Shown: in pieces, positions 1 through 64,000 of the stretch
How positions within the stretch are numbered: the first letter of the stretch is position 1
Layout: every line of letters starts with the position of its first letter
IMG/VR virus record: IMGVR_UViG_3300044620_001883
Coordinates: 136,256 to 200,255 of that record
Source of the DNA: a virus
Taxonomy: Duplodnaviria > Caudoviricetes
DNA length: 64,000 bases
Reading direction: 5' to 3' (one strand)
Program-made: the position numbers and the translations under genes
Notes under the pieces: generated by a model
Seen by the model: the letters and a program-made list of their open reading frames with translations, nothing else
Told to the model about the DNA's origin: nothing
Databases searched by the model: none

Positions 1-219
1 CGTATCGAGAGTAGGGTCGAAGCAAAGGTCATGATCGAAGTCAGGATCTCGGCTATTGAGGCTGCCCTGAAGACCAACAAGGATGCAGCCTGGCTCGCGG
101 ATGAGAACCTCGTGAAGCGACTCGATATCCAGCAGGAGCGAATTACACAACTGGTCAGCAAGATCGATGGACTGCACGTGACCGTCACACCAAGCGCAAG
201 TTCAACTACACCCCCATGA
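1..219 (+). CDS. Hypothetical protein, 5'-truncated (frame open from position 1), coiled-coil-like
   Basis: Frame is open from the window edge to TGA at 217-219, overlapping the next ATG (ATGA coupling). Confidence 0.6.
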   Translation, partial: RIESRVEAKVMIEVRISAIEAALKTNKDAAWLADENLVKRLDIQQERITQLVSKIDGLHVTVTPSASSTTPP

Positions 220-833
220 TGTACAAACAGGCAGGACCAGTACAGTTGCTTGGCAAGTTGCTTGGGCGTGCAGCGCCTGCCGCGAAGGGGTTGGGGTCCT
301 TCGAACGCTACCCTGCCTTGATGGCTGCGCGCCGCAAGACGATCGTGATCCCCAATGCTCGCGCCAGCTCGTTTCCAGGTCCTGACACTTGGGGCCAGTA
401 CCGTCCCAAGGATGACCTACTGCTAGTGCGCGGTGGGCTTTCGCCGACTGTAGCACGACAATCACTGCGGCACGAGCTTACCCACATGGCCCAAATCAAG
501 GCACCACACACCTGGCTGGACAGAACTGTGCAGGCCGGCATATCTCAGCCGGGTAATAGCTTCAAGTCAGGCCTACGCAGCATCCTGGCTGAGTTCGGTG
601 CCCGCACTGGAGAGACCAAAGGCCTGATGGCTCCTGTCAGAGGAGCATTGAAGTTGTGGGAGACCGCACCGTCCTATGCACGAGACTTCAAACGGTTGGG
701 TGCCCGCGCGGCGGCCCTGCCGTACCAACTCCTGACTGCAGCCCCTATTGTCGGCGGACTGGCAACGGCAGGTGGTTTGGGTCTAAAGCTCAAGAGCCTG
801 ACGGACCAGCTCAACCAACCTAAGACACGATGA
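216..833 (+). CDS. Putative zinc metallopeptidase-motif (HExxH) virion-associated protein
   Basis: SLRHELTHMAQ motif; N-terminal YKQAG motif; hydrophobic Gly-rich C-terminus. Confidence 0.55.
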   Translation: MMYKQAGPVQLLGKLLGRAAPAAKGLGSFERYPALMAARRKTIVIPNARASSFPGPDTWGQYRPKDDLLLVRGGLSPTVARQSLRHELTHMAQIKAPHTWLDRTVQAGISQPGNSFKSGLRSILAEFGARTGETKGLMAPVRGALKLWETAPSYARDFKRLGARAAALPYQLLTAAPIVGGLATAGGLGLKLKSLTDQLNQPKTR

Positions 834-874
834 AGCCAGAGGCAAAAACACTTCCGCACGGTTTCTGACAAAAC

Positions 875-903
875 TTGCAGAGTGTCCCGCTTGTTGCGAC
901 AGT
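875..903 (+). promoter_or_regulatory. Putative promoter TTGCAG-N17-GACAGT, 5 nt before ATG 909
   Basis: Matches the recurrent TTG-N17-xAnnnT pattern found upstream of many genes in the window. Confidence 0.45.
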
Positions 904-908
904 TGAGG

Positions 909-1526
909 ATGGCAACGCCGTTTCAACTTCTCTCTCACGTCAAACGCGCAGGCGCGACCCCTCCCCCACCGGAAGGTAAACAGTACGACCTGCCCGTTCC
1001 GATCCCTCCAACATCCAAGACGGACAAAACCGTAGCAGCCTTGCCGCCTGGTAAGCAGTACGCGTTGCCGGTTCCGCCAACCCCGCAAGCCCCTACGCTT
1101 GCATCACCCATCCTGACACGCTCAGGACAACCAGCTCCGGCAGGTTGGGCACCTCCCAAACAGGAACTCCCACCCGTGCCGGTTCCTGCGGAGGTGCGGC
1201 AGGGTCTACCATCATTCGGGCAGTGGTTACAGTCGCGCGCGGTCGATCTGTCAACAATGTTGGTCCCGTACCAAGCGCAGATCAATCAGGTCTTCGGACA
1301 CAAGCAAGCTTCCCACATCCGCGTCAGCTCGTACTTGCTCAAGCGCGCGACCCTCGGAGCAGCAAAGTCCGTAGCTGGACAGCAGCCGGGACTCGGAGGG
1401 CATTTGAAGCAAGCGCCTAAGATGTTCCAACCACCCGCTGCACCGACCGCTGTGCAGCCGACCCAGCCAACAGCGCCTGACTTCAAGATCAAAGCTCCTG
1501 CCGGGATCGCGGCAGCACGAGGCTAA
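909..1526 (+). CDS. Pro-rich hypothetical protein (start placed at ATG 909, within the 882 ORF)
   Basis: Tandem GKQY(D/A)LPVP(I)PPT; VKRAG, HKQAS and LKRAT motifs; promoter-like element just upstream of ATG 909. Confidence 0.7.
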   Translation: MATPFQLLSHVKRAGATPPPPEGKQYDLPVPIPPTSKTDKTVAALPPGKQYALPVPPTPQAPTLASPILTRSGQPAPAGWAPPKQELPPVPVPAEVRQGLPSFGQWLQSRAVDLSTMLVPYQAQINQVFGHKQASHIRVSSYLLKRATLGAAKSVAGQQPGLGGHLKQAPKMFQPPAAPTAVQPTQPTAPDFKIKAPAGIAAARG

Positions 1527-1529
1527 TTT

Positions 1530-2537
1530 ATGAAACCGACGCACATCCAAGTCAGTTCATACATGGTGAAGCAGGGATTGGCTAGGTGGCGTACTGCAAA
1601 GGCGTTGGCGGCTTTCATGCGCCGCCCACCAACACCGGCAATAACGTCTAATATACATCCACCCAAGTGGGGAGATCCGACCCGCCTGACTCAGCTGCAA
1701 ATAGCCAAGTCACATATGAGCTCGAACCCTTACGCACCAGCGCAAGAGATGTCAGGGCTGCTGAAGCAGGTAAACAAATTGGACGACGTGACACCGCTAG
1801 AGACACTCGGCGCAAACATGCTTCAGAATAAGCAAACTCCGGGTTCACTGTTTCGTGGAATGAGAACCTTAACTCCCAACATTGAAGCAGGTAGCTGGGT
1901 CCATGGAACTCCGTCCCCTGCTCTGGCCGCCAAGTACGGACCGAATCGTTCAGCTCCCGCGTTGGTTGCTGAATACCAGGCAAGCCCACTTAATCGCTAC
2001 AGCGCTGACTTTTTACAGGACATGGACGTCACCAAGCAAATGGGGCGTACTTGGGACAGTGTTGTTTCCGCGCTGCGTCAACCACCGAATTTGCGTGGCG
2101 ATGCATTCGGCTTAGCCCGCACGAACAAGAATTTATGGGCGCGCCACCAACTCAAGCTAGCTGACCCAAGAGAGTTGGTGACCGGCAAGGGACTGGAGCC
2201 GGCTGACAGCTGGGTACCTTGGTATGAGACCAAACTACAATCGGGTATCAACAATTTCCGCAATTGGGCATTTGTACATGACGGTAAACTGCTTCGCGTA
2301 CCGGCAAATAAACAATGGCAGCACATACTGCGTAATATCACGTCCCCTGTGTACAAGGGATCGTGGGCCTCACGTATCCCGCAGGGGATGGAGCAGTTTA
2401 TGGGGCGGCAGGGTTTTGAGTCAAGATTAGGTAGTGAATGGTTTAGAATTCAGGAGTACTTGCGTGGTGGGGTGGAAAAATTGAAACAGTTGTTACCCGC
2501 CCGTACGCCCCATGGCGCTGCTGCTCCCATGAAGTAA
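1530..2537 (+). CDS. Hypothetical protein with ADP-ribosyltransferase-like motifs
   Basis: LFRGM ... WVHGTPSPALAAKYG ... WYETKL resemble the R / S-T-S / E elements of the ART fold. Confidence 0.4.
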   Translation: MKPTHIQVSSYMVKQGLARWRTAKALAAFMRRPPTPAITSNIHPPKWGDPTRLTQLQIAKSHMSSNPYAPAQEMSGLLKQVNKLDDVTPLETLGANMLQNKQTPGSLFRGMRTLTPNIEAGSWVHGTPSPALAAKYGPNRSAPALVAEYQASPLNRYSADFLQDMDVTKQMGRTWDSVVSALRQPPNLRGDAFGLARTNKNLWARHQLKLADPRELVTGKGLEPADSWVPWYETKLQSGINNFRNWAFVHDGKLLRVPANKQWQHILRNITSPVYKGSWASRIPQGMEQFMGRQGFESRLGSEWFRIQEYLRGGVEKLKQLLPARTPHGAAAPMK

Positions 2538-2539
2538 AC

Positions 2540-2568
2540 TTGCTCCCCGGTCACGTCCATGCCACACT
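2540..2568 (+). promoter_or_regulatory. Putative promoter TTGCTC-N17-CACACT; leaderless transcript to ATG 2574
   Basis: 17-nt spacing; the -10 element ends 5 nt before the ATG; no SD. Confidence 0.5.
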
Positions 2569-2573
2569 AGGGT

Positions 2574-5500
2574 ATGGCCGACAAGACTAGACCAGATGTA
2601 ATCGCCTTTGACCTTGATGGAACACTGGCCCTACGCCAGGAGCCCTTCAATCCGTACTCGGTAGGGGAACCCGTGGAGGCAATCTTGGACCTGGCCCTGA
2701 AGGCCATCCGGGATGGGAAGCGCACCTTGTGCTTCACGGCCCGCGCCAGTTCCAAGGATCCCAAGATGCACAGCACGGTGCGGAAGTGGCTCGATGATCA
2801 CGGGTTAGAGAAGATGAAGATCACGAACATCAAGGATCCAACGATAACCCGCTTCTACGATGACCGGGCCATCGGGGTCGTGCCAGACAAGGGCGAGCTT
2901 CTGACCAAGGTCGCGGCCGAGATGGTTCGGAAGACCAGGATGGTGGAAGTTCAGGATGACCACTGCCCACACTGTGACCACAAGTTTACCGAGAAGGGCT
3001 ACCCGCGTCCTGACTTCGAACAGGCCGAGCGGGAAGGCATTGAGCCCATGGACGCTGACCAGCTGTGTCCCAACTGCCAAGGGATCGTGGATGACCCGGA
3101 GATGTCCGACGAGAGAATTGAGAACTACCAGGGCTTCGGCGGGGAATCCATGAAGGAGATCCTGTACCAGCAGCGGGAGAAGAAGCGGGCTATCCTGGCT
3201 GCACGGCGGGCCAAGAAGGCCTCCACCTCGCCGGAGAACGTTTCCGTTCCAGGGCGAGGAGAGGAGAAGCAGGCCGCCGGGGACAAGCTCCGGAACCTGT
3301 GGGTACGTCGGGGTCAATGTCCCGAATGCGGTGGCAAGCCCAAGGACTTCGAGTTCTTCAAGACCCACTCGAACGCGGAGTGTCGTGACTGCGGTCACAG
3401 CTTCGATGTCGATGCTGAACGTAAGAAGCAGGCTTCCTGGGACCAAGCCCAAGAGAAGTCCGCCTCAGTACAGATCGCAGGCCGTACTGGCCCGCATGGA
3501 ATCCTGGAAGCCCTCAAGGCCCTGAACCTCGATGACCTCGAGAAGCAAGCCCGTGCTGACATTGCCTCCGGGAAGATCACCAAGCGTGACCGTGGGGTCA
3601 AGATGCTCAATGCCCTCGAAGGACTGCGCCGCAATGAGATCAAGCCCGAGGAGCTGATGATCAAGCGGGTGCCAGTGCTGCCACCGGCCTTCAGGCCCTT
3701 CTCGTTCCTGGGCACCACCTACATTCCCGGTGATGCCAACGAGCTCTACCAGGACCTCTTCAAGCACCGCGCCATCCATGACGAGACGCTCTCGACCCTG
3801 GGGGAAGGCGGCGCAGCCCTGACGCGCATGAATCTCCTGAATGCCACGAGGGCCCTGTACGGTTACGGAGACCCCGTGTCCCCGAAGCTCAAGGAGCGTG
3901 GACCCTCGGGCTACTTGGACCAGATCCTCAACGAAGGGCCAAAGCACTGCTACTCTGCAGACACAGAAATCCTGACGCGGGGTCAAGGGTGGGTGAAGTT
4001 CTCTGAACTGGAGCGTGGGGCGCAGGTGGCCACCATAAATCCCAAGACCCTGGCATTCGAATGGCAGACCCCTACGGAGTACATCGATTCAGAATACAGC
4101 GGTACCATGAAGCGGTTCGTAGTTGGTGGGCGTACAGGCAAGCGCATGGACCTTTTGGTCACACCCAATCACCGGATGTGGACCAAAAAGCGCGACAAGA
4201 AGAATAAGATGACGGACGACAATTTGCGCACTGGTTGGTATGCGATGCGGGCCGACGAGTTGGTCGCGCACAAAGTACGTCACTTCGCTATGGTGGGCGC
4301 AGGTGGTTGGGAGGGCTCGGTCGAACTGCCAGAGTGTGCACGCCACTGGCCCGCTGAACTGTTTGCACGTTTTATCGGTTGGTACATTTCAGAAGGAAGC
4401 ACACACGAATGTGGTACGATCGCTACAATCTGGCAGACCGAAGCAAACCCCGATTACTGCTTGGAACTAGACGCTTTGTTCCGAGACATCAGCAATGTAC
4501 AAGAGGTGTCCAAAGTGAACATGCACCGGGAGGAGCCTCGCTTCAGCGGTTACGGTTGGAGCATCAAGGGATGTAGACCGTTGGTTGCATGGTTGGAACA
4601 GCATTGCGGCAAAGGTTCCAATTTCAAGCGCATACCTGCTCTAGCACGTGATTGGAATCAGACCCTGTTGGGGTTGCTGTTCGACACCTACCTGAAGGGG
4701 GATGGCGCTAAGCGCGTTCCATGGCAGAAGCGTGCAAACGCGTCCGACAACTACCGGTTCCGTGATGCTCTTACAGATTCACATCATGCTTTCATTACCA
4801 CAAGTCCAAAGCTGTTCGATGACCTGATGGAAGTAGGCTTCAAACTTGGTATTTGTATCCGCCGTAGAAAAGAGCACCCGCATCTGTATCCAGAGCACCA
4901 TGCTGAGAAGTACAATGGTGTGCTCATTGGGCGCTGGTTCGTTCAAACCGAGTCGAACGGGACAGTTCAGGATGTGCAGTACAACGGTCACATTTATTGT
5001 GTCGCTGTACCTAACGGGCTGCTTGTGGTGCGCCGCAACGGTGCCGCCGTCGTCAGTGGTAACTCCTTCGTTCAACGCCGGCTCCTTTCCAAGCCCATCG
5101 ACAACGTGGGCCGCAGTGTCATCACGGTCGATCCAGACCTGGGCCTCGATGAAGTCTCGATCCCCCGTGAGATGGCCTGGACGCTCGCCGGTTCCAAGGT
5201 ACAGCGGCGGCTGGCCATGATGGGCATGAGTCCCGCCCAGACCATCAAAGCCGTGAAGGACCGTGACGCCTTTGCCAGCCGCACCCTGGAGCTTGAGCTG
5301 AAGGACACACCCTTCATCCTTTCCCGCGCTCCAGCCTGGCACAAGTTCAACGCCGTCGGGCAGTATGCCCGGATCCACGACGGTCCGCACATTGCCATCA
5401 ACCCCTATATCACGGCCGGTCAGAACGCCGACTTCGACGGGGACCAGATCAACGTCTCCCTGCCGGTCCTGCCAGAATCCATCAAGGAGACCAAGGAGAA

Positions 5501-5705
5501 GTTGATGGCCAGCAAGATGCTGTTCTCCATCAAGAACCAGGACGACGTGGTCCCGGTGCCTAAGCATGAGCAAATTTTAGGCATCTGGAATGCCAACAAA
5601 CGTCCGCCTACGAAGCTGCACAGCTTCGCTTCAGGACAGGAAGCGCTTGCGGGTATGCAGAGCGGCGCTGTAAAGTTGGAGGACGACATTGAAATTCCGG
5701 ACTAG
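2574..5705 (+). CDS. Phage multi-subunit RNA polymerase beta'-like subunit (catalytic middle part), N-terminally fused to a HAD phosphatase and two Zn-ribbons; intein-containing
   Basis: IAFDLDGTL and FYDDRA (HAD motifs I and IV); CPHC/CPNC and CPEC/CRDC; VPVLPPAFRP, DANELYQDL, LLSKPIDNVGRSVIT, LSRAPAWHK, catalytic NADFDGDQ at 5424-5447, VPKHEQILGIW. Confidence 0.93.
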   Translation: MADKTRPDVIAFDLDGTLALRQEPFNPYSVGEPVEAILDLALKAIRDGKRTLCFTARASSKDPKMHSTVRKWLDDHGLEKMKITNIKDPTITRFYDDRAIGVVPDKGELLTKVAAEMVRKTRMVEVQDDHCPHCDHKFTEKGYPRPDFEQAEREGIEPMDADQLCPNCQGIVDDPEMSDERIENYQGFGGESMKEILYQQREKKRAILAARRAKKASTSPENVSVPGRGEEKQAAGDKLRNLWVRRGQCPECGGKPKDFEFFKTHSNAECRDCGHSFDVDAERKKQASWDQAQEKSASVQIAGRTGPHGILEALKALNLDDLEKQARADIASGKITKRDRGVKMLNALEGLRRNEIKPEELMIKRVPVLPPAFRPFSFLGTTYIPGDANELYQDLFKHRAIHDETLSTLGEGGAALTRMNLLNATRALYGYGDPVSPKLKERGPSGYLDQILNEGPKHCYSADTEILTRGQGWVKFSELERGAQVATINPKTLAFEWQTPTEYIDSEYSGTMKRFVVGGRTGKRMDLLVTPNHRMWTKKRDKKNKMTDDNLRTGWYAMRADELVAHKVRHFAMVGAGGWEGSVELPECARHWPAELFARFIGWYISEGSTHECGTIATIWQTEANPDYCLELDALFRDISNVQEVSKVNMHREEPRFSGYGWSIKGCRPLVAWLEQHCGKGSNFKRIPALARDWNQTLLGLLFDTYLKGDGAKRVPWQKRANASDNYRFRDALTDSHHAFITTSPKLFDDLMEVGFKLGICIRRRKEHPHLYPEHHAEKYNGVLIGRWFVQTESNGTVQDVQYNGHIYCVAVPNGLLVVRRNGAAVVSGNSFVQRRLLSKPIDNVGRSVITVDPDLGLDEVSIPREMAWTLAGSKVQRRLAMMGMSPAQTIKAVKDRDAFASRTLELELKDTPFILSRAPAWHKFNAVGQYARIHDGPHIAINPYITAGQNADFDGDQINVSLPVLPESIKETKEKLMASKMLFSIKNQDDVVPVPKHEQILGIWNANKRPPTKLHSFASGQEALAGMQSGAVKLEDDIEIPD
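3948..5063 (+). mobile_element. Intein with LAGLIDADG-type homing endonuclease (372 aa) in the RNAP beta' middle subunit
   Basis: Starts CYSADTEILT and ends VVRRNGAAVVSGN before Ser+1; FIGWYISEGS and LFDTYLKGDG motifs; removal gives GPKH-SFVQRRLLSK; codon usage is more A/T-ending than the exteins. Confidence 0.92.
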
Positions 5706-5714
5706 CCTGACCCC

Positions 5715-7715
5715 ATGACCTTTTTACCACGTACATTACTGAAGCTTGCCACTGTCGACAACACGGCAAGCTATGATCCGGCTAAGGGAATGCCAAGTCC
5801 TGTGGTGACACCAGGCACGGATGATCCCAATGAGATCGTCACAAGACTGCCCGCTCCTGCGCCGACGACAACGACAACCACCACGCCAACTACCACCGCA
5901 ACCACCACGCCAACCACCACGCCAACTACCACCGCACCAAACAACGGTGCTCCCACTTCGGCTCCGGTTGGCAACGCCGCTTTTGCAGGTAATGCTGGCA
6001 CACGTCCCAACGTCTCCACTTGGGAGCCGGGCAACGGAGGTCTGGCAGTTCCGGTTGGCGACCCTGCGGATTTCAAGGCCATGTCGCGACCAGATCTCGC
6101 GAATTTTTACAAAGGCTGGGGTGGGCGGGCCTACACGGACCGTGCGCCAGGAACAGTGGGCACACCAGTTCAGCAAATGGGCAGTGCGGATCTGTACAGC
6201 CCGACACCAGGGAATCCTGGAGGGACACATGTCAGCGCCACTATTGATCCAGAGAGTTCCCTTCGTAAAGGTGGGGATCCCAACAAGCGTGTCCTGAACT
6301 CCCAGTACGGAACTGGGAGTGTGACATTCAACAATCCCTCAAACTGGGCCACGGCCCCAGACCGCAAGACCGTCATTGATGGTAAGACCTACACAGGCCC
6401 CAATGCCTTCCGTGACCATCTGGAACCGATCGTGGCGAAGCAGCAGGAGGCGGCCAAGACACAAGCTGTCGCGGAGGTCGACAAGGCCAACCCTGGGTAC
6501 TTGTTCAAAGGACCTGCAATGGCAGACCCACGTGGACCGGCCTATCCGGATGTGCCAAACCTGCGTAACCAAACCATGGCGGGTTCCCGTATTGGAGATT
6601 CGCCTTATCAGTCCCTCACGGATCCAGATCGCGTGAACCCCGCGATCGGCATCTCGGAAGGACGCCAACAGTACATCAATGATCTTGGTTCTTTGAACCT
6701 ACCCGCGCGTGTGCCTGCTCCACAGCAGTTGTTGGCTGGAGGCAAACCTGGAGGCAAACCTGGAGGCCAGCCCGCCGCAGAGCCCTATACGTCAATGCCT
6801 GTGAATCCGCAGTTCAAGGTTCCTAGTACCTTTGATCCATCTCGGAATACATTTATTTCATCAAACAGGCCAGGTAGTTATGATCCAGCATTAGCGGCGA
6901 TGCGGGAAGGCGACCCGTTTGGTGCGAACGTCCATGGACAGCCTTCGCATTCAGGGAGAAAGCTGACAGGATTTGAATCAGACGCGGCGGCCACCAAGGA
7001 CTGGGCAGCGAATCCAGTAGAGCCGAAGCTTCTGAAGAAACAGAGTAATACTGTTTCTCCTTTGGATGATCCGAATTCCTTGCTTAACCTGGACACGTCG
7101 GGACCGCTGATTCGGGAGCTTCCGGCCAAGCCTGCATCACCAGTAGCTGCGGCCAAGCCTGCATCACCCCCAGCCGTTGTCACTCCAAAGCCTGCTGCTC
7201 CAGCAACACCGAAGGTAGATGATTCACTCGGATGGGAAGCCGCTACGCCGCCCCCAAATGCTTCAGCTCCCAAGCTAAAACCAAGTGACAGCGGTACACT
7301 CGGTTGGGAGTCTGGCCCTATGCCTCCCACACAAGGACAGCAGGATGCGGCGAACATATTGAGGAACCAAGGTAACACGGAATTCCGTCTCCTCAACAAC
7401 TGGCCAGGGAGTGATTGGGATCACCTGAAGAAGCAATTCCCAGAAGTGAAACCTGAGCAGTACAGGACAACAAATGCGCTCATTGATGCTTATCGAGCAG
7501 TCCTGCCGCCAGTCAAATCTGGTGCCCTCCACTTCGCGCTCCAGTGTTCCAAGTTCGCCAGTGCGATCATGCACACCCCCACCGGCCTTGAACCTCAGGG
7601 TGGGCTCGCAAAGCCGAAGATCAAGATGCCAATTGGCCCGGGGCGTCCGCAGGTCGCATTCGAGCACGCCGCCCCCGCCAAGCCCTCCATAACCCCTCTC
7701 ACTCCTGCCTCATGA
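5715..7715 (+). CDS. Large low-complexity Pro/Thr/Ala-rich protein, probably virion-internal
   Basis: 666 aa; poly-Thr, GGKPGGKPGG and AKPASP repeats; LKLAT near the N-terminus, SKFAS near the C-terminus. Confidence 0.75.
   Translation: MTFLPRTLLKLATVDNTASYDPAKGMPSPVVTPGTDDPNEIVTRLPAPAPTTTTTTTPTTTATTTPTTTPTTTAPNNGAPTSAPVGNAAFAGNAGTRPNVSTWEPGNGGLAVPVGDPADFKAMSRPDLANFYKGWGGRAYTDRAPGTVGTPVQQMGSADLYSPTPGNPGGTHVSATIDPESSLRKGGDPNKRVLNSQYGTGSVTFNNPSNWATAPDRKTVIDGKTYTGPNAFRDHLEPIVAKQQEAAKTQAVAEVDKANPGYLFKGPAMADPRGPAYPDVPNLRNQTMAGSRIGDSPYQSLTDPDRVNPAIGISEGRQQYINDLGSLNLPARVPAPQQLLAGGKPGGKPGGQPAAEPYTSMPVNPQFKVPSTFDPSRNTFISSNRPGSYDPALAAMREGDPFGANVHGQPSHSGRKLTGFESDAAATKDWAANPVEPKLLKKQSNTVSPLDDPNSLLNLDTSGPLIRELPAKPASPVAAAKPASPPAVVTPKPAAPATPKVDDSLGWEAATPPPNASAPKLKPSDSGTLGWESGPMPPTQGQQDAANILRNQGNTEFRLLNNWPGSDWDHLKKQFPEVKPEQYRTTNALIDAYRAVLPPVKSGALHFALQCSKFASAIMHTPTGLEPQGGLAKPKIKMPIGPGRPQVAFEHAAPAKPSITPLTPAS
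5865..5936 (+). repeat. Imperfect in-frame tandem repeat (accaccacgcca-like units) encoding TTTP/TTTA
   Basis: Visible directly in the sequence. Confidence 0.85.
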
Positions 7716-8344
7716 CAACACCCGCTCAACTTGCTGCTGACTTCCGTCAGCTTTCCCAGAAGCTCGCCTTCATTGGTGGACCACCTCAGCAAGGTGCCGC
7801 GCCTCCACCACAAGGGGCACCACCTCCAGGTGATCCGTCTCAGCAGGGTGCCCCGCCTCCCCAGGGCGCACCACCTCCCCAAGGCGCCCCGCCGCCACCT
7901 CAAGGTGATCCGTCCCAGCAGGGCGCCCCGCCTCCCCAGGGTGATCCGTCCCAGCAGGGTGTTGATCCCATGCAGTTGCTGCAGCAGCTTCAGCAGCAGG
8001 TTGGTGAGATGCTGCAGGGCATCGAGCAGCTGGCGCAGACGGCGCAGCAACAGCAGCAGATGTTCGAGGCCCTGGCGCAGAAGACGCAGGCCTTCGAGCA
8101 GAAATCAATGCAGCAGGAAATGCAGCTCAAGGCGATGCAGAAGGCCATCGACGACTCGTCGAAGGTCATGCCCGACATGCTGCAGGATATGCAGCAGCAG
8201 CTCGCCCAACAGGAGCAGGCCCACCAGAAGGCCCTCATGCAGCAGCAGCTGTCCCAGCAGGCACTTGAGCAGCAGCTCCAACCGATGCTCCAACAAGCTG
8301 ACCCAGCCTCGCAGCACATGATGGCGCAGGCAGGCGTGCAATAA
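7712..8344 (+). CDS. Gln/Pro/Gly-rich protein with a Q-rich coiled-coil-like C-terminus
   Basis: QKLAFIGG followed by GAPPPQG/GDPSQQ repeats and an LQQ-rich helical half. Confidence 0.8.
   Translation: MTTPAQLAADFRQLSQKLAFIGGPPQQGAAPPPQGAPPPGDPSQQGAPPPQGAPPPQGAPPPPQGDPSQQGAPPPQGDPSQQGVDPMQLLQQLQQQVGEMLQGIEQLAQTAQQQQQMFEALAQKTQAFEQKSMQQEMQLKAMQKAIDDSSKVMPDMLQDMQQQLAQQEQAHQKALMQQQLSQQALEQQLQPMLQQADPASQHMMAQAGVQ
7778..7960 (+). repeat. In-frame tandem repeats encoding (GDPSQQ)GAPPPQ units
   Basis: ggtgatccgtc(c/t)cagcaggg occurs three times, interleaved with gccccgcctccccag-like units. Confidence 0.85.
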
Positions 8345-8356
8345 ACCACAGCCCAC

Positions 8357-8626
8357 ATGATTCGCCTTCGCTCTCTCACTGACGGTACAGTGGTACTGGT
8401 CCCAACCTCTTGTGCAGTCGAGGTGCTGGACCAGGAAGGCGCTGTCGCGTTGCTGCTCCTGCCGGATCTTGGCAAGCACTCCCTGAAGCTCGTGACCCTC
8501 ACGGAAGAGCCGACGGTGGCCCAGAACTATTCGAAGACCTTTGGTGTGCCGTTCAGCCAGGTGGTGGTGCCCGACCTGTCTGCGTTAAGCGGCGAAGCCC
8601 CGCCACCCCAACCCTTTAAGTCCTGA
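8357..8626 (+). CDS. Hypothetical protein
   Basis: 89 aa ORF tightly packed between neighbours, with typical codon usage. Confidence 0.7.
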   Translation: MIRLRSLTDGTVVLVPTSCAVEVLDQEGAVALLLLPDLGKHSLKLVTLTEEPTVAQNYSKTFGVPFSQVVVPDLSALSGEAPPPQPFKS

Positions 8627-8629
8627 CCT

Positions 8630-9481
8630 ATGTTCCAATCCGGAGTCGAAACCATCCCCAATAGCGCCACTGAACTGGAGGTGATCTTCCCGGTCGCGTT
8701 CGCGGTGGACCCGGACACAATTATCGCCGTGGTGCGCAACACTTCGGCGGACTCCCCCAAGTACATCATCCAGGCCAGCATCACTGAGCAAAGCGCCACA
8801 GCCTTCACGGTCAGTCTCGACGCCGCAACCAGCTCCGGGAACTACGAGCTGGTCTGGTTGGCTGGCAGCGCGGCCTCGATTCTCGACACCATGAGTGTGC
8901 TGGCAGGGCGCAAGCTCACCAGCTATGGGGAACTTGCGAGTCTCACCAACGCCGAGTTCAAGATGCCGCTCTTGGATGTGTCGGGCATCCCTGCTCTCAA
9001 ACTGGTGGACGCCGCCACGTTCTGGAGCGCCGTGGCGCAGCGAGCCTCCGCGGTCCCAGCCAGCCCTCTGGCCAACATCACCACCGCGATGGCCATGACG
9101 GTCCATGAAGGTTGGTTGTACATTTCAGCACAAGACCGCTGGGTCAGGCTGCCCGTGGATGACTCTCTAAATTGGACGACCCAACCTTTTTATGTTCCCT
9201 TCCGGGAGCGGGAGATTTCCTTCGTGGAGGCAACTCCAGGTGCGGATGAGATCCTGGTCGTCGCTGACCAGTTGGTGTACACGATTGAATTCGACACACC
9301 CTTTGAAGCCGGCAACGCCCCCAAGGTGTTGCTGCAGTTGATTGATCTGAATGGTGTGGCAGTCTCGCAGTACACCGCGCAGGTTACCCGGCGTGACCTT
9401 GAGGGTTTTGATGTCACGTTCTCGGCCCCGATCCAGAACTACACGCTCCAGCTGTACTACATGGCCCGCCAACTTCCTTGA
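8630..9481 (+). CDS. Fibre-associated protein with two H-type-lectin/gp53-like beta domains
   Basis: VIFPVAFAVDPDTIIAVV...SATAFTV and YTIEFDTPFEAGNAPKVLLQL...DLEGFDVTF are internally similar; directly precedes a fibre gene. Confidence 0.5.
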   Translation: MFQSGVETIPNSATELEVIFPVAFAVDPDTIIAVVRNTSADSPKYIIQASITEQSATAFTVSLDAATSSGNYELVWLAGSAASILDTMSVLAGRKLTSYGELASLTNAEFKMPLLDVSGIPALKLVDAATFWSAVAQRASAVPASPLANITTAMAMTVHEGWLYISAQDRWVRLPVDDSLNWTTQPFYVPFREREISFVEATPGADEILVVADQLVYTIEFDTPFEAGNAPKVLLQLIDLNGVAVSQYTAQVTRRDLEGFDVTFSAPIQNYTLQLYYMARQLP

Positions 9482-9486
9482 TTCAC

Positions 9487-11835
9487 ATGAAACACATCCT
9501 CACAGCCCTCCTACTCCTGACCGCCACCTTGGCGGCCCAGACCTCCACGCTCGTGATCAGCAATGGCAAGTTGGCTACAGATCTTGATGCCAACACGAAG
9601 TCGATCCTGAATGCAGGTAAGATTGGACTTGGTGGTACTGGCACCCTGGATTCAGCCCTGCATTTCCTACCTGGTGGTGCACCAACGACCAACGCCTATG
9701 GGATCAAGTGGGGCGACACTGGCGCCGTCTTGTACCAGAGTGCTACCGGCACTGTGACGCTCACGGGCAACCTGGTGGTCAGCGGCACCATCCAAGCCTC
9801 AACTGGGATTGTGGACCTCGCGGGCACCAACAGTTTCACTGGGGCCAACAGTTTTGCAGCAGCCACGACGGTTGCGGACCTGATCCTCTCGGGAACCTTC
9901 TCGGTCGCGAATGACACAGTCCGGGACAACGTCAGAGCTGCAGCAGAACTTGTCCCCGGCACAGATGTCCAAGAGTACAGCGCAAAGCTTGCGGACATCC
10001 ACAACCTGACCCCGGCAGACAGTGCATTCCTGGTCGGTAATGGTACGACGTGGGTAGCCGAGACAACCTCGACGGCTCGCACCTCTCTAGGTCTTGGTAC
10101 CGCTGACAGCCCCACCTTCACGAACCAGACCCTCACAGGCAACCTGTCCGTCACGGGCGTCTCAACCCTGACGGGACGGGTCACCGCCAGTGGTGGGATT
10201 CAATTTGCAGCCGGGGGAACCTGGGCGGCTTCTGGATCTGGAACGATCACGAATGACCCGTTGGTACTTGGGAGCACGCTGGCTGTCACGGGCGCCACGA
10301 CCCTCACAGGGGTTGTGACGTTGGGCGCAGGGGGGCTTACCCTGACTTCCAGCGGCACCACCGCCACACTGGCAGGAAAGCTGGTTGCCACTTCCCTGGA
10401 GTTGAGCACAACTCCCCTGGCCATCGCATACGGGGGACTGGGAATTTCCAGTGCTGCCGATGGAACCTTCCCGGTTAGCAACGGTACGAACTACGTAGCC
10501 ACGACTGTGACCCCGTTTGCGCTCACGATCCTAGACGACACGACGGATGCTGCAGTACGCGCCACTCTGGGGCTTTCAACCGCTGGAGGCGACCTGACGG
10601 GCACGTACCCGAATCCAACCCTGGCGGCCAATTCCGTCGCGCTCGGGACAGACACGACAGGCAACTATGTACTTTCCTTGGCTGACTCCGGCGCTGGAGC
10701 CTTTACGATCACCAATGGAGCAACGGAGGGCGGCGCCGCGACAATCGCGCTGGCCAACAACGGTGTCACGCTGAACACGCACACGGCGGGTGACTATGTC
10801 GCCACCGTGACGGCGGGGACTGGGGTCACGATCGCAGGCGCAGGCACGGAGGGCAGGGCTGCCACGATCAGCATCGGGCAAGATGTCGCAACAAGCGCAT
10901 CCCCCACTTTCACAGGGCTCACGGTCACAACCCTGACGACTACAAACCTGGTGCTGTCTTCCGGACGCGTTATGACGACCGAGTTCGCAACGAACGCCGT
11001 CGGGGTCGCGTCTTCAATCTGGGGCGGCAGCGCCGGCAACGCGCTCGTCTATGAAGGCGCCACGGCGGATTCGGATGAGACATCCTTGACTGCTGTGGAC
11101 CCAACCGCCGACAATGAGGTGCGTCTTCCGGATGGGAGCGGCACTTTGATGCTCTCGCTGCTGACCGACAACGCGCCCAACAAGACCGGCGCGGTCTGGA
11201 CGAATACCGACGCGGTCGTCTACGAGGGCACCACCGCCGACGGCATCACGCTATCCTTGGTATCACCCGATCCTGTGACGTCGAGCAAGACCGTCACGTT
11301 GCCGAACGCCACCACAACCTTGGTGGGCCGTGACACTACCGACACGCTGACGAACAAGACCCTGACGTCCCCTATCTTGACCACGCCCCTTATGGCGGAC
11401 ACGGGTGACACGACAAAGCGGATGACGACAAACCTCTCCGGCGCCACGACGGCCAAGACCCGCACCATTGTCAGCAGCCACACAGACAACCGCAGCAATA
11501 CCATCCCGGACGTGGCTGGAACATTCGAGATAGCCCAGACCACAACCACCGTGGCACTCATCGCCGACGATCAAGTTGTGACACCGGGCGCCGTCACACG
11601 CATTGCTCTGACGAGCGACGACGCCGTGGCCGCCAATCGTACTTTCACACTGAGCACCACCGGCGCCGTCACAGGTTCCATTTACTGTCTGCTAGGTCCT
11701 CCGACTGACGCTTGCGTTCTTGAGGATACAGGCATTCAAGTGCTGTCTGCTGACTGGACACCAGGGCCTGATGACACGCTGATGCTTTGGTTTGACGGCA
11801 CCAACTTCTACGAGGTTGGACGATCCGCCAATTAA
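9487..11835 (+). CDS. Tail-fibre-like protein with an N-terminal signal-peptide-like sequence
   Basis: MKHILTALLLLTATLAAQ; T/G/A-rich fibre motifs (TARTSLGLGT, LDDTTDAAVRATLGL, YEGATAD...DPTADNEVRLPDGSGT, TTDTLTNKTLTSP). Confidence 0.75.
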   Translation: MKHILTALLLLTATLAAQTSTLVISNGKLATDLDANTKSILNAGKIGLGGTGTLDSALHFLPGGAPTTNAYGIKWGDTGAVLYQSATGTVTLTGNLVVSGTIQASTGIVDLAGTNSFTGANSFAAATTVADLILSGTFSVANDTVRDNVRAAAELVPGTDVQEYSAKLADIHNLTPADSAFLVGNGTTWVAETTSTARTSLGLGTADSPTFTNQTLTGNLSVTGVSTLTGRVTASGGIQFAAGGTWAASGSGTITNDPLVLGSTLAVTGATTLTGVVTLGAGGLTLTSSGTTATLAGKLVATSLELSTTPLAIAYGGLGISSAADGTFPVSNGTNYVATTVTPFALTILDDTTDAAVRATLGLSTAGGDLTGTYPNPTLAANSVALGTDTTGNYVLSLADSGAGAFTITNGATEGGAATIALANNGVTLNTHTAGDYVATVTAGTGVTIAGAGTEGRAATISIGQDVATSASPTFTGLTVTTLTTTNLVLSSGRVMTTEFATNAVGVASSIWGGSAGNALVYEGATADSDETSLTAVDPTADNEVRLPDGSGTLMLSLLTDNAPNKTGAVWTNTDAVVYEGTTADGITLSLVSPDPVTSSKTVTLPNATTTLVGRDTTDTLTNKTLTSPILTTPLMADTGDTTKRMTTNLSGATTAKTRTIVSSHTDNRSNTIPDVAGTFEIAQTTTTVALIADDQVVTPGAVTRIALTSDDAVAANRTFTLSTTGAVTGSIYCLLGPPTDACVLEDTGIQVLSADWTPGPDDTLMLWFDGTNFYEVGRSAN

Positions 11836-11936
11836 GCGCAACTGCGTGGGTATACGCGTTATAGATATTTGGAAGACCGTCCGTTTTGGTGGGTGTCTTC
11901 CATCGCCACTGTCATGCAGGCAGGTGTGCTCAATTT

Positions 11937-12887
11937 ATGACGGAACAAACAACGAGGTATAGACTGCTGACCTCCGTCAGAACAGCGGTCAGAGAGTACG
12001 TGGACACCAACCCGCAGTACGCGGCAGGTGGAACCTTCCACGTGATCGGCGTCCTGTCTGTGAAGCAGGACGCTTCAGGAAACTGGAACGTGGTTAATGA
12101 CAACCACGTCTCGGTTGTGGCACAAGATGGGTTTCCAGACCCAGAGGCTAGGAAGATACCTGGCCTACCACAGCACGCTGTCGTGGTGGAGTATTTGCTC
12201 CGCACGACAGGTAACCCGGTGACCGACCTGGTCGAACTGGTCTGGGAACCTGATAGCGACGCGTTGGTCAGTGCGCTACAGCGTCTGGCCATGCGGCAGG
12301 ATGGCCTGCAGCGGATGCAGCTCTTCGAAACCGAAGAGCAGGACATCAACCGCCGGTCCTTGGGTCAGGCGCGGCGGCAGCGTGAGGAGGCGCAGCGCGC
12401 GGCGGACAGGGCCGCTTGGGCGCAGGCAATGCTGGAGGCCGAGGCCCAGCGCAACAAGGCCAAGGCAGAAGCCAAGGCCTTGAAGCGCACCAAGGCCTTG
12501 GCTAAAGCTAAGGCCAAGAAGGAGGCCAAGAAGGAGGCCAAGAAGGCCAAGAAGGTCAGGAAGCAGACTGCGGTTCGTCCACCCGTGACGGATGTGTCAG
12601 TGGCCCAGGCTAAACGCGCACGCCAGCACTACGAAGCCGAGCATGGACTCGGTAGCTTCGAGCGCATCCACATCGAGGAGCAGCTCAGGTTGGAACGCGC
12701 GGCGTGGTGCCTGCCTGAGGTTCCCCTGGCACCTAGCAACTGCAAGGTGATGCGGAACTGTTGCGGTAGCATCCCCCATGGGATGTCGCGTTACCAGGTG
12801 CCCAAGTACAACCTCGAGTTCTACGAGGGGCGGTCATACCGCGAGACCCCCAGCTACTGCTGGAGGCAGGGCCGCACCGCCCGCTAG
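11937..12887 (+). CDS. Hypothetical protein with a Lys/Ala/Glu-rich coiled coil
   Basis: Start placed at ATG 11937; AKKEAKKEAKKAKK repeat at about 12510-12555. Confidence 0.7.
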   Translation: MTEQTTRYRLLTSVRTAVREYVDTNPQYAAGGTFHVIGVLSVKQDASGNWNVVNDNHVSVVAQDGFPDPEARKIPGLPQHAVVVEYLLRTTGNPVTDLVELVWEPDSDALVSALQRLAMRQDGLQRMQLFETEEQDINRRSLGQARRQREEAQRAADRAAWAQAMLEAEAQRNKAKAEAKALKRTKALAKAKAKKEAKKEAKKAKKVRKQTAVRPPVTDVSVAQAKRARQHYEAEHGLGSFERIHIEEQLRLERAAWCLPEVPLAPSNCKVMRNCCGSIPHGMSRYQVPKYNLEFYEGRSYRETPSYCWRQGRTAR

Positions 12888-12992
12888 GCAGAAACACCCG
12901 CGACGAAGTGCTTGGCACTCCGTGGGACTATTTCGGGAGAATCCCTCCCACCGACGCTCTCCCGGTACATCAGGAGGGCAACCCATAAACAC

Positions 12993-13307
12993 ATGTATAT
13001 GCACAAAACATTGGTCAGCGTAGGGACCCTTACGGCGTCCCTACTGACACTGGGCTTCCTGATCGGCGCGGTCAGGTTGCTCCTCATCTGGTGGGCCGTT
13101 GCCGCCAGCATTGGCCACCGTGCCGCCGCAATCCTGTTGGTCCCTGTGGGACTGATGGTTCTCGTTGGCGGCGCGATCGCGCAAATCGCGAAGCTCTGTT
13201 GGGAAGAGCTTCGCGACATCAACTGCGGCCAGGAGGCCGCGGAGCAGCGGGAGCTGCAAAACAGCAGGGATGACATTGAGTTGGCCCAAGGGAAGGAGGA
13301 GCTATGA
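12993..13307 (+). CDS. Small membrane protein (two hydrophobic helices)
   Basis: LTLGFLIGAVRLLLIWWAV and AILLVPVGLMVLVGGAIA. Confidence 0.65.
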   Translation: MYMHKTLVSVGTLTASLLTLGFLIGAVRLLLIWWAVAASIGHRAAAILLVPVGLMVLVGGAIAQIAKLCWEELRDINCGQEAAEQRELQNSRDDIELAQGKEEL

Positions 13308-13870
13308 AGTTCCCCTTTTCGGATACTCCGACGTTCCGGAGTTGGGCGGGCACCCTCATCGACGGGAACTGCCTTGAGGTGACGGAGGTCTTGTCGATTT
13401 GGTCGTTTCGCGAGATCACAGATCAGCGAGAGATCCCCGGTATCGACACGACCGGGCAGGTGACCCATGCGGTCTATTACCAAGCTCCTGGGACTTCCAG
13501 GATACTGATCGCAGTGTTTGCGATGTTGGAGGACCGTGGTGAGTACCGCTACATCATGGGTGCTGGCGTAAACCCATCAACTGGGGAATGGCGCGGGAAC
13601 CACGATCTCAGCGCTGGTGAGATCGCTAGCCTGATCCGGCAGGGGCATCTATATGCCTGTGAAAAGGTCACCGCGGAGGCGGCGGCCGAGCGGCGTCAAC
13701 CCACTGCCCAAGAGCCCAACATCCAGATCCAGTTCCAGGGCTACACCTTGGATCTGTTCATGACGGATAACGGTTCCTTGGGGCTGACGATCGAGAGGTC
13801 GCCAGCCCATGAAGATAATCCCAGCGTGGATGTTTTCATCACGCAGGACCTCAAGGTCACGCATGTGTAA
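13304..13870 (+). CDS. Hypothetical protein
   Basis: 188 aa; preceded by a strong AAGGAGG SD, which is exceptional in this window. Confidence 0.75.
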   Translation: MKFPFSDTPTFRSWAGTLIDGNCLEVTEVLSIWSFREITDQREIPGIDTTGQVTHAVYYQAPGTSRILIAVFAMLEDRGEYRYIMGAGVNPSTGEWRGNHDLSAGEIASLIRQGHLYACEKVTAEAAAERRQPTAQEPNIQIQFQGYTLDLFMTDNGSLGLTIERSPAHEDNPSVDVFITQDLKVTHV

Positions 13871-13875
13871 GGTAA

Positions 13876-13913
13876 CCACCCGTCGTCCTTCGGGGCGGCG
13901 GGTGGCTTTTCGT
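13876..13913 (+). terminator. Rho-independent terminator
   Basis: CCACCCGTCGTCC-TTCG-GGGCGGCGGGTGG stem with C(UUCG)G loop, followed by CTTTTCGTT, just after stop 13870. Confidence 0.85.
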
Positions 13914-13967
13914 TAGCTATGACGTCGCTTGACCTGTACAGGCTTTCGTGGTCAAATGTGTGTTGTC

Positions 13968-14363
13968 ATGAAGTACATCACCACACTTATCGTCCTCATT
14001 GTCTCCGCGTTGTTCCTCAACAACTGCACTACCACCCAAAGGGATGCGTCCAAAAAGTACGCCTCCCAAATCAGCCGGGAAGTGGCCAGGTCGGCCGGTA
14101 TCGCCGCCGCCGCGGTCGCAACCAACCTGATTCAACTCAAGCTCAATGAGGCAACAGCCAAGCTGAGCGAGCAACGTGCAACTCTTGGCCCCAAGAATCC
14201 CGGTAGTGTCGTCACATTGACCAAGCTTGGCTTCCAGGAGATTGCGGTCGTGGAGGCCGAGAGGCTCCTGCGGCGCGCCGAGGTTGAGCTGGCAAAGCTC
14301 AAAGATGTTGATGCCCTGCCTGCACCTGCTGAAGCTCTTGCTCCAGTCGTGGTTACACCCTGA
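13968..14363 (+). CDS. Lipoprotein with coiled coil (possible spanin-like lysis accessory)
   Basis: MKYITTLIVLIVSALFLNNC lipobox-like Cys20; helical C-terminus; adjacent to a holin-like gene. Confidence 0.6.
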   Translation: MKYITTLIVLIVSALFLNNCTTTQRDASKKYASQISREVARSAGIAAAAVATNLIQLKLNEATAKLSEQRATLGPKNPGSVVTLTKLGFQEIAVVEAERLLRRAEVELAKLKDVDALPAPAEALAPVVVTP

Positions 14364-14394
14364 GTCATTTTAACCCCACCACCCCGCGCACACC

Positions 14395-14820
14395 ATGCCT
14401 CCAGATCTCAAAGCCTTCCTGATCAACCTCTTCTCCAAAAACACCGGCTCGATTGCTCGTGCTGTGGCTGGCATCGTAGCCGCCGGCATTGCTGCTTTGG
14501 CTGTCAAGCTGTTCGGTTACACGCTGTCCGGTGAGGAATACCTCAAGCTCACCGGCATGGTCGCGGGTGGTGCCATGTGGTTCCTGGGCGAAGTCGTCAA
14601 GTACATCGAGAACAAGAACATCACAGCGCTGCAGGCAGCCGTGCAAACTATCGCGCCGGAAGTTCTTACCGACGGTCACATTGGTCCCGTCACTGTGGCG
14701 GCCGTGGAGCGCGCAGCTGAAACGCTCAGCGCCTTCAAGGCAGCAGGTGCCGGGGGCACGGTTGATGAACGAGCCACCGCCGCTACCGTGGTGGTAGCAA
14801 TGAAACCACCTGCGTTGTGA
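14395..14820 (+). CDS. Holin-like two-TM membrane protein with a peptidoglycan-binding-type motif
   Basis: SIARAVAGIVAAGIAALAVKLFG and LTGMVAGGAMWFLG TM segments; LTDGHIGPVTVAAV. Confidence 0.5.
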   Translation: MPPDLKAFLINLFSKNTGSIARAVAGIVAAGIAALAVKLFGYTLSGEEYLKLTGMVAGGAMWFLGEVVKYIENKNITALQAAVQTIAPEVLTDGHIGPVTVAAVERAAETLSAFKAAGAGGTVDERATAATVVVAMKPPAL

Positions 14821-15377
14821 CGTCCAACGACCTCGATTTCCGCACCGCACAGTCGCGTGCGAGGCAGATCCTCATGATGGATACTGACGCACGCTTCGCT
14901 GTGCTGCGGGGGCTGCGTCTCGATAACCCGAAGCTCGCAGACGTTGTCGAGGAAGAGATCCGCAAGCTGCAGCTGGTGGTGCGGGGTGGTAGGGATACGC
15001 CAGTCAATACTCACGTCACGTTGTGGAAAAAGCACTGGCGGGATATCAAGCTGCATGCGTTCGCGCTGCGCTTCTACCAACACCAGACTTGGGAGGTGAA
15101 GGCGGGAGACATCTACTGTATTACCCGCCACGGTCCTGCGCTCTACCAGGTGGCAGGCTTCACGGACTCGGTGATGATGCGCACACTCTACACCGACCAA
15201 GGCCCGGTGAACCCAGAGGACCCACCGAAGGACTGGGAATGGGAAGCCGAAGAATTCACCCGCGGTGGTTTTGCCGCGAGTCGAATCCACATTCCACACT
15301 GGATCTGGGACATGGTCGCGAAGGAGCACGCCATTGAGGTAGATTGGTCGCTTCTCAATCCTGAGAACAACAATTGA
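14817..15377 (+). CDS. Hypothetical protein
   Basis: 186 aa, GTGA-coupled to the upstream gene. Confidence 0.7.
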   Translation: MTSNDLDFRTAQSRARQILMMDTDARFAVLRGLRLDNPKLADVVEEEIRKLQLVVRGGRDTPVNTHVTLWKKHWRDIKLHAFALRFYQHQTWEVKAGDIYCITRHGPALYQVAGFTDSVMMRTLYTDQGPVNPEDPPKDWEWEAEEFTRGGFAASRIHIPHWIWDMVAKEHAIEVDWSLLNPENNN

Positions 15378-15389
15378 TCGATTTTCTCA

Positions 15390-15417
15390 TTGACGATGCA
15401 CGAGGGCTGCCCAGGAT
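15390..15417 (+). promoter_or_regulatory. Putative promoter TTGACG-N16-CAGGAT; leaderless to ATG 15424
   Basis: Near-consensus -35; the -10 element ends 6 nt before the ATG. Confidence 0.5.
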
Positions 15418-15423
15418 GCACGC

Positions 15424-15795
15424 ATGCCCGAAACCGAAGAATCGTCCAGCTGGCCCGCCGCCGACGGCGCCACCTTCCTGCAAGCGCTCCAGAAAGCGCC
15501 ATCCGCTGAAGTAAAGCGCGCCCGTGACGGAGCGGCCTGGTTCACACTCCACACGATCTACATCCCGCATACGCGCCTGTATTACGGGCTGACCGCAGTG
15601 TTGCGTCGCAAGCACCTGCGCTGGTACTGTCACGCGGGCCGGGTGAACCCGCGTCGTGCCAAGTATGCGATGCGTACAGCCACGCGGTACTGGAAGGCAC
15701 TACGCCGTCGGCAAGTCTCCCACCCGCAGGAGACGAAACGCTTCCTTGATCTCATTCTACCCCCACGCTCCCATGCCCAAACCCCTCGAATCTGA
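15424..15795 (+). CDS. Basic hypothetical protein
   Basis: 123 aa, first gene after the promoter. Confidence 0.65.
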   Translation: MPETEESSSWPAADGATFLQALQKAPSAEVKRARDGAAWFTLHTIYIPHTRLYYGLTAVLRRKHLRWYCHAGRVNPRRAKYAMRTATRYWKALRRRQVSHPQETKRFLDLILPPRSHAQTPRI

Positions 15796-16192
15796 CCACC
15801 AACGCTACCAAGTTCAGTGCTGCATCGCAGACGCTTCGGTCCACTGGGATCCTCGCTGTCAGTTTGGTGCCACAGGGCGTGCGGAGATCCGGCACGTCTT
15901 TGCCCAACCTCTGGTGTGGTTTCGCCCCGACGATGCAGGGGTCAAGCATCCAACCTGCTTCGCGATGCCGTTGGATGCGCTGCACTTCAGCCCGGCTGAT
16001 GTGGCAGCCATGCCGGTGTTCTACCAGCGGTTACTTGACCCACAACACCGGGACTGGTCGGTCTCGAAGCTGGTGGGAAAGAAACCAGACCTGATTGGAT
16101 CTGTGGGTCCAGCACCGGTACCCCAAGGCAAGAAAGGTGTTGCTCGCTATGCTGGCACCTACGTGGCACCCACCGAACCTTTCCCAGTATGA
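15773..16192 (+). CDS. Hypothetical protein
   Basis: Start at cccATG 15773; stop overlaps the next ATG. Confidence 0.6.
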   Translation: MPKPLESDHQRYQVQCCIADASVHWDPRCQFGATGRAEIRHVFAQPLVWFRPDDAGVKHPTCFAMPLDALHFSPADVAAMPVFYQRLLDPQHRDWSVSKLVGKKPDLIGSVGPAPVPQGKKGVARYAGTYVAPTEPFPV

Positions 16193-16656
16193 CACGCGCA
16201 CAATTCACCGCACAGGACTGGTCAAAATCGGAACATCCGCTTGTGCAGGAACTCTACAACCTGGGCTGGGCGTTAGCCATCAAGGTTGAGCGTGGTGACC
16301 TGCTGGCATACGCATGGCGGAACACACCGCACCGCAAAGACATCACGCCAGAATTTGTGGGCGCCATCGACAGCCCTGGTGCGGCGCTTGACAGAATCCT
16401 CATAGCGGTACTCGAATCTGCCAAGTCTGCCGACCGGTCCGACAATCTACGTCGCAGCATGAGCTACACCGAGGTACCACTGCACTCCTGCTGTGCATGC
16501 CGTCACATGGTGACTGCGCCTTGTCCACCAGATGAGAAGGGAATGGAAGAGTATTCCTGCCACCACCCCGCTGCTGGCAAACCCTTCCCGGTGTTGCCCG
16601 TCGGCCGTTGCCCTCATCACGAAACGAAATCTTCAACCTCTGACCATCATGAATGA
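16189..16656 (+). CDS. Hypothetical protein with a Cys-rich C-terminus
   Basis: SCCACRH...YSCHH...GRCPHH. Confidence 0.65.
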   Translation: MTRAQFTAQDWSKSEHPLVQELYNLGWALAIKVERGDLLAYAWRNTPHRKDITPEFVGAIDSPGAALDRILIAVLESAKSADRSDNLRRSMSYTEVPLHSCCACRHMVTAPCPPDEKGMEEYSCHHPAAGKPFPVLPVGRCPHHETKSSTSDHHE

Positions 16657-16876
16657 TCCTGAAGCAAGACTCTTCACGTTGTTACTCCAGAAGATGGAGT
16701 ACACGGCTCTGACGTCGCCGCGTTGTGACACCTGTCAGCACTGTACTGTCGAGGATGACCAAGGCGGACTAGATCACTACTACTGTGATCTGAATCCCGC
16801 TGCGACCCTGTCAGTAGAACGCCACGGGCGCTGCAAGTACCACACAGTCCGCGTCATCAGCATTTCCAAGCCATGA
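16649..16876 (+). CDS. Small Cys-rich (metal-binding) protein
   Basis: CDTCQHC...YYCDL...GRCKYH; same Cys/His spacing as the C-terminus of the preceding gene. Confidence 0.65.
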   Translation: MNDPEARLFTLLLQKMEYTALTSPRCDTCQHCTVEDDQGGLDHYYCDLNPAATLSVERHGRCKYHTVRVISISKP

Positions 16877-17103
16877 AACGCCGCTCCCTATTCTCCCTTG
16901 TCGCCAAGGCCCTCGGCTTTACGGTCGCGGCTCCGTTGCTGCCTGCTGCTCCGCTGGATAAACTCAAGCTCTACGACATAGACATTCGTACTCTCCTATG
17001 GAGGCAAGCCATGAGGGATGAGATCGCAAAATACCGTGCGGATCCCCTCGCGATCCACGCCATTCCGTTTCCTGTAACCCACGCTGAATCAAAACAACCA
17101 TGA
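16873..17103 (+). CDS. Small protein with a twin-arginine (Tat)-like leader
   Basis: MKRRSLFSLVAKALGFTVAAPLLPA. Confidence 0.55.
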   Translation: MKRRSLFSLVAKALGFTVAAPLLPAAPLDKLKLYDIDIRTLLWRQAMRDEIAKYRADPLAIHAIPFPVTHAESKQP

Positions 17104-17306
17104 TCAACCACAGTTTCGGAGACATCGTCGAAGCAGATGTGGACTACCTTTGGCGTGGTGATCGTGTCGTATGGCGGAAGGGTCAGCAGGGCAGGATCGT
17201 CATGGTCTTCTTGCTAACCTTCAAGGTCATTCCCGCAGGCAAGCACCGCAGCATCGAAGTCGAGAAGAGTCACCCCCATCACCTAGTCAGAAAAGCCGAA
17301 TCATGA
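17100..17306 (+). CDS. Small hypothetical beta-rich protein
   Basis: 68 aa, ATGA-coupled on both sides. Confidence 0.6.
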   Translation: MINHSFGDIVEADVDYLWRGDRVVWRKGQQGRIVMVFLLTFKVIPAGKHRSIEVEKSHPHHLVRKAES

Positions 17307-17845
17307 ACACACCCCCTCGCAGCTTAACACCATACGGGCAGCAGCTCTGGGCCGCGGCAGATCTTTGCGTCTCCGGTCCAAACCCTCAATCCGAAGATAG
17401 CGCTGAAGACTACTACAAAGCACACGCGGCTTTCAAGGATCTCTGCCGCCCCGCGCGCATGCTGGGCATGCTCAACACCTACGCGGCGCTCAACCCGCAC
17501 CCTGCCGAACCGGCCATGGCCCCTGAGCAGCAAGCAAACCGCATTCAGCGCCTGGAGAAGCTGCTGCTCACGGCCTACGGCTTCCTGGATGTTCTGGATG
17601 GGCTACATGCCCCAGGCTTGAACCTTGATTTCAAGGATGTATTCAGCCCTGAAGACCAGCAACGGCTGCGGGCGCTCAAGGCTGAGGTCCACGGCATCAA
17701 ACTAGCCGGCGCTGCAACGCCCGGCATGTTCGAGCGCATCAAAGCCTTCGCGGCCTCGAAAGAATACGGCGACACCAAGGTCTGCGGACTATGCGGTCAC
17801 ATTCACGCCCACGACACCGGCTGTGCGGGCAGCTCGAACTGCTAA
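17303..17845 (+). CDS. Hypothetical protein
   Basis: Start at 17303; C-terminal CGLCGHIHAHDTGC. Confidence 0.65.
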   Translation: MNTPPRSLTPYGQQLWAAADLCVSGPNPQSEDSAEDYYKAHAAFKDLCRPARMLGMLNTYAALNPHPAEPAMAPEQQANRIQRLEKLLLTAYGFLDVLDGLHAPGLNLDFKDVFSPEDQQRLRALKAEVHGIKLAGAATPGMFERIKAFAASKEYGDTKVCGLCGHIHAHDTGCAGSSNC

Positions 17846-17855
17846 CCATCCACCC

Positions 17856-18347
17856 ATGAATAAACTCATCTTCCTCGACCTCGACGGCGTGCTCCGGATT
17901 CCGGGCCGCTCACCCCAAGACAGTCTGTTCGGTCACGGCTCCCTCGCACCTGAGTGTGTCGCACGTTTCAACCGCATCCTCGACGAGACAGGCGCCGAGT
18001 TTGTTGTGATCAGCACACTGCTGCGCATACACGGTTGGCCAACGCTGTGGGCCGCCTTGGATGAAGCCGGTGTCTACATGGATGCCGCGTGCGCCGAGCC
18101 ATTCCCCATCACAGGTGTACGCTCCAAGAATATCGAAGACTGGTTGCGCGTACATCCGGCCTGCGATTGGTGCGTCATCGACGACGAACTTCGCCACTAC
18201 GAAGACTGGCTTGCCTCCGATGAGATGCGGCATGTCTTCGTCCCTTCCACACGCCACGGCCTTCAAGACAGTACAACCACGAACATCATCAATCACCTCA
18301 ACAACATCACCACCCATGAAAACAGCATCCCCGATGACACCCTCTGA
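17856..18347 (+). CDS. HAD-superfamily hydrolase (RNA-repair-associated HAD_SAK_2-like)
   Basis: KLIFLDLDGVL, EFVVIST and WCVIDDE motifs. Confidence 0.8.
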   Translation: MNKLIFLDLDGVLRIPGRSPQDSLFGHGSLAPECVARFNRILDETGAEFVVISTLLRIHGWPTLWAALDEAGVYMDAACAEPFPITGVRSKNIEDWLRVHPACDWCVIDDELRHYEDWLASDEMRHVFVPSTRHGLQDSTTTNIINHLNNITTHENSIPDDTL

Positions 18348-19605
18348 TCCAACCTGCATGCAGCCAGCACATGCAACCGGTACGGAGGCGGAAGTGTGCG
18401 CCGACATTGCGGCCCGCCAGCAAATCGGAATCGCCAAGTACAAGACGACTGTTCAAGACAACCCACTGTCGTTGCGTGAGTGGCTCCAGCACGCCTACGA
18501 GGAAACGTTGGATCAAGCGATCTACCTCAAGCGAGCAATCTCAGAGGTGGCAACCACCGAAAGCAAGAGTGCGACACAAACATCGCAGCTCCGAGCAGAG
18601 GTACTGTCGCGTCGCATGGATCACTTCCGCAGGACCACAGGACAGGAACCGACGCATGCGATTCTCACCACCAACGCAAGTCTCTACAGCATGGCAGAGT
18701 TCGAACACTACATGCAGCTCGCACCGCATCTGTACTGGTGCAACCCAAAGACCACATGGTATGACCTGCCAAAAGTTTCAGGGGTAGACATGGGTGGGTT
18801 CTACCTGGCCCACCGTCAGGCGAACAACGCCTGGATCGTGGTGCAGCCCAAGTCCGACGCGCACGCCGAATGGGAACACCTTTGGTTGTGGGCCTGGACG
18901 TGCGCCAATGAGGACCCTGAGATTGCACGGCGTATCTGTCGGGAGGCTGAGGAGCGGGAAGCCCAGCGCCCTGCCCCGCCTCCGCCCTCCTGGTTGTACA
19001 GTGCCACGGCTGCCGGGCTGCATCCTATACAGGACAGATACCGTGAGGGGCAGGTCATGGGTGAGCTTAACGACATTGTGAACAAGTTCGTCCAGACAGT
19101 CACGGATTGGTGCACTGTGATCCCAGAGGCGCAGCATCTCAAAAGACCTGAGAACAGCGCGCCTCTAATTCGCTGGCTTGCGGCCCGGTTAGCACCGCAT
19201 GCACAGGTTGAGTACTTGAAGGAGCCGTTCCCGGAACTTGGCAAGGATGCGCAGCCTCCCCGCGCCAGAACGCAGCTCGGTACTGCCGCTCGTGTGGCAA
19301 AGCCCCAGCGAAACATGATTGCCTTCCTCGCGCTATCGGTTGGAGACCTGACGCCAGAAAACGTACGCCAGACTCTGGTCAACGCGATCAAGGCTCCGCC
19401 GTTACTAGCTGAAAACACGGAGATTCGTATGCCGCACCAGCTCTGGGAGTGGTTGCGCGTTCAATCATTGAGCAAGCTCCGTGATGTCTTTGGTGGGGAC
19501 TTCTCTGCCGCTGTCTTTAACGACTACAAACCACAGCTGCTGTTCGGTTACAAGATCCAAGACTGGAGTGCAGACGGTCGTGTGGAGTTCTACGAAAAAG
19601 TTTAA
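18316..19605 (+). CDS. Multi-module protein with an N-terminal MazG-like/all-alpha NTP-pyrophosphatase-type domain
   Basis: ARQQIGIAKYKTTV...LREWLQHAYEETLDQAIYLKRAI, followed by unrelated modules. Confidence 0.5.
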   Translation: MKTASPMTPSDPTCMQPAHATGTEAEVCADIAARQQIGIAKYKTTVQDNPLSLREWLQHAYEETLDQAIYLKRAISEVATTESKSATQTSQLRAEVLSRRMDHFRRTTGQEPTHAILTTNASLYSMAEFEHYMQLAPHLYWCNPKTTWYDLPKVSGVDMGGFYLAHRQANNAWIVVQPKSDAHAEWEHLWLWAWTCANEDPEIARRICREAEEREAQRPAPPPPSWLYSATAAGLHPIQDRYREGQVMGELNDIVNKFVQTVTDWCTVIPEAQHLKRPENSAPLIRWLAARLAPHAQVEYLKEPFPELGKDAQPPRARTQLGTAARVAKPQRNMIAFLALSVGDLTPENVRQTLVNAIKAPPLLAENTEIRMPHQLWEWLRVQSLSKLRDVFGGDFSAAVFNDYKPQLLFGYKIQDWSADGRVEFYEKV

Positions 19606-19622
19606 CCCCTACCCCACACACC

Positions 19623-19808
19623 ATGATCAACCGTGAATTCATTGCCCGAGAACTCTACACCGCTTACTGCGCTGCAGTAGGTGGCAAAGCCTTCAATGGA
19701 GATCCCCTCCCCCGTTGGGAAGACTTCTCCTTCGACCTGACCAAAACTAAACAAGTACAGGGTTGGCTCGCTGCTGCGGACCGCGCCTTGGAACTGCTGA
19801 ACAAATAA
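19623..19808 (+). CDS. Small conserved-looking phage hypothetical protein
   Basis: AYCAAVGGKAFNGDPLPRW; cacaccATG start context. Confidence 0.7.
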   Translation: MINREFIARELYTAYCAAVGGKAFNGDPLPRWEDFSFDLTKTKQVQGWLAAADRALELLNK

Positions 19809-19818
19809 ACATACAACC

Positions 19819-20679
19819 ATGCCCACTACCTCTACATTCCCAGACCTCCTGCCCGGCCAAGCTTCCATGGCAGATCCTACAGCTGTCCGGTACCTCCAGA
19901 CGGCGCTTAACAGCCAAGGCTATCCGGTGCCCGTCAACGGCAAGTACGACAAAGCCACCATCGCCGCTGTCTTCAACTTCCAGGGTGTCCGGCTAGACCG
20001 TAAAGGTCGTCACCTCAAAGCTGACGGCTGGGTTGGTCCTGCCACTTGGTGGGCCATTCAGAATCCGTCAGGCGCGTCCCAGAAGTCCAACCTCGAGGGC
20101 GACACCCGCAAGGGGTTGTCTGCTGAACGCCGCGCAATCATCAAAGCTTTCCTGAAGGACCACACAGCCGGGGTGCGGGAGATCCCTGATGGTGCCAACT
20201 ACGGTGACGGTGTGACCCGCTACCTGACTGTCATCGGTCCTGCGTACTGGTGCTGCTACGCTGTCAGCACATGGCACAAAGATGCAGTGGGCACCTGGCC
20301 CTTCGGGGAACGCTTCGGGTTAGTGGCCGGGATCTGGAATGAAGCCAAAGAGCGCGGACGCGCGATCCTGAAGGAGGACACCAGCACGGCTGTCCCGGGC
20401 GATGCGTTCGTGATGCTGTACCGGAATGCCAAAGGCAGACTCACAGGCCTGGGTCACATCGGGCTTGTCCTGACTGCCAGCCAAGACGGGGAGTCCTTCA
20501 ATACCGGCGAAGGTAATGCCGGCAATCGCGTGAAGATCAGCCGGCGTGAGACTGACCAGGACACGCTGGTCGGTTACATTGACTTCTTCGGGGACCGGGC
20601 TGCTGTCCTTCCCAAGTTCGAACGTGGGCTGTTGTCCAAGTCGGAAGCGGCGGATTCGTCACTAGCTGGCACACGCTGA
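19819..20679 (+). CDS. Endolysin: PG-binding domain plus CHAP amidase
   Basis: VRYLQTALNSQGY...NGKYDKATIAAVFNFQ...ADGWVGPATW; catalytic YWCCYAV, PGD, GHIGLV, GEGN. Confidence 0.88.
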   Translation: MPTTSTFPDLLPGQASMADPTAVRYLQTALNSQGYPVPVNGKYDKATIAAVFNFQGVRLDRKGRHLKADGWVGPATWWAIQNPSGASQKSNLEGDTRKGLSAERRAIIKAFLKDHTAGVREIPDGANYGDGVTRYLTVIGPAYWCCYAVSTWHKDAVGTWPFGERFGLVAGIWNEAKERGRAILKEDTSTAVPGDAFVMLYRNAKGRLTGLGHIGLVLTASQDGESFNTGEGNAGNRVKISRRETDQDTLVGYIDFFGDRAAVLPKFERGLLSKSEAADSSLAGTR

Positions 20680-20757
20680 AAATTTCCCTGCTGTTTCTAG
20701 TCACCTCCTCTGGGGGTGGCGCAGTGGGAACTAAACAAACATCGGAGCTAGAACCCT

Positions 20758-20925
20758 ATGAATGAAGAAGTAATCGATAAACTGAAAGAGGCCATAAAGG
20801 CCTGTGCTGAAGCCGCAGCAAAAACCGGCGTAACCTGTGTTGAGGCGCTGCAGTTCACACAAGCAGCCTTGAATGCTACAAACGCCATCATTGGCCTCAT
20901 GAGCGCGGAGCGCCAGCTCAAGTAA
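20758..20925 (+). CDS. Small helical hypothetical protein (55 aa; not in the supplied track)
   Basis: MNEEVIDKLKEAIKACAEAAAK...AERQLK*, read manually. Confidence 0.6.
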   Translation: MNEEVIDKLKEAIKACAEAAAKTGVTCVEALQFTQAALNATNAIIGLMSAERQLK

Positions 20926-20933
20926 ACCCCTGT

Positions 20934-21007
20934 GCCCGCTGCGCTGTCGCTCTCCATCGAAGCTTGGCTCATCGAAAGAGGAGCCTCGGGACTTCAGCGC
21001 GGTGGGC
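20934..21007 (+). ncRNA. Candidate structured RNA element or terminator
   Basis: 13-bp stem 20934-20946/20995-21007 enclosing a GGCTC-A-TC-GAAA-GA-G-GAGCC hairpin; followed by CAACCTTTTCT. Confidence 0.4.
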
Positions 21008-21023
21008 CAACCTTTTCTAAACT

Positions 21024-21281
21024 ATGCCTGACAAAATAACACCCTTGAGAATAATCCAACCCACACCTCCAGCTGCCGAGGTCCCGGCAGAAGTCATTGC
21101 TACCTCGATCACCCAGATCGCGAAGGCCATGAAGGACCTGACTAGTACGCGGCTCGGCCGTAATGCGATCGTGACCCTGATCCACGCTGCCAGCAAGGTT
21201 CCCAAGCGTGACATCGTGGCCGTCATGGGCAGCCTCGAGAATCTGGAGCGTGACTGGCTGAAACCCAAACCCAAGGCGTGA
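21024..21281 (+). CDS. Hypothetical protein
   Basis: 85 aa, coupled to the next gene. Confidence 0.7.
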   Translation: MPDKITPLRIIQPTPPAAEVPAEVIATSITQIAKAMKDLTSTRLGRNAIVTLIHAASKVPKRDIVAVMGSLENLERDWLKPKPKA

Positions 21282-21562
21282 ACGCAGATAACACAGATCG
21301 CATCTTGCAAGACCTCAAGCAAACCATCGACAAGTTACCACCGACCGCAATTGGCGTTGTGCTGGAAACCTGGCGCGTGCGAATTGACGATATTCGAAAA
21401 CAACTAAAGTTTACAGGCAGATCACTAACAGACGTAACGTGCCCAGCTGCGCGTGAGCTGATGACGCTGGAAATGGCCGTACGTCAAATCGAGGCGGCCT
21501 GTGCTGTTGAGCGCGGGGATGGACTCGATGCCATCCGTATCCTTTTGAACCCCACCCCATGA
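21278..21562 (+). CDS. Hypothetical protein
   Basis: 94 aa, coupled on both sides. Confidence 0.6.
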   Translation: MNADNTDRILQDLKQTIDKLPPTAIGVVLETWRVRIDDIRKQLKFTGRSLTDVTCPAARELMTLEMAVRQIEAACAVERGDGLDAIRILLNPTP

Positions 21563-22188
21563 GCACCACCCGTCGCGAGAAAGCCCGACGACTCAAGAAC
21601 GCAGAGGGTGTGATCATCTGCAGCTGTGGCTGTGGTCAGATTCCAAAGCCACCACGTCAGACTTGGTTCAGCCAGGCCTGCGTGGATGGTTGGCGGGAGA
21701 AGAATGATCCGGGGTACATCCGCCAGCAGATGCTGAAGCGCGACAAGGGGATCTGCGCTCTGTGTGGTGTCGACTGCGTCAAGATCCAGAAGACAGTACA
21801 GCGGCTGCAACACCTGCTGCGCTGCAGCCCTCCAGATCACGGTCAGCGCAAGTTCCGGGAAGGTCACAGTTACAACGGGCAGTTTCTGCGCAGCAAGTAC
21901 GACAGGTGCCTGGCAATCTGGCAACGGTGGCGGCACAAGCGTATTACAGCTGCCAGGAACCGACTGGAGCGTATCAGGGCTCAGGGTTGGAACCTGGACC
22001 GGAAGACACAATGGGATGCGGATCACATCCTACCCGTCATCGAGGGTGGGGGTCTGTGTGGTCTTGTCTCGATGCAGACACTGTGCGTACCTTGTCATAA
22101 GGAGAAAACCAAACAGCATGCAAAAGACCGGGCGCAAAGAAGGCGAGAGAGTAGTGGGTGTTTACCAGATCAAGTGCCTGGTAACTAG
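21559..22188 (+). CDS. HNH endonuclease
   Basis: CSCGCG, RDKGICALCG, WDADHILPVIEGGG...QTLCVPCHKEKT. Confidence 0.88.
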   Translation: MSTTRREKARRLKNAEGVIICSCGCGQIPKPPRQTWFSQACVDGWREKNDPGYIRQQMLKRDKGICALCGVDCVKIQKTVQRLQHLLRCSPPDHGQRKFREGHSYNGQFLRSKYDRCLAIWQRWRHKRITAARNRLERIRAQGWNLDRKTQWDADHILPVIEGGGLCGLVSMQTLCVPCHKEKTKQHAKDRAQRRRESSGCLPDQVPGN

Positions 22189-22927
22189 CCATGTCTATGT
22201 GGGCAGCTCTGTGCACTGCCTGCGGCGGTTTAAGTATCACAAGACGCAGCTCCGAGGCGGTACGCACACCAACAGACACCTACAAGCGGCGTGGTGTAAG
22301 TACGGCGAAGCGCAGTTTGAGTTCATGATTATTAGACAGCTCACGGCTCCTTTGGGACCTGAGGTGTTGCTAACCTGTGAACGAGCCCTCTGTGTGAAGC
22401 TTAAAGCCCTTGATCCGTGCCACGGTTACAACCAACAGCAACCCGGTGCGGTGTACTGCCGTAGCACCGCTGAAGAGACCAAGCGCAAAATAGGCGACGC
22501 CAACCGAGGTAAGAAGAGAACACCAGAACAGGTTAAGCGCGCGCGTGATGCATTTTTACTGGCTACCGCGGGCAGGCCAGGTCCGAATAAAGGACGCAAG
22601 TTTGGACCCGATGTGCGACAGAAGATACGTCAAGCCCGTCTAGGCCGTCCGTCCTACACACGCAGTGCGGCGACGCTGCAAAAGCAGTCGTTAGTTTTGA
22701 AGAGCTTTTACACAACACCCAAGGGGCAGATTCTACGCGCCGCGCGCGGGAGGCCAGCGGAGCCGTGCACCAACTGTAGCTGTATCGTTAAGACACGCCG
22801 ACGCGGTTTATGCGGAGCATGTAACGAGTACAAGAGGCGCACAGGGAACGCTCGACCTCCTGGAGGTTTTCCACAGGGTGGAGGCAGGCATGGGCGAAAA
22901 ACCCTGGCAAAGCCGCACGCTTTGTAA
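22118..22927 (+). mobile_element. Free-standing GIY-YIG homing endonuclease with NUMOD3-like repeats and a C-terminal Zn finger
   Basis: VGVYQIKC...VYVGSS...RRFKYH...HTNRHLQAAW.KYG..QFEF; TAEETKRKIGDANRGKKRT; CTNC...CGAC; start overlaps the 3' end of the HNH gene. Confidence 0.88.
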
Positions 22928-23030
22928 CCCCTGCCACAAAAAGGTCACCAAGGAACTAGCAGCCCGGCGAGCTGAACACCGCAGGCAGGAGAAAAAGCAG
23001 TTGCAAACCCTGACCGTTTCGCCATCATGA
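22917..23030 (+). pseudogene. Orphaned duplicate of the HNH C-terminus
   Basis: TLCNPCHKKVTKELAARRAEHRRQE aligns with TLCVPCHKEKTKQHAKDRAQRRRES of the HNH gene. Confidence 0.75.
23001..23028 (+). promoter_or_regulatory. Putative promoter TTGCAA-N16-CATCAT for the downstream ncRNA candidate
   Basis: Predicted start (~23035) coincides with the first paired base of the structure. Confidence 0.5.
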
Positions 23031-23034
23031 CTGT

Positions 23035-23167
23035 GCCGCGTGTCGCAACCGGTTTCCCCAGAGAAGAGATTCTGAAATAGCGGATTCGTCCTGCAACATC
23101 AGATCTTACCATCAGACCCCTTCTACAGGTCTACAGGTAATCTGGGAGACCGGCCTCGACACGCGGC
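23035..23167 (+). ncRNA. Candidate ~133-nt three-way-junction non-coding RNA
   Basis: Perfect 11-bp terminal stem plus a 13-bp continuation; two internal hairpins, one with a UUCG loop; intergenic; flanked by promoters. Confidence 0.65.
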
Positions 23168-23184
23168 TCTTTGCGTACATGGCG

Positions 23185-23213
23185 TTGACGTCCAGCCAGT
23201 GACCTCGTAATGT
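23185..23213 (+). promoter_or_regulatory. Putative promoter TTGACG-N17-TAATGT; near-leaderless to ATG 23221
   Basis: Near-consensus sigma70-type elements. Confidence 0.65.
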
Positions 23214-23220
23214 CCAGATC

Positions 23221-23583
23221 ATGGACACATCCAAGTACCGCCCCCTTGCCTATCTGCTGGGCTCCAAGACAACTTATTCTGCCGCCGACGCTGTAGGCAG
23301 TCCGGCGAATCGGAACATGTACCGCCACCACACCTTCCAGCGCATTGTGAAGGATGAAGGCGGCGGCAACCCTGCCGTTAAGATCCAGGCGCGGATCATC
23401 CCCGTCGAGGACGCTGTGGATGCCGCGGAGTGGTCCACCATTGCCACACTCAACAACTCCACACCCATTGCCTTCTTCGGTCACACGCTCTTGCCGGCTG
23501 TCCGGGCTGTACGTGATGACGGCAGCACTGTGGAAATCAAGGTCTTGGTGTTCAGTGGCAATGACCGTGACGATGAAGGCTGA
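23221..23583 (+). CDS. Hypothetical beta-rich protein
   Basis: 120 aa, first gene of the operon containing the beta' C-terminal half. Confidence 0.75.
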   Translation: MDTSKYRPLAYLLGSKTTYSAADAVGSPANRNMYRHHTFQRIVKDEGGGNPAVKIQARIIPVEDAVDAAEWSTIATLNNSTPIAFFGHTLLPAVRAVRDDGSTVEIKVLVFSGNDRDDEG

Positions 23584-23588
23584 TCCCT

Positions 23589-26579
23589 ATGCGCGTCAAA
23601 GCCATCCAGTATGCGGTCAATTCGGTGCTACCTCCAGAGCTGCGCGACTATCAACGCCCTCTGGACGGTAAAGGGATCGAGCGTCTGATGCACCAGGTGG
23701 CGGTAAGCTACCCGGACAAATATGCGGAGGTGCTCCGTCACATCGGTGACCTGGGACGCAACGCCGCGTACTGGCAAGGTGAGACCATGGGACTCGATGA
23801 TCTGCGCGACGTCATCGACACGCCCGGCTATTTGCGCCAGATGGACACGGAGGTCGACGCAGCCACACGAGGCCTCAAGGATCCGCAGGCGATCCGGGAA
23901 GCCCGGGAGGGTGTCTGGCATAAATGGGCGTCCAAGCTGGAGCGCGACACCATGACGGCCGCGCTGGTGAAGAACAACGCGATCGGTGAATCTGTGGCAT
24001 CCGGAGCACGCGGCAAGCCTGTGCAGGCCCGCGCTATGCTTTCCACGCCGGCGATCTTCGAAGACAGCCAGGGTCGCACCATCCCGCTCTTCGCCCGCAG
24101 TTCTTACTCCCAGGGTGTGTCTCCTGGTGCCTGGCTTGCTGGGACCTACGGCGCCCGCAAGGCAGTCGTGAGTACAAAGGTCTCGACTGCCAAAGGTGGG
24201 TTCTTGGCGAAAATGCTCACACAGGTTGCTGCTCCTCTGATCGTGACTGAGCCAGACTGCGGAACCACCAACGGCATCGATCTTTCCAAAGACGCGCCCG
24301 ACCTGCGCAACCGCTTCCTGGCCGCCCCTGCCGGTGGGCTTGACGGTGGGTCTCTTCTGGACCGCAAGGGCATCGCGCAGATCAAAAACAAGTTCAAGGG
24401 CGACACCATCCTGGTGCGATCTGCTCTGACCTGCCAGGCCCCTCGTGGTGTTTGCGCCAAGTGTATCGGGGCAGACCCGCGCGGACAGCTCCACCGTGTT
24501 GGCTACGCCGCAGGGATCACAGCCTCGAACGCGCTCGGAGAACCTGCTTGTTTGCATGGTAGCACCCTGGTGCGCATGGCAGATGGAAGTGTCAGACCGA
24601 TCACCGCTATCCGAGTTGGTGACATGGTGCTAGGCGCGGATATACAAGGGGTGCTGCGTCCAACAAGGGTCATGAATACGTTCGTGAACGGTATGCGTCA
24701 CTGCTTTAGAACGGTTGTGCGTAAGGGCTTCGGTGCCAAGTCTGATCGTATCGAGTTAATTTCCACAGCAGAACATAAAGTTCTAAGCTTCAAAGGCAAA
24801 CGTCACAAGAAGGCGTATCCAACTATCGCAAGCATAGAAATGCCAGCAGAAGTAAACCCCCAACACAGCGTGTACATGGCAGCGGGTTGCCCTGATTTCG
24901 TAGGCGTTGTCGAGCCGTGGGCCATGCTGCTCGGGGCACTTACAGGTGACGGTTGTTACACCGGAGGAAAAGGCTCTGATGGCAAAGGCATCGGTTTTTC
25001 CTGCTACGATCAGCTTCTCACTGAAGACATGCAGAGAGCGCTACATGCACACGGATTGAAGCTGAGCGGCAGCGAAGCAAGCGAGTTTCGTGTAAACATG
25101 CAAGACCAATATAGCGCGTTCGAATACATCGATGGTAAATTAGTACGTAACAAGCTGCGTGCGGTGCTTATCAAAGAAGGTATGTGGGGGCAGTACAGTG
25201 GTGAAAAAACACCTCCAAGAAACATTCAGAGGTGGGACAACGCATCCGTAGCAGCTTACATCGGTGGGTTGCTGGCCACAGATGGGTGGATCACCACAAC
25301 CGGAAGTGTTGCTGGGTTTAGCAGCAACTCCCAGCTGCTGCTGCAGACTGTCAAGGACCTGTGTGAGCTGCGTTTTGGTATCTACGGATCGCGCATAATC
25401 CCGAAGTACAAAAGAAAGAAAGGGACCCAACAGTTTTACGCACCAACGTTTGAGTTCACGATCTGCGGCGCAGAGAACATGCGAAAGTTGTTCGCGCATA
25501 TACCTGTGCCAGGTTGCAAACAAGCAAGGCTGCAAAAGAAAGCACAGGAACCAACTAAAACACGCATGTGCGCGGGGCGTTTCACCGTGCTTGAGCAAGT
25601 GTACTACGGGTTTGAGATGACTTACGACATTGAGGTGGACAACGACACCCACCTCTTTGCGCTCGCCAATGGTCTGGTTGTTTCAAACACACAGGCGGCC
25701 CTGCGGGAAAAGCACACATCAGGCGCAGCGTCTAAGAAGGCCTCGTACTCGGGGTTGGATTGGCTGCAGCGGTTCGTGCAGGTGCCAGACAGTTTCCCAG
25801 ATCGCGCCCCCGTGGCTGAGCAAGATGGGACCGTGACGGTCATGGAGGCCCCGCAAGGTGGTCACTATGTACACATCGGAGATCAGGAGCATTACGTACC
25901 GGCCAACCTGGAAGTAACCGTCAAGACAGGCGAGCGTGTTGAAGCCGGGCAACCTCTGTCGGAAGGGGTCGTGCGCCCTGATGACGTGGTGCGGTTGCGT
26001 GGCGTTGGGGAAGGTCGCCGATACTACAGCGACCGCCTTGGGCAGATGTTTGCCGACTCAGGCTTCCGCGCGGACCCGCGCAACGTCGAGCTGATTGCGC
26101 GTGCGGCGGTCGATCATGTGCAGATCGACGATCCTGAGGATCTGCCAGACGGTGTGCTCCCTGACGACACAGTACAGTTCGGGGAGTTCATGCGCAATTA
26201 CGAGCCCGCCGAGGGATCCCAAATACGGGATATCAAGGAGGCCGCCGGCCAGTACCTACAGCAGCCCGCCCTCCACTACACACCCGGCACCAAACTCACA
26301 GGCAGCATGGTCGAGCGTCTAGGCAAGGCTGGCATCTCGAAGATCATGACCAACGAGAAAGCGCCGCCTTTCCACCCCGCAATGGTGCGCCTTCAAACGT
26401 CCTCGTTTTCAAATCCGGATTGGCTGGCCAGCTTGTCGACCTCTTACCTCGGCAAACAGCTCGCCACGGGAGCGGCGCGCGGGCAGGACACCAACATCGA
26501 ACACAACATCCACTTTGCACCCCGGCTTGCTGTGGGTGTAGACTTTGGCAAGAACATCGAAACCACCGGAGAATTTTGA
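23589..26579 (+). CDS. Phage RNA polymerase beta'-like subunit, C-terminal part (bridge helix, Zn site, trigger loop); intein-containing
   Basis: SGARGK; GTYGARKAVVSTKVSTAKGGFLAKML (bridge helix); EPDCGT; RSALTC..PRGVCAKC; ALGEPA/TQAALREKHTSG (trigger loop); region-H-like C-terminus. Confidence 0.92.
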   Translation: MRVKAIQYAVNSVLPPELRDYQRPLDGKGIERLMHQVAVSYPDKYAEVLRHIGDLGRNAAYWQGETMGLDDLRDVIDTPGYLRQMDTEVDAATRGLKDPQAIREAREGVWHKWASKLERDTMTAALVKNNAIGESVASGARGKPVQARAMLSTPAIFEDSQGRTIPLFARSSYSQGVSPGAWLAGTYGARKAVVSTKVSTAKGGFLAKMLTQVAAPLIVTEPDCGTTNGIDLSKDAPDLRNRFLAAPAGGLDGGSLLDRKGIAQIKNKFKGDTILVRSALTCQAPRGVCAKCIGADPRGQLHRVGYAAGITASNALGEPACLHGSTLVRMADGSVRPITAIRVGDMVLGADIQGVLRPTRVMNTFVNGMRHCFRTVVRKGFGAKSDRIELISTAEHKVLSFKGKRHKKAYPTIASIEMPAEVNPQHSVYMAAGCPDFVGVVEPWAMLLGALTGDGCYTGGKGSDGKGIGFSCYDQLLTEDMQRALHAHGLKLSGSEASEFRVNMQDQYSAFEYIDGKLVRNKLRAVLIKEGMWGQYSGEKTPPRNIQRWDNASVAAYIGGLLATDGWITTTGSVAGFSSNSQLLLQTVKDLCELRFGIYGSRIIPKYKRKKGTQQFYAPTFEFTICGAENMRKLFAHIPVPGCKQARLQKKAQEPTKTRMCAGRFTVLEQVYYGFEMTYDIEVDNDTHLFALANGLVVSNTQAALREKHTSGAASKKASYSGLDWLQRFVQVPDSFPDRAPVAEQDGTVTVMEAPQGGHYVHIGDQEHYVPANLEVTVKTGERVEAGQPLSEGVVRPDDVVRLRGVGEGRRYYSDRLGQMFADSGFRADPRNVELIARAAVDHVQIDDPEDLPDGVLPDDTVQFGEFMRNYEPAEGSQIRDIKEAAGQYLQQPALHYTPGTKLTGSMVERLGKAGISKIMTNEKAPPFHPAMVRLQTSSFSNPDWLASLSTSYLGKQLATGAARGQDTNIEHNIHFAPRLAVGVDFGKNIETTGEF
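24549..25688 (+). mobile_element. Intein with LAGLIDADG homing endonuclease (380 aa) at GEPA|TQ of the trigger-loop region
   Basis: Starts CLHGSTLVRMADG and ends TYDIEVDNDTHLFALANGLVVSN before Thr+1; MLLGALTGDG and YIGGLLATDG. Confidence 0.93.
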
Positions 26580-26587
26580 TCCCCCAT

Positions 26588-27364
26588 ATGCTCACCCCAT
26601 CCAGAACCGCCAAAGAGTACGAGGAGATGCTGGACTTCGCGGAGCGGACCCAACAGGTCAAGCAGGCGCTGAACCCCCTTGCTCCCTTGAAGGCGCTCGG
26701 TAACGCTGTCTCACGTGGGGTTCAAAAGATCCCATTTATCGGGAAGCCTGCGGTCGCCTCCACTCCCTATCAGTTTGGTTACGGCGTGCCTGGTGCGGAA
26801 GTCGCCAGCGCCGCAGGCCAAGCCGCCACAGGACTCTTCAAGTGGGCACCCGCCGCGGGACGGCTCGCCACTGCTCCCATGCGCTGGGCGGCCAACAATC
26901 CACTGACGACCGTTATAGGAGGCGGAGCGTTGGCTCAAATCAACAGTACAGCTGACGACCTTCGGAACCGCATCGGTTCCTTTGCGGACGGTGTCTCGCA
27001 CGGTGCCGCCGGTACGCTCCATGGTTTCGCCAACGCCCCGTTCGCTCAACGCTTGTCCGGCGCGTTGTTCCCGCAGGCGGCAATGAACAGCGAGAGCATG
27101 GGAGAGGCCATCAAGGCCCACACGGCCAAGCAGATGCAACAACAGTCCGCACCGGTGCGCATGATGCTCGGGGACACAATGGCACCGAGCATCATGGACA
27201 AGCTGCGGTTGATGCAGGCCGGGCAGAGTCCTGATTTGTCCCCGCGTGTCCGCGAACTTCTCCCGTTGGCAGGGGAGGCCCGCTTGCGAGGCATGCAGGA
27301 CCTGTGGAAGAAGATCGAGGACTACACGACGCAGGGCACCAATGCCACTACCGCTGGTACTTGA
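26588..27364 (+). CDS. Hypothetical virion-associated protein, Ala/Gly-rich amphipathic
   Basis: VKQAL motif; TTVIGGGALAQ; lies between RNAP and head genes. Confidence 0.7.
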   Translation: MLTPSRTAKEYEEMLDFAERTQQVKQALNPLAPLKALGNAVSRGVQKIPFIGKPAVASTPYQFGYGVPGAEVASAAGQAATGLFKWAPAAGRLATAPMRWAANNPLTTVIGGGALAQINSTADDLRNRIGSFADGVSHGAAGTLHGFANAPFAQRLSGALFPQAAMNSESMGEAIKAHTAKQMQQQSAPVRMMLGDTMAPSIMDKLRLMQAGQSPDLSPRVRELLPLAGEARLRGMQDLWKKIEDYTTQGTNATTAGT

Positions 27365-27377
27365 GCAGTACAGGCGC

Positions 27378-27406
27378 TTGCACGAATCGAAAGTCGCCCG
27401 CATGTT
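27378..27406 (+). promoter_or_regulatory. Putative promoter TTGCAC-N17-CATGTT
   Basis: Fits the window-wide pattern; implies the start is ATG 27420 rather than 27402. Confidence 0.5.
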
Positions 27407-27419
27407 TAACGTCAACAGC

Positions 27420-29744
27420 ATGCACCCCTCCATTTTATCCACGCTTTCCAAAGTTGCAGCCACGCAAACACCCGACGACAAGCAGGTCGAGCAGGCGTTC
27501 GCCGAACAGGCCTACATGATGTGTTCCAACAAGGCGGGGGTGCTCATGAAAGACCCCTACCGGATCGGGTTTGAGATCATCACCAAGAATGATGACAACA
27601 CCAAGCTGCTTGGTACATGGGGCTACCGCCTCGGTCGCAACTCCGCCGACCAGCTTCTGCATGCGCCATGCGCGTTCATCAACGGGCGCATTCTCATGAC
27701 GGATCTTCTCTACCGCGCAGGCCCGAAGAAGTTCGTGGTCCATTGCCCGGACTGGGGCCAATACCTGGTGGACATGGAAGCCCAGGAGTACGGAAGGGCC
27801 CAAGACAAGTCCGACACAGCCAAGCTGCACAACAACTTCCGGGCCGAGCGCTTCCTTCGCACACCGGCAGCTTTCGGGAAAATTGCTTCTGAAGACCTTC
27901 CTGCAGACTGGCAGACGCTGGTCAGCGACTGGTGTCGTCAGGTCAAAGTGGGTGGAGTGCTGCGTGACTTCATGGTCCACGTGGGACGTGACACCGCGCT
28001 CGACACCCTGATGAGCTGGATGGACAAGTCCGCCAAATTTGAGCGCGCCGTGGGACTGCACCTGCCGACAGACACCTGGATGCCGGCCGAAATGTTGCAT
28101 GACACCAAAGAGGCTGCTGCAAAAGACAACGTGGTGCTGCGCTACTTCAGCGGCGCGCCGACAGAGGAGATGCTCAAGCAGGCGAGCCATCCGGAAAAGG
28201 TCGCGGCCGAGCTGTACCAACGTGGCTGGTCCATGGACGCCCCGGAGAACATCGACCCACCTGAACACTTCACCGTCGTGTATGATGGCGGACCGCCTGT
28301 ACTGCGCAACCCCACCGGGCCTGGCGTCTGCATGCTCATCACCGCTGGTGGTGAAAAGGTCGAAGTCGTGGTCGGTACTGCCCTGTCGGGGTGGGACCTG
28401 ACTTCAGATTCGTCCTCGAATGTCGGCGGTTACAACCCACCATCTCTCACTGCTTATGGGGACGACCGTCCCGCCCGCCCGCGCATGACGGTTCTGAACA
28501 TCAGCAATTCGCAGGATGTCGGGACACTCTACGAAGGCAACGCGTCGCTCTGGAGCGAACCTCAGGACACCGGCACGCTGGACGAAGCCGGCACACCGGT
28601 GGAGGACATCACTGCTGACAACCTGTATTGTCTTCTGGATCCGGTGAACGGGGAGCTGACCGAGCCTGTGTACGTCATGGACAAACGCAAAGTCGGCGCA
28701 GTCTGGCACGTCACGGTGGCCCGCCATTCCGGCGGAACCGGCGGGTTGTTGGTCATCAATCCGGATGCCGCCAAACCACGGCTTCGCAATGTCATCAACA
28801 GCAAGTGGCGCGCCTTCAAGGTCCCTCACGAAAACTACACACGTGCCAGACCAGCAGGCGGTCTTACGTCGGACACCAACAAGTACGCCCCAGAGTGGAA
28901 TGTGAAACCGTTGGTGCCCGCGAGTGAGCAAGACGTCACAGCCAGCATGCTGGAGATGCCGGGCGTCAAGGAAGCTTCACTCTCACACGAGACAGAGGCC
29001 GGACAGGATCTGTACACATTGCGGGTCGGACACCGCTCGACACTGCTGCTGCGCGAACGCCCTATGGCGCTGAAGCTGGCGTGCGAGCTGTGTGTCCACC
29101 CTGACGCGATTCAGGCGATGCTCAAGCAGGCACGCACGCAGGGCACTGCCCGATTCCGCCTGGAACTGCCTACCAAGCTGGCCGGGGCTATGTTGCGCAT
29201 CGTCGACTCTCCGCGTTTTGAGCAGTCCTTCGACAATGTGCACCAGGTGCCGGTTGAGCGTGACCAGGCAGCAGTGCTTCGCACCGAACGCACACCGATC
29301 TTTGTCCCCAATGCGCGCATCGGTGACAAACAGGACTCCACACGAGGCGTGCGAAACCAGGAGGACAACTCCATGGAATCCAAGCATCGTGTCCCGCCTG
29401 AAATGATCATGACGGCCAGCCCGGATGAACTGGCACAGTTTGCGGAATCGCACAATCTTCCACACGTGTTCGACCACGGCGTGATGGCCAGCCTGGCCAA
29501 GACCTACGACTCACAGCTGTTCCTGGACCAGTATCTGGTGAAGCTCGAGGACGGACTCGACGCGATGGCGCGCTGTCTGTTCTTGTACTACTGGAAGCCG
29601 CAGGACTGGAAACAGCTCTACGGGGCCGACGACCTGCAGGAACTGGAGGACCAGATGCTCAGCTCCTTCAAGAGTCTTGGTGATTTGCTGCTTGCATTGC
29701 TCAAGAAATCGCGGACCAGCAACAACGCACCGCGTTTGTCGTGA
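27420..29744 (+). CDS. Large head/internal virion protein, unknown function
   Basis: About 775 aa with about ten K-x-A motifs (SKVAA, GKIAS, TKEAA, LKQAS, EKVAA, VKEAS...). Confidence 0.7.
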   Translation: MHPSILSTLSKVAATQTPDDKQVEQAFAEQAYMMCSNKAGVLMKDPYRIGFEIITKNDDNTKLLGTWGYRLGRNSADQLLHAPCAFINGRILMTDLLYRAGPKKFVVHCPDWGQYLVDMEAQEYGRAQDKSDTAKLHNNFRAERFLRTPAAFGKIASEDLPADWQTLVSDWCRQVKVGGVLRDFMVHVGRDTALDTLMSWMDKSAKFERAVGLHLPTDTWMPAEMLHDTKEAAAKDNVVLRYFSGAPTEEMLKQASHPEKVAAELYQRGWSMDAPENIDPPEHFTVVYDGGPPVLRNPTGPGVCMLITAGGEKVEVVVGTALSGWDLTSDSSSNVGGYNPPSLTAYGDDRPARPRMTVLNISNSQDVGTLYEGNASLWSEPQDTGTLDEAGTPVEDITADNLYCLLDPVNGELTEPVYVMDKRKVGAVWHVTVARHSGGTGGLLVINPDAAKPRLRNVINSKWRAFKVPHENYTRARPAGGLTSDTNKYAPEWNVKPLVPASEQDVTASMLEMPGVKEASLSHETEAGQDLYTLRVGHRSTLLLRERPMALKLACELCVHPDAIQAMLKQARTQGTARFRLELPTKLAGAMLRIVDSPRFEQSFDNVHQVPVERDQAAVLRTERTPIFVPNARIGDKQDSTRGVRNQEDNSMESKHRVPPEMIMTASPDELAQFAESHNLPHVFDHGVMASLAKTYDSQLFLDQYLVKLEDGLDAMARCLFLYYWKPQDWKQLYGADDLQELEDQMLSSFKSLGDLLLALLKKSRTSNNAPRLS

Positions 29745-30631
29745 CCGCTGAAACCATTGCCATCCTTGCAGGCTCTCTCCCGGACCATGTGATCCGGGAC
29801 AGCGGCTTTGGGGGTCGTGTGGAGTTTGAGCCGACCTGGGGCTATAACGCCGACGTGCAGCGTTTCATCTCTGCCTACCGGGATATGGATTTCGGGTGGC
29901 GGTATGTGCGGGCGCTGGTGTCCAACAAACTGCCGTTCCTGGGCGCACCACTACACGGAGACGACGAGGTTCTGTTTCGTGCTTACCTGTTCTGCCGGGA
30001 TCCGAAGCGGTACAAGTCTCCGGACATCGAGCTCGCGCTGGCGCTGGCCATGGGGCAGATGACGTCAAGCCGCGCCACTGTGGAAGGTTTACTGCTCTCG
30101 GCTGATTCGAGCTTGAAGGTTGTGGCCAAAACCACTGGCATGCCGGTGGAGGCCATTCAGGCCTTCGAGCGCCTGTTCTTCAACGTGGTGGACCGACGGG
30201 AGGACACCATGTACTTGCAGTCCATCGTGTACCCACACGGGCGCATGGTCGAGCTGGTGGAAGGTTACCTGGAGAACACCAGCTTGTGCGATTTGATCCG
30301 AAGGGCTGGGTACAACAATGGCGCAGCGGATGTCCTGTACTTGATGGGAGCCTCCAGCAGCGCGCTGGACGCCATAGCGCAGGCGTCGTCACCCAAGCAA
30401 TTGGAAAGTCTCATGATGGCCTATGGGTACATGCTGGCACGAAACGGCGGCATGAACCAGGCACGCGGCGCGGGTCTCAACAACGCCAAGGCGCTCCTGA
30501 CTGCGGGCAAGCTTGGCGGCGAAACTATTGATGACACGCCTATGGAGGCGAACATGAGTACCGTGCTGAAGAACGAGATGATGCGCTGGGCGCAACCAGC
30601 TGTGCGGTTGGTCGAGGGCGAAAGCAACTGA
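29741..30631 (+). CDS. Hypothetical protein with a possible HTH
   Basis: SSLKVVAKTTGMPVEAIQAFERLFF looks HTH-like. Confidence 0.65.
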   Translation: MTAETIAILAGSLPDHVIRDSGFGGRVEFEPTWGYNADVQRFISAYRDMDFGWRYVRALVSNKLPFLGAPLHGDDEVLFRAYLFCRDPKRYKSPDIELALALAMGQMTSSRATVEGLLLSADSSLKVVAKTTGMPVEAIQAFERLFFNVVDRREDTMYLQSIVYPHGRMVELVEGYLENTSLCDLIRRAGYNNGAADVLYLMGASSSALDAIAQASSPKQLESLMMAYGYMLARNGGMNQARGAGLNNAKALLTAGKLGGETIDDTPMEANMSTVLKNEMMRWAQPAVRLVEGESN

Positions 30632-30650
30632 GGAGCCGGAGCAAAAACGG

Positions 30651-30679
30651 TTGCGTGTGTGTCGTCACGACAGCATCGT
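30651..30679 (+). promoter_or_regulatory. Putative promoter TTGCGT-N17-CATCGT; near-leaderless to ATG 30687
   Basis: Pattern match and spacing to the ATG. Confidence 0.5.
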
Positions 30680-30686
30680 TTGCAGC

Positions 30687-32222
30687 ATGCACGCTAGGCA
30701 GATCGAATCCGCACTCAAAACTGTCATCGCACGTCTCAAATCCAAAGAGGCGGCGCGGTCACAAACAACCATGGAGAACGTACTGATCGAGTACGGCGAT
30801 GAAAACAACCTGGCACCTGCGCAGTTGGAGAAGCTGGCGCAAACGCTCAATCTGACGCTTACCCTGTCCCACGCCAAGCAGGCCAATCCGGATGGGCGCG
30901 GGGACACGTTCGACATTGTCTCCACCCCGCAGCTGCTCTCCCGGTTCATGGATCCTGAGCGCAAACCTGAGAAGTCCGCAGCCGACAAAGGCCTGCCGGA
31001 GGACGGCTGGACCGCCAAGCTCCACAAAGCGCGGGCGAAGGATTTCAAGGCACCGGCCAATGGTCTGGTGGATATCCCAGACAAGGGAAAGCTCCCAACG
31101 ATGAAAGTGGCTTCGGCACAGTGTGAGGAGCTGCCAAGCTGGCAGGGATTCACAGTGGGAGATCACTTCAAGGACACTCCCCGCAGCGCTCCGCGTTGGG
31201 CGACCATCGACAAAGTCATGGACAACCCCCAACAGACCAGTGGTTGGCACAAGGAGGCCTCCGCTGCTTTACGCGCACCGACAGTCAATGCGGCTGTCCT
31301 GAGTGAGATGGCCGACACGGCCTGGGTGAACATGCGCAACGGCTTGAACAAGCTGGCTGCGTTGATGCGGCACAATGTCGGCATCTACCCTGAAATCATC
31401 CAGGATATCCGGGCCTGCAACGTGAAGGGCGCGGCCGTGGTGTCGCTGTTCGACCGGCATCTGGATGCGCTCGTGCTCCCACGCAGCCCGGTGCCACCTG
31501 ACACTCGTGACTTCTACCGTGACAGGCACAAGGTGGCCGCAATCGTTGACGCTATCCTTGACGCCCATGAGGAGCGCCAGGCGTGCCTCGCCGTGCGGGA
31601 GGACATCTTGCGCGCCAAGGAAGCGGGCACTGCGACAGAGACACGCCCTGACACTTCTGTAAAAAAAAAGGAGCGACGTGCTGATATCCCAGACCCCAAC
31701 AGTTACTTTCCAGACCGCGTCGTAGCTGAAAACACCACCCCGCAGGCCCTGCGGGATGCTCTGTTTAGCGCCAGTTCCCTTGGACAAGGCGTGGCGGGAG
31801 CGGGTGCCTCAGCGGCCCAAGGGCTAGCATCTCAGACGTCCAACGTACTGCCCACCGCGACAGATCAAGCCCAGCGCATGTCCGACGGCTACGCGACATT
31901 GTTCGGAGACTCGCACTCGAAACAGTACAACCGGCTGGCCACCAAGATGGAAGCCTGGCAGCAAGGTGCGGTTTTGCAGCGCCTTCTTATGACTGACGAG
32001 GTGCTGTCCAAAATGGACCCGTCGCAGGTTATCGGCGCCTTTCAAACGCTGCGTGCCAACAGCCCGCGCGTGGCGCGCGACATCAACGTGAGCCGCACGC
32101 TTTTGCGCGAGGCTCTTCAACACCAGGGTGTTCCGCTGCAGCAGATCAAGACGCTTCGGGACGTCGAGGGTAAAACCCGACCAGACCCAACCGTCGAGTC
32201 CAATTCCAAAGAACGTTCATGA
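30687..32222 (+). CDS. Head/internal virion protein, unknown function
   Basis: About ten K-x-A motifs (SKEAA, EKSAA, MKVAS, HKEAS, NKLAA, HKVAA, AKEAG). Confidence 0.7.
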   Translation: MHARQIESALKTVIARLKSKEAARSQTTMENVLIEYGDENNLAPAQLEKLAQTLNLTLTLSHAKQANPDGRGDTFDIVSTPQLLSRFMDPERKPEKSAADKGLPEDGWTAKLHKARAKDFKAPANGLVDIPDKGKLPTMKVASAQCEELPSWQGFTVGDHFKDTPRSAPRWATIDKVMDNPQQTSGWHKEASAALRAPTVNAAVLSEMADTAWVNMRNGLNKLAALMRHNVGIYPEIIQDIRACNVKGAAVVSLFDRHLDALVLPRSPVPPDTRDFYRDRHKVAAIVDAILDAHEERQACLAVREDILRAKEAGTATETRPDTSVKKKERRADIPDPNSYFPDRVVAENTTPQALRDALFSASSLGQGVAGAGASAAQGLASQTSNVLPTATDQAQRMSDGYATLFGDSHSKQYNRLATKMEAWQQGAVLQRLLMTDEVLSKMDPSQVIGAFQTLRANSPRVARDINVSRTLLREALQHQGVPLQQIKTLRDVEGKTRPDPTVESNSKERS

Positions 32223-32599
32223 TCATCATCCGCCACACCATTGAATTGCTAGGTCGTAACTGGATCTGTACGTTCCAGTTAGATCCGGCCGCCGCCAATC
32301 CCATCTCCCCACTCCAGCAGGAAAAACTGCGGCAGTTCGGACAGATGCAAGTCGCCCGCGGTGGTACAGTGACACCCGCAACAGGCGACCCTGTCGTTCT
32401 GGCCGAGGCTGACGTTTACCTTCCCGGGGACTTTCCATTCAAGCAGGTCTTCAGCCTGGATGATTATGACAACGCGGCGAGTCTGGTTACAGCCTGGAAG
32501 ACCTTGATGTTGTCTCGTATCCAGGCGGCAAATCTGACCTTCATGGCAAACACGGCAGCACCTGTCGAGGGCTCCACCACCATCACTGACGATGCATAA
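32219..32599 (+). CDS. Hypothetical structural protein
   Basis: 126 aa, coupled within the head operon. Confidence 0.7.
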   Translation: MIIIRHTIELLGRNWICTFQLDPAAANPISPLQQEKLRQFGQMQVARGGTVTPATGDPVVLAEADVYLPGDFPFKQVFSLDDYDNAASLVTAWKTLMLSRIQAANLTFMANTAAPVEGSTTITDDA

Positions 32600-33728
32600 C
32601 AAAACAGCCAATTGGTTGGACGATATTAAGGCACAGCTTGAAAGCGTCAAACGGCACGCCGCCGCCAGCCCGTACGCGAAAGGTTCTCTCATCGGCGGCG
32701 CCGCCGGTGCTGCGCTTGCTGGTGGTGCCAGCTGGCAGAACAGCGAAGATGGTGACACTCCGGCGTTGCGTCGTCGGCGTATCCTGCGGGATGCCTTGAT
32801 GGGTGGTGTGCTCGGCGCTGGTGCAGGCGCGGCTCTGCCGGCCTTTGGTGACATAGCAAAGCAGCTCGCACCCCCACCAACAGCCGAACAGTCCACCGCG
32901 GCCCGTATTGCCAACATTTTCGCAGATGACAAACCTCTAGGTGGGCTGACAGGCACAACCTTGGGTGGGGTGGGAGGCTTCACAGCCGAACGTTATTTCC
33001 GACGGGGCAATGTGCTGGACAAAGTACACTCCCATTTGAATGGTGTTCTTAACGGTGCGCATGGTGTGTACAAGGACATCACCAAAGCGGTTGCCGATGA
33101 GATGAATCATTTGAAGGGTACAGCCATTGGCGGACAACCGCATTGGAACAATGCCTTCGATGAACTCATTCACAAGAGAATGGAAGCCCTGAATCTCGAC
33201 AAAAGCGTGTTGGCGCCGAACGTCTGGAGTCAAAGATGGAAAGAACAAGTCAAGGATTGGGAAACGGAGGCGCGTAAGACGCATTTGAAGCGTTACGACC
33301 CCACGCTTGCCACGTTCACGGAAGACTTCGGGCGGACGCCTGTGGCAAATGGAATATCAAAACATCAAGGCGCGTTGTTTGGTGGATTTGGTCCTCAAGG
33401 TTTCTTGGGGCGCTGGTTTTCACGGGCTACCAGCCCAGGAGGAGCGTCAGCAGATCAATTGGGGCTAAGGTTGCTTCGCGAAAAAAACTTCACAGCAGCC
33501 CAGGCAGCGGCAGAGCTCGAAAAAATCATGCACGACCCTGCCAAGCATCCCGACTTCACCCGTAACATGGCCAAAACGTACAGCGGACGCGGAATCCACA
33601 CGGGTATCACAGGCCGGTCGATCGGCGCAACGGCGCTTGGCGCGGCGCTACCCTCCATCATCCCGTACGCCATCCCAGCTGTCGCGGCGGCCAAGGGCCT
33701 CCTTAAAAGCACGGTCAGCGACCAATAA
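32592..33728 (+). CDS. Glycine-zipper-containing protein (candidate ejection/membrane-channel protein)
   Basis: LIGGAAGAALAGG, LMGGVLGAGAGAAL, LGGLTGTTLGGVGG, IGATALGAAL; N-terminal NKTAN. Confidence 0.55.
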   Translation: MHNKTANWLDDIKAQLESVKRHAAASPYAKGSLIGGAAGAALAGGASWQNSEDGDTPALRRRRILRDALMGGVLGAGAGAALPAFGDIAKQLAPPPTAEQSTAARIANIFADDKPLGGLTGTTLGGVGGFTAERYFRRGNVLDKVHSHLNGVLNGAHGVYKDITKAVADEMNHLKGTAIGGQPHWNNAFDELIHKRMEALNLDKSVLAPNVWSQRWKEQVKDWETEARKTHLKRYDPTLATFTEDFGRTPVANGISKHQGALFGGFGPQGFLGRWFSRATSPGGASADQLGLRLLREKNFTAAQAAAELEKIMHDPAKHPDFTRNMAKTYSGRGIHTGITGRSIGATALGAALPSIIPYAIPAVAAAKGLLKSTVSDQ

Positions 33729-33738
33729 CACACCAACC

Positions 33739-35235
33739 ATGCAACCCTCTCTTCTGCAGCGTGAATCTGGCATATCCAAGACCTTCATGGCCCATGACTG
33801 GCCAGGACTCGTGGAAGACATGTCAGGGCATCTGACGACATTATTCGAACGCGGACATATCAAGACTGCCGCGTCGGATCTGTTCAGTCGCAAGGACCTC
33901 GACGACCATGCCCCGCCGCCTGGGTACTTTATGATCCATCAGACCGTGATGGGATCCGAGGAAGGTTACGGATTCAACAACAACGGCGACAGCTACCCGG
34001 ACGAGACGTTGAAGCGCGACCACCCGACATTCGTCACACACGGCCGCGTGTACCGGGAGCACCGCAACCGCGACCCCGAGAAAGCCATTGGGGTCATCAA
34101 GGCCGCGCGTTACTCGCAGAAGATGCAGCGCGTTGAACTCCTCAAGCACCTGGAGATCAGCAAAGCCGAGAAGGAGTATGAGATGGCCAAGGCAGGCAAA
34201 GAACTGCATGCCAGCATGGCCTGCCGTGTCCCGTTTGACGTGTGCTCTTGCTGTGAGCAAAAGGCCAAGTACGCAAGCCTGTACTGCAGCCACCTCAAGG
34301 AACGCATGATGCAATGGATACCATCATTCAAGAAGTATGCGCATGCCCGCAATACGATCTGCACCTTCTTCGACTCCAGTGTCGTCGAGAACCCGGCAGC
34401 GCGCGAGGCCAAGCACATCGAGTATCGATTCGGCCCGGAACTCCTGAAGGCAGCCAGCACACGTCCGTCCTTCTCCGGCGCGCAGTGGGCCGAGTTTGAA
34501 GGTGTGGATCTTTCCCAACACCTCACCATGAACCAAACCGAGACGTCTATCCTGCAGAAGCTGGCCAGCATTGAAGCATCGAACGCCCCCGACAGGTATC
34601 GGGACAACGTGTCCATGCATGGCTTCGCGAACACACACAACCTGCGGGATGAAGAGTGGGCGGCAGTGCAAAAGCTGCTGCCGGGTACATTGTTCAATAA
34701 ACTGGCACGGCGGCGTGTGCTGCTGCCCTTTGATCTGTTTGCCGCGTACGCGACAGGACGCAATCCGTCCGAGATCCGGAGCGACGCGGACTTCACCAAA
34801 GCAGCCAGCATGCTTCCGGGGATTTTCCGGGCGCTGGCCAGCGCGCTTGAAGGCGGCTCCAGCGGTGGGGGTTGTGGCTGCAATCAAGAGGACATGGACA
34901 TGTTCAGGGCTTCCTCCAATTCAGCCGCCGCCTTCGATCCCGGCAGCAGTGATGAGGTGGACAAGGTCATGGACAAAGCGACGGAACAGTTCAGCGCGGA
35001 GGCGGAACCGATTCGTCGTCGCGCCATTGTGATGATCACAATCAAGAAGGCGCAAGCCCGTGGTCCTGTACTTCCAGCACCGGCACCATTGGATCTTCCA
35101 CCTTTGCTGTCGTTGTACGGGTTGTACAAAATAGCGGCTGTGCGCGACATGCTGCACCTCGCGCAGGACAACAAACAGGACGTCGAACACGAGCTGCTGC
35201 GATGCAGCGTTGACCAGAACTCCTTTGCACTTTAA
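33739..35235 (+). CDS. Prohead maturation protease with a long C-terminal extension
   Basis: NNNGDSY, VYREHRN..P.KAIG.I..A, VELL, ASMACRVPFDVCSCC (His/Ser protease pattern); sits upstream of scaffold and capsid. Confidence 0.72.
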   Translation: MQPSLLQRESGISKTFMAHDWPGLVEDMSGHLTTLFERGHIKTAASDLFSRKDLDDHAPPPGYFMIHQTVMGSEEGYGFNNNGDSYPDETLKRDHPTFVTHGRVYREHRNRDPEKAIGVIKAARYSQKMQRVELLKHLEISKAEKEYEMAKAGKELHASMACRVPFDVCSCCEQKAKYASLYCSHLKERMMQWIPSFKKYAHARNTICTFFDSSVVENPAAREAKHIEYRFGPELLKAASTRPSFSGAQWAEFEGVDLSQHLTMNQTETSILQKLASIEASNAPDRYRDNVSMHGFANTHNLRDEEWAAVQKLLPGTLFNKLARRRVLLPFDLFAAYATGRNPSEIRSDADFTKAASMLPGIFRALASALEGGSSGGGCGCNQEDMDMFRASSNSAAAFDPGSSDEVDKVMDKATEQFSAEAEPIRRRAIVMITIKKAQARGPVLPAPAPLDLPPLLSLYGLYKIAAVRDMLHLAQDNKQDVEHELLRCSVDQNSFAL

Positions 35236-35237
35236 GT

Positions 35238-35266
35238 TTGACACACTAGTACAGCGCTTCGATCAT
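35238..35266 (+). promoter_or_regulatory. Putative promoter TTGACA-N17-GATCAT for the scaffold-capsid operon
   Basis: Perfect -35 immediately after the protease stop. Confidence 0.6.
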
Positions 35267-35289
35267 TTATCACCAGCACACGCACTCTC

Positions 35290-36459
35290 ATGAACCAGAC
35301 CCCTATTCTATCTTCACAAGACCTTCGCAACCGCGTCGCCGAGTTTCGCGCACAGCGCAAACAGGCAGCGGACAGCGGTGCACCCCAGGATCCTACCCTT
35401 GCTGGTGTGACCACCATTCCGGTACAGCCTGACGCTGAAAATCCCAACAAGCTGCAGACACCGGGTGCCAACGGTACAAACAAAAAGGACGCTCAGCCCT
35501 CCGACAGTCTGCTGACCACCGACACCAATCCTTCTCCTTCCGGTTCGGGTGCCGTTCCTTCGCTCACAAACGGTACAGCCGCAGACACTGCCGCCACCGG
35601 GGTGATCGCCACCGCAACTTCGAAGTCGGCTGGGTTCCTTGCGAACCTCAAGTCACTCTCGGCCAAGTCCACGGAACTGCATGCGCAGCTGCACGGCAAG
35701 CAAGCCTCCGCTCCGGCTCCGGCCGTTACTCCCACTCCCGCCGTGGAGGCAGTTCCTGCTGGTTCCCTGGAAGATGCGCTGAAACAGGCTTCGGAAGTTT
35801 TTGCCAGTGTGGGTGAGCTGGTCTGCGGTGACGCCGACGGCAAGCGCCTGGTGGAACAACTTCTCATCAAGCAGGCCGGTCAAGTCCAGGCCCTGCAGAT
35901 GCTCAAGGAAGCCGAAATCGCTGCTGACGTGTACGCCCGTGCTGGTGCGATCCACGAAGAGCAGCGCGCCAAACAGGCCGCCGAAGACGCTGCTTTCCAG
36001 CAGTACTTTGGAAACCTCACACCGCTGGAACAGCATCGCATCACCAAGCTCGCTGCCATCCAGGAGCAGGACGCGCAGTTCCTTGCGTCGGAAGACGACG
36101 CCTTCTGGTACACCAAAGGCGCCGCTGCGGCGCAGGCCGCCATGGATCAGGCGGAGGCCGCCGGTGCGGAGCCCGACCCGTCCCAGATGGCTATGCCTGG
36201 CGGTGACGGTGGTATGCCTCCTCCCGAGGAGATCCTCCAGATTCTGGAGATGCTCGTTCAGTCCGGCAAAATCTCTCCTGAAGAGGCCCAACAGCTCATG
36301 CAGGAAATCATGGGTGCTGAAGGCGGTGCCCCTCCTGAAGGCGCTCCTCCTGAAGGTGCCGTGCCTGAAGGTGGCGACATCCCACCAAGCGAGGAAGAGA
36401 AGGCTGCCGCAGCCCGCCTCGCGCTCTGCGGTACGCACATCGTGCAGGTCCCGGCTTAA
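35290..36459 (+). CDS. Scaffold/core-like protein
   Basis: Ala/Gln/Glu-rich, helical plus low-complexity, about ten K-x-A motifs; lies between protease and capsid. Confidence 0.6.
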   Translation: MNQTPILSSQDLRNRVAEFRAQRKQAADSGAPQDPTLAGVTTIPVQPDAENPNKLQTPGANGTNKKDAQPSDSLLTTDTNPSPSGSGAVPSLTNGTAADTAATGVIATATSKSAGFLANLKSLSAKSTELHAQLHGKQASAPAPAVTPTPAVEAVPAGSLEDALKQASEVFASVGELVCGDADGKRLVEQLLIKQAGQVQALQMLKEAEIAADVYARAGAIHEEQRAKQAAEDAAFQQYFGNLTPLEQHRITKLAAIQEQDAQFLASEDDAFWYTKGAAAAQAAMDQAEAAGAEPDPSQMAMPGGDGGMPPPEEILQILEMLVQSGKISPEEAQQLMQEIMGAEGGAPPEGAPPEGAVPEGGDIPPSEEEKAAAARLALCGTHIVQVPA

Positions 36460-36500
36460 TTCACCGCTTCACACGCTCAACCTGTCTCACACGCTCTCCT

Positions 36501-36932
36501 ATGTTACCTGAAACCGCTCAACTTGCTGCTGAAGCTGCTGAAGTCGTCGCCAGTAACATGGAGGCGATCGAGATGCTCAAGCAAGCCGCACACGACGCGG
36601 AAAAGCAGGCGGCCGAAACAATTCGAGGCCTGCGCGCACGTGTGGGCGATCTCGAGGTTCAGGTCAAAGCCGCAACAGGGTTTGTGCCCAGCGACGAAGA
36701 GGTTGGCCTTGTCGCCGACCACATGGTGCGGCTGGGCTTCATTCTTGCCAACGAAAAGCAGGCAGCAGGCGCGTCGCTTCGAGCGAACCCTGCGAAACTG
36801 ATCAACGTGGTGGACCGCATGGCCTCCCACATCTCATCCCCTTTGATGGCTGCCGAGGGTTCACCCATTAAGCAGACCAACACCAAATTTGCCGGTCAGT
36901 CGGGCACCAAGGTCGCAAGCCCCTGGTACTGA
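36501..36932 (+). CDS. Small scaffold-like coiled-coil protein
   Basis: Six K-x-A motifs in 143 aa. Confidence 0.6.
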   Translation: MLPETAQLAAEAAEVVASNMEAIEMLKQAAHDAEKQAAETIRGLRARVGDLEVQVKAATGFVPSDEEVGLVADHMVRLGFILANEKQAAGASLRANPAKLINVVDRMASHISSPLMAAEGSPIKQTNTKFAGQSGTKVASPWY

Positions 36933-36962
36933 CCCCGGTAATACACCCCAACAAACACGACT

Positions 36963-37571
36963 ATGCCTACCCATTATGGTATTCAGAAGCGCTCCAAGCC
37001 GAGACTCCGTTTCGTCAAGGGCTTCGACGGCCAGAACTCGCTGAAACTGCAGGAAAATCTCTTCATCTACAATGATGCGGCGATTATGTCCGGCATGATC
37101 GTCAGCAAGTTCTGGAACACCGCGACGTCCCGATACGAATGGAAGATCGGTCTTGTTGCCGGCGCGACCCCGTACATTGCCGACCAGGACTACGATGACA
37201 GCGATGTCATCGCCGCAGGTGGCATCCTCACTGCTTATCCTCTCAGCAGCGAGATCGAAGTCCAAACTCCGTACGTGGTGGATGCCGATGGCTCCGCTTT
37301 TGGTGCTGATGCTGCTGACCTTCTGGATGATGCGGCCCTGGCCTGCATCGCCGCTGGTTCGACCGGCGCAGGCAGCCTCTGCCTCGCTGAAGCACTCGAC
37401 ACTGCGCTCTCTGCACGTGTTCAGATCGTTGGTTACGCCTCCGGGGGTCATCACACTGGTCTCATCGACGTTGCCGCTGAAAACACCAACGTCACCCGCG
37501 ACGCTGATGGCAAAGTGCTGGTTCTCCAGCTCACTGCCAACTTCTCCAAGGGCAACCTGACTGCGGCATAA
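36963..37571 (+). CDS. Capsid decoration/cement-like protein
   Basis: 202 aa beta-rich protein immediately before the major capsid gene. Confidence 0.5.
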   Translation: MPTHYGIQKRSKPRLRFVKGFDGQNSLKLQENLFIYNDAAIMSGMIVSKFWNTATSRYEWKIGLVAGATPYIADQDYDDSDVIAAGGILTAYPLSSEIEVQTPYVVDADGSAFGADAADLLDDAALACIAAGSTGAGSLCLAEALDTALSARVQIVGYASGGHHTGLIDVAAENTNVTRDADGKVLVLQLTANFSKGNLTAA

Positions 37572-37601
37572 CCCCAACCTCCCACACAGAGACCTGTTCC
37601 T

Positions 37602-38576
37602 ATGAGACCTCTAGTTATGCACACCCCAGGTGAGTGGACCGACGCTGATAACGCCGGACTGCTCCAATCCCTCACCGAAGCCCCCGATGGACCAGTCAAG
37701 CTGGCCTCCACAGGTGCTACGGACTACACCCGTGTGATTCTCCGTGAATCCTCGGTCCTCCCAGCCATCCAGGCTCCACAGACCATCACGATCGACCGCC
37801 TCAAACGCCGCACCTCCAGTGCCGGTGGTGATGTGCCTGAAATCGGCTTGGTTGAATGCGAGCGTGAACCCGGCTCCCCCGGCTCCCGCACTGTCCCGTT
37901 CTCTGCTGGTCCTGTCCAGCAGACCTACCGCGGGGAAGTGTACTACATTCGTATCAGCACGGACGAAACTCCGGAGCTGTACAAGAACGTCGACCAGCTC
38001 GGCCTTTACCAGATGGACCTCCGTCAGGTGATCACCGACAACCTCCTCAAAGACCTCGACAACCTCGTGGACTTCCGGTACTTCCAGACCGTGAAGGACA
38101 TCACCGGTTCCGATGTCGACGCTGACGGTGCCGGCGGTTATCGCCAGTATCGTGAAGTCGTGGGCGGCATCACCCGCAACACCTACCGCGAGACGCTTCG
38201 TCCGCTGCAGGATGCAACCCTCAACAACGGCGTGTTCGTCATGGGTCGTCAGACCGCAAACGACTTCCTCGGTTGGGATCGCAACGCCATCGGTGGTGAC
38301 CTCGCTGAACGCCTCATGCAAGAAGGCCTGAATGCTCTGGACCGTTTCCAGATCTTCGGCGTCGCGCACGTGGCATCCATCAAGAAGACGCTGTTCCCGA
38401 AAGGTCACGTCTTCCACTTCGCTCCCCCGAACTTCCTGGGTCGTTACTACGAATACCAGGCACCTACGGTGTACGTGAAGAAGGAACGCGACATCATCTA
38501 TGTCTACGCCAAACGCAAGTATGGCTACGGCATCGGCAATGAAGCGGCAGTGGCCCGCACGGTGTTCCAGGACTAA
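37602..38576 (+). CDS. Major capsid protein (HK97-fold, inferred)
   Basis: 324 aa; strongly biased codon usage; follows protease/scaffold; followed by a strong terminator; single VKLAS at residues 32-36. Confidence 0.75.
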   Translation: MRPLVMHTPGEWTDADNAGLLQSLTEAPDGPVKLASTGATDYTRVILRESSVLPAIQAPQTITIDRLKRRTSSAGGDVPEIGLVECEREPGSPGSRTVPFSAGPVQQTYRGEVYYIRISTDETPELYKNVDQLGLYQMDLRQVITDNLLKDLDNLVDFRYFQTVKDITGSDVDADGAGGYRQYREVVGGITRNTYRETLRPLQDATLNNGVFVMGRQTANDFLGWDRNAIGGDLAERLMQEGLNALDRFQIFGVAHVASIKKTLFPKGHVFHFAPPNFLGRYYEYQAPTVYVKKERDIIYVYAKRKYGYGIGNEAAVARTVFQD

Positions 38577-38602
38577 CCCTCCTCTCGGTAATACTTCCCA
38601 AA

Positions 38603-38635
38603 GCGCAGGTTCTTCGGAGCCTGCGCTTTTTGTTT
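38603..38635 (+). terminator. Rho-independent terminator after the major capsid gene
   Basis: GCGCAGGTTC-TTCG-GAGCCTGCGC-TTTTTGTTT. Confidence 0.9.
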
Positions 38636-38662
38636 GGCGGGATGCTGCACATGAGGCACATT
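38634..38662 (+). promoter_or_regulatory. Putative promoter TTGGCG-N17-CACATT; leaderless to ATG 38668
   Basis: Re-initiates transcription directly after the terminator. Confidence 0.45.
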
Positions 38663-38667
38663 CAAGC

Positions 38668-38967
38668 ATGTCCGACAAACTCGACCCCTACTCCGAAGGT
38701 TTCTTGCGTACCTGCTACGACAACGGCGTCCCTGAAGAGCTGGCCTGCAGGATGCTCATCAAGGCGGCCTCCATGAACGCCAGACAACCCGGCAATCTCC
38801 CGATCGGGGATGTGGGGCGCCTGGCTCTCTTTGGTGCGGGGCAGCATGTGGTCAGCTTGGTGAAATCTGCGGCGGACACTCAAACCGGAAATGTACGTGC
38901 AGCACCAACACTGACGCCTTCGATCCTGCCTCTTCAGCAAGGTCCTTCACCCTCCCCACGCTTGTGA
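38668..38967 (+). CDS. Small hypothetical head protein
   Basis: MSDKLDPYSEGFLRTC...IKAAS...VKSAA. Confidence 0.65.
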   Translation: MSDKLDPYSEGFLRTCYDNGVPEELACRMLIKAASMNARQPGNLPIGDVGRLALFGAGQHVVSLVKSAADTQTGNVRAAPTLTPSILPLQQGPSPSPRL

Positions 38968-39392
38968 GCTCCCCCTACGTCACCATCGAGATGTTACGGG
39001 AACACCTGGGTGACCGGGCCGTGGATCTGTCGTCCAAGCGTGAAGGGGACCTGACCTGGGGCGACGACGAGATCAAGCAGGCGATGGAGGCCGCGGCGCG
39101 CAGCTTCAACTCACTCCCGCCTTTCGTCGGCAAAGCCCACTGGTCGCAACTCAGCGCTGACTCTGACATCTTCCTCGACGCCGCCGCGGCCACCGCGATG
39201 GAGCGCCGCGCACGCAAGCTGATGCAGGAGCGCACCAATTTCCAAGCCGGCGGGATCGCGACAGATCCTGACGGTGCCATCATCGACGGGTTGCTGGCGC
39301 TCGCCAAAGGCCTGCGTGACAAGTTCAACCGGGAAGCCACTGCCTTTAAGGCCAACCTGAACTGGCGGGGCGCCTTCGGGCGTGTGGGATAA
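38964..39392 (+). CDS. Head-tail adaptor/neck protein (inferred)
   Basis: Helical 142 aa; position after the capsid gene. Confidence 0.5.
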   Translation: MSSPYVTIEMLREHLGDRAVDLSSKREGDLTWGDDEIKQAMEAAARSFNSLPPFVGKAHWSQLSADSDIFLDAAAATAMERRARKLMQERTNFQAGGIATDPDGAIIDGLLALAKGLRDKFNREATAFKANLNWRGAFGRVG

Positions 39393-39401
39393 ACGAACAT
39401 C

Positions 39402-40238
39402 GTGAACAACGCACTCCCATTCGTAAGCGTCTCAGTACAGCCTTCCTATCAGCATGGTAGTTGTGTTGTAGCCTGGAAACGTTCTTTGGAGTTTGAGCAG
39501 CATGGGGTTCTCGTTTACCGCTCTCTGGATGGGATCAGCAACTGGCAGCTGCTCAACCAGCACGACGAGCCGCTGGTGCTGCAGGAGCAGTTCCTCGATG
39601 AGACACTGCCCGTGAACACCAAGCTGGATCGCGTACATTACCGGCTGGTGCTTGAGGACATGACCACAGGCGCGCTGACCACAGGAGAGACCCTGGCCTT
39701 TTTTGAGCGCATGAGCCTGCAAGACTACCGAACAGCCCGCAGGTTCATGGTGGCGGAACTGCAACGGCTGCGCACCGGGGCTGGTGTTCCTGCTTTCTTG
39801 GTCATGCCCCGCCGCCAGGGTGTTGGGGCAGGGGTCGACGCCGTGACATCACAGGTTATTGATAGCTGCACCTACAACGCATCCGGCGGAGATGCGGCAG
39901 GTTTCGGCACACCGCTGCAGACATGGGTGCAACTGCTTGGCAGCACTCAAGTACAGCAGAGCGCCCAGGATGGCACTGGCACGATTGAACTGGTGGAGAC
40001 GCCCGCCAGACTACCCGGATTCCCTCAGCCAATTCGCGGAACGCTGGTGGTCCTACCCTTGACGGACGACCGGTATGTTGTCGGTGACACCGTTACCCCA
40101 TACGCGTTCCGTGGTCTGGTGCCCATCGCCTATCAGGTCACCCTGGCACGCTTGGGTCGACAGGATCCCCGGTACCGCGTGCGCATTCCCCGACTGGATG
40201 CACGTCTCGCCCAACCCGCGTACACCCGCAGCTCATGA
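39402..40238 (+). CDS. Neck/head-closure protein (inferred)
   Basis: 278 aa; position in the neck module. Confidence 0.45.
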   Translation: MNNALPFVSVSVQPSYQHGSCVVAWKRSLEFEQHGVLVYRSLDGISNWQLLNQHDEPLVLQEQFLDETLPVNTKLDRVHYRLVLEDMTTGALTTGETLAFFERMSLQDYRTARRFMVAELQRLRTGAGVPAFLVMPRRQGVGAGVDAVTSQVIDSCTYNASGGDAAGFGTPLQTWVQLLGSTQVQQSAQDGTGTIELVETPARLPGFPQPIRGTLVVLPLTDDRYVVGDTVTPYAFRGLVPIAYQVTLARLGRQDPRYRVRIPRLDARLAQPAYTRSS

Positions 40239-40933
40239 GCGCCCTTCCACTCCAATCCAGGACGAAACCTACAGTACAAGAACTGGCAACTGCCGCAGCG
40301 GCGCAACGCGCTGCTGACGCGGCTGAATGCTCCTACTCCAACCGTCCGTTTTACTTCGCGCGCTTTCGCTCCGCCTTGCTGCGGTTGACCAAGGAGTACT
40401 TTGCCACCCCGGGCAACCTGCCTGTGGAGGAGGATATACCGACCATGCCATGTTTGGCGGGAGACGCTGTTGACCCCACCAAAACAGGCATCCATGTCCG
40501 GAGCACTTTCGACGTGGATCCACCAAGTACAGAGGAGACATGCATTTTCATCCGCATGCCGGAACTCAAATTTGAAAAGCTGTTTCTGGGTGACTACGGC
40601 GGCAGTTCCGCCAACCTGTCCAGCACCTACCGGGAGAAATCGTTCAAAGGCACGCTCGTGTTTTTGGCCGACAATCCAGTACATGATGTAGCCGTGACAC
40701 TCCTGGAAGGTTTGCTGGTGTACCTGGAAGGAACCAAGCACAACTGGATGACGACGCTCGGTCTGACATCCTTCGATGTTGTCTCTCTTGGAGAGGGTGT
40801 CGAGACGCGCAAAGCCCCGCAGCGCATGTTGCGCGCGACACTGACCGTCGAGTTTACAGGCCGTCAAAACATCGACGCTTACCAGGAAGCGCTGCCGCTC
40901 AAACGCATCGTGCTCACAACAAACCCGGCGTGA
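40235..40933 (+). CDS. Tail terminator/completion protein (inferred)
   Basis: 232 aa, immediately before the sheath; alpha/beta pattern. Confidence 0.5.
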   Translation: MSALPLQSRTKPTVQELATAAAAQRAADAAECSYSNRPFYFARFRSALLRLTKEYFATPGNLPVEEDIPTMPCLAGDAVDPTKTGIHVRSTFDVDPPSTEETCIFIRMPELKFEKLFLGDYGGSSANLSSTYREKSFKGTLVFLADNPVHDVAVTLLEGLLVYLEGTKHNWMTTLGLTSFDVVSLGEGVETRKAPQRMLRATLTVEFTGRQNIDAYQEALPLKRIVLTTNPA

Positions 40934-40950
40934 AAATAGTGCGAGCGAGG

Positions 40951-40980
40951 TTGACGCATCCCCTGCCTGCCCGCTAAATT
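40951..40980 (+). promoter_or_regulatory. Putative promoter TTGACG-N18-TAAATT for sheath-tube
   Basis: Near-consensus, in a 71-nt intergenic gap. Confidence 0.6.
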
Positions 40981-41004
40981 ACAACATCTCGCATCCCCTC
41001 AAGT

Positions 41005-43836
41005 ATGATCACCAACTATTCCCAACACCGCCCTGGTATCTCGATCAAGCAGCAGCTTGCCGCGGACACGACGAGCTCCGCGCCCGACATGGCCGCTTGC
41101 ATCATCGGTCCCAAATGCCTACTCAATCGGTACGGGCGTGAGACTATTCCGGGTGTCGAGTTCAACGCAGCTGGTCAGGCTTTGACCTTTCAGCGTCTCG
41201 TGGATGAAATCGCCACGACACTGGACTTGGATCTCTTCACGGTGGACCAGGACACGCTCAAACTTTACGGTGTGGGTCTTGAGGCTTCGCTGGCCACCTA
41301 CACGGCAGCCGGCACACCAAGCTTCAAACTGGCTGATCTGTCCGAACCCAATGTGATCGCTCTGGTCGGCGGCGCGACCGTCAAGGGCGCCGGACTGGAA
41401 ACCTCCTTCCGCGGACGCCCCGTGCAAATCGGTGATGTGGTGTACTGCGAAGGCATTGACGGTGGCACGGTATTCCGTCGCACCGTCACCGGCTTCCGTG
41501 GTGTTGTGGCAGCCGGTTCCTTCGGTGCCAACCTCGACGGGGATGACTCGCTTGTGGGCAACGTGGCGGCAAACCCTGTCACCACCGTCGCGGACGCCTC
41601 GGTGTCCTCGGCACCGGCCACTTGGGCCATCAGCTGTGCCGCGCCGGAAGATTTCAACGGACTCGCACGCGGGGCCAAGAACCTGACGAAGTACGGTGAA
41701 GAGTTTGTGATCACCGTGCACACTGCTGGCGATCCGGCTACTGCCACTGTCAACATCGCGTCCACCTCTGGTCTCTACAACGCCACCAACGTCGCAACCG
41801 TGAACGCTGCTGGTAACTTCAGCATCACAGACGCGAATGCCGGTGGTGAGCTCGGCGGTGTGGACCTGGTCATCACACCCCCGGCTCCCGGTACAGACCT
41901 CACGGTGGGTATGTCCTTCCGCATCACTGTGTTGGGTAACTACTCACGCCTCGGTGCCACGCAGGTTATCGCGGCTGGCACCTACACGGGTGTCAAGGAC
42001 ACTGTGTACATGATCCGGGTCACCCAGCCCAACACAGACTTCGACACCGATTTTGACGGTGCCAAGGTGACCATCACGGACACCGCCGGCATCGACACTC
42101 CGCAGGAGAACGTCACGATCACAGACGGCACTGCGCGTGACCTGGGCAACTTTGGTCTGACCATTGAATTCGACGGCGCCATGCCGGACCACGGCGGGCT
42201 CCGCGTCGGTGACGTGTATTTCGTCCGCGCCGTCGCCGGTGCCGTGAGCACAACCAATTTTGACCGTGTGGTGCTCAGCGGTCCCGCCGTTGACACGCTC
42301 GTCTTCGATGACGTGGACGTGGAATTTTTCAGCGTCGAATTCCGTGCGCCCTTCACTGGTGAAATCGCCACTGACGCGCACTCGGGTGGGCTGGCTTGGA
42401 CCGGCTCAGCCAGCGCGCTGACCGTTGAGGCCAACCTGGATTACTATGTCGCTGACCGTGACAACGGTTATGAGTGGCGCCCATTCGTCACTGGCGTGGG
42501 CGAGCTGCAGTCTTCCTACCGCGCCTTCTATGCTGTCGACGACACCAACGGCATGGTGGAAATCGCCGCAGCCTCCGACCTTGTGGCGGCTGCCGGAGTT
42601 GTCGATCTCGACAACCCGCTTGGCTACGCGGCCCAGCAGGCCCTGCTCGGAGCGGACGGCAAGGCCATCTGGGTTTTGAATACCGGTGGCACAACCCTGG
42701 CCGCGTTCGAGACAGCGCTCGCCACGATTGAGAACACACGCATCCCTTACGACCTGTGCATCTTGTCGACTTCGCAGTCTGTCGGGCTGGCTGCACTCGT
42801 GCACGCTGTTGCGGCCTCGGCCGAAGAAAACCTCAGCTTCCGTCGTGTGCGAATCGGCCTCGACTCCCCGGGTGAGTACGTGGTCCTTGAGGCACAGGCT
42901 GACACGACCAACTTCACCTGCACGGTCTCCCCACACGGTGGAGGCAACAAGCTCGTGACCATCAGCGCGGGTGCAGACGAAGCGCTTCTGACTACACGCG
43001 GACTCACCGCCGGTGACCTGCTCAAACTGACAGCCACGACGGAATCGTACGCGATTGCTGAAGTGCTGTCTGACACTGAACTCCTGCTGTCCACCGGCCC
43101 CGCTTCTGAAGTCGATCCGGCTGTGGCTTGTCAGATCTGGAAGGCCGACACGGTGGCGAACCAAAAGGCCTGGCTCATCGCGCAGGCTGCCGCCTATGCC
43201 GAACGCCGTGCCTCTTTGGTGTGGGTGGAACGCGGTGTGAACCTGGTCAACGGTGCGACCACCGTCATCCCCACCATGTTCGGCGCCGCTTACCTGTCCG
43301 GACTCCGCAGCAACCTCAAGCCGCAGATCGGCATGACCCGTCAGACGGTGGCCACCTTCACGGCGGCCTCCCGCATGTACAGTCGCTACAGCCGTGCTGA
43401 CCTGGACGATATTGCTGCCGCCGGGATTCAGATCCTCGAGCAAACCCACGCGTCTGCTCCGGTGCGTGTGCGCCATCAGGCCACCACGGACACCAGCAAC
43501 GGTATCCTGAACTACGAGGAGAGCACAACCGTCCGGTTCGACTACCTGAGCTTCCTGATCAACAACACGCTGGACTCGTCCATCGGCCGCGTGAACACCA
43601 CGGAGCAGGCCGTCGAGGAAACGCGCGCAGCCTTGCTGGGTGTGCTCAACGCCGCACGGCTTGTACCTGTCGGCGCCAACTACGGCCCGCTCCTGGACGA
43701 CTTTACGAATCTGGTGGTGCAGCGCAGCACCAGCTTCCTGGATCGCATTGAAGCGTCCGTGGATGTTGAATTCGGACCACCTACCAACCGGCAGGCCATC
43801 ACGATCACTGCTTACGGGCAGCTGCCTGCGGCATAA
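41005..43836 (+). CDS. Contractile tail sheath protein with inserted beta domains
   Basis: N-terminal RPGISIKQQ; C-terminal sheath-like HQATTD...YEESTTVRFDYLS...VDVEFGPPTNRQAITI; followed by the tube gene. Confidence 0.82.
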   Translation: MITNYSQHRPGISIKQQLAADTTSSAPDMAACIIGPKCLLNRYGRETIPGVEFNAAGQALTFQRLVDEIATTLDLDLFTVDQDTLKLYGVGLEASLATYTAAGTPSFKLADLSEPNVIALVGGATVKGAGLETSFRGRPVQIGDVVYCEGIDGGTVFRRTVTGFRGVVAAGSFGANLDGDDSLVGNVAANPVTTVADASVSSAPATWAISCAAPEDFNGLARGAKNLTKYGEEFVITVHTAGDPATATVNIASTSGLYNATNVATVNAAGNFSITDANAGGELGGVDLVITPPAPGTDLTVGMSFRITVLGNYSRLGATQVIAAGTYTGVKDTVYMIRVTQPNTDFDTDFDGAKVTITDTAGIDTPQENVTITDGTARDLGNFGLTIEFDGAMPDHGGLRVGDVYFVRAVAGAVSTTNFDRVVLSGPAVDTLVFDDVDVEFFSVEFRAPFTGEIATDAHSGGLAWTGSASALTVEANLDYYVADRDNGYEWRPFVTGVGELQSSYRAFYAVDDTNGMVEIAAASDLVAAAGVVDLDNPLGYAAQQALLGADGKAIWVLNTGGTTLAAFETALATIENTRIPYDLCILSTSQSVGLAALVHAVAASAEENLSFRRVRIGLDSPGEYVVLEAQADTTNFTCTVSPHGGGNKLVTISAGADEALLTTRGLTAGDLLKLTATTESYAIAEVLSDTELLLSTGPASEVDPAVACQIWKADTVANQKAWLIAQAAAYAERRASLVWVERGVNLVNGATTVIPTMFGAAYLSGLRSNLKPQIGMTRQTVATFTAASRMYSRYSRADLDDIAAAGIQILEQTHASAPVRVRHQATTDTSNGILNYEESTTVRFDYLSFLINNTLDSSIGRVNTTEQAVEETRAALLGVLNAARLVPVGANYGPLLDDFTNLVVQRSTSFLDRIEASVDVEFGPPTNRQAITITAYGQLPAA

Positions 43837-43868
43837 CCCTCTCGCAAACCCTCCTCTCCTCTACCCCT

Positions 43869-44309
43869 ATGGAAGTCTTCGGCGCATCCAGAACAGTCAA
43901 TCCAATCGGCCAGATCCGCGGCTCTGAGTACGCGAAGGTGTACATGGGCAGCATCGTGGCTCTTGCTCAGTCCTTCCAAGCTCAATATGGGCGGCAGTCC
44001 AAGCCGATCATGAGCATCGGAGACCCCAACATCTACTTCGTTCCCGGTCAAGCACAGGGCGTTGTGTCCCTGGGCCGTCTTCTCGGTGCTGATGGTATGC
44101 TGGGACTCCTCAATGCGGGGATCGCCAACTGCGGCACCATCCAGAACTTGCAGCTGACTGTCGGCGGCGGGCGCTGCTTGGTTGCACCATCCCAGACTCT
44201 GAACTTCGGTGGTGGTATCCTCGAATCCGTCTCGGTCGGCTTGAACTCGGGCAGCCCGGAAATCATGGAAAACTACTCCATGAAGATTTCGAGCATGGAG
44301 AAGGTCTGA
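43869..44309 (+). CDS. Tail tube protein
   Basis: 146 aa after the sheath; YGRQSKPIMSIGDPNIYFVPG and GGILESVSVG..SG..EIMEN tube-like pattern. Confidence 0.78.
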   Translation: MEVFGASRTVNPIGQIRGSEYAKVYMGSIVALAQSFQAQYGRQSKPIMSIGDPNIYFVPGQAQGVVSLGRLLGADGMLGLLNAGIANCGTIQNLQLTVGGGRCLVAPSQTLNFGGGILESVSVGLNSGSPEIMENYSMKISSMEKV

Positions 44310-44315
44310 CCGGGC

Positions 44316-44344
44316 TTGCCTATTTGAGGGGACGGCTGCATGCT
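44316..44344 (+). promoter_or_regulatory. Putative promoter TTGCCT-N17-CATGCT; leaderless to ATG 44350
   Basis: Pattern match with a 5-nt gap to the ATG. Confidence 0.5.
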
Positions 44345-44349
44345 GAAGC

Positions 44350-46701
44350 ATGCCCCCCTTCGACTTGCCCACCACTCTCATAGACACTGGCTTCGTTGTT
44401 CAAGCGTTTCCGGATCAAGAAACGTACACGGTGCAGTCCACCACAACCACGCAGTACCTGCAAGGTTGTGCGTCCATTGTTGGTGGGTTGTTTGCGCCCT
44501 TCTTCGGCTTCAAGTCGCACATGCGCCTGCCTGTTGGCACCAAGGTGCTGCTTCTCAACACTTCTCCCGCGCTGATCTTGTCGTGTATCCCAACGGAACC
44601 CGCGAACGAGAAGTCAGGCAACCTTCATCGTACCACAACAGGCACGGCGGACATTGAGGATCTGGGTTCCGACGAGAACAGCGCCGACAACATCCATCAC
44701 AGTGTGCCCAAGGATCTCCTTGAAGGGGAGTTCAGTATCAGCAACGCCCTGCAGGTGGGTATCCGGTTCCTGACCCACCTGGTGAAAATGCAGGCGGGGG
44801 AGCGTGCCAAGGTCGAGTGCTTCCTCCTCGATGATCTGGTGCGCATTGTCAGCGGCTCCTTCAAGCATATGTCCGCATTCGGGGATCACGAGATCATCAA
44901 CGACGGTGGACGGTTGAATGTGCGCTACACAGGCACCTCCTACGAGCACGAGGCGGCCGGCGTTTTGAAGCCCAAGGACCCCCGCACACCGTCCGGCGCA
45001 TCCGGTGTGCTTCCCAACGAGCCACTGGCAGAGACCGGCAGATGGCGCTTCAGCCAGTTCATCGGGTACATGGGTGACTTCATTCACATGTTCGTCACAG
45101 ATCCCGGCACGGCTCTCGGTGAGCTGGCACAATCCCGGGCGGGCAAATTTCACGCGCATGTAAACCAGGATGGCAGCCTCGTGGTGCAGAGTCTGGCTGA
45201 CATCGTCTTCGAACGCGTCACACGCATTGTCGTCCCTGAAGAGCAACACAGACCCGCAGATCCTGAAGGGGACAAGCTCGATGGTTTCTCGGTGTCTGAC
45301 ACCAAGTTCCTGGACACCTGGCAGGTCAACCCGCAAAAGCCCTGGGAGCTGGCATACCACATCCGCGACTACGCGCGCTGGCTCAATAGCTACCATGCCT
45401 ACGCCCGGTTTGCCCAGATGAACAAGGACTGGAAGATACCCACGGAGGCAGGCTCACCGCAACCCAGCTACGGCTGCGGGGAGGACGACAAAGACGCGGC
45501 AATTCCAGACCGCCAGCGCACGCCGCGCATCACGTACTCCTGCATCCGCATCTTCCGGGATGGGTCGCAACTTCTGCTGGACGGGTACGGGGGTTGTATT
45601 CTGCAGGCTGGAGGCAGCACAGTCATCTCCGCCCCCATCGACGTGCGGATCGAGGCGGGACGCAATGTGAGCATCATCGCGGGACGCAACGTCTTCATGA
45701 AAGCCCACCGCAACGTCGAGCTGGTTGCAGTGACGGGTGCGCTCCTAGCCAAGGCACGCACGCGCCTGTCTCTCTTCTGTGAGCAGGGTATCGTTCTGCT
45801 CAAGACACTCATGAAAGCCGGACCTCCGCCTGACGGCAGACCCAAGGCCGAGCGCTTCGCGCAGGACCGCATGGGGATCGTGATTGAGGCGCCGCACGCC
45901 AACGTGATGCTGGCGAGCGGTAACATGCTGACCCTGGAAGGCAACGGCAATGACATCCAGAAGGACAAGCTCGAGTGTGGTGTGCGCGTTCAATCAGGCA
46001 AAGCATCCATCGAGTTGTGCACAGGCCAGGAGGGGGCGGTGCGGGTCCGGGCCAAAGCCTTCTCGACGCAGGTATCGACGCTGGTGCTCAGCTGCACCAA
46101 AGCGATAAGCATGCTGGCACCCTTCATTGACTTTGGTCGGTTGTTGTACAAAACCGGAGGCGGGTTGGTCTGCGGCACGCTGACAGCCCGAAAGCTGCTT
46201 GGCGAGAGTATCGTCAACGGCACGCAAATCAAACGCGGACGCAGCCCGCACGTCAACCACGTGGCGCATGCGAGCGTCAAAGCGACTCCACCTGACATCC
46301 CGGAAGAAATCACAGAGGAGCTCAAGAACAAGGCAGCACCTGCTGTTTCAGACGGACTTGCCAAAACCATCAGAACACGTGGGGAGTACTTGTCCCCTGA
46401 AGAGTATCCGATAGAACCGTCACCACAATCCCCAGCCCAACAGCTGGCCACGGACGGTGGCATACACCCGGCGGCGGTGTCGTTTGAAGCCTGGCCTTTT
46501 GACCAGGACGGAGAACAGGGAGATCCCAACGCGGCGTTCAAGCTCCCGTATCCCGGGCCCCGTGGGAAGATGGCGGCCTACATGAGCGACAGCATTCTAC
46601 ATCAACCTTCGGCCAAGGAGGTTCAGGAATTCAAGCCGACCGCCAAAGCGGCCGAGTCAGTACCTGTCGTGTTCCAACGCTGGACACCACCCGCTTCCTG
46701 A
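44350..46701 (+). CDS. Baseplate central spike (gp5/VgrG/gpV-like)
   Basis: N-terminal OB-fold-like segment (LPVGTKVLLL); beta-helix-type repeats DVRIEAGRNVSIIAGRNVFMKAHRNVELVA. Confidence 0.6.
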   Translation: MPPFDLPTTLIDTGFVVQAFPDQETYTVQSTTTTQYLQGCASIVGGLFAPFFGFKSHMRLPVGTKVLLLNTSPALILSCIPTEPANEKSGNLHRTTTGTADIEDLGSDENSADNIHHSVPKDLLEGEFSISNALQVGIRFLTHLVKMQAGERAKVECFLLDDLVRIVSGSFKHMSAFGDHEIINDGGRLNVRYTGTSYEHEAAGVLKPKDPRTPSGASGVLPNEPLAETGRWRFSQFIGYMGDFIHMFVTDPGTALGELAQSRAGKFHAHVNQDGSLVVQSLADIVFERVTRIVVPEEQHRPADPEGDKLDGFSVSDTKFLDTWQVNPQKPWELAYHIRDYARWLNSYHAYARFAQMNKDWKIPTEAGSPQPSYGCGEDDKDAAIPDRQRTPRITYSCIRIFRDGSQLLLDGYGGCILQAGGSTVISAPIDVRIEAGRNVSIIAGRNVFMKAHRNVELVAVTGALLAKARTRLSLFCEQGIVLLKTLMKAGPPPDGRPKAERFAQDRMGIVIEAPHANVMLASGNMLTLEGNGNDIQKDKLECGVRVQSGKASIELCTGQEGAVRVRAKAFSTQVSTLVLSCTKAISMLAPFIDFGRLLYKTGGGLVCGTLTARKLLGESIVNGTQIKRGRSPHVNHVAHASVKATPPDIPEEITEELKNKAAPAVSDGLAKTIRTRGEYLSPEEYPIEPSPQSPAQQLATDGGIHPAAVSFEAWPFDQDGEQGDPNAAFKLPYPGPRGKMAAYMSDSILHQPSAKEVQEFKPTAKAAESVPVVFQRWTPPAS

Positions 46702-46718
46702 GTACTCTCCCCGACCAT

Positions 46719-47516
46719 ATGGCTACCTCTACTCCGCTTGGGCGTCCCAAAAAACCAGCAACAACTGAACCTTCCCTCGATGCCGTGAAGGCGTTCGTGG
46801 CCGCCGCTTCAACCCCCCAGGCTTCGGAGCCGCCCAAGATCACGACCCCTTCCAAAGAGGCTGCTGTCCTGGAAGTCTCCGAGGAAGTACAAGCTGCCTT
46901 AAACAAGCAGGCCGAGGGACCGAAGCTGCCGGAACCTGACATTCCGCTGGAAGCGGTGGCACTCCCCGAGTTCGCCACACAGGACAAGATGCGCAGCGAC
47001 GCGCTGGCTGGCGACGTCCTGAACGTGCTGGTGTCGGACAACGAGAAGGACATTTACTGCAAGGCGGTGCTTTTTGATGCGCCGGTTGTCTGGGATATTC
47101 CCGTGCTGGGCGGCAAGGCCAGCGTACTGGTGCGCAGTTTGAAGATCACCCACGAGGATGCGATCCTGCGCTGGTTGGATCAGCTGGAGAAGCAAGGCAC
47201 CGTCACCACGCAGTCCTTGTGGCTCACTTACTACAAGCGCGCGAGTACATTGCTGCGCGTGCTCAAGATGACTGTCGACGGCCGGGATGTTCTGGTCTTC
47301 AACCATGCAACCGTAGACAGCTTGCTGGACACCTCAGGCACTACCAAGAAGGCCTTGGATCAGCTCACCACCGTCTTCGACAAAGTCTTTGAGAACCTGA
47401 CACCAGCCCGGTACGCGGTGCTCATGGAGGCCGTGACGGTGCACGAGCGCAAGATGAACAAGTGCAACCGCTCGGCGGCATCTGGAAATTTTTGGCTACC
47501 CGCCGGTACCGACTAA
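46719..47516 (+). CDS. Tail assembly chaperone (G-like)
   Basis: Lies two ORFs before the tape measure gene; ends in a slippery site. Confidence 0.6.
   Translation: MATSTPLGRPKKPATTEPSLDAVKAFVAAASTPQASEPPKITTPSKEAAVLEVSEEVQAALNKQAEGPKLPEPDIPLEAVALPEFATQDKMRSDALAGDVLNVLVSDNEKDIYCKAVLFDAPVVWDIPVLGGKASVLVRSLKITHEDAILRWLDQLEKQGTVTTQSLWLTYYKRASTLLRVLKMTVDGRDVLVFNHATVDSLLDTSGTTKKALDQLTTVFDKVFENLTPARYAVLMEAVTVHERKMNKCNRSAASGNFWLPAGTD
47486..47492 (+). other. -1 programmed frameshift heptamer A AAT TTT
   Basis: X XXY YYZ in the chaperone frame; the -1 frame is open to 47857. Confidence 0.65.
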
Positions 47517-47857
47517 TGCTGCAGGCATACCGTGCGGGGTTATTGGAACCTGCCTACGAGTCGAAATGGTTGTCCCGCATCCGGGAGAACTGGATGTTGG
47601 ATGCGATCGAGCGGGAGAATGACGCGACCCAGGCGCTCCTGACGATCCAGGTTCGCGCGGCCTTTGCAAACCTGTTCGAGAAACCCGGCGATATTTTACC
47701 CGAGATGCTCAAGCAGATTGAGCGCCTGTCGGGGTACAAGGAAAATAACCCAGCAGCGTTGCTGGATGCGATGGGAGGGCAAGGCACGCAAATGCTGCAA
47801 CAACTGTGGCGCGCCATGAAGCAGCAGGGTATGCTTGAACCACTCCCCCCAAAGTAA
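47516..47857 (+). CDS. Tail assembly chaperone extension (T-like ORF)
   Basis: In the -1 frame relative to the upstream gene; also has a TAATG-coupled ATG at 47516. Confidence 0.65.
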   Translation: MLQAYRAGLLEPAYESKWLSRIRENWMLDAIERENDATQALLTIQVRAAFANLFEKPGDILPEMLKQIERLSGYKENNPAALLDAMGGQGTQMLQQLWRAMKQQGMLEPLPPK

Positions 47858-50236
47858 ATGGCGCTTCCTACACAGCCTCGATCTACCCTCGATCTCCTTA
47901 ACGAGCACATCCGCTGGTCGGATGCAGCGCGTCAGGCCGAGCAGGCGCAGATGATGGCGGCGCAGAATCAGACGATCAAGACGCTGTCCGACCTGGCTTC
48001 GATGTCTCTGTTCGGGAACACGACCGAACAGCTCCAACGATCACGCAGCCTGGGCGATCAGATCATGGGCCACGCCATGCCGGCGTTGGCGACTTTCGGG
48101 GCTGACATGCTGGGGTGGTCTCCCATGAGTATGATCACCGCGTCCCAGCAGGCGGCGCGTCAGGGCGGGTTCACGCTGCGCAGCATGGACGGATCCGAAA
48201 CCGTGCCCGTCTACGGGGGCATGGCCGCTCACAGCGTGGGAGCGGGAATCAACTCAGCCATGAACCGCTTCTTCCAACCCGGCGGGGCTTTGAACCTTGG
48301 AACCACCTACGGGGCCAGTCGGGAGGACATCGCGGCCGTCACGCAGGACTTGCAACAGCGTGGCGCGTTCGCCGGACACGCCGGAACCTTCGAGACCCTG
48401 ACGTCGGAGCGAATGGCGCAGCTGAAATCTCAAGCACAAGGCAACCCCGCGCTGGCCAAGGAGATGGAGGGACTGGCCGTGGGTGACCAGATCATCCACC
48501 AGGATCCCGGCTTGTCCGGACGTGTGGGGGACACCATCCAAAGCGCCCTGCGTGCCACGCGCGAATTGCGGGAGCTCCTGGGCAATTTCAAACCTCAGGA
48601 ACTGTTCTCCGAAATGGAGAGGCTGACTGGTATGAACTTCGACCCTTCCAAAGCGGGATCGATGTCACAGGCGGTGACGCAGCTGCAGACCCGCGTAGCG
48701 CACGGCGCCAGTGTGGGGCTGGATTCTCGCACCACCTTGGAACTCGGAGCAGCAACAGCGTCCACGATGGACGCGGTCATGGCGGCCCGCACAGGGTTGT
48801 CACCAGGAAGCTTTTACGGAGCCGCAGCGCAGCTGACCGGCGCGGCCAATCAACACGCCCTGGTTGCCTGGCGGGAACAACAACAAGGCGGCGGGTATCG
48901 CAATTTATCCGAGGTCATGGCAACCACAGCCGGGGACATGGCACGCATTGTCACGGAGACGCCGGAGATGATCGAAGCCGCGCTGGGTGCGGCGCGTACC
49001 AATCCTGGTGAAGGTCGAGACGCGCTGCTGGCTTCCATCAAGGCCTTCGGGAACGCGGGGACTGTCGACGCTCGCATGGAGGCCAGACGTAACATGGCGC
49101 GTGTCTACAGCGACGTCACCGGGCTTCGACCTGGCGCCATGATCGGAGCTTACGGGCCGGATGCGCTCTTGGAGCATCTGCGACAACAGTCCCCGGAAAT
49201 GCTTAGCAGCATCGCGGACGCCAGCATGAACTCCAACCGGAACTCCATGATTGGGGACTTCCAGCGCATCACCTCCATGGAGGGTTCCAATTCTCCGTAC
49301 AACCGCGCACTGGGTGGCGCTAACCGTTCCGCGCAGTTTGCCATGGAGATGTTCCAGACGGTGGGCGGTACGGACATGCGCAACCTTCAATCTGCACTGC
49401 AGGCGGGGAACATGACCGAGGCCACCCGTATCGCCTCTGGGTTTAATCTTCCGACATTCGGCAACGCCGGTACAGCGCTCGGCTATGCCGACCAGCGCAT
49501 CACCGACGCATCGGGTGGCAGGCAAAGCGTCCGGGACTACATGGCTTCGATGCAGCAATCCGTACAGCTGAGTGAACGCTTGGCGCCTCTGCACACGCAG
49601 GGTGCGCTGGGTAACAGTTCTACGGTCGCGGCCAGTTACCTGCGGCAAATGAACGCCGCAGAGGGTGGACCATTGTCGCTCTGGACACAAGTCGAACAGG
49701 GGCTGTTGAGTGACTCGGCAGCTCCGCTGGGTTCCCAGCAGCTTCTCAATTACGCTCAGAACAACGGAGATGAGGACAGGGATGACCTGGTAAGCATCGG
49801 CTTCGACAAGAAGACGCACGGGATGGAATTCGCTGACAAGAAAGCCGTGCAGGATTTTGAAGCCGTCATGCGCTCCACCAAAATAGGAGGGCTGCAGGGA
49901 ATAAATCTGTTCAGCAAATTCAGTCTCAAAGACGGTGATTTCGACGGCCTGGAGAAGGCCCTCAAGGACCCCGCCAATGTCGCCCAGGTCCACGCGTGGG
50001 CCAAACAAGGCGGACTCGTCATGGGACCGAACGACAAGGGCGGAGTGGACATCTTGAAGGACCCTGCCAAAACGCAGGATGCGTACAATGCGGCCATCAC
50101 CAAATTGAACGGCTCCAGTACGTCCACCGCCAATGCTTCGTCTGGCACCAAGGGTGACATGACAGTAAACCTGCACATGCCCAACGGCGGTATCTGGGGA
50201 CTGATAGGAGACTTCATGATGAATTTAATCAAATGA
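47858..50236 (+). CDS. Tape measure protein
   Basis: 792 aa, Ala/Gln/Gly/Met-rich helical composition, after the chaperones. Confidence 0.75.
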   Translation: MALPTQPRSTLDLLNEHIRWSDAARQAEQAQMMAAQNQTIKTLSDLASMSLFGNTTEQLQRSRSLGDQIMGHAMPALATFGADMLGWSPMSMITASQQAARQGGFTLRSMDGSETVPVYGGMAAHSVGAGINSAMNRFFQPGGALNLGTTYGASREDIAAVTQDLQQRGAFAGHAGTFETLTSERMAQLKSQAQGNPALAKEMEGLAVGDQIIHQDPGLSGRVGDTIQSALRATRELRELLGNFKPQELFSEMERLTGMNFDPSKAGSMSQAVTQLQTRVAHGASVGLDSRTTLELGAATASTMDAVMAARTGLSPGSFYGAAAQLTGAANQHALVAWREQQQGGGYRNLSEVMATTAGDMARIVTETPEMIEAALGAARTNPGEGRDALLASIKAFGNAGTVDARMEARRNMARVYSDVTGLRPGAMIGAYGPDALLEHLRQQSPEMLSSIADASMNSNRNSMIGDFQRITSMEGSNSPYNRALGGANRSAQFAMEMFQTVGGTDMRNLQSALQAGNMTEATRIASGFNLPTFGNAGTALGYADQRITDASGGRQSVRDYMASMQQSVQLSERLAPLHTQGALGNSSTVAASYLRQMNAAEGGPLSLWTQVEQGLLSDSAAPLGSQQLLNYAQNNGDEDRDDLVSIGFDKKTHGMEFADKKAVQDFEAVMRSTKIGGLQGINLFSKFSLKDGDFDGLEKALKDPANVAQVHAWAKQGGLVMGPNDKGGVDILKDPAKTQDAYNAAITKLNGSSTSTANASSGTKGDMTVNLHMPNGGIWGLIGDFMMNLIK

Positions 50237-50646
50237 CTATTTTCGGATCCAGCAACTGTGTCTACGCGGTGTCGCAAAGAGCGACCAGCAGCGGCTATGC
50301 TCTAGCCGGCCTGCGCTCCGCCCCGCCTCTGATCATCCAAGGCGCGACATTCTCAGACCATGACATCGTGCTGCCGGTCAATTGTCTGAATCGTAAACGG
50401 TTCCTGTACAGCTTCGGAAAACAGTTCGGAGATGGCGCCCTGCAAGGCGTGGCCATGCTTGGCATGGGCAACTTGAACCTTGTCCGCATGGTCGACAATC
50501 TCCGCACATCCTCCGGCAACGGCCAGGCAACCTTGTCCACCCCGCTGGGTGGGTTTCGCGTCTTCGTCACCGGGTTTGGTATGGCACCACCAGACCCTGA
50601 GTTCAATCTGCAACCCTTCACGGTATTGTTCAAAATTGCCTCCTGA
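50233..50646 (+). CDS. Tube-like baseplate/tail initiator protein (inferred)
   Basis: 137 aa; FLYSFGKQFGDGALQG resembles the tube pattern; follows the tape measure gene. Confidence 0.5.
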   Translation: MTIFGSSNCVYAVSQRATSSGYALAGLRSAPPLIIQGATFSDHDIVLPVNCLNRKRFLYSFGKQFGDGALQGVAMLGMGNLNLVRMVDNLRTSSGNGQATLSTPLGGFRVFVTGFGMAPPDPEFNLQPFTVLFKIAS

Positions 50647-50648
50647 TT

Positions 50649-51350
50649 ATGGACGAACTACTCAATGCCATCACGAACCGGAGCGGGGGTTTCTGTTCGG
50701 TGGAATTCCCGCAAAAGTCCACCTTTACACCACGTCCGCAAAACACCTATCAGGTGGAAATGCGCGACCTGCTTGGGTTGTCACGCGCGGACACGGACTA
50801 CTTTGTACATGCCTGCCTGACCATCATGACAACACAACCGGACCTGGCTGCGTTATTCGGGGAGCAGGAGCGCAGTTACGACTTGCGGCTGTACCGCGCG
50901 GCGCAACCACAAGTTCAAGACGGGGCGCTGGAGCACGACAGCGGCATACCTGGTGGTGTGTTACGTCGTGCGGCTGAATGGCCTGTACAGTTCGAACTCA
51001 CCCTGCTGCGGCTAAGCCCTACCACGGCACTCCTCTCACTTCCCGGAGAGCGGGAAGAGCTGGTGGGTATCGTCGCACTAGATGACCGGCTTCGTGTGGC
51101 CTGGCCGGCGTGGCCCGGTGTGACCGGGCTGCTGGTTCCTCGCAGTCCTTGGACCCCAGGCAGCACAATACGAATCCAGCATGTACCGGTGCGCTTTCCC
51201 TTCCAGCAACTGCGCGACAAACTGCTGGCGTCGGACGCCGCCGTGTATTTGCTAACCACGACGCAGCTCCTCGATGCGTTCTTGAACACGCAGAGCCCGC
51301 AGCGCGCCGTTGCCTTGGCGATCACGGCGTTGGGGTTGTCCAATCTCTAA
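50649..51350 (+). CDS. Baseplate-region hypothetical protein
   Basis: 233 aa, in operon context. Confidence 0.6.
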   Translation: MDELLNAITNRSGGFCSVEFPQKSTFTPRPQNTYQVEMRDLLGLSRADTDYFVHACLTIMTTQPDLAALFGEQERSYDLRLYRAAQPQVQDGALEHDSGIPGGVLRRAAEWPVQFELTLLRLSPTTALLSLPGEREELVGIVALDDRLRVAWPAWPGVTGLLVPRSPWTPGSTIRIQHVPVRFPFQQLRDKLLASDAAVYLLTTTQLLDAFLNTQSPQRAVALAITALGLSNL

Positions 51351-51362
51351 AGCTCTTTCCCC

Positions 51363-52787
51363 ATGGCCTTTTCCAATCCTCCAGCAAAGCAGCGCGAGGC
51401 TACCGCGACATTCAAGACATCCAGCGGCAGCGCCGGAGACGCCGGGGTCATCAGCGCCCAGGTGAACGATTTTACGCGGGCCTACGCGCAGGTGTACCCA
51501 GGCAAGACAAGCGGCACGGCTGAAATCCCGTACGGGGACATTGCAATGCTGCTGGGTCAGATGCAGGCGAACAGTATCAAGCAGGCAAACAGCAAGTTCA
51601 GCGCCACCATCGAGGTCGACAGCGGGTCTGTGTCTTTCGCGGGGTTTGAGATCGAACCAAACCTGCAGATCAGTCCGGGGAGCTTCGCCCCGCAGGTCCA
51701 CGCCGTGCATAACACGGCCTCGTTGCAGCGTCTGAACATGGCAATGTACAGCACCGGTTCTGATGCCCTGAAGAATATCAAAGGCGCGGATATCATTCAA
51801 CGCATCACCGACATCTTGAAGCTCATCGTTGAAAAATGGCGGACGGAGGTGTGGCCCTACCTGACCAAGGAGGACCAGGCGTACACGATGCGCATCCATG
51901 AAATGAATCTGGAACCGCTCAAGATCCTGTACAACATCCTGCAGGCCAGTGGTGAATTCGAGATTACCGGCCTGGCTCAGCTGGCGGAGAAGCTGGAGTC
52001 CGTCAACACCGACGTGAACAACTGGATTCTGAGCTCGCTGACATCGGACACGGACAATTTCTGGACAGCCTTCCTGAGTCTGTTGGGTAAAATTGGTCTC
52101 ATGTATGCGCCAGGTTTTGGCGGGGCATCTGATAACGGGCGGCTGTTCAGCCCTCGTGTGGCTTTCGCAGAAGAGCGCAGCAAAGAGAACATCGACGGGC
52201 TGACGTTTCAACCGTCGCTGCAACTGTCGGAAACACCGATCACGTACGTGATCATGCCGAAGCTGCCGTTCACCAGTCTCAACCGCTCCTACACGGCGAA
52301 CGCCACGTTGCTCCCTGGGCAGGTCCCTTTGTCCGCGTTGAAGTACCCGGAAGGTCAGATATCCGGGAGGGCTGAGGTGGTGGCGCAGCCTCCCTTCCTG
52401 AATCTCGCAGGTGCCAACTACAACCGCAAACCTCAGTGGGGTGACAGCACCAGCATTAACCGGGGAACCAAAGATGCGGAGGATCTGGCCGAAGGGCACA
52501 CGACGCAAATGGATGCCTTGCGGAAGTTCCTGATGGGTTATCTGCGCAACTCGCTGCACGGCCTGCAGCTGCGCGGCTCCTCGGTGAGCGTGTCGACAGC
52601 TCTATCTGACATGGACTGGGAGCTGGGACGGGCCTACGCGATCAAGCAGGGAGGGCAGCCGTTATTCCGCGGGATCTTGTCGTCCTGCGCACATTCGGTG
52701 AGTAGTAGTCCCGACCGCCCCACTGCTAGCACCAGCTTGGGATTTTCGTACGTGCAATGGGGAGGCTTCCGGCTATCCTTCGCTTAA
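51363..52787 (+). CDS. Baseplate hub-like protein (inferred)
   Basis: 474 aa; C-terminal ILSSCAHSVS...STSLGFSYV typical of hub proteins. Confidence 0.45.
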   Translation: MAFSNPPAKQREATATFKTSSGSAGDAGVISAQVNDFTRAYAQVYPGKTSGTAEIPYGDIAMLLGQMQANSIKQANSKFSATIEVDSGSVSFAGFEIEPNLQISPGSFAPQVHAVHNTASLQRLNMAMYSTGSDALKNIKGADIIQRITDILKLIVEKWRTEVWPYLTKEDQAYTMRIHEMNLEPLKILYNILQASGEFEITGLAQLAEKLESVNTDVNNWILSSLTSDTDNFWTAFLSLLGKIGLMYAPGFGGASDNGRLFSPRVAFAEERSKENIDGLTFQPSLQLSETPITYVIMPKLPFTSLNRSYTANATLLPGQVPLSALKYPEGQISGRAEVVAQPPFLNLAGANYNRKPQWGDSTSINRGTKDAEDLAEGHTTQMDALRKFLMGYLRNSLHGLQLRGSSVSVSTALSDMDWELGRAYAIKQGGQPLFRGILSSCAHSVSSSPDRPTASTSLGFSYVQWGGFRLSFA

Positions 52788-52790
52788 TTT

Positions 52791-55700
52791 ATGCTCCCTC
52801 GTCGCATTGACCGTCTGCGTACTGCCTGTCCCCTGACTGCTCAGCCTGTGGGTAGCTGGTTGATACCCACGCGCTCACCTCTGCCCTGTTCGCCTGACGA
52901 GGAGGTACCTGCGCCAACATTCCGCGAGGCGGAGCAGCTGCCAGTGTCCCAACCCGCGCTGCGCATTCCTGACGCGGTGGCCATCTCCAACGCCTACTTT
53001 CGACTGCAGTGTGCCGACTTGGATGGTGGTCCGCACGGTGACCCCGCTGTCGTGGAAGCCGGGGAGATCACACGCTATCTGTACTGGATCGACGTGCCGG
53101 ACATCACCGACATGCAGCTCAATTATCTGGCAGGTCTGACGCCTGAGCAATTGCAGCCTCTGCTCGTATCCGATGTCACGGTGGACACGATCCAGAACAT
53201 CACGAAGCTACACTCGACGCAGCTGGGGTTCGTGCATGGTCTGCTGATGGGTGTGCTGGCCAACGTGCAGGATGCTGTCTTTTCTGCCGCCGTCTCTCGG
53301 ATTCGTTGTGTCTGGAAAAACTCCATCCAAACCGCCACATGCCCGGATCCGGCTGCCGCACGCACCAACCAAAGCGAGGCGGCCGTGCGCGCGGGTGTAC
53401 TGAATCCCGTCACGATACTTGCTGGAGCCTTTGAAAGCGCGGACAGCCAGTCAGCCGCTGACGGTCTTGCCCGCCTCGAAGCCGCACGCAGGCTGACATG
53501 CCTGTTTGGCAACGACGCCTTCGAACTGCGCTGCACTGACGTGGGATACCAAGAGGACGTGCCGACGGATCCGGAGGACGCACCTGCGGCGCCGGATGGT
53601 CGGCGTCGTGTCGGTGCCGTGTTTGTTGAGGCCGACACGGTGTTCGCATCCTCCAAAGCGGAAGCGGCAACGCTGGCCCGGGGGCAGGCCCGCCAGCAGC
53701 TCGACTGTTTTTACATCAACCAGGCCCTGAGTGTGAACTGTGCGGATTTGGACCCCACCCATGCGGGTGTCTTTGTGCTGCCGGTCGACTATGACGCGCA
53801 GGTGGCGGGTAATCCGGTTCAGGTGCCGGCGGGTCGGTTCATCGTTTCCAACACCACTGACAATCAGGCCACCGCTGACGCGCTGGCACGCACCACAGCG
53901 GCGCTCTTGCTGGACTGCCAGTTCCGCAATGTCCGACAGGTTGTGCGTTGCGAGGCCGTCACGATTGGTGGTGTGGTGTTGCCTCCGGCGGATGCCTTGA
54001 AAGAGGTCATCGTCGAGGAAGGAGAGGTGGCGGCAGGAACCCAGGAGGAGGCAGACGCGCTGGCGGTCGAGCTTGGACGGCTTCAGCTCAACTGCCAGTA
54101 CTGCAACGCTTACATCCCACCCTCCTGCTACCCGCCCAACTACGCACCGCCGGAAGGTCAGGCCATCCCGCTGTCAGATGTCACGGCGGACTGGAGTGTG
54201 GACGTGGTGCTGGGGCTGACAGCTGGCACGCTCTGCATGGATGACCCCGCGCAAGTACCGGCGGTGGCGCAAACTATCGCGATCCAGCGTGTCGAGCCAC
54301 CGGAGGCCGGCTGTGTGTACGTCAATGACGAGATGTGGTTCGGTTGTCTGGACGTTCTTCCCGGCGGCGGCACGCTACCCCGTGGAGGGTACCACGCTCC
54401 GTCTTACCCAGGCAACACGCCGGTGGCGGGTTACGAAAGCGTGCCGCTGGCCGATCAGCTGTCGCCGTTCTGCATACCCGACGTCGCGCTTGGCTCCAAG
54501 TCCTACATCGTACTGCCCGCGGGACAGTACCCGATCAACTCCAAAGACGTTCCACCAGGCATGTCCCCGAAACTGTACGCGAACGAGCAGGCGCGCCTCT
54601 ACGGGATGTCGCTTCTGCGTTGTACGTTCGCAAACCCGGAGATGGAGCTTGATTGTGCGTCTGCCTACAACCCACCGTTCGTTCAGGCACAGGTGGCGCA
54701 GGGGAACGGTGAGACTATTTCTGTTCAAGTGCCACGGGCACGCCACGAATCCGCCTTCAGCTTCAGAGACGCTATCCGGGGTGCCCAGCTTGAGGCGCAG
54801 ACTCAGCTGGTGTGTCGTTATGAGAACCCCGAGTTGATTGTACGCTGCTGGCCGCTCTACGGGCAAGCCGGTCAGAGCCCTGCGTTGGTTTCCGGTCTGT
54901 CCTCCGCCACTCTGTTGGTCTACGGGGATGGCACCGCGACCCGCAACTGGGTCGCGGGAACGATCCCTTACTCAGAGGTGGTCACTTTGCAGGACTGGCA
55001 ACCCGGCAGCGTCGCGACACCGGTGGTGGTGCCGCGCGGTACCTTCACATCCTTGCTGTCCAAAGAGGCGGCGATTGCGCAGGCGCTCAATTACGCGATC
55101 TCCAACATGGATTGTACCGGACAGGCGCGTGACACCAACGTCTGCAATGACCCGCTGCTGATCTTCTGTGGTGGTGTGGTGGAGCCCAATCCGGCTTCCC
55201 CGTACCAACCGGGGACAAATTCCGTCATCACGGCAAACCAATCCGTGGCTCCCGGTGGACGTATCCGCATGGGCAACGGTCACAATTATGTCATGAGCCG
55301 CAACCAGGCCACAGGGGTCTGGAGCATGCTGGATCTAGGCTGCTCAAACGATCCGCTGGGAGGCTGCTCTGGGAGTGGACTTATCGTACCGCCGTGTATT
55401 GCCACGGCCCAGACTCGGGATGAGGCCAATGCCCTGGCCTACCAGATCATGCGGTCACAATTGAACTGTGCCGGTTCCGCGGATGTGCCCGACTTGTCGG
55501 GGTTGGGTGGCGGCGGTGGGGGCGACGACGGGGGTGGTGGGGGCGGCGGTGGAAGCGACAATGACGGCGCACCTGAATACTGCCCGCTGACCGTTTACCA
55601 AAAGAAGGACAGAGACGGTAAAATCATAAAGGGCAGGTTCGGCATCACAGGAGGTTTCGTCAACCGCAAGGCGGTCAGGTACGGCTCCCGCAACGGTTCG

Positions 55701-56012
55701 GTCATTTCCAAGCTGGCCCCACCCACGATCAGCCTCACCAATGGTACCATTTACCTGACCAGCGAATGGGATCTCACGTTCACACTTGGTTACTTGGACC
55801 TGGCGACTGCGACCGCTCACTTTGTGCGCAGCACAGGCGGAGGACTTCCGACTGATAATCTCAAGGACGGTGTGTTTCACCTGGCTTTGGCCACGGTGAG
55901 TGGCGGGGTGTTGGTCGACAACTTCACTTCCTGCAGCAATCTGTCGGAGTTCGTGTACGACGCACAAACTGAAGATGAAGAAGCGGTTATCGTTATCGTG
56001 AAAGGCTACTGA
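52791..56012 (+). CDS. Large Cys-repeat tail/baseplate protein (DUF5977-like repeats)
   Basis: Eight C-x-[FWY]-x-N-x6-C units, most preceded by V-x-V-x-(A/E/R)G...S-x-x-(E/A)A-x-x-(L/Q)A; poly-Gly linker; distinct C-terminal domain. Confidence 0.7.
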   Translation: MLPRRIDRLRTACPLTAQPVGSWLIPTRSPLPCSPDEEVPAPTFREAEQLPVSQPALRIPDAVAISNAYFRLQCADLDGGPHGDPAVVEAGEITRYLYWIDVPDITDMQLNYLAGLTPEQLQPLLVSDVTVDTIQNITKLHSTQLGFVHGLLMGVLANVQDAVFSAAVSRIRCVWKNSIQTATCPDPAAARTNQSEAAVRAGVLNPVTILAGAFESADSQSAADGLARLEAARRLTCLFGNDAFELRCTDVGYQEDVPTDPEDAPAAPDGRRRVGAVFVEADTVFASSKAEAATLARGQARQQLDCFYINQALSVNCADLDPTHAGVFVLPVDYDAQVAGNPVQVPAGRFIVSNTTDNQATADALARTTAALLLDCQFRNVRQVVRCEAVTIGGVVLPPADALKEVIVEEGEVAAGTQEEADALAVELGRLQLNCQYCNAYIPPSCYPPNYAPPEGQAIPLSDVTADWSVDVVLGLTAGTLCMDDPAQVPAVAQTIAIQRVEPPEAGCVYVNDEMWFGCLDVLPGGGTLPRGGYHAPSYPGNTPVAGYESVPLADQLSPFCIPDVALGSKSYIVLPAGQYPINSKDVPPGMSPKLYANEQARLYGMSLLRCTFANPEMELDCASAYNPPFVQAQVAQGNGETISVQVPRARHESAFSFRDAIRGAQLEAQTQLVCRYENPELIVRCWPLYGQAGQSPALVSGLSSATLLVYGDGTATRNWVAGTIPYSEVVTLQDWQPGSVATPVVVPRGTFTSLLSKEAAIAQALNYAISNMDCTGQARDTNVCNDPLLIFCGGVVEPNPASPYQPGTNSVITANQSVAPGGRIRMGNGHNYVMSRNQATGVWSMLDLGCSNDPLGGCSGSGLIVPPCIATAQTRDEANALAYQIMRSQLNCAGSADVPDLSGLGGGGGGDDGGGGGGGGSDNDGAPEYCPLTVYQKKDRDGKIIKGRFGITGGFVNRKAVRYGSRNGSVISKLAPPTISLTNGTIYLTSEWDLTFTLGYLDLATATAHFVRSTGGGLPTDNLKDGVFHLALATVSGGVLVDNFTSCSNLSEFVYDAQTEDEEAVIVIVKGY

Positions 56013-56632
56013 TGGCACGCACCCCTATAGACCTCGTCCCCGCTGCCACCAACTGGAACTTGGGCACCATCGGGTATTTGTCTTCGGAGACGCTTGCGCG
56101 GTTCAAACGATACTACCTTCCAGGCGATGATGGCGTGGTGTTGAAAAAGACCCCAGGCGCATACCGCAATTACTGCGTACTCAGGTACAAGCTCAAGACA
56201 TTGTCGCGCGAGCGCACGGGGTTTCCTCCAGATGATGTTCTGGAGGATGAGGAGGAACACATCTACGACTACGACTGGCATGCGCCGTTTGTTTTTGGTC
56301 GTACTGAGTGTTTTACGTTTCCGTACTGGGGTTTGAACAATCCCTACACGCAGATACTTCCATTGATATTTGGCGAGAATCAGTACAGAGGTAGTGACGG
56401 TACGTACGATCTGGCTATCTGGACATTAAAGGCCCAGGGGCATAAGATACCCTTTCGGATTTACTACACGGTGGTGTCCGACGCGGCCGGCGGGGGAGAT
56501 GAAAGAGAGGAAGATGAAACCTTCAAAGATTTCAACAAGGGCGCAGGGTGGGAGCATAAGATAGAATGGGTCACAGATCCCGGGCGCTACAGTTGGTTGA
56601 TCAACGTGCGGCTCGCCCCGCTCCCTGCCTGA
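56012..56632 (+). CDS. Hypothetical protein, visibly more A/T-rich
   Basis: 206 aa, TGATG-coupled to the Cys-repeat gene. Confidence 0.7.
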   Translation: MARTPIDLVPAATNWNLGTIGYLSSETLARFKRYYLPGDDGVVLKKTPGAYRNYCVLRYKLKTLSRERTGFPPDDVLEDEEEHIYDYDWHAPFVFGRTECFTFPYWGLNNPYTQILPLIFGENQYRGSDGTYDLAIWTLKAQGHKIPFRIYYTVVSDAAGGGDEREEDETFKDFNKGAGWEHKIEWVTDPGRYSWLINVRLAPLPA

Positions 56633-56643
56633 ATAAAATCTTC

Positions 56644-56671
56644 TTGCGGGACACCGCAGCGTGGACAGTAT
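56644..56671 (+). promoter_or_regulatory. Putative promoter TTGCGG-N16-CAGTAT; leaderless to ATG 56678
   Basis: Pattern match with a 6-nt gap to the ATG. Confidence 0.45.
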
Positions 56672-56677
56672 CCGGAC

Positions 56678-57100
56678 ATGGACGTTATGAATACTTGCCT
56701 GTTGATTTGGGTTGCCGGGTTGTTGAGCGTGGCCTCGGGGTTGTACCTTTGGTTTTCAACCTCAATCGGTGCCGAGTTCGCCATTCTGCTACGTGACCTG
56801 GGTTTCTTCAAACAGGGGACGGAGGATGCGTTGGAGGTTATGACTCGACGAGACTTCTCGGTATGGTTGATCCTGCTGGAATCGCGCCAAAAACTCCCAC
56901 GCCGTCTTGTGCATATTCTCCAGTGTCCTGGTTGTCTGTCCGTCCATCTCAGCCTGCTGGTCAGCTTGTTGGGCTGCCTGTGCGCCGCGCGTTATGTGCC
57001 CAGTCTCCAGTTCCTGGACCTTGCGATCTTTTCACTTGTTTGCATCCTCACCTGGCCGTGGTTGGTGTGTCGTATGACTGCAACGAGCATCCAATCATGA
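56678..57100 (+). CDS. Membrane protein with a CxxC motif (DUF1360-like)
   Basis: Three hydrophobic helices; ILQCPGCLSVHLS. Confidence 0.6.
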   Translation: MDVMNTCLLIWVAGLLSVASGLYLWFSTSIGAEFAILLRDLGFFKQGTEDALEVMTRRDFSVWLILLESRQKLPRRLVHILQCPGCLSVHLSLLVSLLGCLCAARYVPSLQFLDLAIFSLVCILTWPWLVCRMTATSIQS

Positions 57101-57534
57101 AAGGCGCGATAACAGACAACTTGATCACCTGGCACATCCAGCGACGCAACGCCGCGGGTATTCTTCGCCCCTGTGCGCTGGTGTTGGAACGCGGCACAGG
57201 TATCGTGGTGTCGGAACATTGCGAGCCAGACGCACCTGTCACGGGTGTGGCCGGACTGCGCGGGGCGGCTGAGCAGATGGGGATACCGACCACAACCTCG
57301 CTGGGTCCGAACGGGGTGACGGTGAAGATTCTATCCGGCAACATCCCCGACTCCACACAGCGCGAACTGGAGTTCTTCCAGCTGGACGTGCCTTGCGACT
57401 TTCCCGGGTGTGAGCAACTACGGGAGCAGTACAAGAAGGACATCGAAAGTCTTCCGCCTAAGTGTCCAATGTGTGAGTACGGGGCCGTCATGCGCAAGTA
57501 CACCGCACGCATGCGGGCAATGCTGCAGTCATGA
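57097..57534 (+). CDS. Hypothetical protein with a C-terminal Cys motif
   Basis: PCDFPGCEQLREQY...CPMCEYGAVMRKY. Confidence 0.7.
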   Translation: MKGAITDNLITWHIQRRNAAGILRPCALVLERGTGIVVSEHCEPDAPVTGVAGLRGAAEQMGIPTTTSLGPNGVTVKILSGNIPDSTQRELEFFQLDVPCDFPGCEQLREQYKKDIESLPPKCPMCEYGAVMRKYTARMRAMLQS

Positions 57535-57719
57535 ACACTCCAACCATCCCAGGGTTGAATGCTTTCCCAGATCTGCAGCGCGATTACCAGAATGCCTACC
57601 GGCAGGCACGCCTTGTATCCTGCGGGCATTGTGACAGCGCGCAGGTGGTGCGGCGTTTCACGATGATCCTCATGCAACGTCAGCGTCTCACGGTTGCGCC
57701 CGTCCGCCGTCCGCGATAA
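57531..57719 (+). CDS. Small CxxC protein, paralogous to the C-terminus of the upstream gene
   Basis: FPDLQRDY...SCGHCDSAQVVRRF. Confidence 0.65.
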   Translation: MNTPTIPGLNAFPDLQRDYQNAYRQARLVSCGHCDSAQVVRRFTMILMQRQRLTVAPVRRPR

Positions 57720-57722
57720 GGT
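57694..57722 (+). promoter_or_regulatory. Putative promoter TTGCGC-N17-TAAGGT; leaderless to the sigma gene
   Basis: 5-nt gap to ATG 57728. Confidence 0.45.
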
Positions 57723-57727
57723 GCGGC

Positions 57728-58444
57728 ATGTCGAACGACTGGGAACCACACTACGAGGCCTGGCGCGCTGATCCCACACCGGACCAGATGAACGCGGTCG
57801 TGACCGCGCTTGCCCCGACCATTCAGCAGCAGCTTGCACGCTCCGGGATGCATCAGGACCCGCTCATGAAGGCCAAGGCACGCACGCTGGCGGCAAGCGC
57901 AGTGAGCTCATGGGAACCTGGCAAGGGGTCCAACCTTCCAACCTGGGTCGGGCACCAGATGACCCAGCTGCACAGGTTCCGCAGGTTGAACTCGCAGGTT
58001 CTCCAAGTCCCGGAAGGACTGCAGCTCGACGCGCTCAAACTTGAGAACGCCCGCCGGTCCTTTGAGGATGAGCATGGACGGGACCCTGACGAGGATGAGT
58101 TGTCGGACTACAGCGGGTTGCCTTTGCGCCGCATGCGGGACATCCGTATCGGGACGCCCACCACACCAGGCAGCGCCGCCTTGGCTGAGGGGATTGGGCA
58201 GCAAACATCGCCAGAACACACCGTGGAGGCCATGGCCGCGGTTTATGGTGATTCTGACAAGGTTGACCGCACCATCATGGAGGGGCGGCTCGGTTACAAC
58301 AACCGCCCACAGCGGCCCACGCTGCACATCCTGCAAGCCACCAAGCTGTCCCCACCGCAGCTCGCGCGCCGGGTAACAGCCCTGGCCCGCCGGATCCAGG
58401 CCGTCACATCAGACCTTGAACATTTGTACGGAACAGCCTCATGA
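57728..58444 (+). CDS. Sigma70-family RNA polymerase sigma factor
   Basis: AVSSWEPGKGSNLPTW (region 2.3); RRLNSQVLQVP...FEDEHGRDPDEDELSDYSGL (region 3); RTIMEGRLGY...PTLHILQATKLS (region 4-like). Confidence 0.82.
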   Translation: MSNDWEPHYEAWRADPTPDQMNAVVTALAPTIQQQLARSGMHQDPLMKAKARTLAASAVSSWEPGKGSNLPTWVGHQMTQLHRFRRLNSQVLQVPEGLQLDALKLENARRSFEDEHGRDPDEDELSDYSGLPLRRMRDIRIGTPTTPGSAALAEGIGQQTSPEHTVEAMAAVYGDSDKVDRTIMEGRLGYNNRPQRPTLHILQATKLSPPQLARRVTALARRIQAVTSDLEHLYGTAS

Positions 58445-58788
58445 AACTGAAACCCTTCAAAACCTCCGCCGACGGTTACAGCGGCATCGACACCGTTATC
58501 CGGAACATGATGGGCAAAGAAGGGCACACGTTGTTCGGTGACACCTATGATGATGGCACCACCACCTTCCCGACCCTGAAACCTGAGGGCGAAAAACGCA
58601 GCAAGCAGGCCGGTTTGGCGCGGGAACGGCTGGGGCCCCGCGTGAAGCTCGGTTATCAGATGGCGTTGCAGCGCGACGCCATGTACGCTTACGCCTCCCG
58701 TGGACGTCTGAACCTGCACGCCTGGCAATCTGACATCATGCTATCTTTGGACGCCGGCCGACAACTTGAATACGCTCAACTCGCATGA
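58441..58788 (+). CDS. Hypothetical protein
   Basis: 115 aa, coupled on both sides. Confidence 0.65.
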   Translation: MKLKPFKTSADGYSGIDTVIRNMMGKEGHTLFGDTYDDGTTTFPTLKPEGEKRSKQAGLARERLGPRVKLGYQMALQRDAMYAYASRGRLNLHAWQSDIMLSLDAGRQLEYAQLA

Positions 58789-59174
58789 CGGGACTACGCT
58801 TACAGTTTGACGGGCTCCAAGGGTGGCATCTGCTGCCGGGAGAAGCCGTGTCGGGCTTCGACGCATCTGTGCAGTGTGCGTTGGTCGGGCTTGGAACCGA
58901 CAAGGGATCCAACCTGCTCGTCCCCGACTTTGGCACGGATCTGCTGGCCGCCGGTCTATTTGGTCTGCTGTCAGACATCACCAACACGCAGCATCTGGCG
59001 AATTTCGCGGCGGCGGAAACCAAAGAGGTGATCAATAACAACACAGAGGACGGTACAGAGATCAGCAACCTGTACCTCCAGCCAGAAGTGTTTGCTCCCC
59101 CGTTCATCAGCTTCTCGGCCTCAATGGTATCGACGAAGAGAGAGACACGAGGTATCGTGCTGACAGCCAACTAA
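58785..59174 (+). CDS. Baseplate wedge gp25/gpW-like protein
   Basis: LGTDKGSNLLVPDFGTDL; directly before baseplate J. Confidence 0.7.
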   Translation: MTGLRLQFDGLQGWHLLPGEAVSGFDASVQCALVGLGTDKGSNLLVPDFGTDLLAAGLFGLLSDITNTQHLANFAAAETKEVINNNTEDGTEISNLYLQPEVFAPPFISFSASMVSTKRETRGIVLTAN

Positions 59175-59183
59175 TCGTCCCGT

Positions 59184-60908
59184 ATGTCCTTCGACCTCAT
59201 CTCCACCTATTTCCCACCGGCAGCTGATCTGACACCTGAGGAGCTGCAGAGCGCGCGTGCGCGTCTGGGCAGTTGGTACAAGACCGTGGATGCCGAGCTG
59301 GACATGCGCCCGGGCTCTGTGTTTGGAACCTGGGCTCTAGACCCCTTTGCACGCTTCATCGCAGGGCTCGAGGTTGCACTGTCTCGTCAGCGGGCGGATT
59401 TGGATGTGGGCGGGATCGCCCAGGGTGTCGTCTACGACTGCGACTTCGCGGAAGCCTACCTGGCAGCACTTGGTGGAAAGCGGCAGGAGGCCTTGAACAC
59501 GGTGGGTTACGTGCGGTTGGAATTCTCATCGAACGTGGATGTCGACATTCCCGGTGGTCTTCGCATTCTCTTCAATGACCAGGACGTCTTCTTGCCGCTG
59601 ACTTTCCCTGCGGGACCTCTGCGTATCCGCAAAATGGGCACTGTGGCCGCCACATCCACGACGCTGCCGCTGCGCATGATCGGACTGTCCCGCTACGCTG
59701 TCGTGCTACCTGTGACGGGTTTTGCTGCCACCGTGCTGGCTGGAGCCAAGGCGCAATGGGACAGCGACATCACAGGACTGGCATCCATCACCGCAATCAG
59801 TGATTTCGTGGCAGGACGAAGCAACAACTCGGTGCCCGCTATTGCGGCCCGCACCGCCCAAACTTTCCACGCCTCCGGCTTCGCGACCCGCTCGGGCATC
59901 CGCCGGGAAATTGAGCTGGCCCTCCCCGACATCACGGGGGTCACGACCACGATGGCCAGCGACCCCGAGATGCTCCGGACTGGCAGCACCGCGCTCGGGG
60001 TCGGCGACGGTGTCGTGGATGTCCATGTACGGTCGAGCTGCCGTACTACCTATGAGCAGTCCCTCTACGTCGAGTATATTCCAGACCAGAACGCCGTCGA
60101 GGTCGAGCGGTTCCTGACCGCCTGGACACCCCTGGCACAACCGACCCGGATCCTCGATATCCGGTGGACCGGGGACCTGACGGTACCGCTCACCTACAAG
60201 ATCTACAGCCGCAGCGCTGCCCCGGTCCGTGCACCCCTCCTGACCTGCGCGTTCTCGAACCTCGAACAGTACGAGATCGCGATCGAGATGCCCAAGACCC
60301 CCGCGGGCGTGCCCCGAATCAACCTGGAGCAGCTCACCAGCGGTGACTTCGCGTGGTTCAAGATCACCTATGAGGGCGACGCAGCCGTCGCGGCAGTCCA
60401 GCAGTACGCCGACCACGAAACACCCGCGGGCCTGGATGTCCTGATCAAGGCCCCGATCCAACTCGTGATCACGAAACTGGTCTTCAATTACACGAGACAG
60501 CCCGGGATCCTGTTCAACACCGAGCAGGCCCAGCAGGACATCGAGCAGTACGTGGCAAACCTCATGGCACCCGCCCGCCTCTCCGCTGCGGACCTGCAGG
60601 ACCGCCTCTACAGTGCGGGCGCTGAACGGATCCTTTCCGTCGAGACCCGCGCACAGCTCCTCCTGAGTGTCGCGGACTACTGCGTCCCGGAGGACACAGC
60701 CGCGATCCTGGATGACTATGCTGCAGTGGTCGCGGCGGCGCGCTCCGTTCCACTCGTGGTCCTCAATGACATTCAGGGATTGAACCCCACCTATACGGAT
60801 CTGCGCGTGGGCGAAGCTGACGAAACCCTCGGGGCCGCCGGACGCCGCAACATCGCCTACACGCTGATTCCCGGCGCCCTGGCTTTCCACTACGATGAAA
60901 CAGCCTAA
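59184..60908 (+). CDS. Baseplate J/gp6-like wedge protein
   Basis: LDMRPGSVFG...; GFATRSGIRREIE...PDITGV...DPEMLR; GVVDVHV. Confidence 0.75.
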   Translation: MSFDLISTYFPPAADLTPEELQSARARLGSWYKTVDAELDMRPGSVFGTWALDPFARFIAGLEVALSRQRADLDVGGIAQGVVYDCDFAEAYLAALGGKRQEALNTVGYVRLEFSSNVDVDIPGGLRILFNDQDVFLPLTFPAGPLRIRKMGTVAATSTTLPLRMIGLSRYAVVLPVTGFAATVLAGAKAQWDSDITGLASITAISDFVAGRSNNSVPAIAARTAQTFHASGFATRSGIRREIELALPDITGVTTTMASDPEMLRTGSTALGVGDGVVDVHVRSSCRTTYEQSLYVEYIPDQNAVEVERFLTAWTPLAQPTRILDIRWTGDLTVPLTYKIYSRSAAPVRAPLLTCAFSNLEQYEIAIEMPKTPAGVPRINLEQLTSGDFAWFKITYEGDAAVAAVQQYADHETPAGLDVLIKAPIQLVITKLVFNYTRQPGILFNTEQAQQDIEQYVANLMAPARLSAADLQDRLYSAGAERILSVETRAQLLLSVADYCVPEDTAAILDDYAAVVAAARSVPLVVLNDIQGLNPTYTDLRVGEADETLGAAGRRNIAYTLIPGALAFHYDETA

Positions 60909-62286
60909 CCTGACCCAGTACCTGGATACCGCCGATTCCGCCGCCGGTACTGGGCTGTGGCGGCAAGCCCTCCCGCCTGAGGAGTTGCGGTTGTTGCTGG
61001 CAATGTCGCAGAGTCTGCAGGGAGTTGGAGTAGCGGCGCTCCTGCAGCGGCTCCTCACTGTGGAGCATATGCTCCGCGTGCCTGCGGTGGTGCTGCCGGA
61101 TCAAATTGAGGTGATCGGCATGGACGTGGAGAAGTCCATACGGATCATTGAAGGGAACGCCGCCAGCAGTGCCTCCGATGCCGTGGGCACGGAGCACCTT
61201 CGCGCACTCTACTTCCCCCGCAGAGTCGTGCATACGCTGGACGGTACGGCTGTTTGGATGGACGAGGATGGCCTGCTTGTGATGCTCAATGGCAATCTGC
61301 CTCTGCTGCCTGACCCGAATGCGCTGGTGACGACGACCGCGTGGCATACCTGGTATGCCATCCCATGCATGGCATCGCAGGAAATTATCACCATTGAACT
61401 TCTCTCCGGTGAGACGCTTCTGGTTGGAGTGGATTTCTACCAGTCCGCCGATCGCTTGATCTTCCGGGAACACCCGCTCAGCTACGACGCGACGGGAAGT
61501 TTGACGTTTGTTTACCGCCAATACGCTCCCACCCCCGCTGCCTACAGCCTGCGCCAGGACATCGCTTTCATGCGACAGGCCAGTGTCGCCCAAGTGAGCC
61601 GCCGCGTGCCCACCGTTGAACGCTTGCAGCAAATGCTTTGCGACCTGGCCGGGCTGTGTTGTCTCGAACACGCCGACACCATCCAAAGTTTTACGGTGTT
61701 GGATACGGGTGTGCGGTATTCAGGACTGTCGCGAGATTATCTCGTCCCCTACGACCACACTCCGGTCGCGGTGGGAACAAACCTGGCGTCCGGGTATGTA
61801 TTTGGGGAGGGTATCAAACTGCACAGCCGTGGGACCGCCGGGGCGAACTGGTGGCAGAATCTTGACTGGTCGGTGGGGTTGGCGTTGGACGCAGTCTGCC
61901 CCGTCCCTGGGCTCACGATGCCCGGACGGCCGATCCGTGCGCTGGGGTATGACGACAATGGCACCGTGCGCGTGCATCTTTTCCCTGAAGGCACACCAGC
62001 CAACATTGCGCGGTATCAAACATGGTGCCGGGATCAAGAACGGCGCCTGCCTGCGTCGAAACATCTCGCACCACTCCTGGATGCCCGCGATCCTGGTAGC
62101 ATGGACGAGGCAGGTGACGAGCTGCAGGTGGATGGGTTGGAACTTCTGTTCAACCAAGTCTGGGGGCGGCGCGTCATCATAGCCGACATCCGGAACTCAG
62201 TGCCGATGCGAGTTGTAGCGGCACTGCGTGAGTGGTGCCCAACCACCGCTGTGCTGCTGATTCGCCACTTGCCTGACCTACCCTAG
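60895..62286 (+). CDS. Baseplate wedge (gp7/gpI-like) protein (inferred)
   Basis: 463 aa following baseplate J. Confidence 0.5.
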   Translation: MKQPNLTQYLDTADSAAGTGLWRQALPPEELRLLLAMSQSLQGVGVAALLQRLLTVEHMLRVPAVVLPDQIEVIGMDVEKSIRIIEGNAASSASDAVGTEHLRALYFPRRVVHTLDGTAVWMDEDGLLVMLNGNLPLLPDPNALVTTTAWHTWYAIPCMASQEIITIELLSGETLLVGVDFYQSADRLIFREHPLSYDATGSLTFVYRQYAPTPAAYSLRQDIAFMRQASVAQVSRRVPTVERLQQMLCDLAGLCCLEHADTIQSFTVLDTGVRYSGLSRDYLVPYDHTPVAVGTNLASGYVFGEGIKLHSRGTAGANWWQNLDWSVGLALDAVCPVPGLTMPGRPIRALGYDDNGTVRVHLFPEGTPANIARYQTWCRDQERRLPASKHLAPLLDARDPGSMDEAGDELQVDGLELLFNQVWGRRVIIADIRNSVPMRVVAALREWCPTTAVLLIRHLPDLP

Positions 62287-62298
62287 CAACCCTATCTT
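62269..62298 (+). promoter_or_regulatory. Putative promoter TTGCCT-N18-TATCTT; leaderless to GTG 62305
   Basis: 6-nt gap to the start codon. Confidence 0.4.
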
Positions 62299-62304
62299 TA
62301 CCCC

Positions 62305-62829
62305 GTGAATGTCACATTGATAAAACAAGAGCCGCGGATTCAGTCTCTGCCGACGCACGGCAACACTGCATTATGGCTACTCACGGTCACAGCTGTCGTG
62401 ACGGACAATCTAGGAGCGGCGGACAGCAACATTTTCGTCTATCAGGCCTCCCCTCGTTTGGGTTTGGGAGATCGTTTCGCCGCCGTCGCCAGCGCCGCTC
62501 AGATGCTTGATCTGCCCGCTGTAAAAGATGGGGGCTCCTATTACAGGCACAACATGGCCGTGCTTCTCTGCCGGTCAGCGGCTGAACTGAGCGCGGTGTG
62601 GCAGGGGCTGCAGGATGACGCGCGACTGTTGGTGGCAGACTGGAGCAAGCTGGCTGCGGCCAGTACTAGCGACTTGGCGTTCATCACGCCAGGCCAGGCG
62701 GTCGAGGCCATCGCCGATGAAGCTGATCGGCAGGTCCGCGCCGTGTTCAGCGCCGACTTTAGCATGATCGAATTCTACAACGCTGCGGGTGTAAAAATCG
62801 GCGAGCAGCTTATCACACGTTCCATCTAA
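62305..62829 (+). CDS. Hypothetical protein (possible fibre attachment)
   Basis: 174 aa between baseplate and fibre genes. Confidence 0.6.
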   Translation: MNVTLIKQEPRIQSLPTHGNTALWLLTVTAVVTDNLGAADSNIFVYQASPRLGLGDRFAAVASAAQMLDLPAVKDGGSYYRHNMAVLLCRSAAELSAVWQGLQDDARLLVADWSKLAAASTSDLAFITPGQAVEAIADEADRQVRAVFSADFSMIEFYNAAGVKIGEQLITRSI

Positions 62830-62831
62830 CC

Positions 62832-64000
62832 ATGAAGTCTTTATTGCGCGCTCTACTCCTGCTTGTTAGCACCAACCTGCTGGCTCAGGTTCAAGGTGAT
62901 TTTACTATTCCGTACAAGGACACAAGCGGACGCCCGCCGATCCTGCGCAATTGGCAGGCCACAGCCTCGTCCCTGTGGGGTACAAACAGCTCCAAACAGC
63001 CTGTGTCCATTACCATTGGCGCCGGTTTGCTCTTGAGTGGAAACGTGTTGCGCGGTACCGGAGGTACCGGAGGTACGGTGACATGGGGTGACATCACCGG
63101 AACTTTGGCAAATCAGACGGATCTACAGGCTGCTTTATCCACCAAACAACCGCTGGCAGCTGCGCTCACCACGCTGAGCACAGCTACAGCGGCCGGACTT
63201 GCCTTGATGGATGACGCCAATGCGGCGGCCCAGAGATCTACTCTGGGTCTGGGTACCTTGGCCACACAGTCTGCGACTATCACAGACTACCTGCTGACGA
63301 CCACTGCGACTGCGACATTTGCCCCGGTAGCGTCTCCTACATTCACAGGCACTGTTGTCATTCCAGCTGGTGCGGACATCGCCGGGTACCAAAGCACGGC
63401 AGGCACCTTGGCCTTAGCTGGTTTCAGCTCGATCACAGGCACGCTCTCTGATGGGAACATAGCAAGCGCCGCAGCATGGAACGCCAAACAATCCGCTCTC
63501 GTTTTTGGGACTGGGTTGACCAACACAGCTGGGACTGTTTCCGTTAACGTCTCACAGGCCATCACCTCGTTGAGTAATCTGACCAGTAACGGTTTTGTGA
63601 AAACCACCGGAGGCAGCGGCGCGTTGACGGTGGACACCACATCGTACGAGCCCGCCATAGGTGCCGGTACGTTGGCTCTTTCCAAGCTCGCCACCGATCC
63701 GCTGGCGCGGGCGAACCACACCGGTACGCAAGCCTGGAGCACCATCACAAGCACGCCGACGACGCTCTTGGGTTATGGTATCACTGATGGTATTACAGCC
63801 GCTGTTGTGGGGGCCACGTATGAGCCCATCTTAGTTGCTGGTACCACAGGACAATACTACCGGGGAGACAAGAGCTGGCAGACTCTCAACGCCACGGCTG
63901 TCGGTCTCGGCAACGTGAGCAATGCGCTCCAGCTCGTCGCGGCGAACAACCTCAGTGACTTAGCCAGCGTATCGACCGCTCGTAGCAACCTTGGCCTCGC
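62832..64000 (+). CDS. Tail-fibre-like protein with an N-terminal signal-peptide-like sequence, 3'-truncated (not in the supplied track)
   Basis: Manually translated: MKSLLRALLLLVSTNLLAQ...VTWGDITGTLANQTDLQAAL...LMDDANAAAQRSTLGL...ARANHTGTQ...TPTTLLGYGITD...YYRGDKSWQ...NNLSDLASVSTARSNLGL; open to the window end. Confidence 0.85.
   Translation, partial: MKSLLRALLLLVSTNLLAQVQGDFTIPYKDTSGRPPILRNWQATASSLWGTNSSKQPVSITIGAGLLLSGNVLRGTGGTGGTVTWGDITGTLANQTDLQAALSTKQPLAAALTTLSTATAAGLALMDDANAAAQRSTLGLGTLATQSATITDYLLTTTATATFAPVASPTFTGTVVIPAGADIAGYQSTAGTLALAGFSSITGTLSDGNIASAAAWNAKQSALVFGTGLTNTAGTVSVNVSQAITSLSNLTSNGFVKTTGGSGALTVDTTSYEPAIGAGTLALSKLATDPLARANHTGTQAWSTITSTPTTLLGYGITDGITAAVVGATYEPILVAGTTGQYYRGDKSWQTLNATAVGLGNVSNALQLVAANNLSDLASVSTARSNLGL

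Follow-up and report, generated by a model that had tools for sequence, protein, structure and literature searches.

A phage RNA polymerase β′ subunit preceded by swappable passenger modules with K-x-A borders, a probable virion-bound precursor

In an uncultured lake phage with a 200-kb genome, the N-terminal half of the only RNA polymerase (RNAP) β′ subunit has three passengers ahead of it, namely a HAD phosphatase of the capless type, a zinc ribbon bearing a basic helix (ZnR1), and a small zinc ribbon (ZnR2). The protein is probably a virion-bound precursor of the "polyvalent protein" type, whose cleavage at K-x-A motifs we infer from their position and conservation at the borders of the modules. 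The features discussed here are listed below by their positions in the analysed window, a stretch of 64,000 nucleotides; P0004 is the closest relative and P0015 a further homologue.

2574–5705, plus strand: whole precursor gene with the HAD module, ZnR1, ZnR2 and the N-terminal half of β′ (β′N) with an intein (frame; Pfam and PHROGs domains; 71 homologues).
2574–2915, plus strand: capless HAD phosphatase module, residues 1–114, with the C-terminal end K112-V-A114 (alignment, AlphaFold2, Foldseek).
2907–2915, plus strand: site 1, K112-V-A114 followed by A115, at the end of a homology block with P0004; K and A reach at least 90% conservation at the N-terminal edge of 42 ZnR1 modules.
2916–3221, plus strand: ZnR1 (C131, H133, C134, C165, C168) with the long basic helix 190–217, residues 115–216 (invariant positions of the ZnR1 alignment; AlphaFold2).
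3213–3221, plus strand: site 2, K214-K-A216 followed by S217, at the start of the second homology block with P0004.
3267–3275, plus strand: site 3, K232-Q-A234 followed by A235, in a linker (pLDDT below 50 for residues 222–236).
3276–3434, plus strand: ZnR2 (C249, C252, C270, C273), residues 235–287, whose C-terminal end is site 4, K285-Q-A287 followed by S288.
3456–3464, plus strand: site 5, K295-S-A297 followed by S298, the predicted N-terminus of mature β′N, at the start of the conserved core (K-x-A in 34 of 39 boundary windows).
3465–3947, plus strand: β′N extein 1, residues 298–458, the TGP...VLPPAFRP region (BLAST to homologues; weak Pfam Rpb1_1 match).
3948–5078, plus strand: intein, residues 459–835 (Pfam Hint and PHROG intein-type matches; absent in P0015 and P0004).
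5079–5702, plus strand: β′N extein 2, residues 836–1043, with the catalytic NADFDGD at 951–957 (Pfam Rpb1_2, 62.3 bits).
23589–26579, plus strand: second half of β′ (Rpb1_5, hybrid domain) with its own LAGLIDADG intein.
35290–36459, plus strand: acidic scaffold-like protein with 11 K-x-A motifs.
37602–38576, plus strand: probable major capsid protein, K33-L-A35 followed by S36 (Atlas 0.98 to phage major capsid clusters; fixed alignment column).

The precursor is encoded by a single continuous plus-strand frame of 1043 codons plus the stop, with no internal stop, and the domains found in it bear out the order of HAD, zinc ribbon, zinc ribbon and β′ proposed in a preliminary description. The two CxxC...CxxC modules named there are present (Cys131/134/165/168 and Cys249/252/270/273; the original numbering was right to within one residue), as are all of the separators, TKVAA (111–115), AKKAS (213–217), EKQAA (231–235), KKQAS (284–288) and EKSAS (294–298). 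The HAD domain, placed at residues ~1–115, is indeed complete: its four catalytic motifs, D13-L-D15-G-T17 (I), T55 (II), K87 (III) and D96-D97 (IV), are present and conserved, and its Rossmann-like fold is modelled by AlphaFold2 with high confidence (pLDDT 96–98 for residues 10–110). Across the 143 sequences of alignment A2, D13, D15, G31, R57 and K87 never vary; conservation is at least 90% at T17, T55, D96 and D97.

The Foldseek matches of the HAD model are capless HAD phosphatases, namely 2obb (E 4e-4) and the T4 Pnkp 3′-phosphatase 2ia5, 5uj0 and 1ltq (probability about 1.0), and the profile built from A2 matches 1xpj. In addition, the module matches PHROG 415 "polynucleotide kinase" (E 4e-6), and tblastn returns weak matches to T4-like pseT genes. 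Its Pfam HAD_PNKP score of 13.7 bits is below the gathering cut-off of 27.6 (the best relative reaches 27.4), and the module is therefore placed in the HAD superfamily as a relative of the PNKP phosphatase, outside PF25109. The predicted phosphatase most likely removes 3′-phosphates from nucleic-acid ends, as in RNA end healing, or acts on nucleotides. Among its 1697 library matches are stand-alone proteins of 106–150 aa, whose C-terminal ends carry no K-x-A. Across the wider HAD family K-x-A is only modestly enriched, on the C side in 28 of 99 (11% by chance) and on the N side in 36 of 69 (21% by chance), so the module evidently lives also in phages without the K-x-A code. In relatives, it co-occurs with 2H, LigD phosphoesterase and ligase modules.

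For the zinc modules, a first alignment (A1) mixed fragments of three modules and misaligned the zinc modules (10–20% identity versus 40–60% by BLAST); it was replaced by A2, which holds co-linear sequences plus HAD fragments, and by A3, which holds ZnR1 alone. ZnR1 is modelled with a mean pLDDT of 80.5, and the comparison of its fold with the PDB gave no significant match, the TFIIE, TFIIB and Rpb9 zinc-ribbon rows being too weak (E >0.4) to count as evidence. K-x-A stands at the start of 44 of the 46 ZnR1 modules and after the basic helix in 35 of them. ZnR2 is found before ZnR1 in some relatives and is missing from others, and because of this shifting position or loss we regard it as a passenger. 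The native N-terminal zinc-binding domain of bacterial β′ has no Cys to represent it in the core (residues 298–458); ZnR2 was considered for this part and ruled out, since it moves or is missing in relatives and the homologues without an extension do not have it.

The β′ assignment rests on the double-psi β-barrel with its NADFDGD and on a Pfam Rpb1_2 score well above the cut-off of 25.3 bits, the sole Rpb1_2 match in the genome, in which only one RNAP set was found. The intein (C459–N835, 377 aa) carries Cys1, TPNH at 530–533, LAGLIDADG-type motifs, a C-terminal Asn and Ser at the +1 position (S836), and homologues that lack it read GPK[FH] followed directly by SF at the insertion point, where P0015 and P0004 read straight through. 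Given that P0004 is 92–95% identical and has no intein, the intein is, judged by sequence comparison, optional. The proposal that this gene would need both splicing and proteolysis is reasonable.

The preliminary description had asked whether homologous β′ genes carry the same N-terminal passengers, and our comparison reveals that they carry different, modular and swappable ones. Among about 70 homologues (71), the start of the β′ core ranges from residue 1 to residue 1096, and 13 start at residues 1–20 with no extension, a few residues ahead of TGP. The passengers of the relatives are non-homologous to one another and comprise HAD, InPase (strong Pfam matches, E 1e-44 to 1e-47), NUDIX, 2H/Acb1-like, GNAT and LysM plus lysozyme modules, a C-terminal LigD phosphoesterase with a ligase OB domain, or β itself with K-x-A↓S at the β/β′ joint; moreover, the order of the modules is shuffled. 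In P0004, ZnR1 is replaced by an unrelated 174-aa cassette, and the breakpoints of this swap fall exactly at K112–A114 and K214–A216. A lysozyme makes sense as ejected cargo and not as part of a polymerase. Upstream of one relative without an extension, no HAD or other passenger gene is visible in the 6 kb examined.

The borders of the modules are marked by five K-x-A-[A/S] sites (ending at residues 114, 216, 234, 287 and 297), and five K-x-A-[ASGT] motifs in the first 300 residues were reached by 4 of 20,000 composition-preserving shuffles. Just before the core, K-x-A occurs in 34 of 39 non-redundant homologues versus 5.7 expected (binomial P 8e-24, kinship ignored). No other gapped motif is as strongly enriched in the 18 residues preceding the core; the P1′ residue is usually Ser or Ala, and the flanks show no conservation. 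In the AlphaFold2 model, sites 114, 216 and 234 fall either on the margins of modules with confident models or within a low-confidence linker, and the K-x-A motifs that are followed by a large residue (204, 324 and 719) lie inside modules. The conserved core begins at the last site, K295-S-A297↓S298, and the short forms have their natural N-termini within a few residues of this point; a cut here would yield the N-terminus that is natural to the homologues without an extension. Counting against cleavage, sites 285 and 295 are located within a predicted helix that runs on into the core.

The same motif recurs in head proteins. In the capsid-protein family, K-x-A-[S/A] occupies one alignment column, at position 27–39, in 33 of 33 members. 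A second gene of the genome has an InPase module bordered by K-x-A, the motif is enriched in a subset of the genome's proteins, and the precursor gene shares its strand with the K-x-A-bearing neighbours and head genes among which it lies. Both in the capsid protein and at the N-terminal border of ZnR1, K-x-A keeps a fixed register and so could belong to the structure of these domains.

A head protease was sought in several ways. Pfam S77, S78, ClpP, S21 and S49 have no match anywhere in the genome, and Pfam, PHROGs, Atlas (two candidates) and PDB sequence searches (three ORFs) of the head-gene region named no protease. Pfam and PHROGs likewise fail to recognize the capsid candidate and the other ORFs of the head module; as a rule, the head genes have diverged too far for the libraries searched. 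Pfam and PHROGs detect no embedded peptidase domain in the precursor itself. Herpesvirus assemblin, whose fold is common to phage prohead proteases, cleaves at (V/L/I)-x-A↓S. The sites described here resemble, and do no more than resemble, those of assemblin in the Ala at P1, the Ser at P1′ and the setting of capsid maturation, and they differ in having Lys instead of V/L/I at P3. The genome has no detectable assemblin-like gene, a search that was also silent in 14 of 14 control genomes (prokaryotic, none expected).

We propose that the precursor would join the other RNAP subunits and then be taken into the prohead, where a head-maturation protease would cut after the Ala of K-x-A↓[A/S/G] at residues 114, 216, 234, 287 and 297. 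The predicted products are a 12.8-kDa phosphatase, zinc modules of 11.9 kDa and 6.1 kDa, and β′N from S298, which after intein splicing would comprise 369 aa; all of them would be ejected together with the DNA. The gene had originally been read as encoding either a polyprotein cut by a protease, with the RNAP packaged, or a polymerase into which a phosphatase is built. Although no protease was found, the comparative evidence clearly favours the former, through the swappable passengers, the K-x-A in 34 of 39 homologues, the motif in the capsid and scaffold-like proteins, and the virions of the cultured phage Arash described below. The two readings are compatible: precursor that is freshly synthesized and still uncut may also be active in the cell along with its phosphatase, and in view of the single RNAP set such an uncut cytoplasmic form probably exists too.

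The strongest rival, although unlikely, is that the extension stays attached throughout, so that the phosphatase and zinc ribbons serve the polymerase and K-x-A is a linker or recognition motif. Exemplary roles would be the clearing of 3′-phosphates or phosphorylated products, or assistance in promoter or nucleic-acid binding. The fully conserved catalytic residues indicate that the HAD enzyme is used, many passengers of the relatives are phosphohydrolases with nucleotides, PPi or RNA ends as substrates and could aid transcription (see the InPase discussion in PMC5512222), and with one RNAP set the cytoplasmic polymerase would carry the extension. Furthermore, the SPN3US homologue of a processed virion RNAP (vRNAP) β subunit functions uncut, with its long N-terminal region attached (PMC5694885), which also counts against cleavage. 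Yet the 13 homologues without an extension show that it is not needed for polymerase function, and LysM-lysozyme and GNAT passengers, a shuffled order and a recent cassette swap fit badly with permanent accessory domains. A motif that is confined to the borders, has unconserved flanks and is common to the capsid and scaffold-like proteins is likewise hard to explain as a linker.

Still less probable is a disposable propeptide, in which the 297-residue extension only loads or chaperones β′N into the prohead and is then cut and degraded or expelled, its passengers having no later role. Models of this kind are the capsid-targeting sequences of T4 and the phiKZ-type propeptides. The head-protein propeptides of 201phi2-1 and phiKZ, which carry several cut motifs, are cleared from the head (PMC5694885, PMC10052503), and the basic helix of ZnR1 could, judged from composition, bind the acidic scaffold-like protein. 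Against this, the invariant HAD catalytic residues and the stand-alone gene versions of the module argue for an enzymatic function, the passengers of the relatives are bona fide enzymes by Pfam, as the InPase E values attest, and in cultured phages InPase modules are found within proteins that bear internal head, minor head or portal annotations. An artefact (mis-assembly, a missed stop, a frameshift or wrongly merged genes), the possibility against which the preliminary description had itself warned, is hardly credible, because the frame is continuous and the same fusion recurs in dozens of independent assemblies of different sources, and its variant, an internal start for β′, is ruled out by the boundary codon V299, which is GTA and no start codon, with Ser, Ala or Gly and never Met following the boundary in homologues.

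Returning to the virion-bound precursor, a wider reading for the whole clade of large uncultured phages falls somewhat short of even odds. According to it, β′ of the virion-packaged multisubunit RNAP would be a carrier rack of swappable cassettes bounded by K-x-A↓S, a protease code that head maturation would use too; the cassettes would be taken up with the polymerase and set free within the capsid. The cassettes listed for it are 3′-phosphatase, pyrophosphatase, NUDIX, 2H phosphodiesterase, ligase, acetyltransferase and lysozyme, with RNA repair or anti-defence as their purpose. If so, with the code at the β/β′ joints, fusing the genes and cleaving the product would come to the same as splitting the genes, so that the fused and split RNAP genes of relatives could give the same mature subunits; and, given the single RNAP set, the enzyme may exist in a second, uncut version in the cytoplasm. 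Enzymes would be loaded into capsids by hitch-hiking on the polymerase, and, provided that the cuts are real, K-x-A plus a small residue would be a readable code that predicts mature virion proteins across a large group of uncultured phages. The passengers (end-healing phosphatase, cyclic phosphodiesterase, 3′-phosphoesterase with ligase, pyrophosphatase, NUDIX and lysozyme) point to needs of the first seconds of infection, most likely the repair of nuclease-cut RNA or the removal of nucleotide signals.

Among known systems, the 3′-phosphatase domain of T4 Pnkp (PseT) shares the capless HAD fold and the DxDxT, T, K and DD motifs with our module, which differs in having no kinase domain, in its length of only ~105 aa and in its sub-threshold HAD_PNKP score. 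The small stand-alone HAD phosphatases of jumbo-phage RNA-repair systems have this capless fold and these motifs in common with it as well (PMC7824862).

The nearest cultured homologue of the precursor is Gp206 of Salmonella phage Arash (OQ632216), with 31% identity over the core, the gene of which adjoins the portal gene. Gp206 was the most detected protein in purified virions by mass spectrometry, and the virion preparation also yielded detections of separate pyrophosphatase, phosphohydrolase, phosphoesterase, RNA ligase and cell-wall hydrolase proteins, although the authors warn that abundant enzymes may be carry-over in the preparation (PMC10585845). In the Gp206/Gp216 system, β is fused to β′N without enzyme passengers, and the enzymes are encoded by separate genes. 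The β/β′ joint of Gp206 has no K-x-A; the code is thus not common to this distant relative.

In the phiKZ-like phages (201phi2-1, SPN3US gp245, phiKZ gp175), a subunit of a multisubunit virion RNAP likewise has a long N-terminal region. This region is cleaved off at a short consensus that capsid, portal and ejection proteins carry too, with several motif copies per propeptide and with processing that varies between relatives (PMC5694885, PMC10052503). For example, in 201phi2-1 the prohead protease removes an N-terminal propeptide of 275 aa from the vRNAP β subunit by cutting at TFE-275 (PMC5694885). By comparison, the phiKZ-like motif is [S/A/G/T]-x-E (AXE in SPN3US), while ours is K-x-A with a predicted cleavage; their propeptides are not described as enzyme cassettes in these two papers; and they have two RNAP sets, while the present genome has one.

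The polyvalent proteins, known from phages and from conjugative elements (Iyer et al. 2017, PMC5512222), resemble the precursor in joining unrelated enzymatic and binding domains on one polypeptide, in a set that varies between relatives; the prediction for them is that they are packaged, enter the cell along with the DNA and are subsequently processed into their units. Their repertoire overlaps with that found here in InPase, 2H, NUDIX, GNAT, lysozyme and a virion RNA polymerase; the words "haloacid" and "phosphatase" are both absent from the text of PMC5512222. The polymerase there is an N4-like single-subunit enzyme, whereas the carrier here is one half of a multisubunit β′. Processing of the polyvalent proteins is attributed to an MPTase peptidase domain that many but not all of them contain, whereas the precursor has no peptidase domain and its borders carry the K-x-A of the head proteins. 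If our reading is true, polyvalent injected proteins and the prohead-protease processing of virion RNAPs, which have so far been described separately, would become linked.

ORF 2574–5705 (+ strand) is a single uninterrupted frame of 1043 codons in a virus record of 200,255 bp (estimated completeness 98%; the window is bases 136,256–200,255), and nearly all long ORFs lie on the + strand. The preliminary description had read its product, P0001, as a HAD phosphatase followed by two zinc ribbons and an intein-bearing RNA polymerase β′ sequence; the gene is real and this domain reading correct.

Family matches in P0001, the product of ORF 2574–5705 (+ strand)
Residues 2–135 region: 'polynucleotide kinase' PHROGs family (E 4e-6)
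Residues 2–135 region: second HAD-type PHROGs family
Residues 7–77: HAD_PNKP (Pfam, sub-threshold)
Residues 248–281: double zinc ribbon (Pfam)
Residues 346–381: Rpb1 domain 1 (Pfam, weak match)
Residues 459–547: Hint (Pfam)
Residues 906–975: Rpb1 domain 2 (Pfam, 62 bits)

The genome contains one Rpb1_2 match and one Rpb2_6 match, indicating that it encodes a single RNAP set. P0001 holds the N-terminal half of β′ (β′N); the second half is encoded at window 23589–26579, 18 kb downstream, and carries its own LAGLIDADG intein, so that inteins interrupt both halves of the catalytic subunit. The gene that follows β′N (window 5715–7715, 666 aa) encodes a 12-residue leader ending K10-L-A12|T, then a long Thr/Pro-rich low-complexity stretch as well as three K-P-A repeats; its protein matched no family.

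We consider it rather probable that the β′N gene encodes a virion-directed precursor whose passengers, the modules joined to the β′ core, are released at K-x-A sites. The five separator pentapeptides reported earlier were all located, at residues 111–115, 213–217, 231–235, 284–288 and 294–298. P0001 has seven K-x-A copies within residues 112–326, as compared with one in the other 717 residues, which lies inside the intein. All five copies followed by Ala or Ser are at module borders, and all three that precede a large residue (204, 324 and 719) are within modules. Five K-x-A-[ASGT] in residues 1–300 were reached in only 4 of 20,000 shuffles of the same residues. The predicted model has pLDDT below 50 at residues 122–127 and 222–236; sites 285 and 295, however, fall within a predicted helix. 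At the last site, K295-S-A297|S298, alignment with the core begins exactly at S298. The main rival reading, that the extension remains attached to β′, appears unlikely to us.

The border motif recurs among homologues. A search with residues 1–458 recovered 71 proteins, in which the core (P0001 residues 298–458) starts at residue 1–20 in 13 and elsewhere anywhere up to residue 1096. With the conserved TGP motif as anchor of the alignment, short forms begin 0–31 residues before TGP, mostly fewer than 10. Nearly every long form has, 4–16 residues before TGP, a K-x-A whose next residue is Ser, Ala or Gly, with freely variable residues around it. In a scan of all gapped residue pairs, made with no prior choice in the 18-residue window before the core, K-x-A was the top motif (34 of 39 non-redundant windows, where the remainder of the extensions would predict 5.7; binomial P 8e-24, with no correction for relatedness). 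K-x-A stands at the start of 44 of 46 ZnR1 modules independently of the upstream content, and K-x-A-[ASGT] follows the basic helix in 35 of the 46.

Residues 1–330 matched 1697 proteins among 1.84 billion representatives (E ≤ 0.001). The region matching residues 8–112 occurs both as stand-alone proteins of 106–150 aa and as a module embedded at either end or in the middle of proteins of up to ~2000 aa. Stand-alone forms end a few residues past the last strand and have no motif; embedded modules often show K-x-A 2–8 residues beyond that end point. Across 143 aligned sequences, D13, D15, G31, R57 and K87 are invariant and T17, T55, D96 and D97 are at least 90% conserved, indicating that all four HAD motifs are kept. 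AlphaFold2 modeling on this alignment gave pLDDT 96–98 for residues 10–110, and the Foldseek matches are capless HAD phosphatases, namely BT_0820 (2obb), the T4 Pnkp 3′-phosphatase domain (2ia5, 5uj0, 1ltq), GmhB and phage AfhF; pseT genes of T4-like phages were matched weakly by tblastn. A jumbo-phage review describes two HAD families, one kinase-fused and one stand-alone, and gives them the task of removing linear phosphates once 2H enzymes have opened cyclic ends during RNA repair (PMC7824862).

In ZnR1 (residues 115–216), C131, H133, C134, C165 and C168 are invariant among 42 sequences, and the C-terminal end is a long basic helix; no PDB counterpart of its model (mean pLDDT 80.5) was found. 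The ZnR2 (residues 235–287) cysteines are 249, 252, 270 and 273. ZnR2 was rejected as a native β′ zinc-binding domain, because cysteines are absent from the core, no such element exists in extension-less homologues, and the ZnR2 of P0014 and P0016–P0020 precedes ZnR1, far from the core.

The preliminary description had asked whether homologous phage β′ genes carry the same passengers; family matches reveal that they differ. HAD occurs in the closest clade, and relatives carry the pyrophosphatase module InPase (E 1e-44 to 1e-47), NUDIX, 2H/Acb1-like or GNAT domains. LysM is N-terminal to β′N in P0061, where phage lysozyme is matched below threshold as well, and in P0047, where NUDIX is matched weakly. 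P0060 (1237 aa) begins with the β′N core, and its C-terminal passengers (LigD 3′-phosphoesterase, ligase OB domain and GNAT) are separated by K-x-A. The C-terminal part of β is a passenger in some relatives; P0034, P0066, P0070 and P0071 have K-x-A|S at the β/β′ joint, and their fused gene may end up as the individual subunits for which this phage has scattered genes. The nearest relative, P0004 (748 aa), is 92–95% identical to P0001 over residues 1–114 and 214–460, yet has an unrelated 174-aa Gly/Ala/Pro-rich segment in place of ZnR1 (window 2916–3221) and lacks the intein (window 3948–5078), so both presence/absence differences are recent. The swap breakpoints are exactly K112–A114 and K214–A216, indicating that the modules behave as motif-bounded cassettes. 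At the locus of P0054, an extension-less relative, a small gene at 3519–3953 of that locus (L002) with a weak Peptidase_C39 match lies between the β and β′N genes and is followed by ~1.3 kb with no called gene.

Other long HAD-bearing proteins are further β′N fusions or polyproteins without β′. Among the latter, P0076, encoded directly upstream of an RNAP β fragment gene, joins a homologue of this genome's 52,923–54,512 gene to HAD, ZnR1 and InPase. The same genome has a second polyprotein-like gene (G000:C1:130344-133049, 901 aa) 3.2–5.9 kb upstream of the window start, whose InPase module (residues 205–337, E 3e-46) has K178-D-A|S on one side and K355-Q-A|T on the other; relatives carry this module fused to β′N, or to HAD and ZnR1.

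K-x-A is concentrated genome-wide in a subset of proteins. ORF 37,602–38,576 (324 aa; Atlas feature score 0.98 to capsid clusters) is the probable major capsid protein, and all 33 members of its family, the most distant at 31% identity, share K-x-A-[S/A], usually their sole K-x-A, in an identical alignment column at position 27–39 (K33-L-A35|S36 here). An acidic scaffold-like protein at 35,290–36,459 has 11 copies. No maturation protease was named by Pfam or PHROGs among the head-gene-region ORFs (window 27,246–40,933), two Atlas and three PDB sequence queries returned no candidate, and Pfam S77, S78, ClpP, S21 and S49 had no match in the whole genome. This negative is a genuine gap in the case, though of limited weight, because none of the scanned ORFs, the capsid candidate included, matched a named virion family in Pfam or PHROGs; this clade's head module has diverged strongly.

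Among cultured phages, the closest homologue comes from Salmonella phage Arash: its Gp206 matches the core at 31% identity, and the gene for Gp206 adjoins the portal gene. With 3516 spectra, Gp206 was the top detected protein in LC-MS of Arash virions; Gp216, the remainder of β′, gave 1210. The authors caution that abundant enzymes were possibly carried over (PMC10585845). Also detected in the particles were a pyrophosphatase, phosphohydrolase, pyrophosphohydrolase, phosphoesterase, two RNA ligases and a cell-wall hydrolase (PMC10585845), a set resembling the passenger repertoire of the β′N relatives. In addition, InPase modules similar to that of this genome are annotated as 'portal', 'minor head', 'internal head' or 'DarB-like' in hundreds of cultured phages. 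On the precursor reading, P0001 would be directed to the virion and its passengers freed by cutting at K-x-A sites; since there is a single RNAP set, the cut virion form may be accompanied by an uncut one in the cytoplasm.

Related strategies are known. The prohead protease of phiKZ-like phages cuts off N-terminal propeptides at a short [S/A/G/T]-x-E-type motif; by this route 275 residues are lost from the vRNAP β subunit of 201phi2-1, whereas its SPN3US homologue works uncut (PMC5694885, PMC10052503). The SPN3US vRNAP assembles before prohead entry (PMC5694885, PMC10052503), making hitch-hiking on a subunit plausible. Polyvalent proteins combine several domains in one phage polypeptide, for which packaging, injection and processing are predicted; the processing is ascribed to an embedded MPTase, and the domains include InPase, 2H, lysozyme and an N4-like virion RNAP (PMC5512222). 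The words 'haloacid' and 'phosphatase' are absent from the text of that paper, and no multisubunit β′ carrier appears in the part of the account consulted. The proposed precursor arrangement is a variation on known kinds and not a new category.

What the first reader, a model, noticed from the sequence alone, without database searches (positions are those of the whole stretch)
9487..9540. Fibre protein 1 begins with a Sec-type signal-peptide-like sequence
Seen: MKHILTALLLLTATLAAQ has a basic n-region, Leu-rich h-region and small-residue c-region, followed by ~770 aa of typical phage-fibre motifs. Known: tailed-phage fibres normally fold and attach in the cytoplasm and lack signal peptides. Inference: the fibre is exported, either for periplasmic/surface assembly onto virions or as a receptor-blocking decoy or adhesin on the infected cell.
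Basis: partly seen in the sequence, partly recalled or inferred. Interest (0 to 1): 0.72.

Follow-up and report, generated by a model that had tools for sequence, protein, structure and literature searches.

The report
Phage fibre protein with export signal
A 200-kb uncultured lake phage makes this fibre protein, and its two other fibre-like proteins, with a bacterial secretion signal, so these host-recognition parts probably mature outside the cytoplasm where tailed-phage particles are normally built.

Summary
ORF 9487-11835 (782 aa) begins with a 17-residue leader: Lys/His n-region, 14-residue Leu/Ala/Thr core, Ala-Ala, then Gln.

- The start codon is fixed by synteny. In four relatives the leader ATG overlaps the upstream stop.
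- At 50%-identity depth the N-terminal domain family has 54 members. 46 carry a leader, all with K/R in the n-region.
- 39 of 46 have [A/G/S]-Gln at the boundary, against 5% of background windows. This is the Bacteroidota "Q-rule" of signal peptidase I.
- Six relatives in the same gene position have no leader and start at the predicted mature N-terminus. The leader is therefore a detachable module, not part of the fold.
- In this genome only five ORFs have such N-termini: the three fibre-like proteins, a small ORF after fibre 3, and one lipoprotein-like ORF.

Best reading: Sec export and cleavage, periplasmic maturation, and joining to virions at or after lysis. The last step is inferred. It rests by analogy on cultured Cellulophaga phage phi10:1, where four of five consecutive leader-bearing tail-end proteins are annotated from virion MS/MS.

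I found no paper describing this. The scan itself had noted similar cases on other DNA (68 findings in at least 67 genomes). SignalP could not be run, and the host is unknown.

The parts
9487..9537 (+). Leader, residues 1-17: n-region M-K-H, h-region I4-A17, predicted signal peptidase I site after A17
   Evidence: Sequence. Leader conserved in 46 of 54 family members; K/R in the n-region in 46/46. AF2 predicts an isolated low-confidence helix at 2-16.
9538..9540 (+). Gln18, predicted +1 residue of the mature protein (Q-rule position)
   Evidence: [A/G/S]-Q at the leader boundary in 39/46 members versus 5% of background 10-residue windows, binomial p about 1e-43. The distance from this Q to the conserved NGKL motif varies by 6-9 residues, so the Q goes with the leader end and not with the domain.
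9541..9936 (+). Conserved N-terminal domain of the mature fibre (about residues 19-150; NGKL motif at residues 26-29)
   Evidence: 45% mean identity across the family, against 19-25% in the C-terminal third. 45 representatives were found with this domain alone as query. The AF2 model of residues 19-250 has pLDDT 78.6.
9937..11538 (+). Fibre shaft with repeated Gly/Thr/Ser-rich motifs shared with many phage fibres
   Evidence: Shared motifs with Mtd_N (PF18454) fibre proteins and rhizobial, CPR and other phage or prophage fibres. PHROG 692 hit at residues 592-672.
11539..11826 (+). C-terminal beta-sandwich tip (about residues 685-780), exchanged as a module among relatives
   Evidence: AF2 pLDDT is about 85 here. 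The tip is shared at 51-57% with P0009-P0011, whose middle parts differ.
8630..9481 (+). Conserved upstream partner gene (283 aa, no leader) with Gp53-like_C and H-type lectin domains
   Evidence: Pfam hits. Same gene order in L002, L004, L032, L033, L034, L035 and L036.
62832..63998 (+). Fibre 2, first 389 residues, with an 18-residue leader of the same type (62832-62885). The gene runs off the record end and continues at the start of the record; the full length is 1021 aa (P0293).
   Evidence: Relatives P0296, P0303, P0309 and P0311 keep leaders. P0303 and P0311 have longest contigs of the same length as those of fibre-1 relatives P0009 and P0014, so they are probably from the same phages.
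13968..14363 (+). Lipoprotein-like ORF (hydrophobic leader ending L-N-N-C); a different signal type and not part of the fibre set

Best explanation
The first 17 residues are a cleavable Sec-type (signal peptidase I) signal peptide. The host Sec system exports the fibre precursor and cuts it after Ala17. This exposes Gln18, which in Bacteroidota-type hosts is cyclised to pyroglutamate. The fibre then folds and presumably trimerises in the periplasm. All three fibre-like proteins of this phage take this route, and so does the small protein encoded after fibre 3.

The mature fibre keeps a conserved N-terminal domain of about 130 residues and a variable, swappable tip. That is the layout of a virion-attached receptor-binding protein. 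I therefore infer that it joins cytoplasmically built particles once holin lesions or lysis merge the two compartments.

Shown here: the leader's features, its conservation, the Q boundary, its modular absence in some relatives, and its restriction to fibre genes. Inferred: actual export and cleavage, a Bacteroidota host, and attachment to virions.
For: - Leader anatomy and start codon.
- Census: 46 of 54 members have a leader, 46/46 have K/R in the n-region, and 39/46 have [AGS]-Q at the boundary versus 5% background.
- Published Q-rule: a mean of 71% of SPase I substrates in Bacteroidetes have Gln at +1, against mostly under 9% in Chlorobi (PMC5837995).
- Six leaderless relatives start 3-9 residues before the NGKL motif. 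For three of them, in-frame stops just upstream and the same synteny were verified on DNA.
- The same leader type sits on fibre 2, fibre 3 and the small ORF after fibre 3, and on relatives of fibres 2 and 3.
- The crude genome-wide rule flagged no other convincing signal-type N-terminus except a lipoprotein-like ORF.
- The N-terminus is conserved and the C-terminus is variable and modular.
- There is no lipobox Cys, no twin-arginine motif and no T9SS C-terminal domain, so the periplasm is the default destination.
- Shine-Dalgarno motifs are not enriched upstream of genes (18.5% versus 17.5% background), which fits a Bacteroidota-type host.
- Analogy: in cultured Cellulophaga phage phi10:1, gp091-gp095 at the tail end all carry Q-rule leaders, and gp091-gp094 are annotated from virion MS/MS.
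- Feasibility: Bdellovibrio MAT fibres are phage-fibre-like trimers made with signal peptides (PMC10769870).
Against: - No signal-peptide predictor could be run. My rules are crude: a Q-blind -3/-1 rule puts the cut one residue earlier in this protein.
- There is no proteomic or experimental evidence for this phage.
- The host is unknown. All close relatives have 57-60% GC, which is high for most freshwater Bacteroidota. The one relative found in a genome bin sits in a 'proteobacterium' MAG, which is weak evidence.
- Fibre 1 lies between RNA polymerase genes, not in the tail module.
- Its conserved partner gene has no leader, so the two proteins would be in different compartments.
- No mechanism is known by which periplasmic fibres would meet cytoplasmic virions efficiently.
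- Six relatives do without a leader.
- The phi10:1 proteins are not homologues of this fibre, and MS/MS of particle preparations can pick up co-purifying proteins.
Confidence: 0.55

Rival explanations
1. The protein is exported and cleaved but never joins the virion. It works in the envelope or on the surface of the infected cell. It might block or degrade receptor polysaccharide on its way out (superinfection exclusion, or protection of progeny from cell debris), or it might act as a surface adhesin like the Bdellovibrio MAT fibres.
For: Its layout (signal peptide, conserved beta-rich N-domain of about 130 residues, variable tip) equals that described for the 21 MAT fibres (PMC10769870). Exported phage receptor-blockers exist, such as T5 Llp (own knowledge). 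Fibre 1 lies outside the tail module. Fibre-repeat proteins with leaders also occur in bacterial chromosomes, e.g. P0142 in a 6.5-Mb contig beside non-phage genes.
Against: Leaderless relatives in the same gene position cannot act in the envelope before lysis, so the shared function must be one that works after release. There is no T9SS domain, lipobox or other route across the outer membrane. Three large fibres plus a helper protein is a heavy investment for a decoy. Fibre 2 follows baseplate-like genes, though that placement is only a weak lead. In phi10:1, leader-bearing tail-end proteins were annotated from virion MS/MS.
Confidence: 0.2
2. The N-terminal hydrophobic helix is not removed. 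It serves as a membrane anchor, or as a trimerisation or socket helix in the particle.
For: AF2 predicts a helix at residues 2-16. Cleavage has not been shown.
Against: Six relatives lack the helix altogether and start at the predicted mature end. The core drifts freely in sequence while keeping only its hydrophobic character, the basic n-region and a small residue before Gln. The same kind of leader sits on three fibres whose sequence after the Gln is unrelated. The helix has low confidence and does not pack against the rest of the model.
Confidence: 0.1
3. Two isoforms are made: an exported one from ATG 9487, and a cytoplasmic, virion-bound one from an internal start just after the leader.
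For: All six genes examined have an in-frame GTG or ATG between the predicted cut and the NGKL motif. Such a product would resemble the natural leaderless relatives.
Against: Val/GTG is common at this GC content, and three of the six genes are close relatives, so this may well be chance. Many family members have no Val or Met in that stretch. No ribosome-binding signal is evident there.
Confidence: 0.08
4. Annotation artefact: the true start lies downstream and the 'leader' is untranslated.
For: None beyond the internal GTG at codon 23.
Against: The ATGA stop/start overlap in four relatives, the synonymous-change pattern, and family-wide conservation of the leader's character.
Confidence: 0.02

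Closest known systems
Bacteroidota Q-rule substrates of signal peptidase I (Bochtler et al. 2018, PMC5837995; PMC10653852)
   Same: Short basic n-region, Leu-rich core, a small residue at -1 and Gln at +1. The frequency of Gln at the boundary in this family (39/46, 85%) is in the range reported for Bacteroidetes proteomes (mean 71%).
   Different: Those are host proteins. Here the bearer is a fibre protein of a lytic-type jumbo phage. The host phylum and pyroglutamate formation are not shown.
Tail-end proteins gp091-gp095 of cultured Cellulophaga phage phi10:1 (NC_021802)
   Same: Five consecutive tail-distal proteins (structural proteins, a tail fiber protein, pectate lyases) each start with a leader ending in a small residue followed by Gln. 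gp091-gp094 are annotated from virion MS/MS.
   Different: It is a 54-kb phage that is not a relative, and there was no detectable homology to this fibre. I found no paper that comments on these leaders. The record does not say whether the leaders are removed.
Bdellovibrio bacteriovorus MAT fibres (Caulton et al. 2024, PMC10769870)
   Same: Phage-fibre-like trimers built as signal peptide, then a conserved beta-rich N-domain of about 130 residues, then a shaft and a swappable tip. They show that such fibres can be made by the export route.
   Different: They are bacterial proteins displayed on the predator's own surface. Homology of the N-domains was not tested.
Receptor-binding protein g3p of filamentous phages, and Sec- or SAR-exported endolysins (e.g. 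fOg44 Lys44, cited in PMC8878798)
   Same: Phage late proteins that use the host Sec system. g3p is a receptor-binding virion protein with a cleaved leader.
   Different: Filamentous phages assemble at the membrane by extrusion. Endolysins are not virion parts. Neither case involves a tailed phage's fibres.
Q-rule signal-peptide proteins of Porphyromonas gingivalis prophages (PMC10367356)
   Same: Phage-encoded proteins predicted to be SPase I substrates exposing Gln.
   Different: There they are five genes of unknown function in temperate phages, read as host-modifying factors and not as fibres.

Membership tests
Sec / signal peptidase I (type I) signal peptide | Positively charged n-region | tested here: met
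   Lys2 (plus His3) in this protein. K/R present in 46/46 leader-bearing relatives and D/E in only 1.
Sec / signal peptidase I (type I) signal peptide | Uncharged hydrophobic h-region of about 7-15 residues | tested here: met
   I4-A17, 14 residues, no charged residue. Mean predicted leader length in the family is 19 residues.
Sec / signal peptidase I (type I) signal peptide | Small residues at -1 and an allowed residue at -3 before the cut | tested here: met
   L-A-A|Q (-1 Ala, -3 Leu) or T-L-A|A (-1 Ala, -3 Thr). Relatives show A, G or S at -1. The exact site is ambiguous by one residue.
Sec / signal peptidase I (type I) signal peptide | Positive call by a trained predictor (SignalP, Phobius) | not testable with these tools
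   No such predictor was available; only rule-based scoring was used.
Sec / signal peptidase I (type I) signal peptide | Export and cleavage shown experimentally | not testable with these tools
   The phage is uncultured. Indirect support only: leaderless relatives begin at the predicted mature end.
Bacteroidota Q-rule substrate | Gln at +1 of the mature protein | tested here: met
   Gln18. 39/46 relatives have [AGS]-Q at the boundary versus 5% background. Fibres 2 and 3 also have it.
Bacteroidota Q-rule substrate | Host belongs to Bacteroidota (or another high-Q lineage) and has a glutaminyl cyclase | tested here: inconclusive
   No host link was found. There is no Shine-Dalgarno enrichment, which fits. 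GC of 57-60% is atypical. The phage encodes no cyclase or signal peptidase of its own.
Tailed-phage tail fibre / receptor-binding protein | Sequence or fold relation to known fibre proteins | tested here: met
   PHROG 692; a match to a pelagiphage gene annotated in RefSeq as baseplate wedge initiator; shared shaft motifs with Mtd_N fibres; atlas neighbours are all viral fibre families. Fold hits are weak only.
Tailed-phage tail fibre / receptor-binding protein | Conserved N-terminal attachment part with a variable, modular C-terminal tip | tested here: met
   45-49% mean identity for residues 19-240 versus 19-25% for residues 481-782, with tips shared mosaically.
Tailed-phage tail fibre / receptor-binding protein | Gene lies in the tail or baseplate module | tested here: not met
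   Fibre 1 lies between two RNA polymerase beta-prime genes (2574-5705 and 23589-26579) in this phage and its relatives. Fibre 2 does follow baseplate-like genes, but those assignments are weak.
Tailed-phage tail fibre / receptor-binding protein | Presence in the virion | not testable with these tools
   No proteome exists for this phage. There is only the analogy with phi10:1.
Type IX secretion cargo | C-terminal Por_Secre_tail domain | tested here: not met
   No PF18962 match anywhere in the 200-kb record at E <= 1. No Pfam hit on the protein.
Bacterial lipoprotein (signal peptidase II) | Lipobox with Cys at +1 | tested here: not met
   No Cys in the first 700 residues of the protein.
Bdellovibrio MAT-type surface fibre | Signal peptide followed by a conserved beta-rich N-domain of about 130 residues and a variable tip | tested here: met
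   Architecture only (PMC10769870).
Bdellovibrio MAT-type surface fibre | Homology of the N-domain to MAT N-domains, and surface display | not tested
   No MAT N-domain sequence was at hand.

The most novel reading that the evidence does not exclude
Routing receptor-binding fibres through the host Sec pathway may be a general, undescribed assembly route of tailed phages of Bacteroidota-type hosts. Here it would extend to a jumbo phage with its own RNA polymerase. Particles would be built fibreless in the cytoplasm and completed only when holin lesions or lysis bring them together with periplasmic, pyroglutamate-capped fibres. The leader is a switchable module that relatives have gained or lost. 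Its benefit might be to keep fibres away from cytoplasmic receptor precursors or immune sensors.
Probability: 0.4. Interest if true: 0.85.

Novelty: new variant of a known kind. Interest (0 to 1): 0.72.

Why it matters
Textbook assembly of tailed phages takes place wholly in the cytoplasm. In practice the absence of a signal peptide is even used as an argument that a variable protein belongs to a phage rather than to the cell surface (PMC6199706).

A fibre family that keeps a host-type export signal implies something different. Either the last step of virion assembly happens outside the cytoplasm, or these phages secrete fibre-like proteins for another purpose. The case is strengthened because all fibre-like proteins of the phage share the leader, and because natural leaderless versions exist.

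Either reading would affect three things:
- how receptor-binding proteins are recognised in metagenomes;
- how such fibres should be expressed for host-range work, namely with a leader or in the periplasm;
- host prediction, since the Gln rule points to the host phylum.

The leader-bearing and leaderless relatives provide a ready-made comparison for experiments.

Tried and rejected
- **Periplasmic disulfide.** The Cys-x8-Cys pair near the C-terminus is not conserved even in the closest relatives. Rejected.
- **Export for host O-glycosylation.** The Bacteroidota sequon D-[ST]-[AILVMT] is not enriched over shuffles in any of the three fibres or in 22 relatives, and does not differ from leaderless fibres. 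No support here.
- **Phage-encoded processing enzymes.** No Peptidase_S26, Glu_cyclase_2 or Peptidase_M28 match in the record.
- **T9SS cargo.** No C-terminal domain.
- **Host assignment.**
  - The genome-contig scan gave one true relative, on a 6.8-kb contig binned as 'proteobacterium'. All other matches covered only the generic shaft motif.
  - The viral-contig scan found no relative.
  - There are no tRNAs in the window and a single tRNA-Ser in the genome.
- **Number of gains and losses of the leader.** The tree of the 130-residue domain is too poorly resolved. It needs 5 changes, but well-supported branches force only 1.
- **Fold of the whole protein.** pLDDT was 51 and the model is usable only for the C-terminal tip. 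PDB sequence searches found nothing.
- **Literature.** Seven full-text searches found no paper describing Sec leaders on fibres of tailed phages (reads 30, 60, 71, 94, 95). The Cellulophaga phage paper itself was not held.
- **Cultured relatives.** tblastn against 50,697 phage records gave only short motif matches.
- **Not attempted.** Complex prediction, sequencing-run look-ups and read mapping, because none would bear on export.
Full report
**1. What is there**

The window is the last 64 kb of a 200,255-bp IMG/VR virus record (98% complete by CheckV, 57.9% GC; 185 of my 241 crude ORF calls lie on one strand). It encodes split RNA polymerase beta-prime genes, one of them with an intein, and a tail or baseplate region with only faint family matches.

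ORF 9487-11835 gives a 782-residue protein, P0001. The anatomy is:
- M-K-H as the n-region;
- an uncharged 14-residue Leu/Ala/Thr core (I4-A17);
- Ala-Ala;
- then Gln18.

There is no Cys and no twin arginine.

**2. The start codon is real**

The upstream gene ends at 9481. In four related contigs the leader's ATG overlaps the stop of the upstream gene (ATGA). Leader codons differ between relatives largely by synonymous Leu/Ala changes.

**3. It is not a chance hydrophobic N-terminus**

A crude genome-wide rule over 241 ORFs picked out convincingly only this ORF and a lipoprotein-like ORF at 13968-14363. Following notes of the first readers, I confirmed three more leaders of the same type:
- on fibre 2 (window 62832);
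- on fibre 3 (record 3092-4912, locus L029);
- on the 117-residue ORF just after fibre 3.

Fibre 2 runs off the record end and continues at the record start. Its full length is 1021 aa, as in P0293. After the Gln, the three fibres are unrelated in sequence.

**4. Survey of homologues**

A word-index search and an exhaustive HMMER search with residues 1-150 against 1.84 billion representatives define a family of 54 sequences sharing the N-terminal domain (NGKL motif and about 130 residues after it).
- 46 carry a leader, 6 do not, and 2 have ambiguous starts.
- All 46 leaders have K/R in the n-region, and only one has an acidic residue there.
- 39 of 46 have [A/G/S]-Gln at the end of the hydrophobic core, against 5% of 10-residue windows elsewhere in the same proteins (p about 1e-43).
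- The Gln lies 6 to 9 residues from the NGKL motif, so it belongs to the leader end and not to the domain.
- The seven without Gln at the boundary mostly have classical A-x-A type sites.

This is the Bacteroidota Q-rule. Signal peptidase I exposes Gln in 71% of substrates on average in that phylum, and in under 9% in most Chlorobi. [quoted passage not shown]

**5. Natural leaderless versions**

Six relatives begin with Met followed by 3 to 9 residues and then the NGKL-type motif, which is where the mature protein is predicted to begin. For three of them I checked the DNA:
- the gene sits in the same place, directly after the lectin-like gene;
- in-frame stop codons lie 3 to 8 codons upstream, so no leader has been missed.

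The domain therefore works without the helix. The tree of this short domain is too weakly resolved to count gains and losses.

**6. What the rest of the protein is**

Pfam finds nothing. The evidence for a fibre is:
- PHROG 692 'virion structural protein' matches residues 592-672;
- a pelagiphage gene annotated in RefSeq as baseplate wedge initiator matches residues 520-689;
- the shaft motifs recur in many fibres that start with the Mtd_N domain instead of a leader;
- the language-model atlas places the protein among viral fibre families only.

AF2 on the whole chain is poor (pLDDT 51), but it gives an isolated helix at 2-16 and a confident C-terminal beta-sandwich at 685-780. The mature N-terminal 232 residues model at pLDDT 78.6 as an extended beta-rich piece, with only weak fibre-type fold matches.

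Across the family the N-terminal 240 residues are 45-49% identical on average, and the last 300 residues only 19-25%, with tips shared mosaically. This is the usual pattern of a receptor-binding protein: a conserved attachment end and an exchangeable tip.

**7. Context**

Fibre 1 always follows a 270-283-residue protein with Gp53-like_C and H-type lectin domains that has no leader. The pair lies between polymerase genes, not in the tail module.

Relatives of fibre 2 and fibre 3 also keep leaders. Two fibre-2 relatives have longest contigs of the same length as those of fibre-1 relatives, so they probably come from the same phages and the trait belongs to the whole fibre set.

Among other metagenomic proteins that share fibre repeats, 72 of 321 have signal-like N-termini, and 46 of those 72 have Gln at the boundary. 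Some are chromosomal bacterial proteins and some are on phage-like contigs.

**8. Destination and mechanism**

With no lipobox, no Tat motif and no T9SS domain, the default destination is the periplasm. The phage brings no signal peptidase or glutaminyl cyclase of its own, so it depends on the host.

What happens next is inferred. I favour attachment to virions once the compartments merge at lysis, for four reasons:
- the leaderless relatives imply a function carried out after release;
- the conservation pattern is that of an attached fibre;
- every fibre-like protein of the phage shares the route;
- a cultured analogue exists.

The analogue came as a lead from earlier scan findings, which I checked. 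Cellulophaga phage phi10:1 (NC_021802) has five consecutive tail-end proteins, gp091-gp095, each with a leader ending in a small residue followed by Gln. gp091-gp094 are annotated 'based on experimental MS/MS proteomics analysis' of virions.

That phage-like trimeric fibres can be made by the export route is shown by the Bdellovibrio MAT fibres. They have the same order of parts: signal peptide, conserved beta-rich domain of about 130 residues, variable tip (PMC10769870). The same paper is also the best support for the rival reading, a surface or envelope protein that never joins the particle.

**9. Host**

The host is unknown. The Q-rule and the lack of Shine-Dalgarno enrichment point to Bacteroidota or a similar lineage. 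The 57-60% GC of the whole clade and the single binned contig labelled 'proteobacterium' do not help. I put Bacteroidota at roughly two in three.

**10. Novelty**

Use of Sec by phage proteins is known for endolysins, exclusion lipoproteins and filamentous-phage coat proteins. Q-rule proteins of unknown function have been noted in Porphyromonas prophages (PMC10367356).

I found no paper that describes signal peptides on fibres of tailed phages. One paper uses their absence as a mark of phage origin.

The scan itself has reported similar cases on other DNA: 68 findings in at least 67 genomes, mostly crAss-like and other Bacteroidota phages. New here are:
- the setting, a 200-kb phage with its own polymerase;
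- the exhaustive census;
- the leaderless relatives in the same locus.

**11. Limits**

- No trained signal-peptide predictor was available.
- My Q-blind rule puts the cut one residue earlier in this protein.
- Export, cleavage, trimer state, virion presence and host are all untested.

Noticed in passing
window 62832-63998 and L029:3-1955 (start of the record): The linear record breaks inside the fibre 2 gene. Both ends carry the same repeat (NNLSDLAS.STARSNLGL), and a 1021-aa full-length version exists on another contig (P0293). The record is therefore circularly permuted, or the assembly broke at a repeat.
   Followed up: partly
L029:4927-5280 (record coordinates): A 117-residue ORF directly after fibre 3 has its own signal-type leader (ending H-A, then V-D-P). 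It sits where fibre-assembly chaperones are usually encoded, so it may be a co-exported helper. No family match.
   Followed up: partly
L029:1943-2347 and L029:2551-3039: Two small leaderless paralogues between fibre 2 and fibre 3 share a conserved C-terminal half (…AGLY.QVK…GEIWW.TAQS.TVSR.HPFV…). Function unknown.
   Followed up: no
L029:5720-6900: A run of collagen-like (G-P-P-G-P) ORFs follows the fibre 3 cluster.
   Followed up: no
window 12912-14820: A multi-spanning membrane protein (12912-13307), a lipoprotein-like ORF with an unusual L-N-N-C box (13968-14363) and another membrane protein (14395-14820) sit together downstream of fibre 1. This may be a lysis or spanin cassette. The endolysin-like gene is at 19819-20679.
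   Followed up: no
L035:4243-10106: In one leaderless relative the fibre gene is followed by a block of sulfotransferase, glycosyltransferase and methyltransferase genes. This may be a glycan-modifying cluster linked to the fibre.
   Followed up: no
whole record: Shine-Dalgarno-like motifs are no more frequent upstream of ORF starts (34 of 184) than at random positions (17.5%). Starts were taken by the longest-ORF rule, so this is rough.
   Followed up: partly
window 9550-9555 and the same place in L002, L004, L005, L032, L033: Each of the six genes examined has an in-frame GTG or ATG between the predicted cleavage site and the NGKL motif. This may be chance, or an internal start for a leaderless isoform.
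   Followed up: partly
window 8630-9481: The conserved partner of fibre 1 has two small lectin-type domains (Gp53-like_C at residues 2-78, H_lectin at 218-279) and no leader. In closer relatives an extra 142-196-residue gene lies between it and the fibre.
   Followed up: partly
window 44350-46701: A 783-residue protein gives a weak DUF2345 (VgrG C-terminal) match below Pfam's cut-off. It may be the tail spike or hub.
   Followed up: no

Follow-up and report, generated by a model that had tools for sequence, protein, structure and literature searches.

A well-folded 133-nt RNA element with signals suggestive of a transcription unit upstream of an RNA polymerase operon in an uncultured lake phage

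What is the branched 133-nt element that lies between a nuclease cassette and the RNA polymerase β′ C-terminal (β′-C) operon of an uncultured lake phage? The window that we analysed covers the final 64 kb of an IMG/VR record of 200,255 bp, which is estimated to be 98% complete. Structured RNA leaders are known from jumbo phages that encode multisubunit RNA polymerases of their own; free-standing phage small RNAs of defined function are, to our knowledge, few. We find that the element is real, well folded and a singleton in the data searched, that it falls into no known class, and that its flanking signals suggest a transcription unit. We lean, tentatively, toward reading it as a lineage-specific + strand small RNA gene that would double as a terminator/insulator between the HNH/GIY-YIG cassette and the β′ operon. 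Neighbouring genes and signals are collected in Table 1, where the + strand is the orientation of every gene around the element.

Table 1. Features around the 133-nt element, and the places of a recurring cassette (window coordinates unless marked genome)
Feature	Position	Strand	Basis or remark
PG-binding/CHAP endolysin	19819–20679	+	
Two small orphan ORFs (85 aa, 94 aa)	21024–21562	+	
HNH nuclease gene	21559–22188	+	Pfam match
GIY-YIG gene, continuous with the HNH gene	ends 22927	+	Pfam match
50-codon frame, putative former 3′ end of the HNH gene, now stranded	22878–23030	+	CxxCHKK zinc-knuckle tail
Promoter-like element TTGCAA-16-CATCAT	23001–23028	+	within the stranded HNH end
133-nt three-way-junction RNA element	23035–23167	+	fold
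U-rich tail TCTTT	23168–23172	+	directly 3′ of P1
Predicted promoter of the 120-aa gene/β′-C operon, TTGACG-17-TAATGT-7-ATG	23185–23220	+	leaderless-type layout
120-aa orphan gene	23221–23583	+	
RNA polymerase β′ C-terminal half with LAGLIDADG intein	23589–26579	+	Pfam RNA_pol_Rpb1_5, LAGLIDADG_3, Hint
Terminator-promoter cassette, five places	13880–13925; genome 12562–12620, 52871–52925, 71074–71130, 130257–130300		

The gene upstream of the element appears to have been broken. In translation, the zinc-knuckle tail of the 50-codon frame duplicates the in-gene HNH end, and we interpret the frame as the original HNH end, stranded by insertion of the GIY-YIG gene; the translations agree with this. 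The stop codon of the stranded end lies 5 nt before the element. No second clear HNH or GIY-YIG gene is present in the phage genome. A 17-codon frame (23027–23080), whose ATG shares bases with the stop codon that closes the stranded HNH end (ATGA), enters the 5′ half of the RNA and stops in the internal loop of P2; this frame is probably due to chance. On the other side of the element, the 120-aa orphan protein is without a Pfam or PHROG match; its RHHxFQRI and GNPAVKIQ motifs are invariant. Its gene directly precedes the β′-C gene in every relative found. The protein could be a small subunit of the phage RNA polymerase or help in assembling the enzyme.

Folded with ViennaRNA, the element forms a three-way junction on a long interrupted stem. 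The closing helix P1 (23035–45/23157–67) has 11 Watson-Crick pairs, 8 of them G-C, and is separated by a 3×3 loop (CAA/CCU) from P1b (23049–62/23141–53), which has 13 pairs including one G·U, plus one bulged C. A GAA strand (J1/2, 23063–65) leads from P1b into the two arms. P2 (23066–23107) contains a 4×4 internal loop, and P3 (23107–23139) is built from UUACC/GGUAA, a 3×3 loop and AGACC/GGUCU, closed by a 9-nt CU-rich apical loop (23119–27). The first-pass annotation of this DNA had drawn P1, the 3×3 loop, P1b, P2 and P3, and all of them are present in the computed fold. The UUCG-capped apex that it proposed for P2 is formable and isoenergetic with a form that has a 7-nt loop (−62.3 versus −62.5 kcal/mol). 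The P3 loop has a single 5-bp match, between its CUUCU and an AGAAG at the junction (J1/2); this possible intramolecular contact (−5.5 kcal/mol, within chance) could compact the junction.

The fold is far more stable than expected from its composition. The minimum free energy of the element is −62.5 kcal/mol, compared with −34.6 ± 4.0 kcal/mol for 200 dinucleotide shuffles (z −6.9), none of which folded as well, and the median pair probability is 0.99. Adding 150 nt of flank on each side leaves the fold of the element identical. P1 alone is ordinary, with five perfect 11-bp inverted repeats enclosing loops of 20 to 130 nt in the genome; the nested whole fold, unlike P1 alone, is remarkable. 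Among the 26 intergenic gaps that were folded with shuffles, four have z below −4, and the element is the largest of these four. No + strand ORF of at least 20 aa lies within it. In a collection of 15 billion proteins, no gene call was ever made over this stretch, and spurious ORFs over the RNA are also absent there. Neither a sequence search nor a single-sequence covariance model (R1) found a second copy in the phage genome.

We find that promoter-like and terminator-like sequences flank the fold closely. TTGCAA (23001–06), a 16-nt spacer and CATCAT (23023–28) predict a start at the first paired G (G23035), 7 nt downstream. The loose motif to which this site belongs, TTG[AC][AC]N-16..18-NANNNT, occurs 5.4 × 10−4 times per base per strand in the genome. 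Its empirical chance of falling, in this genome, in the 4-nt placement window that puts the start at the first paired G is ~0.002. At the other end, TCTTT directly follows the last paired C, as the first-pass annotation had noted; 5-nt stretches with four or more T have a frequency of 0.009 in this genome. Taken together, promoter placement and U-rich tail have a joint chance of ~2 × 10−5, with both tests made post hoc. Occurrences of the loose motif 4 to 10 nt upstream of a long ORF's ATG number 35 on the + strand and 11 on the − strand. Before gene starts, this class is enriched in A or C at positions 4 and 5, and TTGCAN variants precede gene starts as well (for example, TTGCAA-18-CATCTT-7-ATG at genome 58041). 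Judged from this placement, the loose motif is a real promoter class in the phage.

Both promoter matches at this locus are weak, because a strict sigma-70 scan calls neither the TTGCAA/CATCAT of the element nor the promoter of the 120-aa gene. The latter (TTGACG-17-TAATGT, 23185–23213) had been described at the outset as the next gene's own promoter. It is indeed there, and it recurs in a related contig (L003) as TTGACG-17-TAAGAT-8-ATG, embedded in the end of an unrelated upstream ORF. The same leaderless-type layout is seen at other + strand genes (for example, at genome 16201, 73636, 133759, 136120, 151645 and 194296), which suggests that leaderless messages from a sigma-70-type polymerase are widespread in this phage. 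The earlier proposal that the element is independently transcribed thus stands in part: its sequence signals are better than chance (~0.002 and ~0.009), and the strict promoter scan is silent.

Whether the 3′ end could terminate transcription is a related matter. P1 (11 bp, 8 G-C) is followed by UCUUUG, with 4 U in 5 nt. Unlike in normal terminators, the stem encloses 111 nt and the U-tract is short. The consensus terminator scan admits only 3- to 8-nt loops and could not call a stem of the P1 type. By sequence, P1 together with TCTTT looks like an intrinsic terminator.

A chance fold without function would be consistent with the absence of the element from every relative compared, with the ordinariness of P1 (five such repeats) and with a genome that is rich in well-folded stretches. 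We nevertheless consider it very improbable, given a z of −6.9 with nested helices, the place of the element among the four of 26 gaps with z below −4, and the joint chance of its flanking signals.

The strand on which the element acts has to be considered separately from its fold. The reverse complement folds better (−70.3 kcal/mol, z −7.7). The internal loops of the + strand contain five A·C oppositions that turn into G·U on the − strand, and three + strand G·U pairs are lost. This wobble pattern (3 G·U versus 5 A·C) therefore does not identify the selected strand. On the − strand, no TTG-type promoter-like site lies within ~60 nt upstream and no U-run lies downstream. Taken together, these signals favour a discrete + strand transcript of about 135–138 nt with paired ends.

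The better − strand fold (−70.3 versus −62.5 kcal/mol) and its gain in G·U pairs (5, versus 3 the other way) would also fit an RNA of the − strand, or an element that acts as DNA. The latter could be a nested palindrome in decay, the remains of a mobile cassette that was either MITE-like or a hitch-hiker of a homing endonuclease. The arms are 24 nt long and 83% complementary, and the element adjoins two selfish nucleases and an intein-bearing gene. This explanation is improbable in our judgement. A DNA palindrome needs no three-way junction, the element is present as a single copy with no target-site duplication at its ends, and the − strand offers no promoter or terminator signal. No copy, exact or near, occurs in IMG/VR, where none of three exact two-part DNA patterns taken from the RNA found a match. 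The terminal-repeat pattern has 36 exact matches in 185,579 bacterial genomes, which is the level of chance, and none of them fits model R1. A MITE proper was also rejected, since inverted arms are present but target-site duplication, further genomic copies and IMG/VR copies are not. No inflection in GC skew was seen at the element, leaving an origin of replication unsupported.

If the element is a + strand small RNA gene, as we tentatively hold, is it shared by related phages? The 120-aa protein has three relatives in a large protein collection, at 81%, 50% and 45% identity, the closest of which (P0002) comes from Logan. A metagenome scan yielded two contigs (L002 and L003) with a 50%-identical 120-aa protein. 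In both, the endolysin gene, the 120-aa gene, an intein-free β′-C gene and the next gene lie in the same order. Between the endolysin and 120-aa genes, these contigs carry three unrelated ORFs, the last of which extends directly into the promoter. At the syntenic place they have neither a structured element nor a match to model R1. The element thus lies in a segment that relatives swap as a whole and whose content is entirely different in L002 and L003.

Relatives of the nuclease tell the same story. The HNH protein has 11 loci in IMG/VR, only one of them full-length (L004, 49% identical). No RNA follows the HNH gene of L004, where a convergent ORF begins at once, and R1 finds no copy in that record. 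Searches of IMG/VR with the 120-aa protein and with the β′-C N-extein, each as a single sequence and then as an alignment, returned no match. GenBank phages matched neither the DNA nor the 120-aa protein, and the β′-C protein is at most 29% identical to any. We found no counterpart of the element described in the literature. These comparisons suggest that the element is lineage-specific or recently acquired. It appears not to be a fixed partner of either the HNH gene or the RNA polymerase operon, because relatives of the HNH gene and of the 120-aa/β′-C genes were compared and lack it. A role as partner of the neighbouring nucleases, one of the functions first suggested, is therefore not borne out by the only full-length HNH relative found. 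We likewise rejected a partner of the RNA polymerase operon, as relatives that keep the 120-aa and β′-C genes lack the element.

A segment that differs wholly between relatives is also what is expected of a cassette boundary, and the element might be no more than a 3′ structure acting in cis. It would then belong to the upstream three-gene unit (the 85-aa ORF, the 94-aa ORF and the HNH gene with its inserted GIY-YIG gene) and serve as a terminator/attenuator, a block to 3′ exonucleases or a site for host RNase III, with no promoter of its own and no role in trans. Several features agree with this: the start of the element 5 nt after the original HNH stop codon, the U-rich tail that follows it, and its position just before the next promoter, like other hairpins of this genome. 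Furthermore, P1 and P1b form a stack of ~24 bp split by the 3×3 loop, which is the format of a T7-type RNase III site. We regard a purely cis-acting structure as rather unlikely. The element is far larger and more elaborate than the other terminators of the phage, which are hairpins of 9–14 bp, and the spacing of the promoter-like site puts the predicted start precisely on the first paired base. The phage genome also contains no RNase III gene, so any RNase III processing would need the host enzyme.

The resemblance to RNase III sites can be made more precise. T7 RNase III sites and the E. coli rplL-rpoB attenuator/RNase III site are simple hairpins of ~60 nt. Like them, the element is intergenic, lies between units and has a duplex of some two helical turns split by an internal loop. 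P1, the 3×3 loop and P1b (11 bp, 3×3 loop, 13 bp) have the duplex geometry of a T7-type site, at which cleavage would be hypothetical. As at rplL-rpoB, the element is located just upstream of RNA polymerase genes, and cleavage would leave a protective 3′ hairpin. It differs in that its duplex carries a 79-nt two-arm junction and in that the downstream operon has its own promoter.

We compared the element with known RNA families and with candidate roles. An Rfam search, which the first-pass annotation had proposed, assigned no family: none reached the gathering score for the element when the 200-kb genome was searched, and none appeared at E ≤ 10 over 22000–24200. ARAGORN predicts no tRNA or tmRNA at the element, and the sole tRNA in the genome is Ser-GGA (genome 63387–63463). 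A 6S-like decoy for RNA polymerase or sigma had been suggested at first, and a stable RNA with paired ends is what the two would share. 6S RNA is an unbranched rod with a promoter-mimicking bubble, whereas the element is branched at the top and its internal loops are 3×3, 4×4 and 3×3. The absence of a large central bubble and of an Rfam match led us to reject 6S RNA. No antisense target longer than 12 nt, the level of chance, was found in the phage genome.

The closest architectural likeness is to phi29 pRNA (RF00044). Both are of similar size (117–174 nt for pRNA), and both have an interrupted end-pairing helix, a three-way junction and two hairpin arms, the junction of the element being set on the helix formed by its paired 5′ and 3′ ends. 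pRNA is encoded by the phage with its own promoter, and the element is likewise phage-encoded with a promoter-like site. However, there is no match to RF00044 at E ≤ 10 and no loop-loop complementarity of at least 4 nt; no 4-mer in the P2 apex GGAUUCGUCC is complementary to one in the P3 loop CCUUCUACA. The phage itself also differs, being a 200-kb tailed phage and not a phi29-like podovirus. We therefore rejected pRNA, and the likeness is architectural only.

Other candidates were rejected through their protein partners. For Y RNA/YrlA, the genome has no TROVE domain (control genomes were positive) and Rfam gave no match; the P2 loop has no equivalent of the T-loop A58. For retron msr-msd RNA, there is no reverse transcriptase (RVT_1) match in the genome. 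For HEARO/omega RNA, Rfam again gave no match. The neighbour is a 209- to 224-aa HNH protein with zinc ribbons only, not a RuvC nuclease of IscB/TnpB size, and its 49%-identical relative in L004 has no RNA alongside. PeSL (promoter-early stem-loop) elements are short and repeated many times per genome. As cassettes, they reportedly occur in hyperplastic regions of T4-type phages, as is said to have been described by Arbiol et al. in 2010. Like them, the element is a stem-loop beside a promoter at the edge of a segment of variable gene content, with homing endonucleases nearby; it differs in being single-copy, 133 nt long and branched.

How would a small RNA gene that also insulates the β′ operon work? 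A sigma-70-type promoter in the stranded HNH end (TTGCAA-16-CATCAT) would start transcription at G23035. P2 and P3 would fold first, and P1b and then P1 would close once the polymerase has made their 3′ strands. The 11-bp, G+C-rich P1 helix and the UCUUU behind it would then bring about the release of an RNA of ~135–138 nt with both ends paired. Paired ends are the usual design of stable RNAs. The P1 helix and U-tail would also halt read-through from the HNH/GIY-YIG cassette. Since this stop would lie 13 nt before the −35 box of the 120-aa/β′-C promoter, the operon would be insulated. The existence, ends and strand of the transcript are predicted here from these sequence features. As for a role in trans, our guess is a protein-binding scaffold or decoy more than an antisense regulator, because the RNA would present an extended duplex with interruptions, a CU-rich loop and three internal loops that are symmetric and A-rich. 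We counted several findings against a small RNA gene: its absence from L002/L003 and L004, the weak promoter, the short U-tract and the better − strand fold. The usual boundary cassette of the phage (a short hairpin plus TTAGCTAT) is not used at this element, which we also counted against it.

One could go further and propose an undescribed class of phage small RNA. Such an RNA would be stable, end-paired and three-armed, and the host polymerase would transcribe it early, from a promoter that lies within a defunct gene end. Its action would be that of a protein-binding decoy or scaffold, directed for example against a host sensor of RNA duplexes or structure, or that of a modulator of the split RNA polymerase of the phage. 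In function, it would be analogous to adenovirus VA RNA or phi29 pRNA while being unrelated to either. We consider this more specific proposal a long shot.

What follows from the small RNA gene reading depends on the transcript. If the RNA is discrete and abundant, its position beside the polymerase genes would provide a handle on RNA-based control or counter-defence in phages. It would also mean that a promoter has remained functional in what is left of a gene that a homing endonuclease disrupted. If the element is only a terminator/insulator, it would be an ordinary boundary element of unusual size.

The genome carries other structured stretches. The cassette listed in Table 1 consists of a short G+C-rich hairpin, a T-rich sequence plus TTAGCTAT (once TTAGCTGT) only a few bases further on, and then a TTG box. 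Outside the window, a 781-nt stretch at genome 51,380–52,160 (L053:11780–12560) folds at −387.7 kcal/mol (z −11.4, 20 shuffles). It contains many perfect 10- to 14-bp hairpins and only ORFs with TTG or GTG starts, which have no Pfam match; the stretch has no Rfam match at E ≤ 1. Also outside the window, genome 33,700–33,875 (L052:13900–14075) folds as a rod of 176 nt that ends in a three-way junction (−71.5 kcal/mol, z −4.2). In the closing helix of this long rod, sequence around the start codon of the gene at 33864 is paired with a stretch that contains AGGAGG, and the rod therefore resembles a structured 5′ leader rather than a free-standing RNA. At genome 70,909–70,989, again outside the window, two tandem copies of a 33-nt unit, 48 nt apart, each form a 14-bp hairpin and lie inside a well-folded region at 70.8–71.1 kb.

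Follow-up and report, generated by a model that had tools for sequence, protein, structure and literature searches.

Tail-fibre-like proteins of an uncultured jumbo phage carry predicted Sec signal peptides

Introduction

Model phages assemble their tail fibres in the cytoplasm, and the assembly of tailed phages is taught as a purely cytoplasmic process. Why would two long fibre-like genes of one tailed phage each begin with what looks like an export signal? This question is raised by a stretch of 64,000 nucleotides (hereafter the window), the final 64 kb of one contig of 200,255 bp (G+C content of 58%) from an uncultured lake phage. In the literature that we searched, we found no published case of Sec signals on tailed-phage fibres; one paper takes the lack of signals to indicate that such proteins come from phages (PMC6199706).

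Results

Two fibre-like genes start with hydrophobic leaders

Both leaders are located where a first-pass annotation of this DNA had placed them, at the very start of long fibre-like open reading frames. Fibre 1 (9487-11835, plus strand; 782 residues) is made of a leader, a conserved N-domain, fibre repeats and a variable tip. Its leader, delimited by comparison with orthologues, is a predicted 17-residue signal peptide followed by Gln18 (9487-9540, plus strand). Upstream, the region 8357-9481 on the same strand encodes an 89-residue and a 283-residue protein, both conserved and devoid of signals, the larger one containing H-type lectin and gp53-like C domains. This gene order, upstream partners included, is kept in two related loci, L001 and L003.

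Fibre 2 is divided by the end of the contig: the first 389 of its 1021 codons occupy 62832-64000 (plus strand) and the remainder is found at the contig start, at positions 3-1955. The gene is intact in nature, since the first open reading frame of this contig supplies its last 650 codons, and both parts are spanned, with one mismatch, by P0087, an independent 1021-residue protein from the databases. From its n/h/c layout and family comparison, the fibre 2 leader is a predicted signal peptide of 18 residues plus Gln19 (62832-62888, plus strand), and cleavage is predicted on this strand between Ala18 (62883-62885) and Gln19 (62886-62888).

The genes upstream of fibre 2 (58785-62286, plus strand) encode a 129-residue protein, a 574-residue Baseplate_J-like protein (59184-60908) and a 463-residue protein (60895-62286). 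No match to these genes was obtained in Pfam or PHROGs; the 574-residue protein reached an atlas score of 0.97, and every top named cluster was Baseplate_J. With such a neighbour, the position of fibre 2 after baseplate genes, as first described, holds. The arrangement resembles a P2-type module, with a small wedge gene, a Baseplate_J-like gene, a third baseplate gene, a fibre gene and small accessory genes. In P2 the order is gpW, gpJ, gpI, the fibre gpH and the chaperone gpG, and gpH has no signal peptide. Unlike P2, our phage has an extra gene between the baseplate genes and the fibre, an open reading frame for a 174-residue protein without a signal (62305-62829, plus strand), which ends 2 nt before fibre 2 and is a candidate adaptor.

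The leaders have the layout of Sec signal peptides

We compared about 21 co-linear orthologues of fibre 1 (the most distant about 34% identical, the longest contig 220 kb) and about 18 co-linear members of the fibre 2 family. The leaders of these 39 relatives are 15-26 residues long, with 1-3 basic residues and an uncharged core of about 10-17 residues. Nearly all start with MK, MKH, MKK or MR, that is with a short basic n-region, and the h-region behind it is uncharged and hydrophobic and does not reach the length of a membrane anchor. We set the cleavage sites by eye, where the leader gives way to the conserved domain. At these hand-placed sites, position -1 is A, S or G in 38 of the 39 relatives (21/21 for fibre 1, 17/18 for fibre 2) and position -3 is A, L, I, V, T or C, a combination that we counted as agreeing with the small-residue pattern at -1/-3. 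Gln is found at +1 in 33 of the 39 (17/21 and 16/18, respectively), the other residues at +1 being A, D or L. Neither a lipobox Cys at +1 nor a twin-arginine in the n-region was found among the 39. From this layout and its conservation, both leaders are predicted to be canonical Sec/signal-peptidase-I signal peptides, and each is retained, as a predicted signal, within its own fibre family; the relatives of fibre 2 include proteins from prophages of Verrucomicrobia.

SAR endolysins are late phage proteins that use Sec and become active once the holin depolarises the membrane. Their SAR domains are weakly hydrophobic, rich in Gly and Ala, and uncleaved, whereas the fibre leaders are Leu-rich, have a mean hydropathy of 2.2-3.8 and carry a cleavage motif, so that they fall outside this class.

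Could the leader be dispensable or serve another purpose? Since fibre 2 starts 2 nt past the upstream stop codon and its next Met is residue 126, its leader cannot be skipped. This bears on a model with two products per gene, an internal start giving a signal-less virion fibre and the full precursor giving an exported free copy. Fibre 1 does have an in-frame TTG at codon 15 (9529-9531) and a GTG at codon 23 (9553-9555), but fibre 2 lacks any in-frame ATG, GTG or TTG from codon 5 up to Met126 and nothing of the kind is conserved across the families; we regard such a model as very improbable.

It is also conceivable, though in our opinion unlikely, that the leader is not used for export and acts, with Met1 kept, as a structural or tethering helix in the baseplate or at the cytoplasmic face of the membrane. 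The cytoplasmic assembly of model-phage fibres and the lack of signals on the partner proteins would fit such a role, as would the AF2 model, in which residues 2-14 of the fibre 2 leader form a helix. However, a structural helix is expected to be conserved, and the leader changes more rapidly than the adjoining domain: the mean pairwise identity is 34% for the leader versus 48% for the domain in fibre 1, and 28% versus 43% in fibre 2. This difference argues for a signal peptide rather than a structural helix. In addition, the basic start and the small residue at -1 are maintained in 38 of the 39 relatives, the leader resembles the secretory N-termini of the likely host itself (see below), and by the positive-inside rule a basic start followed by a core of 12-17 residues sends the C-terminal side outward. 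Taken as a prediction from these features, export of the fibres across the host inner membrane is probable, and we would put it at roughly three chances in four.

Relatives of fibre 2 point to a verrucomicrobial host

The leaders have features in common with the Q-rule of Bacteroidota (Bochtler et al. 2018, PMC5837995), namely the same n/h/c layout, a small residue at -1 and Gln at +1 (33/39 here), and a Bacteroidota host was our first guess. We dropped it because the genomic homologues of the fibre 2 leader and N-domain are all from Verrucomicrobiaceae, which sets the present proteins apart from the Q-rule proteins.

A degenerate DNA pattern for the fibre 2 N-domain, applied to one genome per prokaryote species, gave 13 matches, about the number estimated to occur by chance; two of them were true and both were in Prosthecobacter MAGs. 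Another relative of fibre 2 (P0127) is encoded in a prophage located next to pyrH and frr in assembly GCA_039542385.1, the ribosome recycling factor of which is 79% identical to that of Prosthecobacter. This assembly, from the Verrucomicrobiaceae, appears to be an isolate. The leader together with the N-domain was found in prophage tail regions of 6 of 145 Verrucomicrobiaceae genomes; in a sample of 301 genomes from the phylum, the query genome alone carried this combination. In the Prosthecobacter prophage, the fibre gene is preceded by a tape-measure-like gene and tail genes, and followed by a gene for a LamG-like protein with a leader and then by one for a small protein resembling phrog_6034. 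Related loci have a G+C content of 58-63%. The fibre 1 N-domain was not found in the 145 Verrucomicrobiaceae genomes. These data suggest a verrucomicrobial host, which is the best-supported assignment on sequence grounds, and the leader plus N-domain cassette provides a host clue (Verrucomicrobiaceae) for an otherwise orphan clade of jumbo phages.

In a 360-kb sample of Prosthecobacter, a crude estimate gave Gln at the predicted +1 position in about a fifth to a quarter of the signal-like proteins; at such a fraction, Gln at +1 is common in this genus and not a rule. A plant-type glutaminyl cyclase (PF05096) was absent from three Verrucomicrobiaceae genomes in which we looked for it.

The two leaders belong to a common class of signal peptide

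The leaders had been called near-identical, and the fibres were proposed to share a routing signal. In a six-frame scan of the whole 200 kb with the pattern MK-x(3,4)-ALLLL-x(4,6)-AQ, only these two leaders match, and the sequences following the Gln are unrelated, as the first-pass annotation had stated. Near-identical is nevertheless too strong a term: the leaders have 12 identities over 18-19 residues with one gap, and most of their codons differ. The codon differences led us to reject a recent copying of one leader from the other by duplication or gene conversion.

To what extent is this likeness peculiar to the two genes? The 399 cross-family pairs of fibre 1 and fibre 2 leaders have 7.7 identities on average (sd 1.7). 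Twelve is the top of the range, but further pairs, whose members come from different genomes, attain it as well. When unrelated signal-like N-termini from a Prosthecobacter genome are compared with the phage leaders, the number of identities rises to 10-11, and several of these N-termini start with MKTLL, MKSLL or MKHLL. Since pairs from different genomes score as high and Prosthecobacter proteins come close, the likeness reflects a shared class of signal peptide rather than a private code. The idea of a shared routing signal thus stands in one part, since the leaders look like a genuine and conserved export signal, and falls in the other, since there is no special code and the signal is of the generic Sec type used by the likely host family. 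Because the leaders are export-like and conserved, an envelope-related step for the fibres is a fair inference.

A connection of such a step with cysteine chemistry, which had also been suggested, did not survive the comparison. No signal-like start is present in the Cys-repeat protein (52791-56012), Cys is altogether absent from fibre 2, and the two Cys of fibre 1 are missing in close orthologues. Disulfide folding was accordingly dropped as a rationale for export, the cysteines being absent or not conserved. We also looked for a phage-encoded signal peptidase and did not find one. With no conserved Cys, no phage signal peptidase and no plant-type glutaminyl cyclase, a gain from export is not visible.

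Fibre 2 has a conserved N-domain and a candidate adaptor

Fibre 2 had been described as devoid of a recognisable N-terminal domain for docking to the baseplate. We found, on the contrary, that residues ~20-80 (62889-63071, plus strand) are conserved across the relatives (alignment A2) and are modelled by AF2 as a small beta-rich domain, with a pLDDT of 75-85 and strands between residues 24 and 75. This is likely a docking domain. A fold search of the N-terminal model against the PDB gave no match, and neither the fibre 1 nor the fibre 2 N-domain was found in deposited phage genomes. A locus search queried with single baseplate or lectin proteins likewise returned nothing.

Behind their N-domains, the proteins are mosaic. 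In fibre 1 orthologues the N-domain is retained while several unrelated tips are swapped, and residues 690-850 of fibre 2 share about 75% identity with the signal-less fibres of ~38-kb phages. Genes for a major head protein, a tail chaperone and a signal-bearing fibre cassette occur together on one 38-kb phage contig. In the location of their genes in tail or baseplate modules, and in the combination of a conserved N-terminal part with mosaic distal parts, these proteins look like virion fibres.

The 174-residue protein encoded upstream of fibre 2 had no identity in Pfam, PHROGs, NCBIfam or the atlas. Comparison of the fibre 2-type contexts, phages and prophages together, revealed that in 8 of 9 the upstream protein ends with one and the same C-terminal motif of about 30 residues, with the consensus ...RLSxDxxxIHFYNAAGIYKGS...; the version in the window, FSADFSMIEFYNAAGVKIG..., is encoded at 62746-62829 (plus strand). 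In the alignment of the upstream proteins (A5), S, Y, G and G are invariant; AF2 applied to this alignment gave a poor model (mean pLDDT of 48). Their N-terminal parts fall in unrelated groups that differ by phage type, and none of them bears a leader. One end of the protein is thus specific to the phage type and the other travels with the fibre docking domain, which suggests an adaptor role. We therefore retain the upstream protein as a candidate adaptor, for which the conserved C-terminal motif is the argument.

Genes next to the fibres also encode export-type N-termini

On the same contig, across the junction, a looser scan revealed a third fibre-like protein of 606 residues with the leader ...VQA/Q, the slash marking the predicted cut (L049 3092-4912). 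The gene that follows it encodes a 118-residue protein with the leader ...LHA/V (L049 4924-5280). A protein search gave no co-linear orthologue of the third fibre. Fibre 2 is followed by the genes of two small paralogous proteins of phrog_6034 (unknown function), without signals (L049 1943-2347 and 2551-3039). In one of them, the first 67 residues show 39% identity to the last protein of the Prosthecobacter prophage fibre cassette.

In two Verrucomicrobiaceae prophages, the gene located after the signal-bearing fibre encodes a protein with a leader of its own, a LamG/ConA-like protein in L062 (594-1370, minus strand) and a 191-residue protein in L086 (12170-12745, plus strand). Export thus seems to cover a small block of genes.

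Within the window, the sole further export-type N-terminus belongs to a small lipoprotein-like protein (13968-14363, plus strand; leader ...FLNN/C), which gave only weak NCBIfam lipoprotein matches; a spanin or an exclusion lipoprotein is a possible identity. Three consecutive open reading frames with collagen-like Gly-Pro-Pro repeats (L049 5720-6837) were also observed downstream of the fibre module; they may be further signal-less fibre or whisker proteins.

Discussion

A possible assembly of fibres in two compartments

How could an exported fibre become part of a virion? In the pathway that we propose, the fibre precursor would be threaded unfolded via SecYEG into the periplasm of a verrucomicrobial host, and the leader would be cut after a small residue (...LLA/Q in fibre 2, ...LAA/Q in fibre 1). 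The mature chain, beginning with Gln and the small conserved N-domain, would trimerise in the periplasm. It would meet the fibre-less particle, built in the cytoplasm, only at the close of infection, when the holin breaks through the inner membrane, and the N-domain would then dock on the conserved C-terminal tail of the signal-less upstream protein acting as adaptor. We infer export, cleavage, periplasmic folding and docking at lysis from the features described above. For this whole chain we have less confidence than for export itself, and put it at somewhat below even odds. The more general proposal goes further and is more tentative still: tailed phages of Verrucomicrobia, from a clade of jumbo myophages to small temperate phages, might build their receptor-binding fibres outside the cytoplasm by Sec export, signal peptidase I cleavage and periplasmic folding, and these fibres might not join the completed particle, by way of its signal-less adaptor, until the inner membrane has been opened by the holin, in a two-compartment assembly.

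Three observations count against export of virion fibres. Firstly, the upstream protein and the downstream phrog_6034 proteins are signal-less and would remain in the other compartment until lysis. Secondly, the phage has signal-less fibre candidates, namely the lectin protein encoded at 8630, the Cys-repeat protein and the collagen-like open reading frames, which could serve as virion fibres instead. Thirdly, as noted above, a gain from export is not visible. The absence of a published case for a tailed phage in the literature searched also weighs against it.

Virion fibres or envelope fibres

A precedent for the export of such proteins is found in Bdellovibrio bacteriovorus, the MAT fibres of which are Sec-exported, trimeric, phage-tail-fibre-like proteins encoded by cellular genes and located at the surface of the predator (Caulton et al. 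2024, PMC10769870). Since trimeric phage-like fibres are exported by Sec in that case, export of the present fibres is feasible. The likeness concerns architecture only: both kinds of protein have a signal peptide, a beta-rich domain directly after it, a stalk and mosaic tips. The MAT N-domain has about 130 residues and many MAT proteins end in an S74 chaperone-protease (PMC10769870), whereas here the N-domain has about 60 residues, no S74 was detected by Pfam and the genes lie in phage or prophage tail modules.

The same likeness opens another explanation. The fibres could be exported and yet not be virion parts, being instead fibres that the phage encodes for the envelope of the infected or lysogenic cell, similar to MAT fibres and anchored in the envelope by their N-domain. 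There, they might cover receptors, prevent superinfection by other phages, stop progeny from binding to debris or make cells adhere to one another. The MAT-like layout itself, in which a signal peptide precedes the conserved beta-rich N-domain, the trimeric stalk and the mosaic tip, is consistent with this proposal. So are the signals on neighbouring proteins (the 118-residue protein, the LamG-like protein of L062 and the 191-residue protein of L086), and virion fibres could be supplied by the signal-less candidates mentioned above; moreover, about 15-19% of fibre-like proteins in the databases have such leaders. However, the genes are placed within tail modules in three phage architectures, the tips are shared with ordinary virion fibres, and we found neither a type IX secretion (T9SS) C-terminal domain nor another surface-sorting signal. 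The co-inherited C-terminal motif on a signal-less upstream protein specific to the phage type fits a virion adaptor better, and on account of this motif we rank the virion interpretation above envelope fibres, which we consider a rather doubtful alternative but the main rival. Phage-encoded surface or periplasmic fibres of this kind would likewise be undescribed.

Signal peptides on other phage proteins have been reported in Porphyromonas gingivalis, where phage genes with signal peptides were read as an adaptation to the general secretion of the host (Matrishin et al. 2023, PMC10367356). In those phages, five genes of unknown function, as well as capsid and spanin genes, carry signals, and tail fibres are unmentioned (PMC10367356).

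If the fibres are exported and added at lysis, as we favour, fibre attachment would be a timed, envelope-dependent step, and host secretion and processing enzymes would become host-range factors. Expression of such fibres for phage engineering would then need a periplasmic route.

Genome ends

The genome is probably circularly permuted and complete, with a CheckV estimate of 98%. Upstream of about 247 predicted genes, Shine-Dalgarno-like motifs are hardly enriched (GGAGG 13 times versus 5 expected, GGAG 21 versus 19). The contig ends overlap inside fibre 2, over 56 nt with 43 identities, between window positions 63945-64000 and contig positions 3-58, and the differences are mostly synonymous. 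This imperfect match (43/56) is probably the reason why the circle was left unclosed, and it may reflect a mixture of strains at a fibre repeat.
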